Origin: an uncultured delta proteobacterium
GTDB taxonomy: Bacteria > Myxococcota_A > Polyangia > Polyangiales > Polyangiaceae
Direction: 5' to 3'
Assembly (NCBI GenBank): GCA_963696385.1
Contig: CAVOKF010000003.1
Span: 64,001-128,000 of the forward strand
Length of the DNA: 64,000 nucleotides
A model generated the notes under the pieces. It ran no database searches. It was not told the origin of the DNA and was given only the letters and a program-made list of their open reading frames with translations. Shown piece by piece: positions 1 to 64,000 of the stretch. The translations under genes and the position numbers were made by a program. The stretch's first letter is position 1. The number at the start of each line of letters is the position of its first letter.

Positions 1-520
1 AGTGCGATCGGGGATGCGGGGAGAAACGCGGCGCGTATTATGATGTGAATGGCGTCGCGCATGGGCCTTGCGGCCCCGAATGGTTCGACGGCGGATTACC
101 GCCGAGGCGCGACTTCAAGCCGGTGACTTACGCACCTCAGCAAGGAAACACTCGCTTGGCGGCGCTTGGTCCACATGACCTCCTGAATTGCGCTAGCCCG
201 AGTGCCGGCCCAAGCCGGAGGAGGAGAACGTCATGCAAAGTACGAATGGCTCTAGTCCGAAGGGAGCGCGCCTCTAATTATCGGGTTCGTCTGCCGCTTG
301 CGCCCGCATGGGCTTCCACGGGAGCCAATCGGTCCGCAAGAAGCGCGCACACGAAGGCAGCAGGACCGAGCTGCTCTTGCCGCCCCGGCCACCAAGCCGG
401 CGGCGCGTCGGCTATGCGACACTGCGAGGTACCTCAGTCCGTGCAGGAGCGCCCTTTAGCGATGGGGCCAGATATGGCCCGGGTGGACAGACATCGCCAC
501 CCGGGCCATTTTTTCAATCG

Positions 521-550
521 TTGACACGCCGGCAGGATAAGAGCTAGAGG
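521..550 (+). promoter_or_regulatory. Probable sigma70-type promoter of tRNA-Gly
   Basis: Perfect TTGACA at 521-526 and weak -10 (TAGAGG 545-550) about 20 nt upstream of the tRNA. Confidence 0.45.
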
Positions 551-570
551 CGGTCCTCCTTTCTCGCCGC

Positions 571-643
571 GCGGGACTAGCTCAGTTGGTAGAGCGTCGG
601 CTTCCCAAGCCGAAGGTCGCGGGTTCGAGACCCGTGTCCCGCT
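571..643 (+). tRNA. tRNA-Gly (anticodon CCC), CCA not encoded
   Basis: Full cloverleaf: acceptor GCGGGAC/GTCCCGC, D-arm GCTC/GAGC, anticodon arm TCGGC-TTCCCAA-GCCGA, T-arm GCGGG-TTCGAGA-CCCGT. Confidence 0.97.
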
Positions 644-1901
644 CTGAATGATTCCGTGAGGTTGCGAGTAACTCTGCAGGTACTTGACGAGCATCATCGG
701 TCACCGCTGGTGACAGAAGACGGGCCGCCAACCCCGGATCGATATCCGGCAACGCGGCGGCGGGTACCGGCCTCGCGGCGTCGAGCTCGCGCACGTACCC
801 CATGTGGACCTTCGGGTCGGCGTGGCTCGCGAGCGTCATTGCCGTCTGCATGTTGACCCCTGCCCCGGCCAGCGCCCGATTGTATGCGCGCCTCAGGCTG
901 TGGAAGTTCATCCGACGAGACACCGGGGTGTCCCAGTAAAGCGGATCCGCCGGGTTCGGCTTGCCCTTCAACGGAGGGAGCCGCACCACCCCGGCTCGGA
1001 AGAAGTCGCGGCGCAGACGGTTCGCGAACGAGGTGCCGCGGGACTTCTTGTCCTTCCCTGCCCTCGGCCCTCGACGCACCGGGAACACCGGTCCGGCCGT
1101 CGGACCCCCTGCCCTCGCCCACCATGCTCGAAGGAACGGCCGGAGCACTTCGGGCACTTCGAGGTGCTGTATCTCGCGAGTCTTGGACCGCGCGATCGTG
1201 CACCGGGCGAACTCAACCGTATCTATCATCGTCCAGTCCCAACGGATGAGCTCTGACGTCCGCATGCCGCCTTCGGTGCGGGCGACGAACGCGAGCAGCT
1301 TCAATTCGAGGTCGCAGTCCGGCGCGGCCAGGAACTTGCCGACCTCGGCATCCGTCGGACTTACGAACGGGCGCCGATCTCTCTTGAGGCCTTCGGGCAG
1401 TTCGACGTCTTCGGCGGGGTTTGCAGCGATGAGCTTTTCGATCTTGGCGCGCTTGAAGTCGCGGCGCATCACCGCGCGGATCTTGTGTACCGTCTCGTGT
1501 CCTAGCCCGTCGTCGCGTGCCTGCTCGAGAGCCCGACGAACATCGTCATCCGTGATGCGCGTAAGCTGTACGTCACCGATGACGCGGTAGATGTACCGAA
1601 CGCGATTGTTCTGTTCGTCCCGCGCCATCACCACGCCCGCCGCATTGCGCCGCTCGTGTCGGTCCGTCGTGTACGATCGGTATGTCTCCGCGACCTCGGT
1701 CTTGGCTTGCGCGTCGGCAACGTACTCCCCCGCTTCGATCATCGCGACGAGTCGGGCAAGCTTGCGCTTCGCCGTTTGCCGATCCTTCGTGTTCAGCGCC
1801 ATCCATCGGCGTTCGTCGGTGCCGTCTGGTCGTTTGACCCATACGCGGGCGTAGAAACCGCTCGGCTTCGCGATGATCGTGCCTGTTCTTTTGATAGCCA
1901 T
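582..1901 (-). CDS. int: Tyrosine recombinase/phage integrase
   Basis: N-terminal arm-binding-like region, GMRTSEL (R), FHSLRR (HxxR), ASHADPKVHMGY (H...Y); C-terminus reads through the att core. Confidence 0.95.
   Translation of the reverse strand: MAIKRTGTIIAKPSGFYARVWVKRPDGTDERRWMALNTKDRQTAKRKLARLVAMIEAGEYVADAQAKTEVAETYRSYTTDRHERRNAAGVVMARDEQNNRVRYIYRVIGDVQLTRITDDDVRRALEQARDDGLGHETVHKIRAVMRRDFKRAKIEKLIAANPAEDVELPEGLKRDRRPFVSPTDAEVGKFLAAPDCDLELKLLAFVARTEGGMRTSELIRWDWTMIDTVEFARCTIARSKTREIQHLEVPEVLRPFLRAWWARAGGPTAGPVFPVRRGPRAGKDKKSRGTSFANRLRRDFFRAGVVRLPPLKGKPNPADPLYWDTPVSRRMNFHSLRRAYNRALAGAGVNMQTAMTLASHADPKVHMGYVRELDAARPVPAAALPDIDPGLAARLLSPAVTDDARQVPAELLATSRNHSERDTGLEPATFGLGSRRSTN
601..644 (+). 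repeat. att core (attL), 44-bp direct repeat copy 1
   Basis: CTTCCCAAGCC...GTCCCGCTC is identical to 16856-16899; it is the 3' half of the tRNA from the anticodon loop. Confidence 0.95.
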
Positions 1902-1975
1902 CGTTCGCCTGCCTCTTCAGAACCGGGTGGCGCCCGGTTGACGCCCCTTGCGGGGCGTTTCGGCTATTCATGCGC

Positions 1976-2119
1976 TCACGGCTTGGTCTTGAGTCTGGCG
2001 ATCTCGTCTTCGAGCTTTGCGATCTGCTTTTTTAGCGTGTCGATTTCGCGATCCTTTGCAGAGAGCAGCGCGGCGTAATCATCGCGCTGGCGTTTTATCT
2101 GTTCCGGTGTCTCAGCCAT
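1976..2119 (-). CDS. Small coiled-coil hypothetical protein (47 aa)
   Basis: Own translation MAETPEQIKRQRDDYAALLSAKDREIDTLKKQIAKLEDEIARLKTKP, with GGAGG RBS. Confidence 0.6.
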   Translation of the reverse strand: MAETPEQIKRQRDDYAALLSAKDREIDTLKKQIAKLEDEIARLKTKP

Positions 2120-2187
2120 CTTGGCCTCCCTCGTCCCGCATCACGTGCGGACGTGATCCTGATCGGATCACGTTTCGGCCTGGGACG

Positions 2188-2526
2188 CTATCGTCGCCGA
2201 AACACCCCGCTTTCCCGTGGAATGACCTCGCCCGTCGAATCGACAACCGCGTCGGACTGGCACGAGTGTCGCGGGCACGGCGACGGTTTCGCCCACGGGA
2301 GAGCGAGAGATGCGGCGACGTCGTGAGTCAAAACGACCCCGAATGCCGCGACGGCGTGTCCGCAAAATCGGCAGTGGTATTCGCTTGGCGCGAACGCGTT
2401 GCGCTCGACAGCTTGCGCCTTGACGAGTCGGCGCACACGTTGGTCGACAAGATGGCGCCAGAGTTCCGGCGAGCCCTTGAAGGGGGGACGTGGAAAGTAT
2501 CGGCGAAGGATTCGGGCGGCGCTCAT
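2188..2526 (-). CDS. Hypothetical protein with CxxC motif
   Basis: ATGA-coupled to upstream ORF; HCRFCG and CPRHSC. Confidence 0.5.
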   Translation of the reverse strand: MSAARILRRYFPRPPFKGSPELWRHLVDQRVRRLVKAQAVERNAFAPSEYHCRFCGHAVAAFGVVLTHDVAASLALPWAKPSPCPRHSCQSDAVVDSTGEVIPRESGVFRRR

Positions 2527-2804
2527 CGGCGGCCCCGTAGCTCGTGCTCGGCGAGGATGTCCTCGTCACGCACTTCGATGGGCTCGCGGTCGAGCACGTC
2601 GACTCGAACCGCAGCGGTGAACGAGGTGAAGCTCTTCTTTTTCGCGTGATAGAAGCGGGCCAAGTGCAAGAGCGCGCAGAAGGCCTGATCGACCGTGCGC
2701 GCATCGGCCGGCGTCATGTCGTCGTCGGCATCGATCAGGGCATCGAGGGCCGCATGCAGGTTTTCGCGGATTCTGTTTTTTAGGGGAGTGGCTAAACTGG
2801 GCAC
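2523..2804 (-). CDS. Hypothetical protein
   Basis: Protein-like composition, RBS, coupled to next gene. Confidence 0.6.
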   Translation of the reverse strand: MPSLATPLKNRIRENLHAALDALIDADDDMTPADARTVDQAFCALLHLARFYHAKKKSFTSFTAAVRVDVLDREPIEVRDEDILAEHELRGRR

Positions 2805-2932
2805 GTTCGTTTCCCTTTCGGTTGCGGACCACGCTCCCGGCGGTTACAGCCGCGCGGGAGCATTCGTTGCGGGCTCGGTGCCCGCCCCGCGCCCGGCCCC
2901 CCAGCGGGAGCGGCACGAGGCGAGCGGCGAGG

Positions 2933-3139
2933 TCAACGCGTGAGGTCCTGGGCCAACTCCCTGATTCTCTCAACCTCTCCGAGAGCCATCACAATCGTGT
3001 CGGGGTCGGGGCTGCAGGCCAGCCGCTCGGACGCGAGCTCGGCCAGCCGGGCGATACGCGTCGCGACGACGAGCGTTCGCGAGGTTACCGGCTCGCGCCG
3101 GACAGTGGGGGCCTCGTCCGGCCAGGGGGCGGCGCTCAC
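2933..3139 (-). CDS. Small hypothetical protein
   Basis: GTGA overlap with RHH gene stop. Confidence 0.55.
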   Translation of the reverse strand: MSAAPWPDEAPTVRREPVTSRTLVVATRIARLAELASERLACSPDPDTIVMALGEVERIRELAQDLTR

Positions 3140-3360
3140 TTGCGGCCCTTCTTCGCGTCGGAAGCGAGCACGTCGAGCCCGCGGCGGATGGCCATGCGGA
3201 GCACGTCTGCCCGCGTGACCGACAGGCCAGGCTCGGACTTGGCTAGCGCAATTTGCTCGGCTTCCTCAAGCCACTCGGCGGAAAGGGCGATCGTTACTTG
3301 CCCGTCTTTGTTCGGATCCTTCGGTCTCGGCATCGTCGGCGAGTTCGCCATGTTGTTCAC
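3136..3360 (-). CDS. Ribbon-helix-helix (CopG/Arc-like) regulator
   Basis: QVTIALSAEWLEEAEQIA...TRADVLRMAIRRGL pattern (beta strand, helix, helix). Confidence 0.75.
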   Translation of the reverse strand: MNNMANSPTMPRPKDPNKDGQVTIALSAEWLEEAEQIALAKSEPGLSVTRADVLRMAIRRGLDVLASDAKKGRK

Positions 3361-3369
3361 CTCTCAGCC

Positions 3370-3408
3370 ACCGTAGCAAGTTGCTAACGCCGTGGCAAGG
3401 TGTATAAC
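3370..3408. promoter_or_regulatory. Overlapping divergent promoters with palindromic operator
   Basis: Minus: TTGCCA-N17-TACGGT (3398-3370); plus: TTGCTA-N16-TATAAC (3381-3408); palindrome TAGCAA-G-TTGCTA 3374-3386. Confidence 0.6.
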
Positions 3409-3431
3409 TCTTGGGAAAGGTGGTGGACCGT

Positions 3432-3992
3432 ATGAAAATGATAACGATGCTGGTTTCAGCGCTGGCGCTTGCTGCGTGCGGAGGGGCGCCGGAAGCGCCC
3501 GAAAGCATGGCCGCCCCGTCCTCTTCGTCCAGCAGCGCGTCGAGCGCCGAGGTCGCGGACGGCGCCGGGAGCCCGGACGACGCCGGGAGCCCGGCTGCGA
3601 GCTCGAGTTCGTCGTCGGCGATGTCGGCCCCGACCAGCAGCGACGATGACGCTGGCGAGACCGTCGAGGCCGCGGCCGTCGTGATCGACGCTGGCGCCCC
3701 GCCGTCGTATACCCCGGACGCGGCATGCCATGATCTGGCCTGCGAAGGGAACGTGGGGCCGCCATCCGATGCCTCGCCCTATGTGACGACGTGCCTAAAT
3801 CAGGCGGACGGGTGCGACGGGTGCGTGAATCTCTCGACGACAGGATGTACCAGTTCAGGCGGCACGATCGCGGGCACTGACGTTCCCGTATATTCCTGCC
3901 CGATCGGTACGGTGTGCTATCCGGGTACACTAAATCGTGGCGGCGCTGGTAACACGGTGTCGTGCACGTTCACTAACATCTGCCCAATGTGA
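3432..3992 (+). CDS. Cys-rich lipoprotein (moron-like cargo)
   Basis: Lipobox LAAC, Ser-rich linker, Cys-rich C-domain; opposite strand with own promoter and terminator. Confidence 0.8.
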   Translation: MKMITMLVSALALAACGGAPEAPESMAAPSSSSSSASSAEVADGAGSPDDAGSPAASSSSSSAMSAPTSSDDDAGETVEAAAVVIDAGAPPSYTPDAACHDLACEGNVGPPSDASPYVTTCLNQADGCDGCVNLSTTGCTSSGGTIAGTDVPVYSCPIGTVCYPGTLNRGGAGNTVSCTFTNICPM

Positions 3993-3999
3993 AATGGGC

Positions 4000-4033
4000 G
4001 AAACCCCGGGAAGCTTTCGCCGCTCGGGGTTTC
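4000..4033. terminator. Hairpin/intrinsic terminator
   Basis: GAAACCCCG...CGGGGTTTC stem just after the lipoprotein stop, between convergent genes. Confidence 0.65.
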
Positions 4034-4377
4034 TGGCTCGGCTGTCGCCCAGCTGGACCTTGGAGCTGTTTGGGGCCGCTTACGGTTCGCCCGGGCCGTT
4101 TATAACGTCCGCCCTTCGACGTGAATAGGTATACTGCCTATCGCCACTCCGTCAAGTGGGCGATATACGATTTTGCGCAGTGGCCTGTTTACGCGCTGCG
4201 CAGACTACGAAGTAGCTCTAGCAATTTGGCTTCCGCCGAAAGCGCCCGATCGCGCCATGTGCCAGCCGGACCCGCCCAGTAGCTCGCCACGCGCTCGGGG
4301 ACTGGGCAAGCCTCGGGCTGCGCACCTTGCGCCATCTCAAAACGAGTCAATCCGACGGGGCGATGCGCAGCCATTGG

Positions 4378-4899
4378 CTAATTCAGCTGATTCATGAAAA
4401 TGCACTGCCACGCTAGCTGATCGCTGCCGGTGGTCGCGACTAGGAGGGTGACGGTCTGGCCCGAGATACTGAAACCGGAGTACCCGTTCACCGTCTCCGT
4501 ATTGCTGTCGAACGCCTGCGAGTAGGCGTTCGTTACCGTGCCGCCGACGTCGACGAACCCCATCACCTGGCGGAACGAGCCCGCGCCGTCCGAGGGGTTC
4601 GTGATGTCACGGAAGGTGCACAACTGCTGCACGTGCCACAGGTGGCCCGACGTCAGAGTCACCGCCATCGTCGTCGAGGTGAATCCCGGCGGCACGACGC
4701 TCAATCCCTGCCACCCGGTGGTCCACGTCACGCCCATTTGCCCCGCGCTCTCCGAGCCGAGCCAATAGCCGGGGGAGAGCAGGAAACTGCCCGCCTGGGC
4801 AAACGATGGGCTGGCCGACGGCTGCGTCTGCGCGAGGGCGACGCCAGCGACGAGCGCGAGCGCGACGAGAATGAGTGACGGGGAAAACCTGTGTTGCAT
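4378..4899 (-). CDS. Secreted beta-rich hypothetical protein
   Basis: Signal peptide ending ALA-Q; beta-strand-rich mature part. Confidence 0.7.
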   Translation of the reverse strand: MQHRFSPSLILVALALVAGVALAQTQPSASPSFAQAGSFLLSPGYWLGSESAGQMGVTWTTGWQGLSVVPPGFTSTTMAVTLTSGHLWHVQQLCTFRDITNPSDGAGSFRQVMGFVDVGGTVTNAYSQAFDSNTETVNGYSGFSISGQTVTLLVATTGSDQLAWQCIFMNQLN

Positions 4900-4909
4900 T
4901 GAGTACTCC

Positions 4910-6124
4910 TCAGCTCAGTTGAGAAAGCTGGCCCGAGATCAGCGAGAAGCGCACGGTGCCGACGGTGTCGTTGAAGCAGATCGCGGCCTGGACGGGGGAC
5001 ATCGCGAGGTTCGGCGAGTTAGCGCCGTTAGGTGTAATGTACACTTGACTTGGATACCATGATTGGCCGTCGGGGCTCCAAACTATGACGCCGGTGTCAG
5101 GTGTGCTTGCCGCGACGAGACCAAGCCAAAGCGAGCCGCATCCGCAAAGGTATTTGATTGCGGCCTGGCCGCTCGAAGTGGAAAAGGCATATACATACGT
5201 GTTGCCCGTCTCGGACACGTAGTAATTCCGAACGTTGCCGCCTCCCGACGGCTGCGTAACCAGCAAAAATTGCCCTCCGGGGTTTGTCGTAGTCGTTCCC
5301 CAGGCGAGCGCGATCGGAATGTCCGTGCCGATCGTGCTGGAGATAGACAGCGTCGTGGTCGTTCCGCCAGTGGCCATGGTCACGCTGCATACGCCACTCG
5401 CGCCGATGTAAACCGCGGCGCATGTCGTCGCGTTCGCCGCGACTACGGCATTCGTGAGCGATAGACCGGTCACTTCAGCGGTATGGCTAGAGTTCGTCAG
5501 GTAGAAGATCTCAGACCCAGCCGCCGAGCCGGACACGAGCACGGCCATGGCGAAGGATTGGCCGCTCGGGCACGCGACCGGGAATGAAGTGGCGGCATTG
5601 AAGGCGCCCATGCCCGTTTGCACCGCGGCAGGCGTAATCGTCTCGACGTAGCCGAGCCCGCCACTGATACGAGTCATGTAGCTGCAGCCGGAGTTATCGC
5701 AGGCGATGCCAGCAACCGTGCCAGTGGGAGTGAACCCCGTCCCGAAATTCACGGTCGTTGTCGAATCCGTGCCCGTGAGCGTCGAAAAGAAATTGAACGC
5801 GCTCGAATTGTATGTGTTCGCGCAAACCCATAAATTGAGCGTGGCATTCCATGCCATGGCGTTCAACGTGTAGGCGCCGGATTCGGCCACGAACTGAGGT
5901 TGCCAATTCTGCGCGATCGTCGAGTCACCGCCGGCGATCTGGACCGCGGCGACATTGCTGAATGCCAAATTCAATTCGAAGTTGAGCGCGGGGGCGGCTG
6001 CGCCAGTGCCGGGCGTGAAATAGGATGCGGACGGCGCGATCTTCGTGGGGCCGCCCGACCATGGTGAGGATCCAGCGGGGTAGTCAAGGGCAGTCGACCA
6101 GGTACCAATAAGCGGCTGTCCCAT
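4910..6124 (-). CDS. Putative tail fibre/receptor-binding protein
   Basis: Gly/Thr/Ser/Ala-rich; N-terminal TKIAP...PG...ALNFELN anchor-like motif; Asp-box-like WSPDGQSW. Confidence 0.55.
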   Translation of the reverse strand: MGQPLIGTWSTALDYPAGSSPWSGGPTKIAPSASYFTPGTGAAAPALNFELNLAFSNVAAVQIAGGDSTIAQNWQPQFVAESGAYTLNAMAWNATLNLWVCANTYNSSAFNFFSTLTGTDSTTTVNFGTGFTPTGTVAGIACDNSGCSYMTRISGGLGYVETITPAAVQTGMGAFNAATSFPVACPSGQSFAMAVLVSGSAAGSEIFYLTNSSHTAEVTGLSLTNAVVAANATTCAAVYIGASGVCSVTMATGGTTTTLSISSTIGTDIPIALAWGTTTTNPGGQFLLVTQPSGGGNVRNYYVSETGNTYVYAFSTSSGQAAIKYLCGCGSLWLGLVAASTPDTGVIVWSPDGQSWYPSQVYITPNGANSPNLAMSPVQAAICFNDTVGTVRFSLISGQLSQLS

Positions 6125-6301
6125 TTACTTACTCCAAACGCTTTCGTTCCAATTCGACTGATTCCAGATCGCGGGTGGCGCCGGTGCCGGAGCGATATCC
6201 ACCGAGGCCGAGACCTCGCCGGTTAGCTCGAATTTAGCCGTGGCTTCCGCGGTCGGGACGGGCACGGTCGCGTCAATCGAACAGACAAATTCCTGGCTCA
6301 T
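6125..6301 (-). CDS. Small virion-type protein (58 aa)
   Basis: Own translation MSQEFVCSIDATVPVP...AIWNQSNWNESVWSK; overlaps the upstream stop and abuts the downstream start. Confidence 0.55.
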   Translation of the reverse strand: MSQEFVCSIDATVPVPTAEATAKFELTGEVSASVDIAPAPAPPAIWNQSNWNESVWSK

Positions 6302-6624
6302 TTGCTTTTCTCCACAGGTGTCCCGGCGAGCGTGTTGGCGCCGGTTCGGATTCTCATTCCGCCGAAAGTGATTTCGGCATTCTGTCCTAGGTCTGCAACC
6401 TCATTCCAAAATAGCCATGCGTAAATATTTCGCCTGTCGCCTGGTCGCAGCGCCTTGAGCGATCGGAGGACGTCGGCGGCGTCCTTGCGGAACGTGAGTG
6501 CGTCGCGCCGGGTCTCCGCGTTCGCTCGAAATTCCTCGTCGGTCGGAGTCGGCGCCGTCGGCTCCGGAACAACGGGTGTGCCGGTCAAAGCGTCGCTACG
6601 GTTGAATACGGCTCCCGATGTCAT
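6298..6624 (-). CDS. Hypothetical protein
   Basis: In the coupled minus-strand operon; GAGG RBS. Confidence 0.6.
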   Translation of the reverse strand: MTSGAVFNRSDALTGTPVVPEPTAPTPTDEEFRANAETRRDALTFRKDAADVLRSLKALRPGDRRNIYAWLFWNEVADLGQNAEITFGGMRIRTGANTLAGTPVEKSK

Positions 6625-6628
6625 TGGC

Positions 6629-7375
6629 TCATTCACCTCGCGTCCGACCCATTGCACGCACCTTCGGTTTGCCGACGGGCGTGCGCCAGGCGTCCTTTGC
6701 TCGCGCGATCATGGCGTCGCGCGCGTCGGTCGTCGCCGAGTCGCCCTCTCCGAACGTGTCAGGCGTGGACATACCCCCGCCGAAAGAGCCCGACGCCTCG
6801 CCCTGGTTCCCCCCGCCGAACGCGCTCCGTCCGTGCTCGGTCTGCGCTCGCTGGACGCGCGGAGCATTCTGCCGGGCTGATTCTCCGTACGGTCCGTCGT
6901 TGGGCGGGGTGCTCTCGTTTTTGCCCCTTGACCCCCCGGGAAACGAGCCGTCGTGCCCCCGTGCCGGACGATATCCGTACTGGGCAAGTTCGAGGCCCCG
7001 TTCGAATTTCGCTTGCAGAGCGGCGAAACCCGCTGCGCGCTGTTCGTCGGCCGAACTGAGCGTTTCCTCTTGTGTAGAGGTGTTCGTCTGGACGCCGCTC
7101 TCCGTCAGCATCGCGTCGGCGCGCGACTCGGCGCCGCCGGCGTAGATGAGATCCATCGGATCCAAGAATCGCGGCGCGGCGTCCGAGCGAAGCTGGCCCT
7201 TCTTGACGGCCACTCCGTAGACGCCCTCGATGTATGCAGCCGACGCGTTCGCTGGGATCTCGTAGCCGATCCGCGCGAGTTCTTTGCGACGAACGTCGGC
7301 GACGCCCCTCTCGTATTCGGGGTTGGGTGCCGGGTCTCTCGAGTTCGATTCATATCGCATTCCCATGGCGTTCAC
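6629..7375 (-). CDS. Hypothetical protein, possibly scaffold-like
   Basis: GTGA-coupled; low-complexity linker; SAAYIEGVY and DARDAMIARAKDAW segments. Confidence 0.6.
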   Translation of the reverse strand: MNAMGMRYESNSRDPAPNPEYERGVADVRRKELARIGYEIPANASAAYIEGVYGVAVKKGQLRSDAAPRFLDPMDLIYAGGAESRADAMLTESGVQTNTSTQEETLSSADEQRAAGFAALQAKFERGLELAQYGYRPARGHDGSFPGGSRGKNESTPPNDGPYGESARQNAPRVQRAQTEHGRSAFGGGNQGEASGSFGGGMSTPDTFGEGDSATTDARDAMIARAKDAWRTPVGKPKVRAMGRTRGE

Positions 7376-8793
7376 TTACCTTTCTTCGAAATTAGTGCCC
7401 CAAGTTCCACGATTCCCGCCGCTGCCGCCTCTGCGGCCCACGAGCTCAACTCGTCTTTCGACGTATTTCCGCTGTACGGCCGATCCACAGGCCTGGTCAC
7501 TCGGAGGTCGATCTTGTCGATCTGCTGCATATTCGGATCCTGCAAGATCCGGATCGGCGGATGCGTTGTCCCGATTGCGCCCGCCTGCACAGGAATCTGC
7601 CGATGTGCCGACATGCGCTCTTGATCCAAGAGCTCGGACCAGATGAGAGCGACTGCAGCCGGGGGCGAGATCAGATATCCACGGACGCAAACCTCGACGA
7701 TATGTCTCGGCATCCACCCGAGCGCCGTCCTTACTTGGTACAGGTATGTCGCCCACTCCCGGACGAACTCGCGCGCCGCATCCGTGTGTTGCTTGCTGAA
7801 CGCCTCGACGGGGCCAGTCTTCCGACCGGGTACATGTCGCTGGAGAATGCGGCACACAAGACCGTATGATTCGGTGTCGGGCAATCCGACGGACGCCAGC
7901 ATTTGCGCGTTGGCCGTGATGACGTGCTGAGGCGCCAAGATCTCGCCAACCGCGAAGACAACGCGCGGCAAAGGCAAACCCGGTATGGCCCGAAACACGA
8001 TCGTGCCGCCGATCATCGTCGCGGTAGCGAGCTCGCGCGGAATGGTCACGCCCGGTTCGTCGAGGATGCGGATGCCGACGAAATCGAGATCGCGAAGCGT
8101 GCGGCTTTCGATTCGGTTTGCCTCGGTGAAAGCGCGCTGGGCCGCCTGCGCCTCCGCTTCGATGCGCTCGTTTTCGGCCTTCTGCGAGGCCTCTAGCTCG
8201 CGAGCACGAGAGCCCGGAGCGACGAGCCGCTTGCCTGCCACGACCGGCCGCCCGATCACCTGAGCGCAGTGCGAGAAAGAGGCACCGAGGGATCGCATGG
8301 CCGACACCGCGAAGAGGTCGAACACGCGATCGGCGAACGTGTACTTGATCAAACCGCTGACCTCGGGCCGATGGCGGAGAATTTCGCGCGCCGCCGCGTC
8401 GGCTTCGTTGAGATGCTCCTCGAACACTTCGGTCCCGTCGTCGTCGATGCCGATCGATTCGATGGCGAGCCCGTACAGCTCCAGGCAGAGCAAAGCCGTG
8501 GGGCGAGCGGCGCCGTTGATCGGCTCAAGTCGCGCGATCTCGGTGTCACCCTGACGGATGACGATCGGAGCGTCGAGGGGGGCGCACCAAGGCACGAGCG
8601 AGCCGTTTTCGAGCAACGGGTTGACATCGCGCACCCGGACGTCGTCGACGATGACGAACCGAGCGCACGGCGGGGGCGCCGGCGGGCGATGGCGCTCCGC
8701 GGCTTCGCGAACGATTCGGAGGGCGTAATCGCCGCCGTGCTGGACAATCCCGTTTTGAACGCGATCGGGGACGTGGGGAATGCTGGTCGTCAT
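7372..8793 (-). CDS. Hypothetical protein (~473 aa)
   Basis: Long ORF, AAGAGG RBS, central coiled coil; family not recognised. Confidence 0.75.
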   Translation of the reverse strand: MTTSIPHVPDRVQNGIVQHGGDYALRIVREAAERHRPPAPPPCARFVIVDDVRVRDVNPLLENGSLVPWCAPLDAPIVIRQGDTEIARLEPINGAARPTALLCLELYGLAIESIGIDDDGTEVFEEHLNEADAAAREILRHRPEVSGLIKYTFADRVFDLFAVSAMRSLGASFSHCAQVIGRPVVAGKRLVAPGSRARELEASQKAENERIEAEAQAAQRAFTEANRIESRTLRDLDFVGIRILDEPGVTIPRELATATMIGGTIVFRAIPGLPLPRVVFAVGEILAPQHVITANAQMLASVGLPDTESYGLVCRILQRHVPGRKTGPVEAFSKQHTDAAREFVREWATYLYQVRTALGWMPRHIVEVCVRGYLISPPAAVALIWSELLDQERMSAHRQIPVQAGAIGTTHPPIRILQDPNMQQIDKIDLRVTRPVDRPYSGNTSKDELSSWAAEAAAAGIVELGALISKKGK

Positions 8794-8821
8794 TTTCGTT
8801 GGCCTCTTGTAGTGTGTATCG

Positions 8822-9160
8822 TCAGGAATTTTTTGCACGGAATTGCGGCACCATTGCCCGAAATGAATCCGAACTGTTCGCGCTGAACTCGATGCCGCCG
8901 ACCTTGCCATACCTGGCCGTCATCGGATTGCGACTCACTGTCGCGATCTCGACGCGCCCGGCGGGGTCGCGCGTGACCGAAAGGCACGGTTCTTCGCTGT
9001 CGTCCATCCCTTGCCGCAGGTCGCGTACGAAGTCCCGCGTCTGCCGCATCGTAGCCTGCAACGCGTCGCCGATGACTTCGTCAATCAACTGATCGTATCG
9101 GTCCTCGCAGAGTGCCCGGCGCTGCGGTATGTACGGATTTCGCCCTCCCTTTAGCCTCAT
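8822..9160 (-). CDS. Hypothetical protein
   Basis: ATGA overlap with terL stop. Confidence 0.6.
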   Translation of the reverse strand: MRLKGGRNPYIPQRRALCEDRYDQLIDEVIGDALQATMRQTRDFVRDLRQGMDDSEEPCLSVTRDPAGRVEIATVSRNPMTARYGKVGGIEFSANSSDSFRAMVPQFRAKNS

Positions 9161-10809
9161 CGCGCCACCCCCCAAGTGTTCCCGTAGGTCGTCTCAAAGA
9201 ACCAGCGAGCCCGATGCGGGAATCCCTGATCCTTGCACGCTGGATCAATCACGATGTTTCCGATCATGTCGCCCACCTTCCATCGCGCAATGCCGTTGAC
9301 ATAGTCGGCGTCCACGTACGTGATCGTGCCGCCGCTCTCCGTGAGTGTGTACGTGTCTTTCTTGAGGCCGACTTTTCGGCGCCAGCCAATGAGCTCCGCG
9401 AGCACATTCGTGTAGTGTTCGGTGGCCTGCTGATAAACGCCCTGATCGAATACGCGTCCGCCACGAGCATCCACCGCGGACATCGCTCGGACCCAACTTG
9501 CTTCGCCGTTCGAAGCCCGCGAGGCGCAGAGCGCGATGCTCTGTGCGTGGTCGGAGTGTCGCCCCCCCTGGCGTTCGAGCTCGATACTGAATCCGCCCTG
9601 CTTCGATACCAACTTGCGAACTCCGAGTAGATCGGAGCGGAGGATCGGCACGTCCGGAATCTCGATCGTGCCGTCCGTGAACCGGCGCTTGAGGGAATCG
9701 AACATCTGCACTTTCCCCGGTTGCGTCATCGCTTCCTGCACGAGCTCGATGCCGTGCCGATCCGCATGGGACTTCAGAGCATCGAAGGACCACTGATCCT
9801 GTACGAGTTCGTCGATGCCGTACGACTTGAGGATTACCGCGATTTCGCCCATCGTGGCGTCGCTGTCCAAGGCACCACCCTTCGGTGCGCGCCAGCCCTG
9901 CACACGCACGATCTGGACACTGCCGGACTCGAGTTCGCGACCGATCGCTAGACTCCACTCGTTGCTGCGCGTCGCCGGATCTTGTGCGGCAAAATATCGA
10001 CCACCTGGGACGTGCGGAATCGAGGCTTGGCCTCTGTGCGTCGCGGCCAGCAAGAGCGATTCCGAGAACATCGAAAGCATGTCCCCGGCGAACGGGATTG
10101 CGCCGTATTCACGCAGAAACGTGTCCTCGTCGGGCTCAAGCTCGCGGCATTCTTGCTCGGTGAGACTCGGGCGCGCGATCCATGTCGCGGCTTGCGTGAC
10201 AACTTGGAAATCGGTGTCGCCCGCGTCGATTGCCTTGGCGTGCGCATCGTTGCGGCCCATCGGACTCGACGAAAGGAAGATCTTCGCATTCGGTTGGCCG
10301 GCCATCGTTGGGCGAAGGCTCGCGAGCACCTCCGTCGCCGGGTTTGAGCCGGTGTCGACGTCCTTCCATTTGGCAACCTCGTCGCAAATCGCGCATATGC
10401 AGGTGAAGCCCGAGACGCCGGAGATCGAGGCGGCGAACGTTTTGAAGGCGACGGGGCGCGACTCGAGCTCGATGCCGCCGTCGCACGGCTTGTACTTCAC
10501 GCCGAGCGCCGCAAGGATCGCCTTCACCGTGCGGAGGCGTTCGGCGGACTGGTCGCGCGATACCGATATGATCGCGACAACGCCGATGTCACCCGCGGGA
10601 ATCTTGTGATCTCCGTACAAGCCTTCGAGGACGCCAACCCGGCAAAGACTCGACGACTTGCCGCCACGGCGACCTACGCGCCCCGCCCATTGCCGTTTCC
10701 CCGATGCGTAGAACGATGCGAGGGTATTCTTCCACCAATCGCTCATCGGGTGGAAGTCCGCGCTCGCGAGGCGCCGTTCGAGGGGGGTGAGATGGTCGAG
10801 GACGCTCAT
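9157..10809 (-). CDS. terL: Terminase large subunit
   Basis: Walker A VGRRGGKS, Walker B ICDEVA, coupling motif SSSP, nuclease AQDPA...QDQW...HSDHA. Confidence 0.88.
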   Translation of the reverse strand: MSVLDHLTPLERRLASADFHPMSDWWKNTLASFYASGKRQWAGRVGRRGGKSSSLCRVGVLEGLYGDHKIPAGDIGVVAIISVSRDQSAERLRTVKAILAALGVKYKPCDGGIELESRPVAFKTFAASISGVSGFTCICAICDEVAKWKDVDTGSNPATEVLASLRPTMAGQPNAKIFLSSSPMGRNDAHAKAIDAGDTDFQVVTQAATWIARPSLTEQECRELEPDEDTFLREYGAIPFAGDMLSMFSESLLLAATHRGQASIPHVPGGRYFAAQDPATRSNEWSLAIGRELESGSVQIVRVQGWRAPKGGALDSDATMGEIAVILKSYGIDELVQDQWSFDALKSHADRHGIELVQEAMTQPGKVQMFDSLKRRFTDGTIEIPDVPILRSDLLGVRKLVSKQGGFSIELERQGGRHSDHAQSIALCASRASNGEASWVRAMSAVDARGGRVFDQGVYQQATEHYTNVLAELIGWRRKVGLKKDTYTLTESGGTITYVDADYVNGIARWKVGDMIGNIVIDPACKDQGFPHRARWFFETTYGNTWGVAR

Positions 10810-11378
10810 GTTTCGACCTTGTCGCCGGGCAAGCGCCATGCAGCGAGCGGATCCACCGGACCCTTCGGGCGCGCTTGCGCCTCGCGCGCGCAAAGCTCGT
10901 GCGCGGCCAGTAAGTGCTGGCGCGATGTCTCGCCCAGTCGGGCGCTCCGCATGGCGAGCTCGGGGTCACCCGTCGAAGCAGCGAGGTCGGAGAAGTACCG
11001 CGACCAGGCCAGCGCGAGCGCAGCCGACGCAACGACCGACGATGGGCCGGGGCCGCACACACCCCCGCCCACGGTGCGGGCGAGCTCGGCACACTGCGTT
11101 CGTCGGAAACTCGACGCTGCCGCCTTGTACTGACGGAATGCAGCGTCGTCGGGCAGGGTCGTCAAGCCGAGACGCGACGAAAGACGGCTCTTGCCGGCCA
11201 GCGCTTTTCCGCCAGCGCGCGCCAACGAGTTGCCGCGGGCAAACCTCCCCGCCTTGCCGCGGTCCGTCGGGCTAGCCTGACGGGCTTCCGCGGGCACACC
11301 GTCCGGCAGCTCATCGGGCGGCAAAACCTCGATCCGGGGCGTGCCTGCGCCCGCGCCGTGGCCACTCCTTATTGCCAT
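10806..11378 (-). CDS. Putative terminase small subunit
   Basis: ATGA-coupled directly upstream of terL; RGKAGRFARGN motif like the GxFxxGN N-termini of TerS. Confidence 0.6.
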   Translation of the reverse strand: MAIRSGHGAGAGTPRIEVLPPDELPDGVPAEARQASPTDRGKAGRFARGNSLARAGGKALAGKSRLSSRLGLTTLPDDAAFRQYKAAASSFRRTQCAELARTVGGGVCGPGPSSVVASAALALAWSRYFSDLAASTGDPELAMRSARLGETSRQHLLAAHELCAREAQARPKGPVDPLAAWRLPGDKVET

Positions 11379-11402
11379 GGAGTCCCCACGGATGTGCTAG
11401 GA

Positions 11403-11612
11403 ATGGCCGCGATGGGGGCGCCTAAAGGCTTGGCAGAGATGTCGGGCGACTTTCTGCGGGAGGCTGGTGTGCTCGTCGCGGCCTTGGGCGTGCTAGAAAA
11501 GACAATCGCGGCCGGCTTACCGTCGTGGAAGTGGACCGTGGCCGTTCTTGGTTTGGGGTTGTTTTTTGCCGGTTTCGGCGCCATCATTGAGCGAACCAGG
11601 AGCAGGAGCTGA
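11403..11612 (+). CDS. Small two-TM membrane protein
   Basis: MAAMGAPKGLAEMSGDFLREAGVLVAALGVL...VAVLGLGLFFAGFGAIIER. Confidence 0.55.
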   Translation: MAAMGAPKGLAEMSGDFLREAGVLVAALGVLEKTIAAGLPSWKWTVAVLGLGLFFAGFGAIIERTRSRS

Positions 11613-11614
11613 AC

Positions 11615-11794
11615 ATGGGCGAGTACACCTACATCGTTGGCCTTGCCATCATGGGTCTGGTCGTGTTCACGGTCGGGATGATTGCTGCCATGATCGAGCG
11701 CGGTCATGGGTCCACCTCGAGCGCGGCCACCGACGCGAACGCGTCGCGAACGTCGACAAGCCACGCCAATCCGATCCTGTCCGCGTCGAAATAA
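11615..11794 (+). CDS. Small single-TM protein (59 aa)
   Basis: Own translation MGEYTYIVGLAIMGLVVFTVGMIAAMIERG...; AGGAG RBS. Confidence 0.5.
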   Translation: MGEYTYIVGLAIMGLVVFTVGMIAAMIERGHGSTSSAATDANASRTSTSHANPILSASK

Positions 11795-11985
11795 GTCCCC
11801 TCGTAAAAGCCATCGGGTCGCAGGGTCGCTTTCCAGCGCGCCCCGATGCCGAGCCGGTTGCCGGCCGCGAAGTGCCCACCGGGGGTACGCCCTTGCCGCG
11901 GGTTCGCGTCGGTTTCGCTGGACGTAGAATCGCTCGCGCGCACCAGCGTCGGCCGCGTCTTGCCGTGAGAGCGTTCGATGGTCAT
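11704..11985 (-). CDS. TerS-like paralog/fragment
   Basis: MTIERSHG...RTPGGHFAAGNRLG resembles the N-terminus of 10806-11378; ATGA-coupled. Confidence 0.45.
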   Translation of the reverse strand: MTIERSHGKTRPTLVRASDSTSSETDANPRQGRTPGGHFAAGNRLGIGARWKATLRPDGFYEGTYFDADRIGLAWLVDVRDAFASVAALEVDP

Positions 11986-12365
11986 GTGGCGCCCTCGGCG
12001 GCAAACAGGGCGCGCAAGTCGGTCGGCCACTGCGGCGTACAGTCCTCAGGCCGGAACGGCGCCGCGTAATCGGGCAACCTCAGGATCCGCGGGGTGACCT
12101 CGGCGACTAGCGCCTGCCACTGAGGGCCGTGATCCGCCCATGGATCTACCGCGTGGCTCAGCTCGTGGACGAGAACGTCGCAGAATCGAATGCGGTCGAA
12201 GCGCAGCGTGCGCGGGGCGAGCCAAAGCGTGTCGCCGTCGCAGCACCCCTCGAGGGTTGGATCCACGTCATCGGGCAGACCGATCACAACCTGCGGAACG
12301 CGGTCGAGCTCAGGAAAGAAGCGAGCGGCGAGGCGCTCGACGAGGGACTGGAGATTAGTGATCAT
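11982..12365 (-). CDS. SprT-like zinc metallopeptidase
   Basis: DVLVHELSHAV...DHGPQW (HExxH plus HGxxW). Confidence 0.75.
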   Translation of the reverse strand: MITNLQSLVERLAARFFPELDRVPQVVIGLPDDVDPTLEGCCDGDTLWLAPRTLRFDRIRFCDVLVHELSHAVDPWADHGPQWQALVAEVTPRILRLPDYAAPFRPEDCTPQWPTDLRALFAAEGAT

Positions 12366-12978
12366 GGCCACCCCCGCGCGGTGCTTGGCCCTGGTGACGC
12401 TCGGCGGGGCGCCATTGCAGGCCGTGGTCCTGCTCGAGTCGCTCGGATTCCTCGAGAACGAGCCTCACGATCGCCTCGCGCCGCGCAGCCTCGGGCAGTA
12501 CGTGGAACGCGGCCCGCAGTCGCGGCCAGTACTCTCCACCGGCCCAGCGAGGGCCTCGGCTGTCGACGCCGGGAAACGTCGCCATCACGGCCTGGGCGGC
12601 GGCAAGGATCGCGGTCTCAACTTGATCGCCGCGAACCAGCGGGCGTGAATCGAAGCTCTCAGGATCGCGCTGCTTGCGCGGCTTCGGCGGCGCGGCTTCG
12701 CGGACCGCATCCCGCTCGGCCTGGCGCCGCGCCGCAATAGCAGCCACGAGCTCGGGGTCGGCACGGACGGCGTCGCTCAAGGTGCATCGTGCGACCCCTA
12801 GCGCGCTGGCCGCGGCCTCCAGCGAAGGTGACTCAAGCACAACCGCTTTGCGCTCGGGCGTAAGAAGGAAGGTCCGAGGGTCGACGCGCAAGGCAGAGCC
12901 AGCGGCCTTCGCTGCGGCGAGCCGTGCGGCGAGGGCAGGATCGGCAGCGGCGGCGCGGGCCACGGCCGCACGGCTCAC
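12355..12978 (-). CDS. Ala-rich hypothetical protein with possible HTH
   Basis: SLEAAASALGVARCTLSDAV HTH-like segment. Confidence 0.55.
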   Translation of the reverse strand: MSRAAVARAAAADPALAARLAAAKAAGSALRVDPRTFLLTPERKAVVLESPSLEAAASALGVARCTLSDAVRADPELVAAIAARRQAERDAVREAAPPKPRKQRDPESFDSRPLVRGDQVETAILAAAQAVMATFPGVDSRGPRWAGGEYWPRLRAAFHVLPEAARREAIVRLVLEESERLEQDHGLQWRPAERHQGQAPRGGGHDH

Positions 12979-13059
12979 GCCGGACGCGTCGATGGCGCGC
13001 GTCGGCGGAACACCGCTCGCGATAGCCGATAAGAATCGCCTCGATGGTGTCGGCCGCGA

Positions 13060-13239
13060 TCATCGGACCCCCTCCGGCTCGAGTGCAGCGACAATCGCTG
13101 CTCTCCAGGCCTCTCGGATGTGCGCGGTCAACTGATCCCATCGCGGCATCGGACGGCCGTCGTAGGTGAGACCACCCGTAAACGCGGCGTAGCCCCGATA
13201 GGCGCGCTCGGCGGCGCTGGCGAACTGGTCGGGGGTCAC
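13060..13239 (-). CDS. Small phage-type hypothetical protein (59 aa)
   Basis: Own translation MTPDQFASAAERAYRGYAAFTGGLTYDGRPMPRWDQLTAHIREAWRAAIVAA...; GGAGG RBS. Confidence 0.65.
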   Translation of the reverse strand: MTPDQFASAAERAYRGYAAFTGGLTYDGRPMPRWDQLTAHIREAWRAAIVAALEPEGVR

Positions 13240-13694
13240 TGGTCATCCTCCAATCGAAAGCCCCGTGGCGGGGCGGTTGCGGTCGCTGCAAGTCCGACGG
13301 CGGAGTGATTCATGGGCACGGAAGGGCCGGACCGGGACGTCCCCGGCCACCACGCCTCCGCCGTCGGACGAGCGTCGGCGGCACCATGCCGTCGCTCGCG
13401 CCCGCCAGGGGCTCCCGCTGAGTGAGATACAAGGCAGGCTCGAGTCTGTTGGCCAGCGCCAGAATCCTCAATGATTACGCTGGCAGAGACACTAAACGAG
13501 CGCAGTGACTCGTCGCTGGTGACTACTCGTCTCATGATCGCCAGCGATTCACGGCCTTCGCGCGCGTTGAGCGTCGGCTGCATGTGCCGACGATTACGAG
13601 AAACATCGAAGGATCCGCGGCAGATCGCAGGGTCCACGACGTTTCCGGGTTGCCCAATAGGCAGGCCTGGGCAGGGCTCCAAGTGATTTCCCAA

Positions 13695-13793
13695 TTCCCG
13701 ATGCTCCTTAAGGAGCGCATCGGGTAATCGGGTAATCCTTCACCCGATGGCATCGGGAAAGAATCGGGTAAACATCGGGTAATCGGGTAATCG
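13695..13793. repeat. Iteron-like cluster (putative replication origin)
   Basis: ATCGGGTA at 13719, 13727, 13763, 13774, 13782, a variant at 13752, inverted copies, and palindrome GCTCCTTAAGGAGC; directly after the helicase. Confidence 0.7.
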
Positions 13794-13794
13794 C

Positions 13795-15048
13795 TCACGG
13801 TGCCTCCGGCGGGGCCGCGTGGCTGAGGTAGAGGCGTCGTCCGTTGCCACGGCCGGGCACCTTTCGTTGAACGACCTCGCCGTTGTCGCAGAGCGTGTTG
13901 ACGGAAGCGCGCACGAGCAGGGCGTCGAGTCCGACGATGGCGCGAACGGCGTCCGTGCCGGCGATGCCGGGGTGCGAGCGAATGCACTCGCGAACCGCTT
14001 CGACCGCTTTGGCCAAGCGGGCATCGCCAGTCGGCTTCGCGGCGGTCAGCTCTGCGCGGTCGATGTGGCAGACGACGAGACCCCATTTCGGGTCGCCGTC
14101 GGCCTGTACGTCATCGATACGCAAGCCAAAGTCTGCGACGGCTTGACCGAGCGCCCGGTCCTTTTCGTGCGTCACGAGGGAGAGCGCTTCGCCTTTCTTC
14201 TTTGATTGGACGAACATGCTCTGAAACTCGTCGAGGATGCCGGACGAGCCGCGGGCCATTTCCTTGCGCGTCCGCTGCGAGCCTTCGTTCGGCGTCTTGC
14301 CCGCGTGGTGAATAAGCTCGACGGCGGCGCCGCTCGAATCGGAAGCGCTCGAAAGGGCGCCGATGTACCCGCGCACCTGCGACGAGTTCTCGTCGAGTCC
14401 ACCGAGCATCGGGCGGAGGGAATCGCAGGTAACGAGGCGCACGCCGGCGAACGCTCTACGGAATTGGTCGGCCGCCTGGTCGGACGTAAGCCGAAGGTCC
14501 GGCAGAATGGCGACGCGGATGAATCCATCAGATATGAGTTCGCGGAGATCATCGTCGATGATGCCGAGTCCGCGGGCGAGGCGATGAATCGTTTTCTTCG
14601 TCTGGCGCCGACCCATCTCATAATCAAGATGAAGCCATGGCCCTCGATGAACGTTCCATGTCCCCCATAGGGGCTTGCCCGTGGCGACGGCGAGGCCCAT
14701 CGAGCAAATCGATATGGTCTTGCCGGACCAGGCTTGACCAATCCAACCGTTGACGGGGCCGGCCCCGATTCCGAGCGCCGGAATGGTCAGGCTCTCGACG
14801 TTCTCCGCCGCGAAGAATTCGTCAGCGTTCAGACAACGCACGGGGATTGACGGCTGCGATACGCGTTCCAACTGCTCGCGCGTCGCGTGCGGATAGTGGC
14901 CATTCGCCTCGTCGACGATCGCCCGACGTTCCGCGGCTTGTTCCGCCTCGTCATCGGCAAAGAAGCCGTCGACATCTTCGGGCGGCAACGGCATCACGAT
15001 GCGCTCCTCAGCGAGGCCAGCGGTGTAGTGGGAGCGCTCATGCGTCAC
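13795..15048 (-). CDS. AAA_25 / RepA-type SF4 replicative helicase
   Basis: Walker A GQAWSGKT, HLDYEMG, Walker B VTCDSL, LIHHAGK, RGSSGI; start uncertain. Confidence 0.85.
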   Translation of the reverse strand: MTHERSHYTAGLAEERIVMPLPPEDVDGFFADDEAEQAAERRAIVDEANGHYPHATREQLERVSQPSIPVRCLNADEFFAAENVESLTIPALGIGAGPVNGWIGQAWSGKTISICSMGLAVATGKPLWGTWNVHRGPWLHLDYEMGRRQTKKTIHRLARGLGIIDDDLRELISDGFIRVAILPDLRLTSDQAADQFRRAFAGVRLVTCDSLRPMLGGLDENSSQVRGYIGALSSASDSSGAAVELIHHAGKTPNEGSQRTRKEMARGSSGILDEFQSMFVQSKKKGEALSLVTHEKDRALGQAVADFGLRIDDVQADGDPKWGLVVCHIDRAELTAAKPTGDARLAKAVEAVRECIRSHPGIAGTDAVRAIVGLDALLVRASVNTLCDNGEVVQRKVPGRGNGRRLYLSHAAPPEAP

Positions 15049-15382
15049 CTCCGCGACCCAACGTGGGGCAATCGACCCACGCGACTTGCGCCCAACCATC
15101 GATTAGGATGAGCACTGGATAGTTGCGACCGTCGTCTCGCGGGTCGCTGTCGATCTCCGTGAGAATCTCGTCCAGCCCGTCCAGGTGTAGCCCTGCCGAA
15201 TGCAGACAAGGCTGGATGATATGTCGATATGTGAGTTTCGGTGGCCGACCCTCGACCGCGAGAACAATACAAGTTTTCGCGGTGCAATCGTGCGGCGCTC
15301 GCATGATCGAGCCACTGGCCGTCCTCATTAGGCGATCCGCGCGGCGCTCAAGTTGTCGCTTGACGTGCCTAGACGGCGTCAT
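15038..15382 (-). CDS. Hypothetical protein
   Basis: ATGA-coupled in the early operon. Confidence 0.55.
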   Translation of the reverse strand: MTPSRHVKRQLERRADRLMRTASGSIMRAPHDCTAKTCIVLAVEGRPPKLTYRHIIQPCLHSAGLHLDGLDEILTEIDSDPRDDGRNYPVLILIDGWAQVAWVDCPTLGRGGDA

Positions 15383-15648
15383 CGGCGCACCGACCTGTAG
15401 ATTTTGGTTCCGTCCGGACACTCGCAAACGAACTCTGTATCGTCGCTCGGGTCATCGGGTAATTCGCCAATGATCGCCAAGTCGTTGTCGTCGAACGGCG
15501 GACCCTTCGCGAGCAGGGCATCGCGGCAGAGCACAAGAGCGCGAGCCATTCGAAGTTCCTCGATGGGGCGCAATACGTGCGCCGGCATCGGCCGCCCCTC
15601 GATTGCGGCGCGCTCGGCGGCGTCGAATTGCTCGACGTGCGCCGTCAT
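15379..15648 (-). CDS. Hypothetical protein
   Basis: ATGA-coupled on both sides. Confidence 0.6.
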   Translation of the reverse strand: MTAHVEQFDAAERAAIEGRPMPAHVLRPIEELRMARALVLCRDALLAKGPPFDDNDLAIIGELPDDPSDDTEFVCECPDGTKIYRSVRR

Positions 15649-15935
15649 TTGCTACCTCGCGCCGCCAAGAACTCGGGCAGTTCACTCGCCTTGATCTCGA
15701 CGTGCTTCGACTTCGGGGGTACCAGCATTTGCTGGACTGGCGCATGACCAGCGGCCCACTCGGCTTCGCGAGAGAGCAAGGCGAGCTCGCATAGCTTCAG
15801 CTCGGCAGTGGCCCTTTCGAACAGGCTTCGCGCCCGCGCCAGGTGGACACCGGCAGCGGGTTCGGTCGCCGTCGTGCTCGCGCCAAGATGCGCGCGGACC
15901 GCGGCGAACAAGTCGATGTCGACAGGCGCGGTCAT
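15645..15935 (-). CDS. Hypothetical protein
   Basis: ATGA-coupled on both sides. Confidence 0.6.
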   Translation of the reverse strand: MTAPVDIDLFAAVRAHLGASTTATEPAAGVHLARARSLFERATAELKLCELALLSREAEWAAGHAPVQQMLVPPKSKHVEIKASELPEFLAARGSK

Positions 15936-16303
15936 CGCCGTACCAACCCCGCCGCAGCGGCGATATCGTCAACACAGATCTCGACTTCACTCCGTGGCGC
16001 CCGCGTCGGCCTTTTGCCTCGCCGTGCGAGCCACGCCTTGCAGGCTTCGAAGTCGTAGCGTCTTGCGTCGCCAACATGGGCGGCGACAGGAAGACCCTCG
16101 CGCGTCAGTCGATCGACAGTGGACGCACTCACCCCGAGCACGAGCGCGACTTCTTTTTTTGACAGCAGCCGGTCTGCCGGAATGGACTCTGTGGTGGGCG
16201 CCATCGCCGATCGGATGGCGGCGACCACGTCGGGGCGGCGCAACGCATCCACAAGTGCGTCGCCGAGCAGACGAGCCCCGAGTGTGACTAGTTCGTCGCT
16301 CAC
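15932..16303 (-). CDS. Excisionase/AlpA-like HTH protein
   Basis: LLSKKEVALVLGVSASTVDRLTREGLP...RRYDFEACKAWL (MerR-superfamily winged HTH). Confidence 0.85.
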   Translation of the reverse strand: MSDELVTLGARLLGDALVDALRRPDVVAAIRSAMAPTTESIPADRLLSKKEVALVLGVSASTVDRLTREGLPVAAHVGDARRYDFEACKAWLARRGKRPTRAPRSEVEICVDDIAAAAGLVRR

Positions 16304-16506
16304 GGCGCCACCTGACGGACGAAGGTCCGCGACCGGATCAGCGCCAGTGTCCCGCGGCGAATCGGTAACCCGCCGACTGCTTTGCCGATCGCCTCTCGAC
16401 CAACGCCACACCACCGCGCAACCTCGCTGACCGACGACGCGAGGATCACGCGTCGGAGCTCATCTCGCTCATGCTCGGAGAGCGCATCGGTCGCCGGGTG
16501 ACGCAT
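16300..16506 (-). CDS. Small Cro-like HTH protein
   Basis: SVSEVARWCGVGREAIGKAVGG; first gene of the operon, GTGA-coupled. Confidence 0.6.
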   Translation of the reverse strand: MRHPATDALSEHERDELRRVILASSVSEVARWCGVGREAIGKAVGGLPIRRGTLALIRSRTFVRQVAP

Positions 16507-16855
16507 GCGGCAAACGTAGGCGCCCCGAATTTGCAACGGGACGCTGGCCCGCTATAGGGCCTCATGTTTTGACCTCTCCGGTTACAATTCGTAACTGGAT
16601 TAGATCGTCGCTAACATGCGGGAATCATTGCGTATGGCTCCGCACCCGATGGGGTACATCATGGGTACATCATGAGAGCCAAGTGGCATTTACAACCTCG
16701 GCCGCATCAAGGCCTCGGCATATCGGCGTCAGTCACCAGCCGGTGCCCCGTCACCACTCGTCACACTGAACTACTCGCAGATTCGCGCGCCGCACGTGGG
16801 CCACGCTGACGTCGCTTTGCTTGACGTTGCGGCACCTTGCAAACTTACGAAGGGC

Positions 16856-16899
16856 CTTCCCAAGCCGAAGGTCGCGGGTTCGAGACCCGTGTCCCGCTC
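16856..16899 (+). repeat. att core (attR), tRNA-Gly 3' fragment
   Basis: Identical to 601-644. Confidence 0.95.
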
Positions 16900-16930
16900 C
16901 CTAGAAATCATTGAGGATTTGCCCTCCGGC

Positions 16931-16976
16931 TTACTGCGGCCCGCAGTAAGACCAGCAGTAAAATCCGCAGTAAGAC
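16931..16976. repeat. 12-bp-period repeats, probable integrase arm-type sites
   Basis: CCGCAGTAAGAC/CAGCAGTAAAAT/CCGCAGTAAGAC plus inverted TTACTGCGG. Confidence 0.6.
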
Positions 16977-17419
16977 CATCGGTTTTTGGGGTGCGATCCG
17001 TCCCGGGGACGGCTCGCATCGGCAGCTCGAACCCGTTGGCTGCGGACAGATCCAAGCGGATGCTCTCGACCGCCGCGTGCAGCGTGGCCAGCGTCTGCGC
17101 CGTGTAATGCTGCTGGGTCACGCCCGATCCGGCGTGCCCCATCAGGCGCTTAATCGTGGCCTCGGCGACGCCCGCCTCCGCGAGCCATGTCGCGAAGTGT
17201 AGAACGACGCGAAGAAGCGCGGAGAGTGCGTCGTGAAACGTTCGCGTTGAGGCTGAGCGGATGAGCATGGGGGGAGGCGTCTACGACGGCGCGAGGTCGC
17301 GTCACCAAGATCAAGTGCTCCAGCGAGGCGGCCTGGACCGGCCGGCGACGCATGGCGGTGGCGGCCGGTCTCCCCGGAGTCGCTTGACGCATGAGCGATG
17401 CTGATCAAATGTTCAGTCC

Positions 17420-17599
17420 ATGGAGCTATCGCTCGGCGTGCGCGTGCTGATGGGGGCCCTCGAAGCCCTCGCGAAATCCAAGGGCTTCGCGGACGTCCGC
17501 GTTCTGCCGAAGGTCAACGCTCGGGGCGAACTCGTGCTCGGCGTCATCCTCCCGCCCCGAACACCGCGCGAGTGGGGCGATTCGAAGGAGCGACCGTGA
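17420..17599 (+). CDS. Small hypothetical protein (59 aa)
   Basis: Own translation MELSLGVRVLMGALEALAKSKGFADVRVLPKVNARGELVLGVILPP... Confidence 0.55.
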   Translation: MELSLGVRVLMGALEALAKSKGFADVRVLPKVNARGELVLGVILPPRTPREWGDSKERP

Positions 17600-17784
17600 C
17601 GACGTTGGACGGCCAGACGTGGGCCCTGCACGACGCCATATTTCAGCTCGCCCGGGAACTCGGTCTTGCCTCGTTTCGGGTCGAGTGCAAACTCGGACCC
17701 GGGGGCGAGACCGTCGTTTCGCTCGTCGTCGGCGGCAAGGGCGACGAGCGGTGCGGATCGCGCACTCGAGTCCCTGGGCCCTAA
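17596..17784 (+). CDS. Small hypothetical protein (62 aa), paralog-like of the previous ORF
   Basis: AAGGAG RBS, GTGA overlap. Confidence 0.55.
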   Translation: MTTLDGQTWALHDAIFQLARELGLASFRVECKLGPGGETVVSLVVGGKGDERCGSRTRVPGP

Positions 17785-17999
17785 GAATCGCGTGCTGCTG
17801 CTTGACGTCACCCGCACCGGTCCTCACGGCCGAGGTAGACTCGGGGCCCCGAGCCTCGGCGGCCTCGAAGTCATGCGGTGGCACATACTGGCCGAGTCAT
17901 TCCCCGCGTTTTCCCGGCGAATTTCTGATATTTTTGATGGTTCGGTTTTTGCTTTATTGCCGGTTCACGATGCCGTTCGCCTGCTTACCGTTTCGCCGA

Positions 18000-19502
18000 A
18001 TGCGGCGAAACTCGCCGTGCGTCGTGGACGCACTGCACCATGGCCGTTTTGTCGGGGTCGTGATCGCGGTGTTCGGCTTCGCTGGATGCCAGGGCCGGGT
18101 CACGAACGGACCCGCAGACGGGACGAGCGCGGACGCCTGCTTCATTTCCGCGTCCAATTACGACCAGTCGTGCACCGTCGATACAGACTGTGCGATCGTC
18201 TCGTCCGGAAACTACTGCGCTACCCATAGGTGCCTCTGCGGCGGATCGGCCATTAACGTTGGGGCTCTCGCGCAGTTCAACGCGGACGTTGCGAAGGAAC
18301 CGGTCTCTTTGCCGTGCTCCTGTCCGGGGTCGTTGTCTGCGCCGTGTTGTCGGAATGGCACGTGCCAGGACGGATGCGGCGCGTCCACGAGCGCTGTCGG
18401 CAGCTCGTCCACGAATGGATCGTCTGCGATAGGGCCAGGTTGCCTTGGATCACCCGGCGAAAGCTGCTCTCCGTACGCCGAGGGGACCGTGTGCCCGGGG
18501 CCTCCGACGGTCTGCGTCCCCTGCGGTGCCGGGGTGTACACGCCCTCCGAGTCGTTCTGCCGGTGCACGTCGAGCACCTGGGATTGCGCTCCTCCCGCCG
18601 CGGGGCAGGTGCAATGTCCGAGCCCCGTTTCGAACGCCGACTTCTACGTCGATCCCTCGTGCTCGGTGCCGTACGGCGCCGATGCGGGGCCAGATGCGGG
18701 TTACGAGGGCGCGCCCGATGATGGGAGCGTTGAAACGGGAGCCGGCGACGGCGGCTCCTACACCGGCGCGATCTTGGCCTTGGTGGGCGTCCCGGGACCG
18801 TCCCCTTTCGTTGCGGCATACGACGTCCAGGCTGGGTTCTCAGCCTTCGCCGAAAACATCGAGTTTCTCTACCCCACAACGACGCCCAACACCGGCTGCT
18901 CGTGCACCCATGGAATCGGGATCGGGGATCCAGGGCCGGAGGAACTGTCCGCAGGCACGATCACCGTCACGGTCGCCGACGGGGGTCCCGTCCTCGCGGC
19001 GCTGATGCCGACCGGCACCACGTTCGTCTACGGAGAAGCTTCGGCGAGCGCATGGGGCCCGGGTGAAGTGCTCGCGGTTTCGGCACAAGGGTACCCTGGT
19101 CAGGTGAAAGCGTTCTCGACGACCCTTCAGACAGCGGCGCCCTTTTCCGGAGTCATGCCCGCCATCGGTGCAGCGCCGGTGACCATTTTGCTCAGCGCCG
19201 ACTTCAGCGTCTCGTGGACACCCCAGGCAAAAGCTAACGAGTTCGTCAGCCTCTCAATCAACCAAACGAGTACGTTGGCGGCGGCGCAGTGCACGTGCAA
19301 CGGGCCCGAGTCGGTGGGCACGATCACCGTGCCCGCCAGCTCCCTCGCCGACTACTTCGCGCCGTCTTCTTCAGGTTCATCGAGCACGGCCTCGGCCACA
19401 GTCTACTTGACACGGACGGTCATCTCGACCGTCCTCACCGAGACGGCTACGGTCTACCTCATCGGTCGGGCCTCGCTATACGGTGGTGCGGAATTCCAGT
19501 GA
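18000..19502 (+). CDS. Cys-rich lipoprotein
   Basis: Lipobox FAGC; ISASNYDQSCTVDTDC motif; DAG linker; beta-rich C-domain; start uncertain. Confidence 0.75.
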   Translation: MRRNSPCVVDALHHGRFVGVVIAVFGFAGCQGRVTNGPADGTSADACFISASNYDQSCTVDTDCAIVSSGNYCATHRCLCGGSAINVGALAQFNADVAKEPVSLPCSCPGSLSAPCCRNGTCQDGCGASTSAVGSSSTNGSSAIGPGCLGSPGESCSPYAEGTVCPGPPTVCVPCGAGVYTPSESFCRCTSSTWDCAPPAAGQVQCPSPVSNADFYVDPSCSVPYGADAGPDAGYEGAPDDGSVETGAGDGGSYTGAILALVGVPGPSPFVAAYDVQAGFSAFAENIEFLYPTTTPNTGCSCTHGIGIGDPGPEELSAGTITVTVADGGPVLAALMPTGTTFVYGEASASAWGPGEVLAVSAQGYPGQVKAFSTTLQTAAPFSGVMPAIGAAPVTILLSADFSVSWTPQAKANEFVSLSINQTSTLAAAQCTCNGPESVGTITVPASSLADYFAPSSSGSSSTASATVYLTRTVISTVLTETATVYLIGRASLYGGAEFQ

Positions 19503-19690
19503 CTCACGACTATAGTGAACCTCGGTTTCCTAATCCGAAGGCCACTCATCTCGCGTCCGCTTGATCTCGAACCGTATGCGGTGCCCCAGCCAACGGCTGG
19601 GCCCTTGACGGCGTCCGCGTATGCCCCGGGGACGGCCACCGTGTCGCCGCGGGGTATGCTCGAATTCGTGCCCAATTTCGATGGATCCGC

Positions 19691-20584
19691 GTGGCCGGTT
19701 ACACACGAGGACTCCGAGGCACCCGCAACGTGAAACCCCGTGGCGATGCGTACACTGCAACGAGCGTCGGACACGAACCGCACGTTCGTGTCGAGCAAGC
19801 CGCCGACGAGCTGTACGCGTTGCCGCTCAACGCGTTCGTCGATCGGCGGCAGGCGCTCGCGAAGGCGCTCCGCGACCGGGGCGATCCCGCAGGGGCGAAG
19901 CGGATCGGAGCGATGGCGAAGCCCTCCGTCTCGGCATGGGCCGTCAATCAACTTTGGTGGTCGCACCGCGAACCGTTCGAGGAGCTCCTCAGGAGCGCCC
20001 AATCCCTGCTCGAGAGTGCGGACGCCCGCCCGGCGTTCGAGGCCCAGATGCGGGCCCTGCGAGAGAGCGCGCGCGACGTCCTCGTGAGGGCCGGACACGG
20101 CGGCAATGCGACGCTCTTGCGGCGGGTCGCGACGACGCTGCACGCGATCGCCGCGGCCGGCTCGTTCGCACCCGACGCCAGCGGGCGGTTGGTCGCCGAT
20201 CGAGACCCGCCAGGCTTCGAAGCCATGGAGGGAGTCGCGTGGGCGACGAAGGAGCGGGAGCCCGCCGATCCTCCGAAGGACGAGCGACCGCAACGCACTG
20301 CGCTGTCGCCGACGGCGAAGGAACAAGCGCGGCGAGCGGCCGATGAGAAGGAAAGGGCGATCCTCGCGGCGAAGCGCGAAGTCGACGGACTGCGCAAGCA
20401 GCTCTCGCAGGCCGAGAGCGTGATCGCACTCGCGGACCACGATCTCGAGGCGCTAGCTGCCACGCAAGCGAAGATCGACGCAGAACGCGGGAGGCTCCAG
20501 AGCACGAAGGCGCAAGTCGAACACCAAGCCGGCAAGGCTCGAGCGAGGATCGAGGAGCTCGAGCGCTCGCTTCGCCGACGATAG
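19691..20584 (+). CDS. Conserved hypothetical protein with C-terminal coiled coil
   Basis: DELYALPLNAFVDRR...KPSVSAWAVNQL motif. Confidence 0.75.
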   Translation: MAGYTRGLRGTRNVKPRGDAYTATSVGHEPHVRVEQAADELYALPLNAFVDRRQALAKALRDRGDPAGAKRIGAMAKPSVSAWAVNQLWWSHREPFEELLRSAQSLLESADARPAFEAQMRALRESARDVLVRAGHGGNATLLRRVATTLHAIAAAGSFAPDASGRLVADRDPPGFEAMEGVAWATKEREPADPPKDERPQRTALSPTAKEQARRAADEKERAILAAKREVDGLRKQLSQAESVIALADHDLEALAATQAKIDAERGRLQSTKAQVEHQAGKARARIEELERSLRRR

Positions 20585-20678
20585 GCGGAGCGGCACCGAT
20601 GAGCCGACGCCGGCCCCAAATGACTAGACCGCCTCGGTCCGGCTCCACACCGGGCGCTTTTTGCCGATGGTGCGAACC

Positions 20679-22098
20679 CTACCTTGTCCGCCGAGCATCG
20701 AACTCGATCACGTTCGAGGGAACTCTTGCGCGCCGCCGATCTTCAATCCGCGAGCTCAGCGTCCGCGCCACGTCGACTAGCCCCAGCCTCATGGCGTCGA
20801 GAATGCCGCGTTCGAGCTCGGCGTCGGTGACGCTTTCGGATTCGGAAGTTTGAACGGTCGCGAGTTGGTTTGAACAGAGATGGCTCGACGCGTTTCGGAC
20901 GTCGGCAGTCTCTCGGCAACCGCAATCGCCGAGCGCTTCGCACGTGTTCGATGCGGTTGCTTGTGAGCATTCAATTCCCGTTGGGGTCACAACATTGCTC
21001 AATAAAATCGGTGTGTTGCAAACTTGTCGGACTCCGGACTGTGCCACAGACCGTGAAACCGCTCCTTCGAGGAGCAAGCTCGGAGGCAGCGGTGGGTGCG
21101 CGATCCCGAAGCTCGTGCGCAGCACCATCGCTTGGTCGACGTACCGCTGCGTGACCTCGTAAGAGGTGTGACCGGCCGCGGCGAGCAGCCATTGAAGGGG
21201 CTTGCCAGCAACGGCCCAGTGCGTGAGGCACCTGTGACGGAGTCCGTGAAATGTGAAATGCTGGCGCGCGCCGTCGTCGGCGTAGAGCTCCTCGTGCGTG
21301 CATCCGGCTGTGCGCAGGTCTTTGCGGACAAGCTCCGCGCAGTCTTCGGGAGGCGGCACGTGCAACAACGGCTTGCCCGGCTCGGCGCGGTCCGATAGCG
21401 CGACCAACAACGGGCGTAGCGTGGGCTCGATCGGCACCGGACGGCGCCCCGCACGGGTCTTGGTTCGCGCGATCGCCCTTCCTGCCCGGTTCTGCCGCCG
21501 GACGTGGATGACATCGTGTTCCAGATCCACCCCTTCTTGCGTCAGGGCGCGCAGTTCGCCGGCGCGCAGTCCGGCGTATGCTGCGACCGCGTAGAGGATG
21601 CGTCGGCGGTGCGGAACCGCCTTGCAGCCAAGCAATGCGAGGATCTCGGACGGATAGAGGGCGGTTTGCTCGCGCACGTCGTCGGAATTGGGCGGCTGAA
21701 CCCGCGCGTCGGGTCGTCGGCTCGCACGCGCAGCGTGTCGTGCTTGCTCGTCGATGCCTCGCGAAACCCCGCGGTCAGCTCGCCCCAGATGTTGCGCGCC
21801 GCCTTCGCCGATAGGCCTGGCCTGCGACCGCGCTCCTGTTTGGTCCCCGTATCGTAAAAGCTCTGCCGGATCCGGATTTGTTGGTCGAGTGCCGTAACGA
21901 CCGGACGGAGTGCATCCGGTGCGAGAGTGGCAATGGGCTGACGGCCGATAAATGGCTCAATCCACCTCTCGAATCGCCGACGACGATCGCGAGCCGACAC
22001 CTGGGGGGCACCGCGGTTTTTGCGGCCGACATCGCCCTTCGCAATCGAGCGACGCGCCGGATGAATACGACCTCCACCTTGGGCTCCACCAATTCCAC
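20679..22098 (-). pseudogene. Frameshifted tyrosine integrase
   Basis: GLRAGELRAL, FHGLRH, GHTSYEVTQRY in one frame; SAM-like region in another, shift near 21700. Confidence 0.85.
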
Positions 22099-22299
22099 GT
22101 ACCGCCCGACGATGTTCGTAAGTCTGTAAACGCTCTTTTGGCGAAACGCGGATTAGAGCTTATCCCTTACCGGATCAACGCTCAAATCGGTTCGCCGCGG
22201 AGCGCGATCGTGGTCGCGAGCGGTCTCCGCTTCAGCCAAACCGCGGAACCGGACATGGGATGCTAGGTTTTCGTCCGGGGTACCAGCTTTCTTGCGAAC

Positions 22300-22560
22300 G
22301 TCCCTGGCGGATCGAGTCGTCAAGTTTCCGGACGACGTTCCGGTCGGCCCTGCCGAAATCGTCGTTCTGACGCCGGCGCCCGAGAAAGCCCCCGCAGACC
22401 GCGTCGCCCTTGTGCGCGAGCTTCAATGAACGTCGCCTCGCCAGACGACCGACAGCGGCGACCTTCTACGGGCAGACCGAGAGGCCCGGTGAAGCTGGTC
22501 GTGAACACCTCCGTCGCGGCGGAGGTGCTCTCGCCGGTATGGGGCGCAGGCAACACCCGC
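22300..22560 (+). pseudogene. Degraded VapBC-type toxin-antitoxin pair
   Basis: FPDDVPVGPAEIVVL...TDSGDLLRADREAR* overlapping VKLVVNTSVAAEVL (PIN-like start), truncated. Confidence 0.5.
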
Positions 22561-22563
22561 TCC

Positions 22564-23247
22564 CTAGGCGAGCACGCGAGCGAGCACGAAGCCGTCGTGG
22601 CCCTTGCTCCCCACGGTTTGGAGCGCCGTCGCGGCCAGGCGTGGCTCGCGCGCGATCGCTTCGAAGAGGCGGCGAGTGCCCCGGATGCTCGGGTCGTCGC
22701 TCGCAGCGTCGAGGATGCCCCCGGCACGAACGACGTTGTCGACGACGATGACGCTACCCGGCCGCGTGAGCCGCAGTGCCCAATTCAGGTATTCGCTGTT
22801 GCTGGGTTTGTCGGCGTCGATGAAGACGAGGTCGAACGGCCCGCGTCGTTCTTCCGCGAGCTTGGGGAGCGTGTCTAGCGCCCGACCGACGAGCACCTCG
22901 ACGAGGCTCGCAAGGCCTGCGCGCGACACATTCGCACGCGCGACCTCTGCGTGCTTGGCGTTCACCTCGAGCGTGACGAGTCGACCCCCCACCGGCAGGG
23001 CGCGCGCCAGCCAAATGGTACTGTAGCCGCCGAGAGTGCCGACCTCGAGAATCGTGCGAGCACCCTGCACCTGAGCGATCAACTGCAGCAGCTTGCCCTG
23101 GTTCGGCGCGACATCGATCGCGGGGAGCCCGGCCGCAGCGTTCGCTCGCAGCGCCTCCTCGAGCGCCGGATCGGGCGGCAGGAGGGCGCCGGTCAAGTAG
23201 CGGTCGACCGCGATCCATTCGTCTCGTGGTTCCATGGATCGCTTCAT
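22564..23247 (-). CDS. SAM-dependent O-methyltransferase (Methyltransf_3)
   Basis: LEVGTLGGYSTIW, FDLVFIDADK, VVDNVV. Confidence 0.93.
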   Translation of the reverse strand: MKRSMEPRDEWIAVDRYLTGALLPPDPALEEALRANAAAGLPAIDVAPNQGKLLQLIAQVQGARTILEVGTLGGYSTIWLARALPVGGRLVTLEVNAKHAEVARANVSRAGLASLVEVLVGRALDTLPKLAEERRGPFDLVFIDADKPSNSEYLNWALRLTRPGSVIVVDNVVRAGGILDAASDDPSIRGTRRLFEAIAREPRLAATALQTVGSKGHDGFVLARVLA

Positions 23248-23404
23248 ACCTCACGCGCGTGGTCGGGCCCGCATGCGTTGGCTCTTTTGTCACTGTTTGT
23301 GCTTTCTCTGGCCGACTCTGGGCCTCGACCGAGTACGGCGCCGCGCTTCGCCACCCTCCCGAGATAGATTGGGGCCCCGTGGGTCGTCGTCGGATCGTGA
23401 CTCG

Positions 23405-24170
23405 TTTCCTCGGATATTCGTGCGTAGATACGTAATGTCCCCACTCCACACTTGATCGGGCCCGTCCGCCTCGTGGGTATCGAGAGGACGGGGCACGGGT
23501 GCCTTGGCTTTTTCCTCGGTGAACGAGCTGTCCTTCGGCTTTGAGAAGCCGATAAAACGTCGACTCGGACGCGAAGTATCATCCCGCGTCAGCGAGCTTC
23601 GGAACGATTTGCTTGGGCGACAGGTCACGGTGCTCGGGCCGGTAGCCAAAACAAGTACGTCGGCTCGGTCTTGGTCAGTAAGCGCGTTGGGCGGACGCGT
23701 GTTCGGCCCATGGCGCCCATCGTCGCTATCGGGGTCCGCGCGCCATCGCTCCTATGTCCGAGTCGAGAGGTTCGCGATGGCGCAGCTGCGTTCGAGGCAG
23801 GCGCCGGCCGCCACGGCTTCGTTCACGGCGGGCACGACTACAACTCGGTCGGCTCGCTTGTGCCATCGTCCTCGTCCCCCAAGACACTGCCGATTTTTAA
23901 GCATGAGCAGCGCCGCAGCCTCCGCAAGCGCTCGGTCCTTGCGTCGGAGTTCCCGCTCCAGCTCCTTCACGCGCCGGCCATGGCCACCGGTGCTCACGCC
24001 GGATGCGCCGCGGCCCGCGAGCCCGGCGAGCATCGCCGCGCGCCACTCGTCCAGCTGCGCGCGATGAAGACCATGCGTCCGCAGCCATGCCCCGAGCTCT
24101 TCCTCCGACAGCTGGCTGGCCTGCGGCACGGCTGTCAAACGCCTCTCGGCTGTATCCGTCTTCGCCACCT
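23405..24170 (-). mobile_element. IS3-family transposase remnant
   Basis: OrfA ELERELRRKDRALAEAAALL and OrfB GPDQVWSGDITYL, with stops and frameshifts, truncated. Confidence 0.85.
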
Positions 24171-24199
24171 GCGGCTCCTTCGTTACCGTGACCTTGGCG

Positions 24200-24785
24200 C
24201 GAATCGGCCCCGCCTGCCGTAACCACGATCGCGCGCCCGGAGCCGCATGCATGACCGGCTGTCACGCACTTGCAGCGGGCGCGAACTGGCGTGAAGCAGC
24301 AATATCCTTTCGTCCACCCGCTCCACGTGAGCCCGGACCGACGCCACAAGCCCGGCGAGACTCACCGACCGGAGCGCGGTCGCCATGGCCGCGGCGGCCG
24401 CTACTGAGCTGGCAACGCCTATGGGGTGCCTGTGGGTGAGCCCGCTCTGCGCCGCGGCCGCGCGGACCAGGGCATCTACGACCTCAGCGAAGTAAAGGCC
24501 AAACGGCGCGGCGCGCATCGCGGCGCCGCATCCCTTGGAGCCGGCGACTCCCCTCGAAGCGGGATGCGAGGCGGCGCTTGTGCGATCGATCGCAACCGGC
24601 AGATGCTCGCCATCCTCGACCGCGTCGAGCAGACCCTGGACTTGGCAACCGACGGCGTCTGCTCGGTGCTCGGCGGCGCTTGGGTCGGCGAGGAAGCGGT
24701 CGCGACCGCTTGTGGTGCGTTCTTCGTTCCGAGGGTGACTTCCGGGCCGCCGTGCTCTTGGGTGCCAACTCGCTCGCGTTCATGA
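24200..24785 (+). pseudogene. ADP-ribosylglycohydrolase remnant with internally inverted segment
   Basis: RAPGAAC...WRE (+), GSKGCGAAMRAAP...LTHRHP (-), LGGAWVGEEAVA (+). Confidence 0.8.
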
Positions 24786-24906
24786 GCGCCCGCTTGCCGA
24801 GGATCGGGCTTTGGTCCGGAGGTGGGCTTGCGCGACGGCCGGGCATTATCCGGGATGCCCGCACACACTGAACACTTGACCTGTGCCGGTAGGCCCGGGT
24901 AGTTTC

Positions 24907-25329
24907 ATGCACGAAAAAGAGGGGCGAGATGCCAAGGGACCGTTTGAAGTAACCCTTGCTCGGCAGAAGGCGGACAACCCCCAAGCCGTGGCGTCTGGTC
25001 ACGGACGCTTGTCGATCGACAAGCACTTCCAGGGGGAGCTCGAGGCAACAAGCCAGGGCGAGATGCTGAGCTTTATGACCAGCACCAAAGGTTCTGCCGG
25101 CTACGTCGCAATCGAGAAGGTGGCAGGAACACTCGGCGGGCGCAAAGGTACCTTCGTTCTTCAGCACAGCGGCACGATGAACCGCGGGGGACAGCAGCTC
25201 AGCGTTACCGTCGTGGCTGACTCGGGTACCGACGAACTGACGGGGCTCTCCGGCACCATGAAGATCATCATCGCACCGGACGGAAAGCACTCGTACGAGA
25301 TGGAGTACACGTTCGCCGGGACGGATTGA
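24907..25329 (+). CDS. DUF3224 family protein
   Basis: SAGYVAIE, GTFVLQHSG, DSGTDELTGLSG. Confidence 0.9.
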   Translation: MHEKEGRDAKGPFEVTLARQKADNPQAVASGHGRLSIDKHFQGELEATSQGEMLSFMTSTKGSAGYVAIEKVAGTLGGRKGTFVLQHSGTMNRGGQQLSVTVVADSGTDELTGLSGTMKIIIAPDGKHSYEMEYTFAGTD

Positions 25330-25553
25330 CCTGTGACTTGCGCGAACCGCGAGACGGCGGAGGCTCCGCGGTCGCCGCCCTGCTCGCGGCGCCCGTCCTC
25401 CCTTCTCTTCCGCGATCGGCTTGCTTCGTGCTGCCGATGGCGACGACGGGGCTGACGGCGCAGCCTGGCAAGCAGCGCGCGGTGTGGGGCCACCCGAAGG
25501 GTGGGGACGAAAAACTTCCAGCTTTGGCTACTTCCTGAAATGATGCTGTTTGC

Positions 25554-25997
25554 GTGCGTCGCTCTGCTCTTCTTGCGTTAGCCATGGTTACGGCTTGTGG
25601 ACCCAAGCAGCCTGCAATGCGCGAGGCCATAGCCGAGTCAGCGACCGCTTCCCCCGCGCGAGCGGTTCAGGTCGTGAACGCGACGATCCTCGCCAACGAC
25701 TGCCAGAGGCTCGGTCGGGCGAATGCGGAGATGGCCGAGCATGCGATGTTGGATCTCGTGGAAGGCTGCTCTTCAATCCCAAACGGCTCCGCTAGGTTTG
25801 AGGCAACGCTGCAGACCGGCGGCCGCATCGAAATCGCAGCCGCGCCAGGTCAGCCCGGCGTCGTGCCGATATGTGTCCTCAAGCACGCACTTGTGCACAA
25901 GGTGCCGCTGTTAAAGCCCTGTCGTCTCGACGTCAGAATGGAGGAGACGCGCTTGCCGATTGGGCCCGATGCCGGACTGGCAGGCGGAACGCATTGA
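25554..25997 (+). CDS. Lipoprotein
   Basis: Lipobox VTAC. Confidence 0.7.
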   Translation: MRRSALLALAMVTACGPKQPAMREAIAESATASPARAVQVVNATILANDCQRLGRANAEMAEHAMLDLVEGCSSIPNGSARFEATLQTGGRIEIAAAPGQPGVVPICVLKHALVHKVPLLKPCRLDVRMEETRLPIGPDAGLAGGTH

Positions 25998-26113
25998 TGC
26001 GTCCCAGCCGACGTACTCTTGCGTATCCGAGGCAGAAACCGAAGAGCTGCGGATCGAGTCGCGGGGACAGGGACGCGGCATCGGGACGCAAGTTGATGTA
26101 GGCATCTCTGCGG

Positions 26114-27196
26114 ATGGCGCCGCCGCAACCGGAGCTTACCGCAACCCTCGAAGCGGCTCTTGTACGAGAGCTGCTCGCGGCGTGGCATCAGCTGAACAGC
26201 GCGCATTTTCGAAGCGCGCTTTCGCCTCCGACGCTGGAGATCGTCCTGAACCATTCCACGTTGGGACGTTGGCTTCCGCGCACTCGGACCTTGGAAATTT
26301 CGCGCTCTCTCGTGATCGAGCGACCCTGGGGCGCGGTGATCGAGGTGCTCAAACACGAGATGGCGCACCAATACGTGCACGAAATTCTCAGCGAAACTTC
26401 CGAGGCGCCGCACGGACGTGCATTCCGGGAGACGTGCGCGCGCCTCGGCGTTGATGTACGGGCTTCGGGGGTTCCGGAGGGGCGACCGGGCTCGTCCGAA
26501 GACCGAGTCGTCGATCGCATCGCTCGTTTGCTCGCGCTCGCCGAAAGCCCAAACCGCAACGAAGCAGAGGCCGCTATGTCGGCGGCACATCGGCTGATGC
26601 TCAAGCACAACCTCGACGTCGTCCACGCGCCTGGCGCCCGAAACTACGGGTTCATCCAACTTGGCCAGGCCACTGGACGCGTGGCGGAGCACGAGCGCCT
26701 CGTCGCGATGATCCTCGGCAAACATTTTTTCGTCGAGGTTATCTGGGTGCCCGTCTATCGCCCGCTCGTCGGAAAGCGTGGCAGCATTCTGGAAGTTTGC
26801 GGAGCGGCCTGGAACCTCGCAACCGCTGAATATGTTCACGGTTTTTTGCATCAGACAGCGCTGCGTCTCTGGCGCGATCATAAGCGCCTGCACGGGATCG
26901 GATCCGACCGTGAACAACGTGCCTTTCTAGCTGGTGTCATGATCGGGTTCGCAGACAAGCTGTCGCGCCAAACTGCGCGCAGCCGCGCGGAAGGACTCGT
27001 CTGGATCCGCGACGGCGACCTTGACGGCTACTTTCGAAGGCGTCACCCGTACGTCCGGCATGTGCGACACGCCGGCCAGCCTCGTACCGACGCGTGGGCG
27101 AAGGGTCGCGAGGCCGGACACCGCATTGTGCTGCATCGACCGATGGAAGCGACCTCGGTTTCCCGCGGACGCCTCCTGCCGCCGAGCAAGCGATGA
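26114..27196 (+). CDS. SprT-like metalloprotease fused to DUF2786
   Basis: LKHEMAHQ...HGRAF; RIARLLALAESPNRNEAEAA. Confidence 0.85.
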   Translation: MAPPQPELTATLEAALVRELLAAWHQLNSAHFRSALSPPTLEIVLNHSTLGRWLPRTRTLEISRSLVIERPWGAVIEVLKHEMAHQYVHEILSETSEAPHGRAFRETCARLGVDVRASGVPEGRPGSSEDRVVDRIARLLALAESPNRNEAEAAMSAAHRLMLKHNLDVVHAPGARNYGFIQLGQATGRVAEHERLVAMILGKHFFVEVIWVPVYRPLVGKRGSILEVCGAAWNLATAEYVHGFLHQTALRLWRDHKRLHGIGSDREQRAFLAGVMIGFADKLSRQTARSRAEGLVWIRDGDLDGYFRRRHPYVRHVRHAGQPRTDAWAKGREAGHRIVLHRPMEATSVSRGRLLPPSKR

Positions 27197-27260
27197 CGGC
27201 TCCACGCGCCGACTTGTATGCTCGTCGCCGGCCGATGTACCGTTCGGTTCGAAGATCGAA

Positions 27261-28568
27261 GTGAGCGTCACGAAGCCGACGAACGCCGACGTAACAGCGA
27301 GGTACCGGCAATACCTGTTTCCGAGTGCCGCGACCTACTACGCCGAGCCGGTCGCGATCGAGAGCGGCCGCGGAATGTTGGTGCGGGACTTCGACGGCAA
27401 TGCGTACCTCGATTTTTTTGGCGGCATTCTCACAGTCGGCCTGGGGCATAGCGACGAGCGAGTGAACGGTGCGGCGCGCGCACAGATGGATCGCTTCGGG
27501 CACGTTTCGACCCTCTACCCCAACCTCCCGCTGGTCGAGCTTGCGGAGAAGCTCGTCAAGCTGGCGCCTGGGCAGCTCGAGAAGGCCTTTTTCTGCACCA
27601 GTGGCACCGAGGCGAACGAAACTGCGGCTGCGCTCGCCCAGGCGCACACGGGGGCATTGGATCTGATTGCGCTACGCCACGGATACTCCGGCCGATCTTT
27701 GCTGGCTCAGGCGCTCGGCGGGAGCTCGAAGTACCGAGCCGTTCCCACGCAAGTCGCTGCGGTTCGCCATGCCCACGCACCGTACTGCTACCGATGTCCG
27801 TTTGGGCGGACGTATCCGAGTTGTGAACTCAAATGCGCACAGGACATCGAAGATCTCATTCAGACCACTACAGCGGGGCCCATCGCGGGGATCATCGTCG
27901 AGCCCATCTTGGGCGTCGGCGGCTTCATCACCCCTCCCAAGGGATGGATGAAGCTGGCGAGCGATATCGTGCGACGGTACGGCGGACTTTTCATCTGCGA
28001 CGAGGTGCAGACGGGCTTCGGGCGAACCGGTGCCATGTGGGGCGTCGAGCATGAAGAACTCCAACCGGACGTGATGACTGCGGCAAAGGGAATCGCGAAC
28101 GGGTACCCGATTAGTGCGATCGTCACGACGACAGCGATTGCTGCTGCATGGAGGTCGGGGAACGTGTCGACGTTTGGCGGTAATGCGATCTCCTGTGCCG
28201 CAGCCAATGCGACCATCGATGCGATCGTGGACGACAAGCTCGTCGACAATGCAGCGAAGATGGGGGCTGTATTGCGTGTGGGGCTCGAACATCTCAAGAC
28301 GAAGTACGCTGTCATCGGTGATGTGCGTGGACGCGGATTGATGCAGGGCGTCGAGATCGTTCGGGACCAGAGGGCGGGCGATCGATCGCCCGACGCCGAT
28401 GCGACCCTTCGCCTTCTAGAGGAGACCAAGGCGCGCGGACTGCTCATCGGCCGCGGCGGCCTCTCGGGCAACGTTCTGCGCGTGGCTCCCGCGCTCATCG
28501 TTACCCGTCGACAGATCGATGACGCGCTGGAGGTCCTGGACCTCGCATTCGCCGCGATCGAACGATGA
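27261..28568 (+). CDS. Class III aminotransferase (GABA-T/AGXT2-like)
   Basis: SGTEANE, DEVQTGFGRTG, AKGIANG. Confidence 0.93.
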   Translation: MSVTKPTNADVTARYRQYLFPSAATYYAEPVAIESGRGMLVRDFDGNAYLDFFGGILTVGLGHSDERVNGAARAQMDRFGHVSTLYPNLPLVELAEKLVKLAPGQLEKAFFCTSGTEANETAAALAQAHTGALDLIALRHGYSGRSLLAQALGGSSKYRAVPTQVAAVRHAHAPYCYRCPFGRTYPSCELKCAQDIEDLIQTTTAGPIAGIIVEPILGVGGFITPPKGWMKLASDIVRRYGGLFICDEVQTGFGRTGAMWGVEHEELQPDVMTAAKGIANGYPISAIVTTTAIAAAWRSGNVSTFGGNAISCAAANATIDAIVDDKLVDNAAKMGAVLRVGLEHLKTKYAVIGDVRGRGLMQGVEIVRDQRAGDRSPDADATLRLLEETKARGLLIGRGGLSGNVLRVAPALIVTRRQIDDALEVLDLAFAAIER

Positions 28569-28832
28569 GCGGTGGATCACACGTCGAGTTTGAACTGACG
28601 CGTCTTGCGCTCGAGGCGCTCGAAGCGACGTCGGGATCACACGTCGAGTTTGAACTGACGCGTCTTGCGCTCGAGGCGCTCGAAGCGACGTCGGGGGTTA
28701 CCGGTCGACAGATCGATGACGCGTTGTAGATCCTGGAGCTCGCATTCGCCGCGATCGAACGATGAGCGGTGGATCACACGTCGAGTTTGAACTGACGCGT
28801 CTTGCGCTCGAGGCGCTCGAAGCGACGTCGGG
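28500..28832. repeat. Duplicated junction of convergent genes
   Basis: 62-bp unit x3 (28574, 28634, 28771); 74-bp unit x2 (28500, 28697). Confidence 0.9.
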
Positions 28833-30060
28833 TCTTGTCGGGGGACTCGCCAGTTCCTCGCTGCACGTACTGCAGCGCACGATGCGGCGATCGCAACCAG
28901 TGCTCGTACAGCTTTGCCAGCTCGAGGCGCACCGATGGGTCGTCGATTTTCGCAGCGTGTGCCTCAAAGTCGGCTAGGGCGCGGGCCCGGTCACCCCGCG
29001 CCTTCGCGATATGAGCCCGCGTTCGCAACGTTTCTGCTGTCGCCTGACGTTCGACCGCGGCTTGCGCAAACTCACCGGCGCGCACCAACGCACCCGCCCG
29101 ATGAATGGTCCGAGCGACGCCCGCCAGATCATCGGCCGCGAGGCCACTTTCGAGCGGAGCGCCGTACAGGCCAAGGAGAGCTGCCATCGCAACGACGTCC
29201 CAAGCGTTGTGTTCGACGACGCCCAGGAGCGCACGGGGGTCGCCCGTACGAAGAAAGTGAAGGTAGAGCGCGCTCACGTCGCCTGAGGCAACGTCGTCCA
29301 CACGTTCGAACCCCAGGAGGGCGCGCTCGAGCGCGACCAAGCGGCACCCCTGCGGTATGCGCTTGCCGTGTATGCGACGCGCGACATGAAGCAAGTCGAG
29401 GTGCGGAGGCTCGGAGGGTGGCTGCATTCGAGCCATGACGAACCGGGTCCGCAACAACGGCATGTCGAAACTCTTGCCGTTGAATGTGACCAACGTCGAG
29501 GCCGCCGCGACGCGGGCATGTACACGCCTGAGCATGGGTGCTTCTTGGCCGAGCGATCGCAAGAGAAGCTGCTCGAGCACGAGCGTTGCGGCGCCTTCCC
29601 ACCACGCGAGCCCGACGAGAAATGCAACCGTTCCAGTCCCGCCCGCGAGCCCGGTCGTTTCGGTATCGAGGAAAAGCGCTTGACGCATATCGCATCGCGC
29701 AAATGCCGGGTCCAGCGCCAGCAAAGCGATCAAATCGGAATTGGCCTCGACCCCGCACGCGATCGGCACGCGACCGGTGCGGTGCGCCGCCGAGAGTCGC
29801 CGCGTCCGCACGTGCAACGGACCGTCGGGGGTTTCGACCAGCGAGAACGGGAGATCCGCCGTCCCGACGGGTGGCGGCCCAGTGCGGCGGGCCGTGCGTT
29901 CGATCGTGGATTGAATGCGATCGCGCAGTTCGTCGAGAACAACTTTGCGGGCAGCTTCAGCCCCTGAGCCCACGGCAAAACCCGCCGTGCTCGGCGAGGC
30001 GGGGGAGGCATTCGATGAGCTTGCCGAGCCGAGCCTCGAAAGTCGGGTGCGAACGGACAA
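28774..30060 (-). CDS. YprB/MrfB-like DEDDh exonuclease (RNase_H_2 + TPR)
   Basis: FLDTETTGLAGGTGT, TFNGKSFD, HLDLLH, HNAWD. Confidence 0.88.
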   Translation of the reverse strand: MSVRTRLSRLGSASSSNASPASPSTAGFAVGSGAEAARKVVLDELRDRIQSTIERTARRTGPPPVGTADLPFSLVETPDGPLHVRTRRLSAAHRTGRVPIACGVEANSDLIALLALDPAFARCDMRQALFLDTETTGLAGGTGTVAFLVGLAWWEGAATLVLEQLLLRSLGQEAPMLRRVHARVAAASTLVTFNGKSFDMPLLRTRFVMARMQPPSEPPHLDLLHVARRIHGKRIPQGCRLVALERALLGFERVDDVASGDVSALYLHFLRTGDPRALLGVVEHNAWDVVAMAALLGLYGAPLESGLAADDLAGVARTIHRAGALVRAGEFAQAAVERQATAETLRTRAHIAKARGDRARALADFEAHAAKIDDPSVRLELAKLYEHWLRSPHRALQYVQRGTGESPDKTRRRFERLERKTRQFKLDV

Positions 30061-30102
30061 GGATTAACTATACATTGGATCAGTATCCGACGCCAGAAAC
30101 CC

Positions 30103-30357
30103 AAACCCCGAAGCCATCCGCTGCGGCATCACGCGACCGAGGGGGACGATTAAAGTTTAAACCGAAGCGATTGCGACAGTGGCGTCAAACCAGCCGACGC
30201 CACAATTCAACGAAAGTAACGCACTGCGGCGTCGCACCATTCGACGGGCGACGATTAAACCGAAGTCATCCGCTACGGCGTCACACCAGCCGACGGGCGA
30301 CGATTAAGCGGCGGTGATCTGCTGCGCGTCACACCAGCCGACGGGCGACGATTAAGC
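30103..30357. repeat. Degenerate ~49-bp tandem array (about 5 units)
   Basis: GCGTCACACCAGCCGACGGGCGACGATTAA units, the last being the 3' end of the phosphatase gene. Confidence 0.8.
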
Positions 30358-32854
30358 TCACATCATCTTCCTGCACTTTGGTCCAGCTTCGCACCGCGCT
30401 GATGAGGTGGTCTCTGATAGCTTGCACGGGCTGATCGGCGACGCGTTCGACGATTGCGCACACGCGGTCCGGACCGAACTGCACCCCACGCTGGTCCTTT
30501 CCTTCGGTAACTCCGTCCGTGTAGAGAATCATGACGTCGCCGACTTCGAGCGAGATCGTCGTCTCGACCAACATGCTGTCGACGTTCGGAAAGGCACCGA
30601 CCCACGGACCGCGCGTTTCGAACCTCTCGCACTCTCCTCGTGACGCCCGGTGCACAATGATATCCTCGTGTGCTCCGGCATACACAACGGCGCCGCCGCC
30701 GTCGCATCGAAGAAGCGATAACGTCGCGTGCTCGTCCTGGCCCATGCGCCGGTGAACGTTGTCGTAAAGCACGGCATTCAGCACGCTAAAGACTTGGCAC
30801 GGCGAGGCACCCGGGTCGCGGCGTGCGAGTGCGGCCACGATACTTTGAATCATGAGCATCACGAGCCCCGGTTGCAACCCGTGCCCGGCGACGTCGCCGA
30901 TTCCGATCCAGCAGCCGGCAGCGAACGGGATGACATCGTAATAGTCGCCCCCGACCTCTGTTGCCGGGATCATGATCGCCGCGATGTCGAGATGTGGAAC
31001 CGCAAATTTCTTTGGGACGATCGTCGTCTGGATGCGGGCCGCGATCTCCATTTCCTTCTCGAGGCGCTCGCGCTCCGCTCGCTGGCGGCGGGTCGCTTCC
31101 TCGACCACCTGATTGACCAGCCGAGCTCCCTTCAGCGCGCTGCTGATCAGCTCGCGAAGGCCTTCGTAGACAGCGCCCTCGTGCGGGCCGACCTCGAAGA
31201 GGGCGAGACCGAGCTGCTCTCCGTGGAAGACGAGCGGCTCGGCCACGATGGTCCGCGGCCGCTGGTCGACCCATCCGCGCGGAGCCAGCTGTCGCGGGTC
31301 AAACGTCGGCTCGTCCGCGCTGCAATCGATTCGGTGGCCATCGTCGTAAAGAAAGAGCGGCCTGGCACGCCTCGTCAGTCCCGCCTGCTCGTAGACCGAG
31401 AAGGCACACGCGGGTATCTGCAGGCGGGGTAGCTGCCTCGCAACCGCCTCCACGAGAGCGCTTTCCCCGAACGCCGTCATAAGCGCTTCGCTCGTCTCGT
31501 GAAGCGTGCGAATCCAACGCTCGCGCCGAATGCGGTGCTGGGCCTGGAGCCGCTCGCGGAGGTCGCCGACCACGGCGCGCCCGCGATGAAGAACTTCGTC
31601 AGTTCTAAGCCGGCCACGGAAATCGTCGGTCGCGGCGATGGAGACGCTGCTGAGCAAGGACAAGACGGCGTGCCAAGGGCGAACGCTCCCACCGGCGCCG
31701 ACGACCCGGCGGAGCGTCGCCTCGAGTGAGGTCACGAAGTGGTCCGTAGCGCCGTCGCGCACGTCGGCCACGAACGCGTCGAATAGGGCCTCCATCCAGT
31801 CGGGCGCTATGCGCGCGTGCTCAGGTGCCACGACGTTGGCCATCCGCGCAAGGGTCTGCTCGCGCCCTGCGAGCAGGTGATCGGCGATCGAGGCGACATC
31901 AGCAAGCGCGCCGGGCGTTTCGGTCCGTATGGCTCCCTCGGCGTTGCAGCCACATGATTCGCGCAAGACGAGCATCGTGTCGAGGACGACGTGTTCGGGC
32001 CGCTCCTGGCCGTGCAGCATCGCCACGATAATGTTTGCGCCGTGCCGTCCCGAGTCATAGAGAGGCTGCCGGACCGTCGTGAGCGAAGGGCTCGCGAACC
32101 GCGCCTCATCAATGTCGTCGAACCCTGCCACGCCAATGCGTCGGGGTACATCGAAAGCACGCGCCTGGAGAGCCTCCATCGCGCCGAGCGCCATCAAATC
32201 GTTCGCCGCCACGACGGCGTCAAAATGCACTCGTCGTTCGTCGCACAGGACGCGTACGGCTTCGGCGCCCGACAGCGCATTAAAGTCACCGATCGTGACC
32301 AGGCGGGGGTCGAACCCAATGCCGTGGCGGCCCAGCGCTTCAACATAAGCGCCGTACCTCCGTTCGGCCTCTTCGTTGCCGACCGGCCCGCGCACGAACG
32401 CGATCCTCTGCTTCGCATGGGCGACCACCATGTGCTCCAGGAGCCGTCGCATCCCTCCGGCGTTGTCGACCAGCACGCAGGGTCGCCCGGGAAGCTCGAC
32501 CGCAAGCGCACACACGGGCAGAGGGGCGAAACGCGAGCAGTAGGCCGACAGCGCCTCCGGCCCAATATGATTGCCGAGTGGCGTCAAAACGATCACGCCG
32601 TCGATGCGCGTCGGATCGATCAAGTCGTAAAGCGCATTGCGTTGCGAGGACGACCGGTCCGGTGAATCGATGACCCCGCCACAAAAGAGGACCACCGAGT
32701 GGCCGAGATCGCGAAGCGCGTCGCTTGCGCCAAACAATACCGTGTTCTGGTACTCGTCGAGCACACTGTCCGACAGGATCGCAATCGTCCACCGCCTGTT
32801 CCCCTTCCCGGCCGAACCGTGATGACTCATCGTGGCCTCGAGGCGAGATTCCAT
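30329..32854 (-). CDS. LacI-type sugar-binding domain + SpoIIE/PP2C phosphatase
   Basis: AANDLMALG, PSLTTVRQP; VGGDYYD, GDVAGHG, YTDGVTE, EDDVS. Confidence 0.92.
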   Translation of the reverse strand: MESRLEATMSHHGSAGKGNRRWTIAILSDSVLDEYQNTVLFGASDALRDLGHSVVLFCGGVIDSPDRSSSQRNALYDLIDPTRIDGVIVLTPLGNHIGPEALSAYCSRFAPLPVCALAVELPGRPCVLVDNAGGMRRLLEHMVVAHAKQRIAFVRGPVGNEEAERRYGAYVEALGRHGIGFDPRLVTIGDFNALSGAEAVRVLCDERRVHFDAVVAANDLMALGAMEALQARAFDVPRRIGVAGFDDIDEARFASPSLTTVRQPLYDSGRHGANIIVAMLHGQERPEHVVLDTMLVLRESCGCNAEGAIRTETPGALADVASIADHLLAGREQTLARMANVVAPEHARIAPDWMEALFDAFVADVRDGATDHFVTSLEATLRRVVGAGGSVRPWHAVLSLLSSVSIAATDDFRGRLRTDEVLHRGRAVVGDLRERLQAQHRIRRERWIRTLHETSEALMTAFGESALVEAVARQLPRLQIPACAFSVYEQAGLTRRARPLFLYDDGHRIDCSADEPTFDPRQLAPRGWVDQRPRTIVAEPLVFHGEQLGLALFEVGPHEGAVYEGLRELISSALKGARLVNQVVEEATRRQRAERERLEKEMEIAARIQTTIVPKKFAVPHLDIAAIMIPATEVGGDYYDVIPFAAGCWIGIGDVAGHGLQPGLVMLMIQSIVAALARRDPGASPCQVFSVLNAVLYDNVHRRMGQDEHATLSLLRCDGGGAVVYAGAHEDIIVHRASRGECERFETRGPWVGAFPNVDSMLVETTISLEVGDVMILYTDGVTEGKDQRGVQFGPDRVCAIVERVADQPVQAIRDHLISAVRSWTKVQEDDVSLIVARRLV

Positions 32855-32876
32855 GGTACCGCGCGGCGATCTTGCT

Positions 32877-34397
32877 TCAAGGCTTCAAGCCGATCTCCGG
32901 TCCGATCACACGGTCCATCGGCCGCGCCGGGCCGATGAGGTCCTTGACGGAACGCACACAGTTTCGCCCTCGTGCCTTCGCTTCGTAGAGAGCGGCATCG
33001 GCACCACGCGCCAAGTCTTCGAATACCCAGGGTGCCGGAGCGTGAGCTACTCCAATCGAAACCGTAACGCGCAGAATGCTTCCATCGGCAACGGTCGTCG
33101 TCGCGTCCTCGATGGCTCGGCGCAATCGCTCGCCCGTCGTGAGTCCGCCCACGGGTTCGGCGCACGGAAGGGCAATCAAGAACTCCTCACCGCCCCAACG
33201 CGCGATGTAGTCGCTTTGACGAAGTGCCTGCATCGCCGTGGTGGCCACGGTCTGAATAACCCGATCCCCGGCGAAATGACCATACCGGTCATTTACCTGT
33301 TTGAAGTGGTCGATGTCGAGAATCAAAACTGCCAACGCATGCCCGTAGCGCTGGGACCGGTTGTTCTCGCGAGCGATTTGCTCAAGGAGCGCCCGTCGGT
33401 TCATCAAGCCCGTCAGCGGATCGGTCGCCGCGGTACGCCGGGCTTCTTCGAGCAATGACACGATGCGCCACGGCCCCCCCAGCTCCGAAGCGATGAGGTC
33501 GACAGTGCGACGCCCAGCGTGCGTATGGCTCCGCCGCGGCAGCCCGATCGCGAATTGCCCGCATTGCCTGTTTCCGGAGAACACCGGAACCTCGACCGCG
33601 ATCCACACGTCGGTAGCAAGACCTCGCCCCGCAGCTGGACGAAACACGGCACACCGAACATCACCTGCCACGCCGAATGCCGCCCGAGCCGAGGCCTCGG
33701 ACTGAGCCCGCCGTACGACCGGTGCGCTGAGGAAAATGCCGGGCGTCGGTCCCTCGACGAGCAAAGCGACCCAAACGGGAGCCAGAAGGTGGCGCACCAG
33801 GGTCTCGAGTCCGAAAAAAAACTGCTCGTACCCATCGAACGCGGCAAGCGCTCTCACCTCGGCGGCCACGACCGCTTCGAACATGGCGTCGTCGAGCGCC
33901 TGCGATAGCCGTCGCGTCAGCCGCTCCTTCGTAATCGGCTCAGACGCCGGTCGCCCGCTCAACGGCGTGATCCGGCTAAACCTGTCAAGCAACGGCGGGA
34001 GCTCGCTCTCGAGCGAATGGGGCACGTGTGCGCGTGGACACGTCGCATTCGCGAACAGACGTGCCCGGCTGTCCCCGGGCGCGACTAACAATACGAGGAC
34101 GACGTCCGCCAAGGAGGCCTCTTGCTCCAGAAGACGAAAGAGCTGAGTCCCCGACATGTCGGGCAGATCGACTTCAGCGACAATCGCATCGACCGTCTCC
34201 GTCGTTGCGATTTCGATTGCCGTTGTGCCGTCGGTGCAATTCAACACCGTCCAACCGTGGGTCTCGAGAACGCGGGTCACACGCTCTCGAATGGTATCGT
34301 CCTTGGCGACGACGACTCCGGCGTGCAATTTGGTACACTCGGACTGCGGCCCGGGGTCGACCTTCTCGTCCGGGCGGGAGCCGCCGTGCAGTGTCAT
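32877..34397 (-). CDS. REC-GGDEF diguanylate cyclase
   Basis: TDPLTGLMNRR, DIDHFKQVND, RQSD...GGEEF. Confidence 0.92.
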   Translation of the reverse strand: MTLHGGSRPDEKVDPGPQSECTKLHAGVVVAKDDTIRERVTRVLETHGWTVLNCTDGTTAIEIATTETVDAIVAEVDLPDMSGTQLFRLLEQEASLADVVLVLLVAPGDSRARLFANATCPRAHVPHSLESELPPLLDRFSRITPLSGRPASEPITKERLTRRLSQALDDAMFEAVVAAEVRALAAFDGYEQFFFGLETLVRHLLAPVWVALLVEGPTPGIFLSAPVVRRAQSEASARAAFGVAGDVRCAVFRPAAGRGLATDVWIAVEVPVFSGNRQCGQFAIGLPRRSHTHAGRRTVDLIASELGGPWRIVSLLEEARRTAATDPLTGLMNRRALLEQIARENNRSQRYGHALAVLILDIDHFKQVNDRYGHFAGDRVIQTVATTAMQALRQSDYIARWGGEEFLIALPCAEPVGGLTTGERLRRAIEDATTTVADGSILRVTVSIGVAHAPAPWVFEDLARGADAALYEAKARGRNCVRSVKDLIGPARPMDRVIGPEIGLKP

Positions 34398-34446
34398 CGA
34401 CTTCGCTTCTCCCGTTTCCGTTCATCATTTTAGCATGGTCGAGGCA

Positions 34447-34944
34447 ATGCCCCAGCTTTACGCCGACGAACGCGTCTATTTCGAGCTCGTGTTTCGGCCA
34501 AGCGTGGTCCTGACGACTTCCGTTCGGCGTTTCGTGTCGGATTTTTATGAACGGGTTCTCGACGACGAGGATTCGACGTCGCGGCTCGCCATGGCGACTC
34601 AGGAACTTCTGGAGAACGCGGTCAAGTACGGATCCCATGGCGAGACGGTGCTCCGTATCGAGGTCCTCCGAAGCGAAGGGCTTGTCCGCATCCACACCAG
34701 CAATAGAAGCGATGCGCTGAACATCGCGATCCTCGAGCGCCGAATCTCGGAGATGCGATCGGCCGCGGATCCCTTTGGGTTCTACCAACGGCTCCTGCGC
34801 GCGACCGTGCATGAGCCTGCCGGATCGGGTCTTGGACTCGCTCGCATTCGATGCGAGGGCGAGATGGAGGTGGACTTGACCGTCGAGGGCGACCGCGTAG
34901 CCATCAACGCGATCGCGCGGACCCATTCGGTGGTGCCGTCGTGA
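34447..34944 (+). CDS. SiaB/RsbW-like HATPase kinase
   Basis: ELLENAVKYG, GSGLGLARIR. Confidence 0.85.
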   Translation: MPQLYADERVYFELVFRPSVVLTTSVRRFVSDFYERVLDDEDSTSRLAMATQELLENAVKYGSHGETVLRIEVLRSEGLVRIHTSNRSDALNIAILERRISEMRSAADPFGFYQRLLRATVHEPAGSGLGLARIRCEGEMEVDLTVEGDRVAINAIARTHSVVPS

Positions 34945-35303
34945 GAGAGCACCTCGACGGATTTTCCTCGCGGATCGCACGCAGCGGCGAGGCGCTCCAC
35001 GTGCTTCTCGAGGGAGACGCGAACATGAATGCGGTCGAAGACGTGGGTCGCGCGCTCGACGAAGTGAACAAAACGGCCCTGCGCGAGAACGTGAGTGTCG
35101 TCGTGATCGATGTGCGCAATCTGGAATTCATGAACTCGTCTTGCTTCAAGAAATTCGTGTCTTGGTTAGGTCACGTGCAGGAGCTTCCTAGGGAAACGCA
35201 GTATATGATTCGGTTTCTTTCGGATCCGAAGATGCACTGGCAGCGCCGTAGTCTTCACGTCCTTCAGTGCTTCGCACCGGACGTCGTTACCGTCGAGACG
35301 TGA
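34941..35303 (+). CDS. SiaC-like STAS-fold protein
   Basis: IDVRNLEFMNSSCFK; GTGA-coupled to the kinase. Confidence 0.8.
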   Translation: MREHLDGFSSRIARSGEALHVLLEGDANMNAVEDVGRALDEVNKTALRENVSVVVIDVRNLEFMNSSCFKKFVSWLGHVQELPRETQYMIRFLSDPKMHWQRRSLHVLQCFAPDVVTVET

Positions 35304-35377
35304 CTCCGGGTCGCGGAATGCGGTCTTCTGGCGGAGCGGGAGGCGAGCGTCTCGCGGCGTGCTGGGCAGCGTGGAGT

Positions 35378-35833
35378 TTACTCCAGGACGCCGCTCCGGC
35401 CCTCCATCGCGGCGCGAAGCATCTCGTGCATGCCCATGGCCAGCCACGTTGGAAGGTCCGCGGGCGCGAACAGTCGAGCCTCGGTGATTTCAAGTGGATT
35501 GGACGGCTCACGCAAGAGAGGCCCGATTCGGCACTCGACCAAGATCGTTACAGCGTGTAGCCGCGGGTCGCGATCGGGGCGCGAGAAGACTCCGACCAGG
35601 CGGACAATCTCGCAGCGGTCGACGCCGGCTTCCTCGGCGAGCTCACGAGCGATGCTCGAACGCAATGTCTCGCCCCATTCGAGCGTGCCGCCCGGTAGGG
35701 CCCATTCGTCCATGTCCGCGCGCCGCACCAGCAGCCATTGGCCATCGTCGGTGCAGGCGGCGGCCGCGATGCCCACAACCGGCCGCCGGATCACATGGCG
35801 GGCCACTTCCTTCACAATTGCGAAAGCACCCAT
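35378..35833 (-). CDS. NUDIX hydrolase
   Basis: GGTLEWGETLRSSIARELAEEAG Nudix box. Confidence 0.92.
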   Translation of the reverse strand: MGAFAIVKEVARHVIRRPVVGIAAAACTDDGQWLLVRRADMDEWALPGGTLEWGETLRSSIARELAEEAGVDRCEIVRLVGVFSRPDRDPRLHAVTILVECRIGPLLREPSNPLEITEARLFAPADLPTWLAMGMHEMLRAAMEGRSGVLE

Positions 35834-35981
35834 TGGAATGCGAAGCCGCAGCATGGGTCGAGGCATACCACCGCGTCGCGTCCCGATCTTCCGACGAGCC
35901 GATTTCCGCCTACTGAAGGAATCGTACGCGCCGCGCAGCGGCAACGTTGAATACGCCTCATGCGTGGACTACCAACGCGGC

Positions 35982-38546
35982 ATGCCGACGCTGAGGCATT
36001 TCACCGTGGTACCGCGGCTGCCGCCCGCCCTCGAGCGCCTCCGCGACATTGCCTACAACCTCTGGTGGTCGTGGTCGCCCGCAGGCGAAGAGCTCTTTGC
36101 GCGCCTCGATCCGGACCTCTGGGAGACCGCCCACGGAAATCCAATCGAGCTTCTGGCTAGCGTTGACCAGCCTCGCCTCGACGAGCTTGCGAACGACGAT
36201 GCCTTCACCGGTCAGCTCGATGCCACGTGGCAGCTGCTTGAACGCTACCTGCAGCGCGAAGGCTGGTTTTCGCGATCTTTCCCCGAGACGGCGGGTGCAC
36301 GACTTGCTTATTTCTCGATGGAGTACGGAATTCACGAGTGTCTGCCGATTTACTCCGGAGGCCTCGGGGTGTTGGCCGGAGACCATCTCAAGGCGGCCAG
36401 CGATCTCGGCGTGCCACTCATCGGCGTCGGGTTAGCCTACGCGGAGGGATACTTCCGCCAGGCGCTCAACACCGACGGCTGGCAGGGCGAACGCTATCCG
36501 ATCAATGACTGGCGCCGGATGCCGGTTCTGCCGGTGCTCGACGACGCACGGAACCGCCTTCTCATTCGTGTGCAGTATCCGCATGGCATCGTGCACGCCC
36601 AGCTTTGGAAGGTTCAGGTGGGGCGTGTCCCGCTGATGCTTCTCGACGCGAATCTCGAGCAAAACTCACCGGCCGATCGAGCGATCACCGGCCCCTTGTA
36701 CGGCGGGGACCAAGAGTTTCGGGTCCGGCAGGAAATCATGCTCGGGATCGGGGGCATTCACGCACTGGAAGCCATGAAGCTATCGCCGACCGTTTGTCAC
36801 ATGAACGAGGGACACTCGGCGTTTCTAGCGATCGAGCGCATCGGGCGCGTCATGAGGGAGCGCAAGGTCTCGTTTCACGTGGCCAGCGAAGCGAATAGCG
36901 CCGGCAACATTTTCACGACTCACACCCCCGTGCCGGCAGGAAATGACGCGTTCGATCCCGGCCTCGTGCGGCGCTACCTCGAACCGTACCGGTCGGCGCT
37001 CGGCATCTCGGACGCCGAGTTGCTGGGCCTAGGACGTATCGATGCCCGCGACCAGGGCGCCCCGTTCTCGATGCCGATCCTCGCGTTTCGTACGTCGGAT
37101 CACTATAACGGCGTGAGCGAGCTGCACGGCGAGGTTTCACGTACGATGTGGCAAGGCCTTTGGCCCGAGCTCCCGACGCACGAAATTCCTATCGAGTCGA
37201 TCACGAACGGCGTGCACACCTCGTCGTGGGTCGCCCACGAGATGGGAGCTCTATTCACTCGTTATCTGGGACCGCGCTGGTCCGAGCATCCCGACGATGC
37301 GGATCTCTGGGAACGCGCCTACGAGATCCCGGACGCCGAGCTCTGGCAGGTGCATGAGCATCGCCGGCACCGATTGGTTCAACACGCACGGCGGTGGTCG
37401 CGAGCGGCCGCCGATCGCCGTGGCGCGGGACTGGAGGAATTGGAGCTTGCAGACGAGGTCCTCGACCCGCAGGCGTTGACGATTGGCTTCGCGCGACGCT
37501 TCGCCACGTACAAGCGCGCGACGCTGTTGTTTACCGATCTGGAGCGCGTCAAGAGACTTTTGGGCGACCCGCTTCGCCCCATGCAGCTCGTTTTCGCCGG
37601 CAAAGCGCATCCGCAGGATCGCGGCGGCAAGGATCTGATTCGCTCGATCATTCACGCCAGCCGCGATCCGGGGTTGCGGGGCCGCGTCGTATTCCTGGAG
37701 GATTACGACATGCGCATGGCACGCGCGCTCGTGAGCGGCGTCGACGTATGGCTCAATACTCCACGCCGCCCGCTGGAGGCGAGCGGCACCAGCGGTATGA
37801 AGGCCGCGGCCAACGGGGGCCTCAACCTAAGCGTTCTCGACGGCTGGTTCGCCGAGGCGTGGCGCGATCACGGGTGCGATGTCGGCTGGGCCATCGGGCG
37901 CGGCGAAGAGTACCTCGACGCGAGCGGAGACGCCCGGGAAGCCGAGCTGCTCTACGACGTTCTCGAGCGTGAGGTGGTCCCCCTATTTTATGATCGCGAC
38001 GGCGTCGGGCGACTGCCACGCGCCTGGATCAAACGCATGAAGCACGCGATCGCGAAGCTCGTTCCGCGTTACAACACGGCGCGCATGGTTCGCGACTACG
38101 CCCGGCGCTTTTACGTTCCGGGGATCAAGCTTTCCCATAACCTCATGGACGACGATCTCGCGGCGGCCAAGGCGCTCACTGCTTGGAAAGACCGGGTCCG
38201 CGACGCCTGGCCTGGCGTTTCCGTTCGCGAGGTTCGGCTCGAGTCACGCGATGAAGTCGCCGTCGGCGAAGCGCTCAAAGTCACCGCGACGGTGCATCTC
38301 GGCGCACTCGACCCTCAAGATGTCGCGGTTGAGCTATACCACGGGCCGACCGGCGGCGGGCACGAGATTGCGCAAGGGCGCATCGTGCGGATGCGCCCCG
38401 TCGAACGGACAGATGACGGCCAGTGGCGATATTCGGGAGAAATCGCGACGGGCCAAAGTGGAGCTCACGCCTTCGCAGCGCGCGTCGTCCCCTACAGCGA
38501 AGCGATGACCCATCCCTACGAAACGTCCCTGATTCGCTGGGCGTGA
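35982..38546 (+). CDS. glgP: Alpha-glucan (glycogen) phosphorylase
   Basis: YFSMEYG, YSGGLGVLAGD, FARRFATYKR, EASGTSGMK. Confidence 0.96.
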   Translation: MPTLRHFTVVPRLPPALERLRDIAYNLWWSWSPAGEELFARLDPDLWETAHGNPIELLASVDQPRLDELANDDAFTGQLDATWQLLERYLQREGWFSRSFPETAGARLAYFSMEYGIHECLPIYSGGLGVLAGDHLKAASDLGVPLIGVGLAYAEGYFRQALNTDGWQGERYPINDWRRMPVLPVLDDARNRLLIRVQYPHGIVHAQLWKVQVGRVPLMLLDANLEQNSPADRAITGPLYGGDQEFRVRQEIMLGIGGIHALEAMKLSPTVCHMNEGHSAFLAIERIGRVMRERKVSFHVASEANSAGNIFTTHTPVPAGNDAFDPGLVRRYLEPYRSALGISDAELLGLGRIDARDQGAPFSMPILAFRTSDHYNGVSELHGEVSRTMWQGLWPELPTHEIPIESITNGVHTSSWVAHEMGALFTRYLGPRWSEHPDDADLWERAYEIPDAELWQVHEHRRHRLVQHARRWSRAAADRRGAGLEELELADEVLDPQALTIGFARRFATYKRATLLFTDLERVKRLLGDPLRPMQLVFAGKAHPQDRGGKDLIRSIIHASRDPGLRGRVVFLEDYDMRMARALVSGVDVWLNTPRRPLEASGTSGMKAAANGGLNLSVLDGWFAEAWRDHGCDVGWAIGRGEEYLDASGDAREAELLYDVLEREVVPLFYDRDGVGRLPRAWIKRMKHAIAKLVPRYNTARMVRDYARRFYVPGIKLSHNLMDDDLAAAKALTAWKDRVRDAWPGVSVREVRLESRDEVAVGEALKVTATVHLGALDPQDVAVELYHGPTGGGHEIAQGRIVRMRPVERTDDGQWRYSGEIATGQSGAHAFAARVVPYSEAMTHPYETSLIRWA

Positions 38547-38648
38547 TTCCTACCAGGCTCGCCGCCGAAATGCTCGGGTCGGTGAACAAACCGGATGCAT
38601 CCGTGACGGTTGGGGACCGTCCTCTTCCGTCGCACGCACACGCCACGC

Positions 38649-39383
38649 ATGGTAAAAGAAGCTATCGTGCGAGGTTTCGTCGATCTGCACTGCCATTGGA
38701 TCGCAGGAATCGACGACGGCGCGCGGACACCGGAAGAGGGCCTGCTCATGCTGCGCCGGCTGCACGAAGCCGGCTTCAGCGAAGTCGTCGCGACGCCGCA
38801 CATGAGGCCAGGGATGTTCGACAACGACAAGGCGAGCATCGAACGTTCATTTGCAGCCATGCAGCCGACTCTCTCGGCAAGCGTAGCTGTGCCGCTCGTA
38901 CACCTCGCGAGCGAGCATTTCTTCGATGACGTGGTCTTTGGACGCTTGATCCGCGGCGAAGGGCTTCCCTATACAGGCAAGGCCGTGCTCGTCGAGTTCG
39001 GAAAGGCCTTCCCGGCGCGTGCTCAGCACCGGTTCTTCGACCTTCGGCGCGCCGGACTCGTGCCCGTACTCGCCCACCCCGAGCGGTACGAGTCCGTTTG
39101 GCGCGATGACGGCTGTTTGGACCCCTTGCTCGATGCCGGAGCTCACCTGCTTCTCGACCTGTGCGCGCTCATCGGGAAATATGGCCGCCTACCGCAGCGA
39201 GCGGCGGAAAAGCTGCTTGAAGAGGACGCGTACGAGGCTGCCTGTTCGGACGCGCACAAACCGGATGACGTCGACGATGTCGCCCTCGCGATCGATCGTC
39301 TCCGGTCCCTGGTCGGTGCCGTTGAGGCGCATCGACTTCTGGCGGAGGGGCCGCGATCCATCCTGCATGGATCGCTTCACTAG
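38649..39383 (+). CDS. PHP-family tyrosine phosphatase (CpsB/YwqE-like)
   Basis: DLHCH, ATPH, AHPERY, SDAH. Confidence 0.9.
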   Translation: MVKEAIVRGFVDLHCHWIAGIDDGARTPEEGLLMLRRLHEAGFSEVVATPHMRPGMFDNDKASIERSFAAMQPTLSASVAVPLVHLASEHFFDDVVFGRLIRGEGLPYTGKAVLVEFGKAFPARAQHRFFDLRRAGLVPVLAHPERYESVWRDDGCLDPLLDAGAHLLLDLCALIGKYGRLPQRAAEKLLEEDAYEAACSDAHKPDDVDDVALAIDRLRSLVGAVEAHRLLAEGPRSILHGSLH

Positions 39384-39435
39384 AACCGCGAGCCGTCTGA
39401 GCCAATGACCTCCGTCGTGCTATGCTGGTTTCTCA

Positions 39436-40590
39436 GTGGCTAAGGCCGGTATGGGAAGCGTCGTTGCCTCCCCGCAGGGATTTTTGCGGCGTCATGCCGG
39501 CAAATTCGTCGCTTCGGGACTCATCACGTGCGGAATCGTTTACACCGTCCACAAAGGCGGTCTTAAATTCTTGCCCGAGGGGGGCGACTTCCAGCGCGTT
39601 CGATGGTGGGCCTTGTCACTTTACCTGGTGACTTGGGTCACGATGACTTGGTTTCGCAGCGTCCGGTGGCGCTATCTCTTGCGATCGATCGCCGAAGTTC
39701 CGCGAAAGCGGCTCTTTACGGTTTCATGCATCGGCTTCGCGGCGATTCTCGTGATGCCGTTCCGCATCGGCGAGATCGTGCGACCGTACATGATTCGGAC
39801 GCCTGCAAGCGACCGCGAACCGTCGAGTCGACCCATTACGCTGACGGCGGCCACGAGCTCGGTGGTCGCCGAACGTGTCATCGACGGCCTTTATATCAGT
39901 ATCGTCTTGGCGGTCGCCCTGCTCTTCGTACCGACGGTCCAACCGCTTCCGGACCGGGTCGTCGGTCTGCCGGTCACCGTTGCCGAGGTTCGGTGGAGCG
40001 GTTACGCGATGCTGGCGCTCTTCGGCGCATTGTTTGCGACGATCGCCGTTTTCTACTTCGCGCGATCGTGGGCGCATCGCACCACCCTTGCCGTCGTCGG
40101 GAAGTTATCCATGAAGGCCGCCGAGAGGCTTGCGAGTACTTGCGAGAAGTTCGCGGATGGACTGCATGTTTTTGGTCGGGGTGGCGACGCTCTAGGATTT
40201 CTCTTCGAGACGACGCTCTATTGGGGCCTGAATGTTTGTGGAATGTGGTTGCTGGCGTGGGGCTGCGGTGTCGCACATGCGGACGGATCGTCGCCATCCT
40301 TCGGGGAAGCGTGCGCGCTGATGGGCATGCTGAGTTGCGCGATCCTCATTCCAGGACCGCCTGGGATGCTCGGCGTCTTCCAGGCCGGCATCTATGCCGG
40401 GATGACGATGTTTTACCCGACCCACATCGTCACGGGCCCCGGCGCCGCTTACGTCTTTCTGCTGTACGCGACTCAATGCGTCTTCGCCCTGATGGCCGGC
40501 GCGATTGCGCTGGCCACCGTGCGCGGCGGAATCCGCGAGCTCGAAGAGTCTGAGGGGATTCTCCCCCGAACGGCTGGCGTCGCCGAGTAG
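39436..40590 (+). CDS. Lysylphosphatidylglycerol-synthase-TM/flippase-like membrane protein
   Basis: RW, PFRIGEIVRP, ERVIDG, PGPPGMLG. Confidence 0.85.
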   Translation: MAKAGMGSVVASPQGFLRRHAGKFVASGLITCGIVYTVHKGGLKFLPEGGDFQRVRWWALSLYLVTWVTMTWFRSVRWRYLLRSIAEVPRKRLFTVSCIGFAAILVMPFRIGEIVRPYMIRTPASDREPSSRPITLTAATSSVVAERVIDGLYISIVLAVALLFVPTVQPLPDRVVGLPVTVAEVRWSGYAMLALFGALFATIAVFYFARSWAHRTTLAVVGKLSMKAAERLASTCEKFADGLHVFGRGGDALGFLFETTLYWGLNVCGMWLLAWGCGVAHADGSSPSFGEACALMGMLSCAILIPGPPGMLGVFQAGIYAGMTMFYPTHIVTGPGAAYVFLLYATQCVFALMAGAIALATVRGGIRELEESEGILPRTAGVAE

Positions 40591-40644
40591 GAAACGTTTC
40601 TTGGCGGTCGGGTCCCGCCCGAGCTATTCAGACGAGAGGCGGCC

Positions 40645-41112
40645 ATGGGTTGTGCTTCGAAGGCTGCGCTCGTTGGGGCGCTCTCGGGTGGGGTCCTGGC
40701 CGTCTTCATCGTCGCGCGTGCCCCGTGCGCAAGCGCCAAAGCAACCTACGAGTCACCGTATGGCTATACACGCACGTGGAACGCCGCTCTGCGCCTCGTC
40801 CGCGTCGATAGAGGTTGGAAAATCGCCGAAAAGGACGAGAGCAGCGGCTACCTTCTTTTCGAATATACGTCACCGGAAAATGCGAAGCCGAGCGCCGGCT
40901 CGGTCGAGCTGATTCGAGGTCCTGACGCCGATGTCGCCGTTGGCGTAGTCGTGCAGATTCCGCAAATGCCGCGCTATCACGAACAGATGGTGCTCGATGC
41001 GCTTGCGGCCAAAATGCGCCGCGAATACGGGGATGCCCCGCCCCCGATCCGCGGTGGACATGCGCCGCCGGATGGGCTGCCCGATGCCGGCCAGGCGGCC
41101 GACGCGGATTGA
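40645..41112 (+). CDS. Exported hypothetical protein
   Basis: Signal-like N-terminus, protein-like ORF. Confidence 0.7.
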   Translation: MGCASKAALVGALSGGVLAVFIVARAPCASAKATYESPYGYTRTWNAALRLVRVDRGWKIAEKDESSGYLLFEYTSPENAKPSAGSVELIRGPDADVAVGVVVQIPQMPRYHEQMVLDALAAKMRREYGDAPPPIRGGHAPPDGLPDAGQAADAD

Positions 41113-41131
41113 TCCGAATCGAGGCCGATCG

Positions 41132-42079
41132 TCACAGCCGAGCGAGTGGATCGTCTCCGGCATCGTTCACACGTGGATCGCCACAGCAGCGAAAGCCGAT
41201 TTGGTAGTACCGGAAGGTCTCATCGTGGGCCGTCGTCATCGGCCGGCAGCGGGTCCGGACGGGACCCCAGTATCCGCCCTTCAGGCCACTCGCATAGGGC
41301 CGGCCCAACTGGGACACGTTGACCACCCATTCGTCTACGTTCCCGACCATGTCGTGCACGCCATAGGGGCTCACGCAGGCAGTGCGTGAGCCGCTGGGCT
41401 CGCGCTGGTCGAGCTTCGCGAGCTCTTCAGCCTGGGTCCTTGGATCGAAAATCCGCTCTGGATGTGGCCAAATGTATGGTTTGTCGATGTTGCATGCCCG
41501 ATCGTCACGCTGGTAGCCGTTGCCGTAGGGATACGGAAGGCGGTCAGGGCCCTCGCAAGCCAGCGTCCATTCCGTGTCGGAGCACAGCCGCTTGCCGAGC
41601 GACTCGCATGACGTTTTTGCCTCGCGCCAGCTTGCCATATACGTCGGCAGCGCGCCCGCTCTATTGGGCCATTCATATCGATCCATACAGAAGTGCTTCT
41701 GCTGTCCTGCCGTGGCGCATCGAGTCGGCACGGCAGTTTTGTCGAATTCGGCGCATTGGAGACGCGTCTCCGGATCGAGCCATCGGAGGCATCGCTGTTC
41801 GGCGTATGGACAGTACTCGCCTTCCACGTCGACCATGTCGGGCGCGCATGCCCCTTCGGCAGGCAGGCCGACCGGCGCAGCTCCCGGGGCGATAAAGCGA
41901 CCAAAGACCGTGTCTTGTTTGGCCAAAAGCGGCAAGAGTTGAATCAATCCAGCCGGATCGATCGTGCCCGTGCCGGCAATGACGCCGGTCGAGTTTGCCG
42001 CTTGCGAACGCACGCTGACCGTCGCGACGGCTACCGTCGTCAAGAACCCCAGAAAGACCCACGTCCTGACGCCACGCAT
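41132..42079 (-). CDS. FGE-sulfatase (SUMF1/EgtB/PvdO) domain protein
   Basis: FCMDRYE, KRLC..EW, HDMVGNVDEW, GFRCC. Confidence 0.9.
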   Translation of the reverse strand: MRGVRTWVFLGFLTTVAVATVSVRSQAANSTGVIAGTGTIDPAGLIQLLPLLAKQDTVFGRFIAPGAAPVGLPAEGACAPDMVDVEGEYCPYAEQRCLRWLDPETRLQCAEFDKTAVPTRCATAGQQKHFCMDRYEWPNRAGALPTYMASWREAKTSCESLGKRLCSDTEWTLACEGPDRLPYPYGNGYQRDDRACNIDKPYIWPHPERIFDPRTQAEELAKLDQREPSGSRTACVSPYGVHDMVGNVDEWVVNVSQLGRPYASGLKGGYWGPVRTRCRPMTTAHDETFRYYQIGFRCCGDPRVNDAGDDPLARL

Positions 42080-42936
42080 CGGGATCTTACCGCTCGCGAT
42101 TGCGCAGACACCCCCAACGAACGACGCACTACGCGATAAATACCCGAGCGAGGGGCACGTCTTCCGTTCGCAAGCGAACGACTCGTTACGCGGTGGGATC
42201 CCGAAGGGAAGCACGCGCCTTCCGTTCTCAGGACGATCGGAACATCGCATTGTAGAAACTACCCACCGCCCAACTAAGCAAACGCCGATCCATCGACGTA
42301 GACCGTCGGAAATTCGGCGAACGCGAATTAATTACGGCTATCGAGCGAGTTTGATCTTCAATCGACGCGATCCCGCAGCCGTTTGAACCGGATCCAATCG
42401 TATCGAGTTGAGCGAGGTCCGGTCACATTTGTTGCGGACGCGCGTGCCTCTGCTGGGTTCTGGCAGGTGAAAACTGCGCGCTTCTCGCGAGCTCGTCAGA
42501 GAAGGCGTTTGCGCGTCACCGCGAACATAAAATGGCGAACGCGCGTTCGCAGCTCGCGCCGCCTGACTATCGAGCCTGCATCTCGGGTGGCGTCGTGTGC
42601 CGTTCCGACCCTTGTGCGGCCCGGAGCACGCGACCCCCCAACCGTTGGCGCGGCGATACCGCTCCTGCTCTGCCCTTGGCAAGGCACGGTCCGCGCACCC
42701 CCCGATGGCGCGCAAGAAAGGCGGGGCGACCCAGGCCGGCGCATCGAATGCCGCGCGACGTGCATCCATGATGCGTCTCAACAGCGTCCCCCGCCAGCGG
42801 ACAACACGACGAGCTCAGGGCGACCGCCCGACTTCAAGGGATCGACTTGCCGTCGCCGCCGCTCGTCGTTCCACGCGCCTGAACAGCGCAGCACCAGCCG
42901 AGTCTACGACAGCGCGCCCCGTTTCGCATGTTCCAT

Positions 42937-44778
42937 TCAGCTCTCGATGAAGCTCTTGAGCTGTTTGCTCCGCGACGGGTGTCGGAGTTTTCGCAGCGCT
43001 TTCGCCTCAATTTGCCGGATGCGCTCGCGTGTAACTTCGAAGTCCTGGCCTACCTCTTCCAGGGTGTGATCGCTCTTTTCTCCGATGCCGAACCGCATGC
43101 GGAGAACTTTCTCCTCTCGCGGGGTCAGCGTCTTGAGAACCTTTCGAGTCTGTTCCGCGAGGTTCATGTTGATGACGGCCTCGGCGGGGGACACCACGCT
43201 CTTGTCCTCGATGAAGTCTCCCAGATGCGAATCTTCCTCCTCGCCGATAGGAGTCTCCAGACTGATCGGTTCCTTGGCGATCTTCAGAACCTTGCGGACC
43301 TTGTCCAGCGGCAGTTCCATCTTTTCGGCGATCTCTTCGGGCGTCGGCTCGCGGCCGTACTCCTGGACGAGATAGCGGCTCGTCCGGATGAGCTTATTGA
43401 TCGTTTCGATCATATGGACCGGAATTCGTATCGTTCGCGCCTGGTCGGCGATGGCGCGGGTGATCGCCTGCCGAATCCACCACGTCGCGTACGTGGAGAA
43501 TTTGTAGCCGCGCTTGTACTCGAACTTATCGACGGCTTTCATCAAGCCGATGTTGCCCTCTTGGATCAAGTCGAGAAACTGCAGGCCTCGGTTCGTGTAC
43601 TTTTTCGCGATGCTCACGACGAGACGCAGATTCGCTTCGACGAGCTCCGCCTTGGCTTTGTCGGCGATCCTTTCCCCTCGCCGGATCGACTCATACGTTT
43701 CGCGCAGTTCCTTGACGTCGAGCTGCAGCTCTTCCTCGACCTTCTTCAGGTTCTTTTGAGCGGCGGAGTGTGCCCCCAGCACGTCGTCGGGGGATAAACC
43801 ATACTTGCGCTTGTACTTGCGCTCGGTCGAGGCATCACCACGAGACTGCCGCGCCTCCTTTCGGAGCTGGTCGACGTCAGCCCCTGCGTGTTTGGCCAGC
43901 TCCAGAATGCTGCTTTCGGCACGCTCGATTTTCTGGATCAACCCTCGCAGTTTGGTGACAACTTTATCGATGGTCTTCTTGTTGAGGCGCATCTCCTCGA
44001 GAGTCTCGACCATCTTTTGACGGTTGCCGTCGATCTCGACCTCAATCCCTTTGCGGCGAGAGGCGGCGCATGTCGTCACGCTCTCTTTGAGCTCGAGGGC
44101 TACTTTATCGAGGTGCCTGACTTTGTCGATCAGCCGCAGGATGCGGCGGTCGGCTTCCTCCTCGTCGAACTCGGCGTTGTCGTCTTCCGCGTCACGGATG
44201 ATGTCCCGTACGCGGATTTTGTGCTTTCTGAGCTTATCACCGAGATCCATAATCTCGTGAACGGCGACCGGCGAGTTGAGAATCGCCGAGAGCACCATGT
44301 GCTCTCCCTGTTCGATTCGCTTGGCAATCTCGACTTCACCCTCGCGCGTAAGAAGCGATACGCTCCCCATCTTGCGCAGATACATGCGAACAGGGTCGTT
44401 GCTCTTCGAATAGTACCCGTCGACCTCCTCGTCGCCCTTCGGAGGCGCCGAGGTTTGCTCCCGGTCGCGCGCGACTTTCTGCTCTGCCTGCTCTTCAACG
44501 ATGCGCTTAGGCGCTATTTTCACCTGCGTTGCGGCATCGACGATCTCGATGTCCTCGTCGCCAAGAACGCCGAGTACGTCGTCCATTTGGTCGGCCGCGA
44601 CCATGTCGGCGGGCAACGCATCGTTCACCTCGTCGTAAGTCAGAAATCCTTTGGATTTGCCGATCTCGATGAGTTGTTGAACTTCTTTCCGGTCACGGTT
44701 CTTCGTCGCCATCGCTACCTCGGTGCTTCTTCCCCATGCGCCTTGCGCGCCAACGCGCACGCGCTTTCCCTCACTCAC
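42937..44778 (-). CDS. rpoD: RNA polymerase primary sigma factor
   Basis: Regions 1.1-4: [39 protein letters not shown]; start may be 44712. Confidence 0.98.
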
Positions 44779-46655
44779 CTGCGAATCAGGCCTTGCCGCT
44801 GACGCACGAGCGCGTCGACGTGTTTCGCGAGTTGCACTTCGGCCTCCCAGTCGCCGACGACGCGCTGTTGCTCACGTACCGTCTCGAGCGTTTCCCGCGC
44901 AACGTTGGTCTCCCGCAGTTTTCTTGCGTTCGCGAGTACGGATGCGCGCGCTTCCTCAAGCGTGTCGTGAACCGGAGCCGCGAGGCGTGCAGACGCGAAG
45001 GCTTGGATCGCCGATGGCATTTGCGCAAGAAATTCGCTCGTGTCGAGCACTTTTTCACCGCGCGCGTCCACGCGGATGCACTTCGCCATCGCCGCCACAA
45101 TCCGTGCCGATTCGCCCCCGAGAAGGCCCAAAGTTTCCCTCACTGCGGAATCGTCCAAAAGCACGGAATAATCCAAGAGAGCGCCGACGATGGCCTTCCG
45201 CTCCTCATAGCCTGGCGCGCGATGCTTGACACGCGCCTCGGAAGGTCTCGAGCTTGCGCGTACGCGTGCGCCTTGGGCGGAGCTAGCCACCTTCCGCTCC
45301 AGCGCCCCGAAGGCATTCGGCGCAGAGCGTATCAGATCGAGTCGGCTCGCGGCGTAGTCGGCGTATGCCTTCAGCATCCCCCGAACCACGGGATCCCTTT
45401 GGCGGACCAACAGCGCGGCGACCCGATCGATCCGCGCCACACGATCGCGCAGGTCCGCAGCGTTGAACGAATCGTCGAGCTCGACGTCGATCAGGTATTC
45501 GAGTAAGCCTCGCGCCTGCCCGACGACGTGATGGAGCGCCGGGACGCCTCTCGCGCGAACGTATTCGTCCGGGTCCATCTCGTCCGGCAGCAGGGCGACG
45601 TCCGCCTCGAGGCCTGCCTTGTCGCATGCATCCTCCGCGGCTCGGGCCGCCTTGCGCCCCGCCGCGTCGCCGTCGAACAGGAGCGTTACGTTGCCGGCAT
45701 ATCGCCGAAGCAGTTTTGCCTGATCGGCGGTGAATGCGGTACCCAGTGGAGCGACCACGTTGGGTACACCTCGCGCTTGGAGGCTGACGACGTCAAAGTT
45801 GCCTTCAACGACGATCGCTCGGCCCGCTTGCCGGATGGCATGCCGACCCTGCCACAGGCCGAACAGCGTCGCCCCTTTGACGTAAATGGGACTCTCGGGC
45901 GAGTTGATGTACTTCGGGGGAGGATCCCGGGCCGCATCGAGTGCCTCGTCGTGCCCGACGTTCTTATCCGCCTGAAGGGCACGGCCACTGAATGCGACGA
46001 CCCGGCCCTGAGCATCCAGCACTGCAAACATGAGGCGGTGCCGGAATCGGTCGTAATAGCTCGAGCCGCTCGACCGCGGCACGAGGAGCCCGACGGCCTC
46101 ACCGATCGCCGGCGAGACCCCCTGTTTCTTCAGGAAGCTCGCGAGGCCCTCCCACCCCGTGGGCGCGTATCCCAAGCGAAATGCGGCCGCGGTCTCACTC
46201 TTCGGATCCAGACCGCGGCGAGCAAGCTCGTCGAGCGCGCACGAGCGGCTCGGATGCACGCGCAACTGCTCTTCGTACCAAGTTGCGGCCACTTGCATCG
46301 CGCCGTAGAGGGCGTCACGTTCGTTCCTGTGTCGTGCGGCGTCGCTCGGCGCAGCGCCACGCTCGTCTTCGAGCGCGACGCCCGCGCGCTCAGCAAGGGC
46401 GCGAACGGCTTCGGCAAAGGTGTAGCCTTCGACGCGCTCTAAAAACGAAAAGGCATCTCCGCTCTCCTTGCACCCAAAGCAGTGGTAGATGCCGCTGTCG
46501 GGGTTGACGTGAAAGCTCGGCGTCCTCTCCTTGTGGAAGGGGCATAGGCCCACGAAGCGCCGCCCCCGCTTTTTCAAAGATGGAACGCTCTCGGAAACGA
46601 TTGCGACGATGTCCGTGCGGTCGCGTACGAGCGAAATGGCATCCTTCGAGATCAT
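44775..46655 (-). CDS. dnaG: DNA primase
   Basis: CPFH zinc finger, KYINSPE, VEGNFD, FDGDAAG; upstream of rpoD. Confidence 0.97.
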
Positions 46656-47016
46656 CGGCCGTCGCTCAGCGCTTGGCGGGAAGTCAACCAGCCCCATTCC
46701 GGCAGGCCGACGCTGGGAGCGCATCGGTGGACCCCAAGCGCTGTTCGAACCAATGCGATTGCATTCGGGTCACACTCGCCCACTTCGGCTTGAACTGGGT
46801 GTCGGCCAAGTTCCAGGGGCCTTTGCAAGTCGTTGCACTCGGCGCACGAGTCTCTCAGACTATCTCGTCGACTCAAGCGCAGCAGTTTGTCACATGCGCG
46901 CCTTCTCGGGTCAAGCGACGCCGCTTTCCACGTAGCGCCTGGGAACGAGGCCTAGTTCGCCGTGGGGCGGGGAGCCGGGTACGATTGCTACGCCAGCCCG
47001 GGGGGGTCCAGACAGC

Positions 47017-49461
47017 ATGCCGACGCAGTCCGCTCCACCCCCTGCCGTTGCCCGGGCGCCATCTCCGCGCCAAGGAAAAATCCGGGCGAAGCGCGGGAGG
47101 GAGACGATTGTCTCACGCGAGGAGGTCGTTCTTTGCCTTTCCATTGCGCGCGAAGGAATCGGTCTCGAGCTCGCCCGGCCCGTTCGGCTGGGCTGCCTCC
47201 AGGTCACAGCGCTCGCGACGACATTTCCCGGCATGCGCTTCCCGGCCGACGTTTCCGGAGGGGTCCACCGCTTCCGCCACCGTCGAGGACAGCTTCAGCG
47301 GATCGAGGTCGAACTGAGCTCGCGATCGCTGGTGCGCTGGGCTGCTCCGCGATTGCGTGGCGTTGTCAGCGAGGAAGCGCCTGACCTCTGGGTTGCTGCG
47401 GCTTCGGCAAAGGCCACGATTTGCGTCTCGGCGCCGGACGATCGCGATCGTGAAGGATCGCTTCCGGCACCGGCCGTGGCGTTCGACATCCATGCCATGG
47501 CCGACGGGGAAGATCTCGTCCTCGTCGTCGCCAATGCTCGAGGTGTAAACCTGCCGGCACCGGCCGCGGGCATCGCCATTGCGTGCGTCGCCGCCATGGT
47601 CGGGCGCCCCGCGGAGCGATCGGGCGCCGCGTTCACGTTTCGACGCCTCGCTACGGCCCTTTCGGTGGCGCTCCTGCCCGAAGCGGGTGCCCGAATCCCG
47701 GCGGCCCACGGGGTCTGCTGTGCCGTTCTCGCTGCGGATCAAGATACCTGGTTTCTGCAGGCGGCACGCAACGTGCTTTCGGCACAGCCGACGGACGAAG
47801 CGGTCCGGGCTTATGAGGTCGCGCGCTTGCTCCGTGACGCCGACGACCTGCTCGTCGCGGGCGATACCGCCGGAGCGCGCTCCGCCTGCCTCGAGGCTCT
47901 AGGGTTCGCTCCGCGACATCGCGAGATTACCGCTCGCGTGGTCGACATCGACGTCCGAACGACGGGCCACGCCGAGGGCGCCCTCGCCATGCTCGACGAG
48001 ATGTGGGGTGGCGAGGAGCCGGGATGGGGGATCCTCCGTGGCGAGCTGCTTCGGGAGACAGGAGATTTCACCGGCGCGTTGGCGAGTCTCGAACGCGCCG
48101 CGGCAGCGGAGCCCTGCCCCGCGTTGGCCGCGCGCGCGTACACGCTTGCGGCAGCATGGACGCAGGATCCGGAGCACGCGGCCGACTGGTTGGACGGCGC
48201 CATTGCCCGATCTCCCCGCGCGGTGTCCGCCCGTTGGGCCCGTGTTCGCGCGCGCTTGGCGCTCGGTCGCGTCGACGAGGCTCTCGGCGACGCAGAGCAT
48301 CTCGAGGCGCTCGCCGGCACTGCGAGCGAAAAGTACGCCGTGTGGCTTCGCGCCGGACGAGATTGGCAGGCGCGCGGGCTCACGCTGCGCGCTCAAGCGC
48401 TATTCGGGCGTGCGCTTCGATTCGCACCGGAGGAGCCGGAAGCATTGACCGGCTTGGCAGAGGCACTCCTTAGCGAAGGCGCGTTCGCGCGCGGGGTGGC
48501 TCTGCTGACGAAGGCGCTCGAGATTGCGCGTGCGCGCGGCGTGTCCACTTCGGCCATCGTGTTCGCGCTGGCTCGGGCGCTCGCAGAGGGTCTCGCCGAC
48601 CTGCCAACGGCCATCGCGCACATCTCTTCGATCTGCGCCGATGCGCCGGCGCCGGAAGCGGCGGTCGCGAAGGGGCTCGAGGCGCGATGGCGCGCGCGAC
48701 TGGGGGACACCGTCGGCGCAAGCCTGGCTTTTGCGGGACTGCGGGAGGCAGCCGCATCTCTTGCATCCATTCCCGTCGTATCCGGGAGTCGAGAACGACC
48801 CGATAAGCGCGCCGTCGCTTCGCCCCACGATTGCATCGGGCAGGTCGTTGACTTGCTGATCGAGGCTGCGGACCTCGAACTCGCTCATCGTCTCGATCCG
48901 TTGGCCGCACAACGCCATCTCGCCGTCGCTCTACGCCTCAGGCCGCACGACGAACGAGCACGGCGGGCCTTCCGAGACGTCGGCGACCGTGTGCTGCGGT
49001 CGACACGCGGCATCCAGGGCGAGCGCAACCTCGCTATGACGGTCGGCCCCGAGCCTCGCGAAGCCGACGCGACCGACGCGACCGAGAACCGCGCCAACGA
49101 CCTACCGAACCGGCCGCGCGCGCCGATTCGTTCCGTCGATTGGCTCGACCTGGAGACATCCGATGAGCCCGCAGATAGTGAGCGCGCGGCCCGAGTCGAC
49201 GAGCTCACGCGAAGGTTGCAGAGCGACCCCGGCAATGACGCGGTTGCGGACGAACTGGCCTCGCTCCTCGAGCAGCTCGGCCGCGGGCACGAACTTCTCG
49301 CGCTTCTCAGCGCTCGCCTCGAGGATGCCGCCGCCGAGCGCCGTGAAGTTCTCATCGTGCAAGTTCGAACCACACTCGATCGGTTGGCTATCGCCGCGGA
49401 GGAGGCGGGACGGGCCGAAGAGGCGACGCTGTATCGAGAGTGGCGCGGTGGGCTCAGTTGA
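47017..49461 (+). CDS. TPR-repeat hypothetical protein
   Basis: Long Ala/Leu helical repeats. Confidence 0.75.
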   Translation: MPTQSAPPPAVARAPSPRQGKIRAKRGRETIVSREEVVLCLSIAREGIGLELARPVRLGCLQVTALATTFPGMRFPADVSGGVHRFRHRRGQLQRIEVELSSRSLVRWAAPRLRGVVSEEAPDLWVAAASAKATICVSAPDDRDREGSLPAPAVAFDIHAMADGEDLVLVVANARGVNLPAPAAGIAIACVAAMVGRPAERSGAAFTFRRLATALSVALLPEAGARIPAAHGVCCAVLAADQDTWFLQAARNVLSAQPTDEAVRAYEVARLLRDADDLLVAGDTAGARSACLEALGFAPRHREITARVVDIDVRTTGHAEGALAMLDEMWGGEEPGWGILRGELLRETGDFTGALASLERAAAAEPCPALAARAYTLAAAWTQDPEHAADWLDGAIARSPRAVSARWARVRARLALGRVDEALGDAEHLEALAGTASEKYAVWLRAGRDWQARGLTLRAQALFGRALRFAPEEPEALTGLAEALLSEGAFARGVALLTKALEIARARGVSTSAIVFALARALAEGLADLPTAIAHISSICADAPAPEAAVAKGLEARWRARLGDTVGASLAFAGLREAAASLASIPVVSGSRERPDKRAVASPHDCIGQVVDLLIEAADLELAHRLDPLAAQRHLAVALRLRPHDERARRAFRDVGDRVLRSTRGIQGERNLAMTVGPEPREADATDATENRANDLPNRPRAPIRSVDWLDLETSDEPADSERAARVDELTRRLQSDPGNDAVADELASLLEQLGRGHELLALLSARLEDAAAERREVLIVQVRTTLDRLAIAAEEAGRAEEATLYREWRGGLS

Positions 49462-49512
49462 TGGATGCGCCCGCTCGGCCGCAGAGCCGATCGATGCCGT
49501 CTGCAGGGGCTT

Positions 49513-50100
49513 TCACTCGGACGAGTCCGCGGCCAAGAGGGCATTGCGAACCTCCGCCAGGGCAGCCTCGACCTCGGCACCGTCCAGTCCGCACTGGTGT
49601 GCGAGCTTTCCGAGCACCTGTCGCTCGCTAACGCTTACGTGGTCGCTGGTCTGCGCCAAGAGCGCAGCGATGCGCAGGATCTCGCGGGCATGATCTTTTT
49701 TCACCGAAGCCTTCGCGATGGACGCAATGCGTGCGTCGATCCCATCCGCTTTCAGCTGATCGGATAGCTGGCTTACCAGGGAAGCGATCTGCTGCGCAGG
49801 CACCGTGCCACCGCACGCAGTCGAAACTACCCGCTCAAATGCTTGCCTCTCGGCCGTGTCGAAAACCCCGTCGGCGTTGGCGACGACGTAGGCGCCCTCC
49901 ACGATGGCTTCGAAGAGCGCCACGGCCACAGGGTCGAAACCAGTGGGCACGGTGGCATCCCCGGAGGGACGCGACCCATACGAGGCGGCGGCCAGCGACA
50001 AAATCGACATGGGACGATCCGGATCCTCTACCGGAGCGAACGCGGAACGGGCGACCCGCGCGACGAGACGAATGCGTGCGTCATTGGGCATCGCGGCCAC
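49513..50100 (-). CDS. TerB-family protein
   Basis: VANADGVFDTAER, VSVSERQVL. Confidence 0.8.
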   Translation of the reverse strand: MAAMPNDARIRLVARVARSAFAPVEDPDRPMSILSLAAASYGSRPSGDATVPTGFDPVAVALFEAIVEGAYVVANADGVFDTAERQAFERVVSTACGGTVPAQQIASLVSQLSDQLKADGIDARIASIAKASVKKDHAREILRIAALLAQTSDHVSVSERQVLGKLAHQCGLDGAEVEAALAEVRNALLAADSSE

Positions 50101-50132
50101 GAATCCACAGCATACCAGAAGATGAGGCCGCG

Positions 50133-52016
50133 CTACGGCGACGGCGGCGCAATGAACATTTCATAGCTTCCGTCAATGCCCGTGATGGCCTCGCCCAGCT
50201 CGACGGCGAGCGCCGCAGACGACACCGGCGGCAGACGGAACGAACGAACGAGCGCGTTGGCAATGGGATTTCCCGCCGGATCAGCCAATGTCAACCCGAG
50301 GGATTGCGGCGCGGGCACAATGACGGGCGCGAGAGACAAAGAGTCGGTTCCGTCCGCGAAGATCGGTTGCGTGACTACCACCCATGGCAGACGCGTCCCT
50401 GCCGCAGGTCGAACGCGCAAGGTGAAGTATCCTGGGTCCAAGTCGAATGCGAACGATCCATCCGAGAGGGTCGTGCTTTGAGCCGGCCGCGGAAGACACC
50501 AGGTCGACGGCAGCTTCGACAGCGAGGCCGTGCACCCAGTGGGAATGGCGTCGATCACGGCTCCGGAAAGGCCACGATTATCGGCCACGCGCGCGGAGCC
50601 GCGGGCGGATTGAAGGCCGCCGAGCGAGAAGTTCATCGTTTGATCGTGCAGGAGCGAAACCGAGGACGCGACTTGCACCGCCGCCGTCGCGGCATCGCCG
50701 CCATCCAAGCTGCCCCCCGAGCCCTCGATGAGGGGGTTGGTCGGACGAACGTCGATTCGATAAAAGCCAGATGGAAGCGTGGCGGAATACGTCGAATTTT
50801 CCGTCGATGGGTCCGTCGTGGTGTTCACGGAGAGGGTGTATTCGAAGGTCTGGTTCTGGACCCCCGTCGGATCGTCGGCCGACGACAGGGTCGTGATCGA
50901 TATCGCTTCGAAGACGATCACGGCTGCGACCGGCGAACCGGACTGCGAGGACGTGACTTGTCCTTGCAGGTTCACCGTCGCCGGCAACATCGGATAAAGG
51001 ATCGGAGTGACCATGCCGAACAAGTTGAACACGCCGGTCGGTAGGATTGCCCCAGCGGGTGGCGCCACGACCAGCTCTGTTTGGGAGAGTGCGTCAAGGT
51101 CTGGCTGCGTCGGGTCGGTCGATCGCTTCACGGCCAGAATTACGTTCGATATCGTCGTTCCGCTGAGGGGCGCCCGGCTCGACACGATTCGGTCATTTTG
51201 GTCCCGAAGGTAGGCCGTCCACCCGTTCAACGTGCCCCCCGTGCGCGTGATCTCGAACGTAGGAAGGGCTTGCCCACCGGTCGTGTCGTACGATTCAATC
51301 GTCTGCTGGTCGACGGACATGCCGCTCGATACGGTCACGACTTGCGTCACGGGACCGAATGCCTCATCGAATGGAGGATCCGCGATCAGGGTGCGCTCGT
51401 AGGTTCCGGGCTGAAGGTAGGTCTGGGATTCGGTCTCCGGCCCTCCGCCGGGTCCGGGAAGGAAATCCACCAGTTGTACGGAGTCCGCGAGCACAGGAGT
51501 GATCGGCAGGCCCAAAAGAGCGGCTTCCGTGTCGGAGCTTCCAGGCCAAAGAAGGCGAAATACCGCGTGAAACGGCAGCGAGGTGGTGACACCGGAAGTG
51601 CCCAAGTCCCAATCGACCGTTTGGGCCAAACGAGGCGATACTGCATAAAGGCCGAATACAGTCCCGACCGCAGGGAGTTCTGCCGGGCTCGCCAGCGTCG
51701 AACTCGCCGAAGTGGCATTTGCCAAATCATCGAAAGGAATGGCGAACGTCCGTCCGGGAGCGAAATACGCGTCGCCAGGCACCGAGATCAGGACCACGAG
51801 GTCGCTGGTCGAAGGGGCCTCGGCGGGGTCGATCACGCAAGCGCCCCCCATGCACTGCACGTCGCTGGATTGGACGTATGCCGAGCACGGATTTTGGGGA
51901 CAGACATTTTCGGCCGCGGACGACATCTCGAGAGAGCGAATGGGTCCGCAGCCAACCGCCCCTGCCCAGGCGGTCGCCGCCATGCCCAGCCAAGCATTTC
52001 GGCCGAAGGCTTTCAA
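50133..52016 (-). CDS. Lipoprotein with carboxypeptidase-regulatory-like beta-sandwich repeats
   Basis: Lipobox AVGC; DGSF..LDPG.Y repeats; TTGA-coupled. Confidence 0.75.
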   Translation of the reverse strand: MKAFGRNAWLGMAATAWAGAVGCGPIRSLEMSSAAENVCPQNPCSAYVQSSDVQCMGGACVIDPAEAPSTSDLVVLISVPGDAYFAPGRTFAIPFDDLANATSASSTLASPAELPAVGTVFGLYAVSPRLAQTVDWDLGTSGVTTSLPFHAVFRLLWPGSSDTEAALLGLPITPVLADSVQLVDFLPGPGGGPETESQTYLQPGTYERTLIADPPFDEAFGPVTQVVTVSSGMSVDQQTIESYDTTGGQALPTFEITRTGGTLNGWTAYLRDQNDRIVSSRAPLSGTTISNVILAVKRSTDPTQPDLDALSQTELVVAPPAGAILPTGVFNLFGMVTPILYPMLPATVNLQGQVTSSQSGSPVAAVIVFEAISITTLSSADDPTGVQNQTFEYTLSVNTTTDPSTENSTYSATLPSGFYRIDVRPTNPLIEGSGGSLDGGDAATAAVQVASSVSLLHDQTMNFSLGGLQSARGSARVADNRGLSGAVIDAIPTGCTASLSKLPSTWCLPRPAQSTTLSDGSFAFDLDPGYFTLRVRPAAGTRLPWVVVTQPIFADGTDSLSLAPVIVPAPQSLGLTLADPAGNPIANALVRSFRLPPVSSAALAVELGEAITGIDGSYEMFIAPPSP

Positions 52017-52630
52017 AAATCGCCCCCGTCCCCTTCGACCGCTGCCGCCACGGATGCGCCGTCCGGGCCCGAGTCCCCGGTTTCGCACCCGTCGAGGCCG
52101 CCGGAGGGCGTGTAGAACCACACGACGTTGTCGCCCCCGATGCTGTCGGGCTGGCGAAACAGCGTCGCGCCGGCCTCCGAAGTCGCGAACCCGTCCACCA
52201 CGAGGACTTCGATTCGATGGCACGCCGCCGTCGTCGGCGGCGGCGGTTGAAGTGGGATGGGGATCAAGACCACCCCGCCGTCGATGCCGGACTGACCGCC
52301 ACCGGTGCCCATCCATACCGGCAAGGCGTGACGGCTACCGTCGTCGTCGATGAACACGTCATACGCAAAATGCTGATTTGGACCATCGAGTCGCACCGGG
52401 ATAATAAACATATCGTCCAGCGGCCATTGGGAAAGGAGCTGATCGTCGGGGGGGATGAGCGCGTCGTGCAACACCGTCGGCGGTGGCTCAAGCGTGGGAG
52501 CCAGGTCCGATGGGGGCGTGGTGAGGCACCCAACGCCCACACCGAAGCGTAGAAAGCCCACGGCGAAGATGACACACGCGCCGAGCATTGCGCGCGGCCT
52601 CGGCGGCTGACAGCGCTTTCGAGTCCACAT
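52013..52630 (-). CDS. Lipoprotein
   Basis: Hydrophobic N-terminus ending GVGC. Confidence 0.7.
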   Translation of the reverse strand: MWTRKRCQPPRPRAMLGACVIFAVGFLRFGVGVGCLTTPPSDLAPTLEPPPTVLHDALIPPDDQLLSQWPLDDMFIIPVRLDGPNQHFAYDVFIDDDGSRHALPVWMGTGGGQSGIDGGVVLIPIPLQPPPPTTAACHRIEVLVVDGFATSEAGATLFRQPDSIGGDNVVWFYTPSGGLDGCETGDSGPDGASVAAAVEGDGGDF

Positions 52631-52669
52631 GATTCATCCTACGATTCGGCTGAGAGCAATAAAGCTACA

Positions 52670-55600
52670 TCAATGCGAATCGAGCTCCGGTGCCTGCGCC
52701 ATGTCCCACGGCTCGCTCGTGGCCATATGCCATCGGGCTTGAGCGTATTCTGGACTCACAGCCAAACGAAACAAGTCGGCCATCAAGGGCTCCCGCTCGC
52801 AAAGCCTGCGCAAATCGAGCGGCGATCCGAGCTCTGCGAGGCGCGACGGCTTCTCGGCGAGCAGTTCCCGAGCCGCGAATCCAAAGTCGCCGGCGAGAAA
52901 CATTCCCACCCGTCGCCCGACATGCGCGGCGCGGACGACAAGCTCTTCGTATTCAGGAAGCTGGCCGTTGGCGAGCAGTTGCTGAAGCCGCCGCTGCACT
53001 CGAGCCGGAACGATCTGCCAGAATGCTTCGGCCAAACGGGCTGCCTCCGGGGTGACGCTACGATCGAGGACCGTCGACCCAAACGCGGTCCGCAGCGCCG
53101 CGATGGCTGCACGTGCTTCCGATTCGGGAAGGCCGAGGCAGAGGACGTTCTGCGGCAAAGCACCCGATATCGCTCGTCCGAGTGCGAAGAGGAGAGCGGC
53201 CGAGTCGTCGTGCGCATCCGCCGTCAGAAGAATCGCGGGTTGCGAGAGGACGGCCAGCTTTACCGACGGCGGGTCCGTGGCGGGCCGAAAGTACAAAGGA
53301 ATTCGCGGACCGTCGAGAACCCGGATCGCAGCCTGATAGATACGCGCGATGGTCGAGGTGGGACCTGGAACGACGCGCTCGGCTGCACGTAAATCGTAGC
53401 TCAGAGAGTCCCGCACGAATAGTTGCTTGGCCTCGTCCCATAGGAGACCGAGTGCTTCACCGCAAGCACCCACCAATGAACGAGTTAGAAGCCCGAATAC
53501 ACCGGCCTGTTCCGGAAGAGCCGTCAACGGAGGCGGAAGGAGGGGCCCACGCTGCACGTCGAACGCGCGAGCGACGTGTTCGAGAGCTCTCGCGTAAAGG
53601 CGATCGCCGTCGGCCAACGCCGCGCTCTGCAGCAGCGCGAGCCTGCGGATGTCGCCCGGCTCGATGGCGACTTGCTCGTATCGCACACGAACCAGGTCCC
53701 GCGTGCGATCGGGCGATGCGGCGAGCCGCTCCGCCAAACTATCCCCTGCCTCGGTGACGCCGCTGCGCAACTGCTCCCACAGCCCGGCCTCGGCACCGAA
53801 GAGGTCGCCGCGAGCGGCGAGGCTAGAACCGAGCGCCGGTCGCCCTTCAGCCGCGGGTGCCATAGGAGTGGGGGCCCCCAAGCGGTCAGGCTCGATCGGC
53901 GGGTCCGGTTTTTCCAACGGAACGGCCGGACTCGAAGGCGCGGACTTTGAATGCCCCAGTAACGCACGCCTCTCCCGCGCAGCCGCACGGCTCTCGTCGT
54001 GCCGCTCGGCAACTTCGAGAAACATCAGTGCGTCGTCGGTGCGATCCGCCCGGCTCGCCGCGTCGGCCGCTACAAGGGCAACCTGGCCCGGCTTGCGAAG
54101 ATCGAGCAAGGGGCCCGAAAGTGCAATCTGATATTGTTCGAGCGCTCCGACCAGATTTCCTTGCGCCGCGAACCGCTCGCCGATCCCCACGGCAACCAGG
54201 GGATGGGCCCCGACCGAAGCATGCGCCGCCCGGAGCTCGCGCAGCCCCGAGCTCCCCCCTTCGACGACGTCCAAGGCCTCGGCAAGCAGGAACGAGCGAA
54301 GTGCCGCATCATCGCGCGTCAGAGGCTCTTCAATGGCTCCCAGGTCGGCGATCGTCCGCCGCGCCTCGTCGGGCGCGCCCGCGCCCCGAAAGCGATATTC
54401 GAGCCCCCTCGCAAGAAGTTGCGGCGTCCCTCGCTGCGGCGCGGTCCGAGCCGCCTCCCGGGCGCGCTCGAGCGCTCCGCGGAGATGGGCGGTTCGGGCC
54501 GCGATCATCGCAGCCTCGACGAGCAGGTCGCTCCGAGCCGACGCATCGAGACCATCGGCCCTCGCGAGCGCGGCCAGGGCATCGCCGAGTGCGACGTCAT
54601 CGTTCGACGCCCGCGCCGCATCCACGCGAAGGGCGAGTGCGGCGCCCTCGTTCGGGCGCGCGGCGATCATGCGGTCGGCGAGATCCAACGCCTGGGACAC
54701 CTGGTTGGACGCGAGGAGAGCGCGTCCAGCCCGTAATTCAAGATCCTGCCGATCCGTTGGATCTCGCTCCAGCCGTGCTGCCGCCAGCCAGCAGCGCGCG
54801 GCCCCGGCAGGGTCTGTGCTGCGGTCCAGCAGGTCGGCGAGATAGCGAAGAGCTCCAGGGCTGTCCGGGGTCTCTTCGACGAGGCGAGACAGCTCATCGA
54901 GTGCGTCTCGCGCGCGATCGAGGCGTTGCTCGAGAATGGCGGCCCTCCGCAAGCGGACGGCGCGCAGGGTTTCGCGACGCCTCGGATCGGCACTCAAGCG
55001 AACGGCTCGCCGAGCCAGGTGCTCAGCAAGTTCGGTGTACCGTCCGTGCGCGGCCATCGCCCCTTCCAGCGCTTCGTCGGCGTCGTCGTCGGTCGGATCG
55101 AGCGCCAGCACTTCGTACCATACGGGTGCGGCAACGGTTGCGTCGCCTTGCGCGTCGAGTGCGCGCGCGAGGCGTTTGAGCACGGCAGCTCGACCCTCCG
55201 GTGGGATCCGCCGAGCGGCCTTTTGGAGGGCGTGAATCCGTGCCGCCTCGTCACCGGATCGCTCTGCGAGCCGCTCAAGCGAGGTCCATCGCTCGAGCGG
55301 CTCGGGATCGAGCCTGCACGCCTCCCAGACCGCGTTCAGCGCGCCGGCGATGTCGCCTCGCGCCTCGCGTCTCTCCGCCACCTCCATCCACCGATCTCCG
55401 CGTGTCCTCGGCGACGTGGCTGCCTCCCTCGCGGCGCCGCCCGTGCGAGGTTCGAGCGCCGGTTCGTGCCCGGCGGCTAGCCGTGACGCCTGCAGTTCGC
55501 GCTCGACGGCCGCCCGATCGCGCTCGTCGACCATGGGCAGCGCACGTTCAAACAGCGGCACGGCCTCGTGGTATGCCATTTTTGCGACGCGACCGCGTGC

Positions 55601-58600
55601 GACGGCAAGAATGGCCTGCGATCGACGCTGCAGGGATACGTGCGAGTCGAGGCGATCGGCCCATTGTGGCGCTAGACGCACGGCCTCGTCGGCTGCCAGC
55701 ACGAGCGCATCGTCGTCTGGATCCCGAAGCGCAGCCGCCACGGCCGTGCGCGCGCGCAACGCGTCGTCTCCGAGTTTGGCCGCTAGGCTCGAAAGCAGGC
55801 GCATCGCTGCGCCGCCGATCTTGGATGCGGGCCGCTCGGCCTCGACGAGGATCGCCGTCACTCGTTGGCCGGCATCGCGCGCGCGCACCAATCGGACAGC
55901 CCAAATCGATAGATCTTCGAAGGCCTCTACGCCACCGTCGCACGCGACCGCCTTCTCGGTCGAAGCCAACGCGCTGTCGGCATCGTCGAAGAGTTCGAGT
56001 GCGAGGACGGCGAACGCGATCGCAACCCGCGCGGCCTCCGGCCCGACGTCCCCGCCGAGAGTCTGTGCGGCGCGCGACACGCGCATGTGCAGCGGATCCC
56101 GCTCGTGGGGATCGGCGGCGAGCAAAGCGATTAAGGCGTCGCGGAGGGCGGCCACAGTCGCCGCGTTCGGCGCGGCATGGATGGCGCGCAAGACCAGGTT
56201 GACCTTGGCGCGTATCCCCTCCTCGCCATCGCCCGCCACATCGGCCGCCCGCAGCAACCATGCGGCACGCCCTTGGGGGAGCTCCGCCGTCTCGGCCACC
56301 TGTTCGACGGCCTGAACCGCAAAGGTCGAATCTCCGGCACGGGCTGCCGCTTGCGCGAGCAGGCACAACGTGGATCCCTCTGAGGGCAACGCGAGGAATG
56401 CCTTCGCCGCGTGCTTCAACGCCAACGAGTTCTCGCCGAGCTTGCCAAGAAAGCGTGCGCCACGGTAATGCACGGCGCGCCGGCCGAAGCGGCCGAAGGA
56501 TCGATCCGCGACAGCATCGTAGAGCTCCGACAGACCTCCGTACTCACCGCATCTCCGGGCCGCAGGCTCCGCAATTTCGAGAGCGCTTCCCTGCCTGGGA
56601 TAGCGAGCGACCGACCGGGCGCACAATTGGAGTGCGGTACGCGACTCACCCGACCATAGTGCAGCCGTGGCCGCTTCGGCAGCCATCTCCGCGGCTTTGA
56701 CGTCGTCTGGCTCGGTCTCAACGACGCGCTCGATATATTGGAACGCGAACGGCGCCCCTCCGAACGCGATGACGTCCAGCGCCAGAATCGTATAGCCGCC
56801 CGCGCCGCTGATGCGCGCCGACCGTTGCCAGGCGGCAATCGCGCCCACTCGATCGTCGGCCAGATCCCAGAGGGCGCCGCCAAGCTCTCGCCACGCCGCC
56901 GCCTCGACCTCCGGTTTCTGCTCGACGATCGAACGGCTGGCTTGAGCCGCCATGCGCCACAAATGCGTGTCGGGCGTAGCCGGTCGCCCGGCCATGCGCC
57001 TCAAGTGTGCGTCGGTCTCCGCAGAATTGAAACCCTCGCGAACAGCTCGCGCGATGATCCGCGATTGCCCTTCTTCGTCGCCGAGCCGCTCCCTCAGATC
57101 CGCCAGTTGGACGAACGCCGACCGACGGTGGCCGCCGTCGGCGCCACTCGCAAGCCACCGTTCGAGGATCACCGCGGCAAAGGCGTCGTCGGAGGCTTTG
57201 CCCGCAACTTCGAGCATGGCCTCGCGTAGGCACGCCGCTTTCGGACCGAATACGTCGAGCGCCCGCCGTGCGACGACGACGGCCCGAGCGATGTCGGGCC
57301 GCGTCAGTTCGCGTAGCGCGCCGCTGAATCTCACGACGACGATGCCGAGGGGAAGCGGTTGCGACAAGACCCACGCCAGAGCCTCCGCGAGGCGCTGCGC
57401 GTCCCCTGACGCGAGGAGGCGACCGAGCAGCATCTCCACGGCGCGCCAATCGCCCGGGCGCAACCTAACGTGACGCTGATTCCATGCGATCGCCTGCTCG
57501 CGACGGCCTATCGCGTCGAGGATGTCCGCCAGCGCCGAGCACCAGTCCGGTCTCGGACCCACCAGCGAAAGTGCGCGCTCTATCGCCGACGCAGCTTGGC
57601 GATCGAAGTCACCGATGACTGCGTCGGCGAGAGCGGCCGCACAACGGGCATCATCGGGGTCGGCCTCGGTCGCGGCGGCGGCTGCGCTCCGTGCTGCCAT
57701 GCGGTCCCCCCACTGGCGATGGCGCTCCGAGGCGACAGCCAGCAACATCGCGCGCCACGAGGTCGGCGATCGCGCCGCGATGCCCTCAAGCGCCAGCGCG
57801 CTCGAGCGCAGGTCGCACGCGAGCTCGCGGCGCATCGAAGGGGCATCTGGAAGCCCTACCTCGCGGAGCACCGCTTCCAACGCCTGACCCTCGTCGCCAC
57901 CGAGATCCGCCCCAGCAGCTCGGTCGAGCGCAGCCCCGAGCGCACGCGATCGCATGCCGGAAGCCAACGCGGCGGCCGTGCGACGCGCATGAATCTCGGT
58001 GATCCGGCTCAGAGCACTGCCGCCGAGCGCTTTCGCGTGCGCTCGCCATACCTCGTCGGAGGCAGAGGCGCGCGCGCCTTGATCGAGAGCGGCGCCGAGT
58101 GCTTGAACCGCGACCGCGCTCGTGGGATCGGTCGCAAAGGCCCGCCACAGATCCTCGTGCTCCGCTTCGGTCTGCTGGAGCACGTGGTGCCGACGCGCGG
58201 CTTCGACGTACGCTTCGGCCCCGACCCAGGGCGGAGCCGATTCGGGATCCCACGCTGAAAGCGCGCCCAGCAACTCTGCGGGCAGCGGGTCCTCGTGATC
58301 CAACGCCATGGCCGACTGGAACGCCAAAGCCGCGTTCGCGGCCGCCCCGGCGCGGGCCCGGAGCTGCCCCGCGCGCACGAGAATGTCCGCGAACTCAGGC
58401 GAATCGTCCCCGATCGACGCATTCGGCTTCAACACGGCTGCGGCACGCGCTGGTTCACCCAGGCTCTCGAGCCACGCCGACGCTTCGCGCCTGAGCTCGA
58501 GGTCGGCGCCGAGCGACAGTGCCATGGACGCCAGGTCGACAGCCTCGTCGAGATCGCGGTCGCGAGAAGCGAGCCAGCGCGCCAACGTCGTGCATGCCGT

Positions 58601-58843
58601 TCGCAACGTGCTCGTGTCCCCCGCCGCGTGCGCCTCCTCCACTCGGGCGCGAAGCCACGCCTCTTCGGCCCGCGTTCCGATTCGCCGCGGCAAGGGCAGC
58701 GGAACGCTCGGAGGTCGGCTCGAAGCGCCGCGGGCGCGCGCCGCCCTCCACTCCGGGGGTGGGAGCGTCCTCTGGTGGGTCGTCTCGACCGGACGTTCGC
58801 CCACCGGGCTGTGCTCCCGAGGCGGACCGTCGGACCCAAACAT
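52670..58843 (-). CDS. Giant TPR protein (~2050 aa)
   Basis: Continuous helical repeats, myxobacterial-type C-terminal domain. Confidence 0.85.
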   Translation of the reverse strand: MFGSDGPPREHSPVGERPVETTHQRTLPPPEWRAARARGASSRPPSVPLPLPRRIGTRAEEAWLRARVEEAHAAGDTSTLRTACTTLARWLASRDRDLDEAVDLASMALSLGADLELRREASAWLESLGEPARAAAVLKPNASIGDDSPEFADILVRAGQLRARAGAAANAALAFQSAMALDHEDPLPAELLGALSAWDPESAPPWVGAEAYVEAARRHHVLQQTEAEHEDLWRAFATDPTSAVAVQALGAALDQGARASASDEVWRAHAKALGGSALSRITEIHARRTAAALASGMRSRALGAALDRAAGADLGGDEGQALEAVLREVGLPDAPSMRRELACDLRSSALALEGIAARSPTSWRAMLLAVASERHRQWGDRMAARSAAAAATEADPDDARCAAALADAVIGDFDRQAASAIERALSLVGPRPDWCSALADILDAIGRREQAIAWNQRHVRLRPGDWRAVEMLLGRLLASGDAQRLAEALAWVLSQPLPLGIVVVRFSGALRELTRPDIARAVVVARRALDVFGPKAACLREAMLEVAGKASDDAFAAVILERWLASGADGGHRRSAFVQLADLRERLGDEEGQSRIIARAVREGFNSAETDAHLRRMAGRPATPDTHLWRMAAQASRSIVEQKPEVEAAAWRELGGALWDLADDRVGAIAAWQRSARISGAGGYTILALDVIAFGGAPFAFQYIERVVETEPDDVKAAEMAAEAATAALWSGESRTALQLCARSVARYPRQGSALEIAEPAARRCGEYGGLSELYDAVADRSFGRFGRRAVHYRGARFLGKLGENSLALKHAAKAFLALPSEGSTLCLLAQAAARAGDSTFAVQAVEQVAETAELPQGRAAWLLRAADVAGDGEEGIRAKVNLVLRAIHAAPNAATVAALRDALIALLAADPHERDPLHMRVSRAAQTLGGDVGPEAARVAIAFAVLALELFDDADSALASTEKAVACDGGVEAFEDLSIWAVRLVRARDAGQRVTAILVEAERPASKIGGAAMRLLSSLAAKLGDDALRARTAVAAALRDPDDDALVLAADEAVRLAPQWADRLDSHVSLQRRSQAILAVARGRVAKMAYHEAVPLFERALPMVDERDRAAVERELQASRLAAGHEPALEPRTGGAAREAATSPRTRGDRWMEVAERREARGDIAGALNAVWEACRLDPEPLERWTSLERLAERSGDEAARIHALQKAARRIPPEGRAAVLKRLARALDAQGDATVAAPVWYEVLALDPTDDDADEALEGAMAAHGRYTELAEHLARRAVRLSADPRRRETLRAVRLRRAAILEQRLDRARDALDELSRLVEETPDSPGALRYLADLLDRSTDPAGAARCWLAAARLERDPTDRQDLELRAGRALLASNQVSQALDLADRMIAARPNEGAALALRVDAARASNDDVALGDALAALARADGLDASARSDLLVEAAMIAARTAHLRGALERAREAARTAPQRGTPQLLARGLEYRFRGAGAPDEARRTIADLGAIEEPLTRDDAALRSFLLAEALDVVEGGSSGLRELRAAHASVGAHPLVAVGIGERFAAQGNLVGALEQYQIALSGPLLDLRKPGQVALVAADAASRADRTDDALMFLEVAERHDESRAAARERRALLGHSKSAPSSPAVPLEKPDPPIEPDRLGAPTPMAPAAEGRPALGSSLAARGDLFGAEAGLWEQLRSGVTEAGDSLAERLAASPDRTRDLVRVRYEQVAIEPGDIRRLALLQSAALADGDRLYARALEHVARAFDVQRGPLLPPPLTALPEQAGVFGLLTRSLVGACGEALGLLWDEAKQLFVRDSLSYDLRAAERVVPGPTSTIARIYQAAIRVLDGPRIPLYFRPATDPPSVKLAVLSQPAILLTADAHDDSAALLFALGRAISGALPQNVLCLGLPESEARAAIAALRTAFGSTVLDRSVTPEAARLAEAFWQIVPARVQRRLQQLLANGQLPEYEELVVRAAHVGRRVGMFLAGDFGFAARELLAEKPSRLAELGSPLDLRRLCEREPLMADLFRLAVSPEYAQARWHMATSEPWDMAQAPELDSH

Positions 58844-59046
58844 GGCGACGGAATCGTACGCTAGGCCAAGTCCGTGCGGAGGCGAAACCGTTCGTCGTCC
58901 TTCAGGCCGTCTGGCGGTCAAGATCGATCAGGCCATGGTCAGTTCGGACTTATGGATAAAGGAGGTCCACAGGAGATACCGTCTTCGTCGTGCGACAACC
59001 GACCCTGTCACTGCGCTCGACCAGACGGTGATGGGCGTGCCACCGC

Positions 59047-60147
59047 GTGACGTCCCCGGGGGCTGTAGAAGTGCCCAATTCGGATCCGATTGCAGCGAAG
59101 ACTTTGACTCCAACCGTTCAGGCATCCCCCACGGGCGGAACGGCCCCAACGGCGCAGCAACGCCGCATGGTCGCGGTCCTTGCCGCGCTGTTCGTCGCGC
59201 TGATCCTGTGTACGACCGCCTGCATGCTTCAGGGAGCCGGAAGCCTCCGTGACCCACAGCTGCGCTCGACGCTCCTGGTGCTTCGGGCCTCGCGCGCGGG
59301 TGCCGCATTGCTCGTCGGCGCGTCTCTCGCAGTCGCCGGCGTCATGGTCCAGGGGCTCTTTCGCAATCCCCTGGCCGATGTTTCGCTGTTAGGCACGTCG
59401 GCAGGCGCGATGCTCGGAGGCAACGCATCGCTGCTGGCGATGCAGTTCGTGCTGACTGGTTATGGGGTTGCGGGCGTTCCGCCGGACGTCATGCTGCCCG
59501 TGGGCTGCCTGGCCGGAGCGCTCTTCAGCCTCGCCCTGCTCTTTGCGTTCCTGCGCCGGTCGAGCGACGTTCTTTCGTTGATTCTCGCAGGGTTTCTCTT
59601 CTCCTCGTTGTTTCTCAGCGTGACGAGTCTCATCATGAGCATGGCGGAAGAGCGTTGGGAGCTCGGACGCGCCGTGATCTCGGTTACGCTCGGCGGAATC
59701 GCCACGACCGGCCCGCTCCAACTTGCGCTTGCCGCGCCCCTCGTGTTTTCGGGGATCCTCGCGGCGTGGTTTTGGGCCAAACCTCTCGACGTCTTGTTGT
59801 CCGGAGACGAAGAAGCGTCGTCGCTCGGCGTCGACGTCGCGCAGGTCAGGCGGTACTGCATCCTGTGGGTCGCCGTGTTGACTGCCGGCGCGGTCGCGCT
59901 CGGCGGCAACATCGCGTTCGTCGGTCTCTTGATCCCGCACGCGCTGCGGCCCGCCCTTGGAGTCGAACATCGCCGTCTGGTGCTGGTCTCCGCCATCGCA
60001 GGTGCCACATTCGTCGCGGCATGCGATCTCATCGCTCGCACGCTACCCGGACGGAGCGAGGTACCGCTCGGCGTCATCACCGGGTTGGTCGGAGCGCCCG
60101 CTTTTCTTGTGCTCCTTTCGCGCGCCAAGCGAGCAGGCGCATGGTGA
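59047..60147 (+). CDS. FecCD/BtuC-family ABC permease
   Basis: QGLFRNPLA, EASSLGVD, FVGLLIPH. Confidence 0.93.
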   Translation: MTSPGAVEVPNSDPIAAKTLTPTVQASPTGGTAPTAQQRRMVAVLAALFVALILCTTACMLQGAGSLRDPQLRSTLLVLRASRAGAALLVGASLAVAGVMVQGLFRNPLADVSLLGTSAGAMLGGNASLLAMQFVLTGYGVAGVPPDVMLPVGCLAGALFSLALLFAFLRRSSDVLSLILAGFLFSSLFLSVTSLIMSMAEERWELGRAVISVTLGGIATTGPLQLALAAPLVFSGILAAWFWAKPLDVLLSGDEEASSLGVDVAQVRRYCILWVAVLTAGAVALGGNIAFVGLLIPHALRPALGVEHRRLVLVSAIAGATFVAACDLIARTLPGRSEVPLGVITGLVGAPAFLVLLSRAKRAGAW

Positions 60148-60938
60148 TCGGCGTAGTCCGCGTATCGGATGTGCGTGTCGTCCGCGAGGGGCGGGCGATC
60201 TTGGACAGCATCCGCTTCGAAGCGCGCTTCGGCGCCATCACGGCCATTCTCGGTCCGAACGGGGCCGGCAAGTCAACGCTCGTGAGGGCCATCGCGGGAG
60301 TCACCCCGTACGAAGGGGACATCCTGGTCCATGGCCGGTCCGTGCGCAATCTCGACGCCGCGACACGCGCGCGGTCCATCGCGTACGTCCCTCAACAGTC
60401 CGAGCTAAGCTCGCCTATGCGAGTGGCCGAGGTGGTCGCACAGGGGCGTTACGCGCATCACGTGGGAAGGCTGACCCCTACGGACGCCGACCGGTCAGCC
60501 GGGCGTCATGCTCTCGATGTCGTTGGCGCCGGCCCCCTCGCCGATCGAGCGTTTACGACACTTTCGCAGGGCGAGCGTCAACGAGTCCTTATTGCACGCG
60601 CGCTGGCGACGGAGGCCCGCGTCCTCGTGCTCGACGAGCCGACCGCGGCGCTGGACATCGGCCACTCGTTGCGGCTTTACGCATTGCTCCGCCAACTGGC
60701 CGATGACGGGTATTGCGTCCTTGCGGTCTTGCACGCGCTTCAGGAGGCCCTCGAATGGACCGACGAAGCCGTGCTCTTGGATCGGGGCCGCCTTCTGATT
60801 GAGGGCGAGACTCTGTCGGTGATTTCCCATGCCAGCGTCGAGGCCGTCTACGGCGTCCGTCTGGTCGCGAACGGCGCGCTGGGATTTCGATTGGCGGACG
60901 AACCAGTCCCGTCGAGGGCGCCCGGATGCGTGGGGTGA
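60141..60938 (+). CDS. ABC ATP-binding protein (FecE/BtuD-like)
   Basis: GPNGAGKST, LSQGERQR, LDEPT. Confidence 0.93.
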   Translation: MVIGVVRVSDVRVVREGRAILDSIRFEARFGAITAILGPNGAGKSTLVRAIAGVTPYEGDILVHGRSVRNLDAATRARSIAYVPQQSELSSPMRVAEVVAQGRYAHHVGRLTPTDADRSAGRHALDVVGAGPLADRAFTTLSQGERQRVLIARALATEARVLVLDEPTAALDIGHSLRLYALLRQLADDGYCVLAVLHALQEALEWTDEAVLLDRGRLLIEGETLSVISHASVEAVYGVRLVANGALGFRLADEPVPSRAPGCVG

Positions 60939-61894
60939 CCTCGGCGAACATCACGGCGTTCGCGTTGGCTCTTTTTGCTTCAACGGCCGTGGCGTGGGTT
61001 CCGTTCGTGATCGCGAAGCGCCATCCGTCCATCGAAAGCACGGCGATTGCACCATCGCCTCGCCCACTTCGGGACCACTCCGGCACCGTGGTGGCTTCCC
61101 CGCGACAGTACCAGCGCATCGTCTCGGCCAGCACGGTCGCCGACACCCTCCTCCTCGAGCTCTGTGAGCCCGACCGCGTCGTCGCCTTCACCGCACAGAG
61201 CGCGCACAAAGGAGCCAGCGGCTATAAATATGCCGGCAAGCCGACGGTCGATCTCGGCAACGTTGAGTCGGTGCTCGCTCTGCATCCGGACCTCGTCCTC
61301 GTCAACGTCGTGGGGGACCCACACCGCGTGGCGCGTCTTCGTGACGCCGGCGTCGTCGTCTACGATCTTGGCGAAATGCGTGGGCTTGCCACGCTGATTC
61401 CCAACATTCGAGAGATCGCATGGCTCGTCGGCCATCCGGAGCGGGGCGAGCGATTCGCTCGAGAGCTCGTCGAACGAGCCGCCAGCGTTGCCATCGATAT
61501 TGCTGGGCCGGATCGCAAGACCGGCATGTACCTGAGCATCTACGGGGGCCGCCTTTTCGGAGGTGGTTCGGGGACGAGTTTCGACGACGTGCTGAGAACG
61601 GCCGGGCTCATCGACTCCGCTGCGGCTGCCCGTGATTGGCCGCAGTTCGCCACCGAGCAGGTGCTCAAGCTCGATCCGGAGATCATCGTGACCAACGCGG
61701 GGATGCGGCAGGTGCTTTGCGAGCATGCCGGCTTCTCGTTGCTTCGTGCCTGCAAGCGCCCCGACGGCGTCGTCGAAGTCGACGAAGCGCTCTTGGGCGA
61801 CCCAGGACCCACCATGATGCTTGCGGCACAGGCCATCCGCGATCGGGTGTACGGGCCACCCGCCGCGTCCATCCTGGGCGGCGCGCCGCGCTGA
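60926..61894 (+). CDS. Periplasmic binding protein (BtuF/FecB-like)
   Basis: RIVSAS, ESVLALHPDLV, PGP motif. Confidence 0.88.
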   Translation: MRGVTSANITAFALALFASTAVAWVPFVIAKRHPSIESTAIAPSPRPLRDHSGTVVASPRQYQRIVSASTVADTLLLELCEPDRVVAFTAQSAHKGASGYKYAGKPTVDLGNVESVLALHPDLVLVNVVGDPHRVARLRDAGVVVYDLGEMRGLATLIPNIREIAWLVGHPERGERFARELVERAASVAIDIAGPDRKTGMYLSIYGGRLFGGGSGTSFDDVLRTAGLIDSAAAARDWPQFATEQVLKLDPEIIVTNAGMRQVLCEHAGFSLLRACKRPDGVVEVDEALLGDPGPTMMLAAQAIRDRVYGPPAASILGGAPR

Positions 61895-61942
61895 GACAAG
61901 AGCCGTTCGCAGGCGGCCTACGGCGCCGCGACGAGTCGGTCG

Positions 61943-63472
61943 TTACGGGAGTTTCCATCGATAGCTAGGGTCCGGGACACACGTTGACCGCGGGAGGCTC
62001 ACGAGCGCGAAGGCTCCTTGCGTGGCGACGATGCGACCCCAGCCCACGGGATGGCCGAACGTAATGACGTAGTTGTAATAGCCGGCGCTCGTTGAAGTCC
62101 CGCGCGGGAAGATGGGCACGTTGCGGTGCAAATACGTCGCTCCACCGGTCCATGCGAGGTGAGCCGGCTCGATGTCGATGCCGCAGAGATCCACTTGATC
62201 GTGTGCCGCAAGAAGGAGGCGGTTCACCGGACCAAAGTCGTCGTAGGCGCTCGCACGCGGTCGCTCGTGTTCGTATTGACCGAGCTCGCCGAACGTCAGT
62301 TGGTGGAAGCGCGTGCCTGCAACGATCGAGCAGACTGCTGCGACCGCGGCCGGCCATCGGGCGTCTACGGGGACCCAGGAGGCGACCCAGGAAAAGCCGG
62401 CGCCCGCCAGCGCGAACCACAAGGGCAAGAGCGGCAAGACGAACCGAAGCTCCTTGTGCCCGATGAGCGAATGCGACAGCAAGTAGAGGAGCACGATGCC
62501 GAACAGCCCCGGCGAACGAACGGCGGCCAGGAGCGCAAGCGGAGCCGCGATCGCGGCCACAATCGGCATCGACGTCCATAGGACGCGCAAGTAATACGTG
62601 TTTTCCGATTCGCCCCATTGCGCCGCTTTTCCTTCGAGGACATTGAACCGAAGATACGCGACTGCCGAGTGAAACCACTCGCCCCAGGTCAGCCGATCGA
62701 GCGCTCCATAGAGGACGGCCCACCCGGCAAGCACGAGGGCGCACGTCGCCGCGTGACGCCACCTTCGGCGAAGCATCAGCAGGCCCAATATGCCGACGCA
62801 AAAAATGCCGTTTTGAAGCCGAAGGAGCGCGGAGAACCCAAGGAGCGACGCGCCCACCAGGACGTCTCGTCGGCCGGCGGCCGGCCGGATCGCCCACGCG
62901 AATCCGAATACGACCGCCGCCGCCGAGGCGGTCTCGCTCAGGGCCTTCGGGGCAAAGTAAATGGCCGGTGGAGCGAGCGCGAAGAACGTCGCTCCGACAG
63001 CCGCGCCAATCGGCCGCGCTCCGCACGAACGGGCAAGCCGATAGGTCCCCCACGCCGTAACCATCCCGATCGCCGAGAATACGAGCCGGATGGCGATGAG
63101 GTAGTGCCGCGGGTGGTCGCCTCCCACCAGCGCCGCGACTTTGAGAACGGCGGCGACGAGCCCAGGAAATGCCCAGTTACGAGCACCCTCGGCGAATTCC
63201 CACGGGATGAGGCCGTATCCGAAGACGAGGCGGTGCGCCGGCTCAAGGCTCTGGTAAATCTCGTCCGGCCAATAAATCCCATCGTCGTGGAAGCAGAGCC
63301 AGACGCGCAGGACGAGGCCCAGGCCGAGAAGAGCCGCGAACGCGCCCTTCGATGGACGGTCCAACGCCCCGTTGGACGCACGCCCGTCGGACCGGTTCGG
63401 CGTGGTGGCCATGGGGGCTGGCGCTAAAGACGTTGGCTCTCGTCGATCGCCCTGGGCGCCGAGATCCGACAC
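61943..63472 (-). CDS. GT22 (Alg9/PIG-B-like) mannosyltransferase
   Basis: PDEIYQSLEPAH, PWEF, HKELRF; multi-TM. Confidence 0.85.
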   Translation of the reverse strand: MSDLGAQGDRREPTSLAPAPMATTPNRSDGRASNGALDRPSKGAFAALLGLGLVLRVWLCFHDDGIYWPDEIYQSLEPAHRLVFGYGLIPWEFAEGARNWAFPGLVAAVLKVAALVGGDHPRHYLIAIRLVFSAIGMVTAWGTYRLARSCGARPIGAAVGATFFALAPPAIYFAPKALSETASAAAVVFGFAWAIRPAAGRRDVLVGASLLGFSALLRLQNGIFCVGILGLLMLRRRWRHAATCALVLAGWAVLYGALDRLTWGEWFHSAVAYLRFNVLEGKAAQWGESENTYYLRVLWTSMPIVAAIAAPLALLAAVRSPGLFGIVLLYLLSHSLIGHKELRFVLPLLPLWFALAGAGFSWVASWVPVDARWPAAVAAVCSIVAGTRFHQLTFGELGQYEHERPRASAYDDFGPVNRLLLAAHDQVDLCGIDIEPAHLAWTGGATYLHRNVPIFPRGTSTSAGYYNYVITFGHPVGWGRIVATQGAFALVSLPRSTCVPDPSYRWKLP

Positions 63473-63573
63473 GGGTCCGGCACGTGTACCGCACGCCTAC
63501 GCGCAGGGTCGACCACCGAAAGACGGCGCGGTGGCATTCCGAAGCGCTCGCAATCGGGTAAAGTGCCGCACCC

Positions 63574-64000
63574 ATGCGGATCGGTGCTTTGGCTTCCTTT
63601 GGTCTTCTCGGTGGATCGGTGTCCGTCGCAGTCGCCTGCGCGCCGTCGACGGCCGCGCCCTCTCCGCCGGTCGTCGCGTCTACCTCGGTACCCGCCCCCT
63701 CCCCCTCACCCGCAACGGCCGGAACCGCCGGCGTGGGGTCGGCCCCCGCGACCGGCTCCACTGCCGCCGCCCTTGCTACGTCGGTTCCGCCGCACGTCAA
63801 AGGTCAAAACCCGTTCGAAGGCGTCCATCTGTACGTCAATCCGTATAGCCAAGCGGCGAGTGCAGCCGAGGAATGGCAGACGAGTCATCCCGCGGATGCG
63901 ACGTTGCTCCGCAAGATTGCTGAACAGCCGACCGGGTGGTGGATGGGCGAGTGGAGCGGAGACATCGAGCCGGCGGTCCACAACCTAGGCAACGCTTCGA
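63574..64000 (+). CDS. GH6 cellulase lipoprotein (runs off the window)
   Basis: Own translation: lipobox AVAC, P/S/T/A linker, NPFEGVHLYVNP...LLRKIAEQPTGWW. Confidence 0.8.
   Translation, partial: MRIGALASFGLLGGSVSVAVACAPSTAAPSPPVVASTSVPAPSPSPATAGTAGVGSAPATGSTAAALATSVPPHVKGQNPFEGVHLYVNPYSQAASAAEEWQTSHPADATLLRKIAEQPTGWWMGEWSGDIEPAVHNLGNAS

Follow-up and report, generated by a model that had tools for sequence, protein, structure and literature searches.

In this study, we explored a 64-kb stretch of DNA (64,000 nt, the whole of which we call the window) in which an integrase gene runs antisense into a tRNA gene. The locus raises the question of what follows for a mobile element when the site at which it recombines lies inside the gene of its own integrase: whether the enzyme changes its C-terminus upon integration, and whether such an exchange acts as a built-in switch between integration and excision, as the original prediction had proposed. 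The exchange can be read directly from the two attachment sites. Its function in this element has to be weighed from the exchanged residues, from the DNA that encodes them and from related loci, and we favour a reading in which it would be close to neutral.

The attachment core inside the integrase gene

The only tRNA gene that ARAGORN reports in the 64-kb window is an intact tRNA-Gly(CCC) at 571..644 on the plus strand. A 39-nt stretch from its 3' part occurs in two copies, at 605-643 and 16860-16898, without a mismatch (0.00 copies expected from 100 shuffles), and the exact repeat extends to 44 bp, 601-644 being identical to 16856-16899. It starts at the anticodon loop and reaches the tRNA 3' end, and the two copies lie 16,255 nt apart. 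Such a repeat, flanking about 16.2 kb, is what is typically seen where an island has inserted into a tRNA gene. Integration took place into the 3' part of the gene, which was restored by element DNA: the tRNA-Gly is intact at attL, and a 44-bp fragment of it remains at attR. The features of the locus are as follows, in coordinates of the window and with the strand where one applies.

571..644, plus strand: tRNA-Gly(CCC), intact, with the attL copy of the core as its last 44 nt (ARAGORN, repeat extent)
582..1901, minus strand: int, tyrosine integrase of 439 aa (ORF; PF00589 and PF22022), running antisense into tRNA-Gly(CCC)
582..602, minus strand: last six codons (SRRSTN) and stop of the integrated form; host-derived, antisense to the tRNA D-arm and anticodon stem
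601..644: attL core, one copy of the exact 44-bp repeat; in int it translates to ERDTGLEPATFGLG
642..731, minus strand: Int residues 391-420, where GC3 drops from about 0.85 to 0.3-0.6; pLDDT below 50 from residue 396
645..16855: element body of about 16.2 kb, with int, a TerL-like ORF and an AAA_25 ORF, the rest mostly without assignment
700..714: P-arm palindrome GTCACCgctGGTGAC, 56 nt from the core; encodes LSPAVT
16732..16745: P'-arm copy of the palindrome, GTCACCagccGGTG, with one degenerate half-site, 111-124 nt from the core; more GTCAC repeats to its right
16771..16857, minus strand: 28 codons and stop of the excised (attP) form of Int, from in-place translation
16828..16842: P'-arm box TGCGGCACCTTGCAA, at a fixed spacing of 14 nt from TTCCCAAG in the window and in the related elements L025, L026 and L034
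16856..16899: attR core, the displaced tRNA 3' fragment
16900..17280, minus strand: C-terminal remnant of a second, unrelated tyrosine integrase, continuing in the same frame across the attR core and at present bearing the 28-aa tail

In the integrated state, Int ends in ...FGLGSRRSTN, the core peptide ERDTGLEPATFGLG being followed by SRRSTN. Translating attR in place, on the minus strand and in the frame of int, gives the same ERDTGLEPATFGLG followed by RPFVSLQGAATSSKATSAWPTCGARICE, with the stop at 16771-16773. The excised form would therefore comprise 433 + 28 = 461 aa, as read from attR in place, against 439 aa for the integrated form with its 6-aa ending. The swap point lies after G433, at the 5' edge of the anticodon loop and 64 residues past Y369. 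Since the first differing base (600 versus 16855) sits at this very edge, any crossover inside the 44-bp identity yields the same two proteins. The att core thus lies within the int ORF, each form has a 3' end of its own, and integration exchanges the Int C-terminus. On this the original prediction was accurate: it had placed the core inside int, read antisense to the tRNA and ending FGLG-SRRSTN at 439 aa, which the ORF and the repeat bear out, and the 461-aa excised form that it had joined in silico, with its 28-aa tail and coordinates, is recovered by the in-place translation of attR. It should be noted that all three antisense frames are open across the att core in the window.

The overlap of attP with the 3' end of int means that recombination within the 44-bp identity leaves the gene with six tRNA-antisense codons in the prophage or with 28 element codons in the excised state. 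The crossover would take place in the anticodon loop, where the identity block begins. The last 40-odd codons of int would then be mainly translated P-arm DNA of attP, namely a palindrome, a fixed-length spacer and the core taken from the tRNA.

Int itself is a tyrosine recombinase. It matches Pfam Phage_integrase (PF00589) at E 7.9e-8, with 32.7 bits against a cut-off of 27.1, as well as Phage_int_M and PHROG 1 'integrase' (E 3e-27), and its catalytic residues R214, K240, H334, R337, H360 and Y369 are all invariant in a 20-sequence alignment of homologs (A1). Invariant alignment columns stop at P385 (20 sequences); the homologs diverge beyond a short helix, predicted at 389-396, and the LLSPAVT peptide. 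In 20-codon windows, GC3 drops at residues 391-420 to 0.40 and 0.30, from values of 0.80-0.95 near the catalytic region. The AlphaFold2 model, computed from a 20-sequence alignment, has a mean pLDDT of 78, with the 44 residues 396-439 all below 50 and devoid of secondary structure. At the N-terminus the model places strands at 8-12, 15-23 and 29-35 and a helix at 41-56, and this predicted three-stranded sheet with its helix (residues 8-56) has a fold compatible with an arm-binding domain.

The host of the 16.2-kb insertion is a soil myxobacterium of Polyangiaceae type, and one integrase copy is present in the window's own genome. Within the element, an ORF resembling a large terminase (9157..10893) matches PHROG 2 at E 5e-11, and a primase/helicase-like ORF (13795..15099) matches AAA_25 at E 8e-20. 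From this cargo we read the element as a putative phage-derived or satellite-like integrative element. To the right of attR, the stop-to-stop ORF 16771..17280 contains the remnant of the second integrase (…LMGHAGSGVTQQHYT…). Its Pfam match is weak (20 bits, under the cut-off), and it has only the 14 core residues in common with the element's Int. Since this remnant also crosses the attR core, the tRNA-Gly site has been used serially; L026 displays a comparable arrangement with yet another integrase, P0124.

Arm sites and the overlap in related loci

Two related elements, L025 and L026, could be delimited by their repeats and compared with the window; they are listed with genome and contig, repeat length, element size and length of the excised-form tail.

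Window (G000:C3): repeat 44 bp, 16.2 kb, excised-form tail 28 aa
L025 (G232:C4): repeat 49 bp, 13.4 kb, excised-form tail 66 aa
L026 (G301:C10): repeat 43 bp, 15.3 kb, excised-form tail 64 aa

In both assemblies int is interrupted, by a stop or frameshift at the catalytic region in L025 and by a frameshift near residue 140 in L026; assembly errors or decay may account for this.

The pattern GTCACC-N3-GGTGAC has its only match in the 64-kb window at 700-714 (0.03 expected), and a relaxed form of the palindrome matches only there and at 16732-16745 (0.26 expected). L025 and L026 carry the same palindrome at the same distances in both arms. Where the spacer is 3 nt long, as in the P arm, the palindrome translates to SPAVT (within LSPAVT), and where it is 4 nt long, as in the P' arms, to SPAGD or SPTGD. 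Because the half-sites stay constant while the spacer alters the peptide, it is the DNA and not the LSPAVT peptide that is conserved. Going by protein sequences, palindromes of this kind would encode the SPAGDSS and VTARDDS that recur in the tails of more remote homologs, and a palindromic DNA site within coding sequence is the best explanation for the apparent peptide motif (LSPAVT, SPAGDSS, VTARDDS). The palindromes of both arms are probable candidates for arm-type protein-binding sites of the intasome. The case calls for caution, in that the DNA should be checked before a protein motif is read from such a tail.

A further site is the P' box, with the consensus TGCG(C/G)CA(C/T)CTTGC(A/G)A 14 nt from the core in all four elements. 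Inside it, the differences between the window and L025 fall at second codon positions, as read from the printed alignment. Between core and palindrome, the P arm of the window is strongly unlike the consensus of L025 and L026. Among 401 representative genomes of the order, the box followed by the core occurs in two, namely the window's own genome (G000) and that of L025 (G232). The genomes covered here and in the right-flank search below include the unpublished G316, to which no claim is tied.

The same junction was used to look for an excised form in metagenomes, where the scan returned one contig, L034. As attP this contig was rejected, since it represents an attR with a host oxidoreductase-like gene on its far side. 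A scan of IMG/VR with the Int protein and with alignment A1 found no relative. Logan contigs of four runs, placed on window positions 1-18500, contained neither the 16855-601 joint of a circle nor the tRNA-16900 joint of an empty site, although contigs cannot show absence. In one of these runs (X6) the flanks are about 30-100 deep and the element interior is near 0-1, in a data set where no contig bridges the site, and this depth profile is hence not evidence. A search of the genus with the right flank (17300-19300) gave G288 as the best match (83%), with no tRNA nearby; the flank is partly repeated in the window's genome, and the search provided no usable empty site.

To what extent the overlap is shared by other integrases was assessed with homologs from a set of 5.8 billion proteins, which gave 176 matches at E <= 0.001 among 8000 scored candidates. 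Most of the 120 matches listed end in translated tRNA genes, read in antisense or, for one sub-clade, in sense, and the ending FGLGSRRSTN is common to at least seven homologs among them. The few sources named are Polyangiaceae and Minicystis MAGs, and related MAG contigs are titled Myxococcales or Polyangiaceae. Within the order, a homolog at E <= 1e-60 is present in 13 of 301 genomes. At the DNA level, 21 loci were examined. A whole tRNA follows the catalytic region in 10 of them (the window included), ARAGORN places no tRNA nearby in 7, the ORF ran off the contig in 3, and the remaining one gave no HSP over the catalytic region. Wherever a whole tRNA lies adjacent, the int ORF stops inside it (10/10 loci), with tRNAs for Gly, Arg and Met. 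Summed over these 10 loci, the stretch from catalytic region to tRNA contains no stop in the int frame, as compared with 12 and 6 in the other two. The seven loci lacking a tRNA include three with long tails past a core-like peptide and two that stop early.

The attP-in-int layout thus appears to be a trait of the whole Polyangia-type integrase family. The frame in which the core is crossed differs, as P0007 and P0010 (69-71% identical to Int) pass through tRNA-Gly in another one (…SNSRPSAWEADALPTELVP…), which is also open in the window. Consequently, the core-encoded peptide itself is not conserved. As the layout is apparently general in a large, uncultured family of myxobacterial integrases, the C-termini that gene callers report are chimeras composed of tRNA antisense. 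Island finders must allow for an overlap of int and tRNA, which island-finding software already does.

Readings of the exchanged tail

Compared position by position, the 28-aa tail of the window shares 3/28 residues with L025 and 4/28 with L026, and only 2/28 with both, while L025 and L026 agree at 9 of their first 28; the comparison of tails rests on three to five comparators. A sizeable, conserved C-terminal segment of the excised form is not found in the window. Conservation of the tail in homologs was the check that the original prediction had set for itself, and against L025 (66 aa) and L026 (64 aa) the 28-aa tail is unconserved. Since the exchanged residues sit on the end of a disordered and poorly conserved stretch, the likeliest reading for this element, to which we assign a probability of about 0.5, is that the placement of attP inside int brings the swap along as a near-neutral by-product, or has left it as a vestige, and that no tuned switch is involved.

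Several observations stand against the by-product reading. In 10/10 loci int stays open as far as the tRNA, which is a weak hint of selection for read-through, given about 60 unconstrained nt per locus and the relatedness of the loci. Short disordered tails can also set protein stability. Further evidence comes from the relatives, in which the excised-form tail contains a motif of nine codons, RAFRA(L/V)SW(M/L), past the P' palindrome on the int strand of L025, L026 and L034. The 10 variable sites of this RAFRALSW motif are distributed over 3 first, 0 second and 7 third codon positions, and 7/9 residues are invariant. Judging from this codon pattern, the motif in the relatives' tail is under purifying selection at the protein level. 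In L025 and L026 it is in frame with Int through the core, and both ORFs end 7 codons later. The GLEP frame of L034 ends after 36 codons, and the motif lies in the frame that integrases of the P0007/P0010 type use, which stays open for about 140. The window has no RAFRALSW-type motif in any of its six frames and two in-frame stops at the expected place, and its tail stops short of the P' palindrome. It has lost the motif.

Outside this clade, a group of more distant long-form proteins (P0058, P0076, P0087, P0112, P0091, which corresponds to L011, and L009) continues for about 100-130 aa past the core. They share a helical, basic C-terminal motif of about 50 aa, which occurs only in long (attP-form) proteins. 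L009 is a 596-aa Int on a 57-kb contig (G017:C17) without a tRNA, beside homologs of VirB4, VirB6, VirB8, VirB9 and VirB10 and a topoisomerase. The 481-aa P0051 matches L009 over the 83 C-terminal residues printed ahead of the core peptide, and its last six residues are tRNA-derived. By their sequences, L009 and P0051 seem to be the excised and the integrated form of one integrase, occurring as a natural pair; the exchanged part comprises about 120 aa, with the conserved helical motif at its end. Together with the precedent of Mx8, these two forms, the long-form-only motif and the selection on RAFRALSW in the relatives also speak against a mere by-product. An HMM of the long-form domain, built from 6 tails, found no match in the six-frame translation of window positions 1-20000 (best E 0.95), nor in L025, L026 and Mx8 (best E 0.65-1), and a search of the longer proteins with the core-plus-tail peptide of L026 yielded, apart from the query itself, a single weak relative, P0125 (E 5e-4).

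The strongest competitor of the by-product reading is that the C-terminal swap works as a switch of directionality or stability, in which the 461-aa and the 439-aa form would differ in activity by analogy to IntP and IntX of Mx8. Such a switch is suggested by the Mx8-like architecture, in which a TGLEP core peptide is followed by a tail in Mx8 Int, by the frame being open through the core in 10/10 loci, and by the selected tail motif of the relatives and the conserved long-form C-terminal domain of other clades. For the window itself, however, the tail is short, has 2/28 residues common to both comparators, is devoid of the relatives' motif and ends before the P' palindrome; residues 396-439 are predicted to be disordered, the long-form domain HMM finds nothing at 1-20000, and the kinship to Mx8 Int (23% over 217 aa, E 0.005) is only remote. 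We therefore consider a switch in this element possible but doubtful, and the built-in switch of the original prediction is not supported here on three counts: 2/28 shared tail residues, pLDDT below 50 and the absent motif. At the level of the family the idea stays open, since the relatives show protein-level constraint on their excised-form tails. We tentatively suggest, as a proposal that we would rate well below an even chance, that the extension found only in excised forms would be a selected module (RAFRALSW in the tRNA-Gly clade, the helical basic domain of about 50 aa elsewhere, including an element with a type IV secretion system). Its reversible removal by integration would then constitute a general gene-fusion switch of directionality in phage-like elements and ICEs, which the window would have lost through its two in-frame stops.

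Alternatively, the element could be a decaying, immobile island whose excised form never arises, so that the alternative tail would be a product on paper only. The P'-arm palindrome with its degenerate half-site, the loss of the relatives' tail motif to two in-frame stops and the strong divergence of the P arm between core and palindrome from the L025/L026 consensus are in line with decay. An intact int with all six catalytic residues, identical 44-bp repeats and a perfect P-arm palindrome argue against it, rendering this explanation improbable. That an ORF beside a tRNA in DNA of 64% G+C just runs on to a stop, the overlap being meaningless, is very improbable: in the window, the 156 nt from catalytic region to tRNA contain a single stop in each of the other two frames and all three antisense frames are open across the core, but the overlap recurs in 10/10 related loci with different tRNAs (Gly, Arg and Met), the att arms bear conserved sites within the coding tail, and two unrelated neighbouring integrases cross the same core.

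Should the swap matter after all, the insertion state of the element would be written into the very enzyme that moves it. Wider tests of the Mx8 model could draw on the relatives and the ICE-like contig, where long and short forms of Int occur as natural pairs.

Comparison with known systems

Phage Mx8, whose target is a tRNA-Asp gene, provides the first point of comparison. Its integrase (AF396866, 533 aa) contains …ARSTGLEPVLLGS… at about 414-426, followed by about 108 residues. Alike in both systems are a tRNA-derived peptide past the catalytic domain (in Mx8 Int STGLEP, from the T-arm), a tail that follows it and a tRNA gene as target. Unlike are the length of the tail (about 108 aa versus 28 aa here) and the tRNA used, which is tRNA-Asp there and tRNA-Gly(CCC) here; moreover, the altered activity of the prophage form is experimental in Mx8, whereas here the layout is read from the sequence. 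In the original Mx8 work, 112 residues are reportedly replaced by 13. For Mx9, Julien reportedly described in 2003 an attP inside int and a tRNA-Gly gene as one of the attB sites. The window Int aligns to Mx8 Int with 23% identity over 217 aa (BLASTP, E 0.005), and in a phage collection 12 records match it, all below 30% identity, with no Myxococcus phage and no Mx8 at 1e-5. The window Int is Mx8-like in layout and stands outside the Mx8 Int subfamily, and as the kinship is only remote, function is not transferable by homology. According to a review (PMC6070905) and the Islander paper (PMC4383910), Mx8 carries attP within int and gains a new int 3' end on integration; the new end modifies the behaviour of Mx8 Int (PMC6070905), so that the original prediction was right to name Mx8 as a case in which an altered C-terminus changes Int behaviour. 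The review describes for Mx9 a similar integration principle, with int alone needed (PMC6070905).

In SSV-type suicidal integrases of archaea, integration splits int in two and probably inactivates it, whereas here the catalytic body is not divided into two genes: the catalytic domain stays whole and only the residues past G433 change. In mycobacteriophage BPs, the gene that carries attP encodes the repressor, and the mechanism is the loss of an ssrA-like degradation tag. The window differs in that attP lies in int and that the two tails, ...ICE and ...STN, do not end in an ssrA-like tag. In BPs and its relatives, attP resides inside a phage gene, and integration changes the C-terminus and the stability of the protein (PMC4557955). 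Lambda-type heterobivalent integrases are a possible further parallel, in that the model predicts an N-terminal sheet and helix compatible with arm binding and a repeated site lies in both arms, 56 and about 111 nt from the core; unlike there, the putative arm sites are palindromes, one of them within the coding sequence of int.

Compared with the literature on Mx8 attP, on attP within an integrase gene and on integration-dependent immunity, the family-wide extent of the overlap, the palindrome-encoded peptide and the modules confined to long forms may be modest new observations. The principle that an integrase can carry the insertion state of its element is already established for Mx8, and the window therefore adds a distant new member and not a new idea.

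Long-form integrases of the same family

Beyond the element itself, one long-form integrase, continuing past the core peptide as expected of an excised form, was found in another genome:

L027 (G017:C17:30000-49900), 12627-14414: long-form member of the Int family, 596 aa

Its neighbours are a topoisomerase and homologs of VirB4, VirB6, VirB8, VirB9 and VirB10, and no tRNA was found on the 57-kb contig that bears it. P0051, a 481-aa homolog from a different source, matches the 596-aa protein across the C-terminal stretch compared (83 residues before the core) and then runs into a tRNA-derived end. The two look like a natural excised and integrated pair. The homologs P0058, P0076, P0087, P0112 and P0091 share a helical, basic motif in their C-terminal ~60 aa (…AGRFDVVAQLARELEARRLAR…VV.L…R.KR), which sits after the att core peptide and is limited to long-form integrases; PF00589 and PF22022 are the sole precomputed Pfam entries of these five proteins.

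Repeats in and near the att arms

In P0125 (223 aa, from a JGI contig of 1396 nt), a weak match to the core-plus-tail peptide of the related element L026, we observed a ~37-aa repeat in three tandem copies, each including a partial core peptide (…EERDTGLALSC…); a complete core peptide with its tail follows downstream. In the DNA, the three copies may correspond to partial att cores in repetition. The arms of the window's att site carry repeats of their own:

659-666 and 16826-16834: GTTGCG(A/G), direct orientation, one in each att arm, ~17-29 nt from the core
16652-16673: 11-mer GGGTACATCAT, a tandem pair within the P' arm at ~185 nt from the core

In the related element L025, GCGCCATC replaces GTTGCG(A/G) in both arms, and the two motifs may be core-proximal sites specific to each element.

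Cargo of the element

9157-10893, minus strand: large-terminase-like ORF (PHROG 2, E 5e-11)
13718-13798 and 15445-15470: CATCGGGTAATCGGGTAATC repeats (family D2), flanking both sides of an AAA_25 primase/helicase-like gene (13795..15099)

Pfam and PHROGs recognised neither capsid nor portal nor tail proteins in the 16-kb element, and with its terminase-like ORF the element could be satellite-like or a very divergent small prophage. The D2 repeats around the AAA_25 gene show an iteron-like layout, and this region may serve as the replication origin of the element.

Remnant of a second integrase at attR

16900-17280, minus strand: C-terminal remnant of a second tyrosine integrase, unrelated to Int, adjoining attR
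16941-16983: GCAGTAAGACC-like repeat, three copies at 12-nt spacing (family D3)

The D3 repeats fall within the tail-coding part of the remnant (…GLTADFTAGLTAG…) and may be arm sites of the older element from which it came, likewise translated within an integrase tail.

Directly right of the remnant, beside the att site, lies a repeat family (17300-17720) with further copies in the same genome, G000, at C3:39597-39879 (93% over 283 nt) and C1:360249-360483 (83%).

The remnant is in the frame of Int, both reading through the tRNA-Gly core, an arrangement suggesting that this site has been used serially or in tandem; at the equivalent position, L026 carries P0124 (259 aa), an integrase of yet another, third type.
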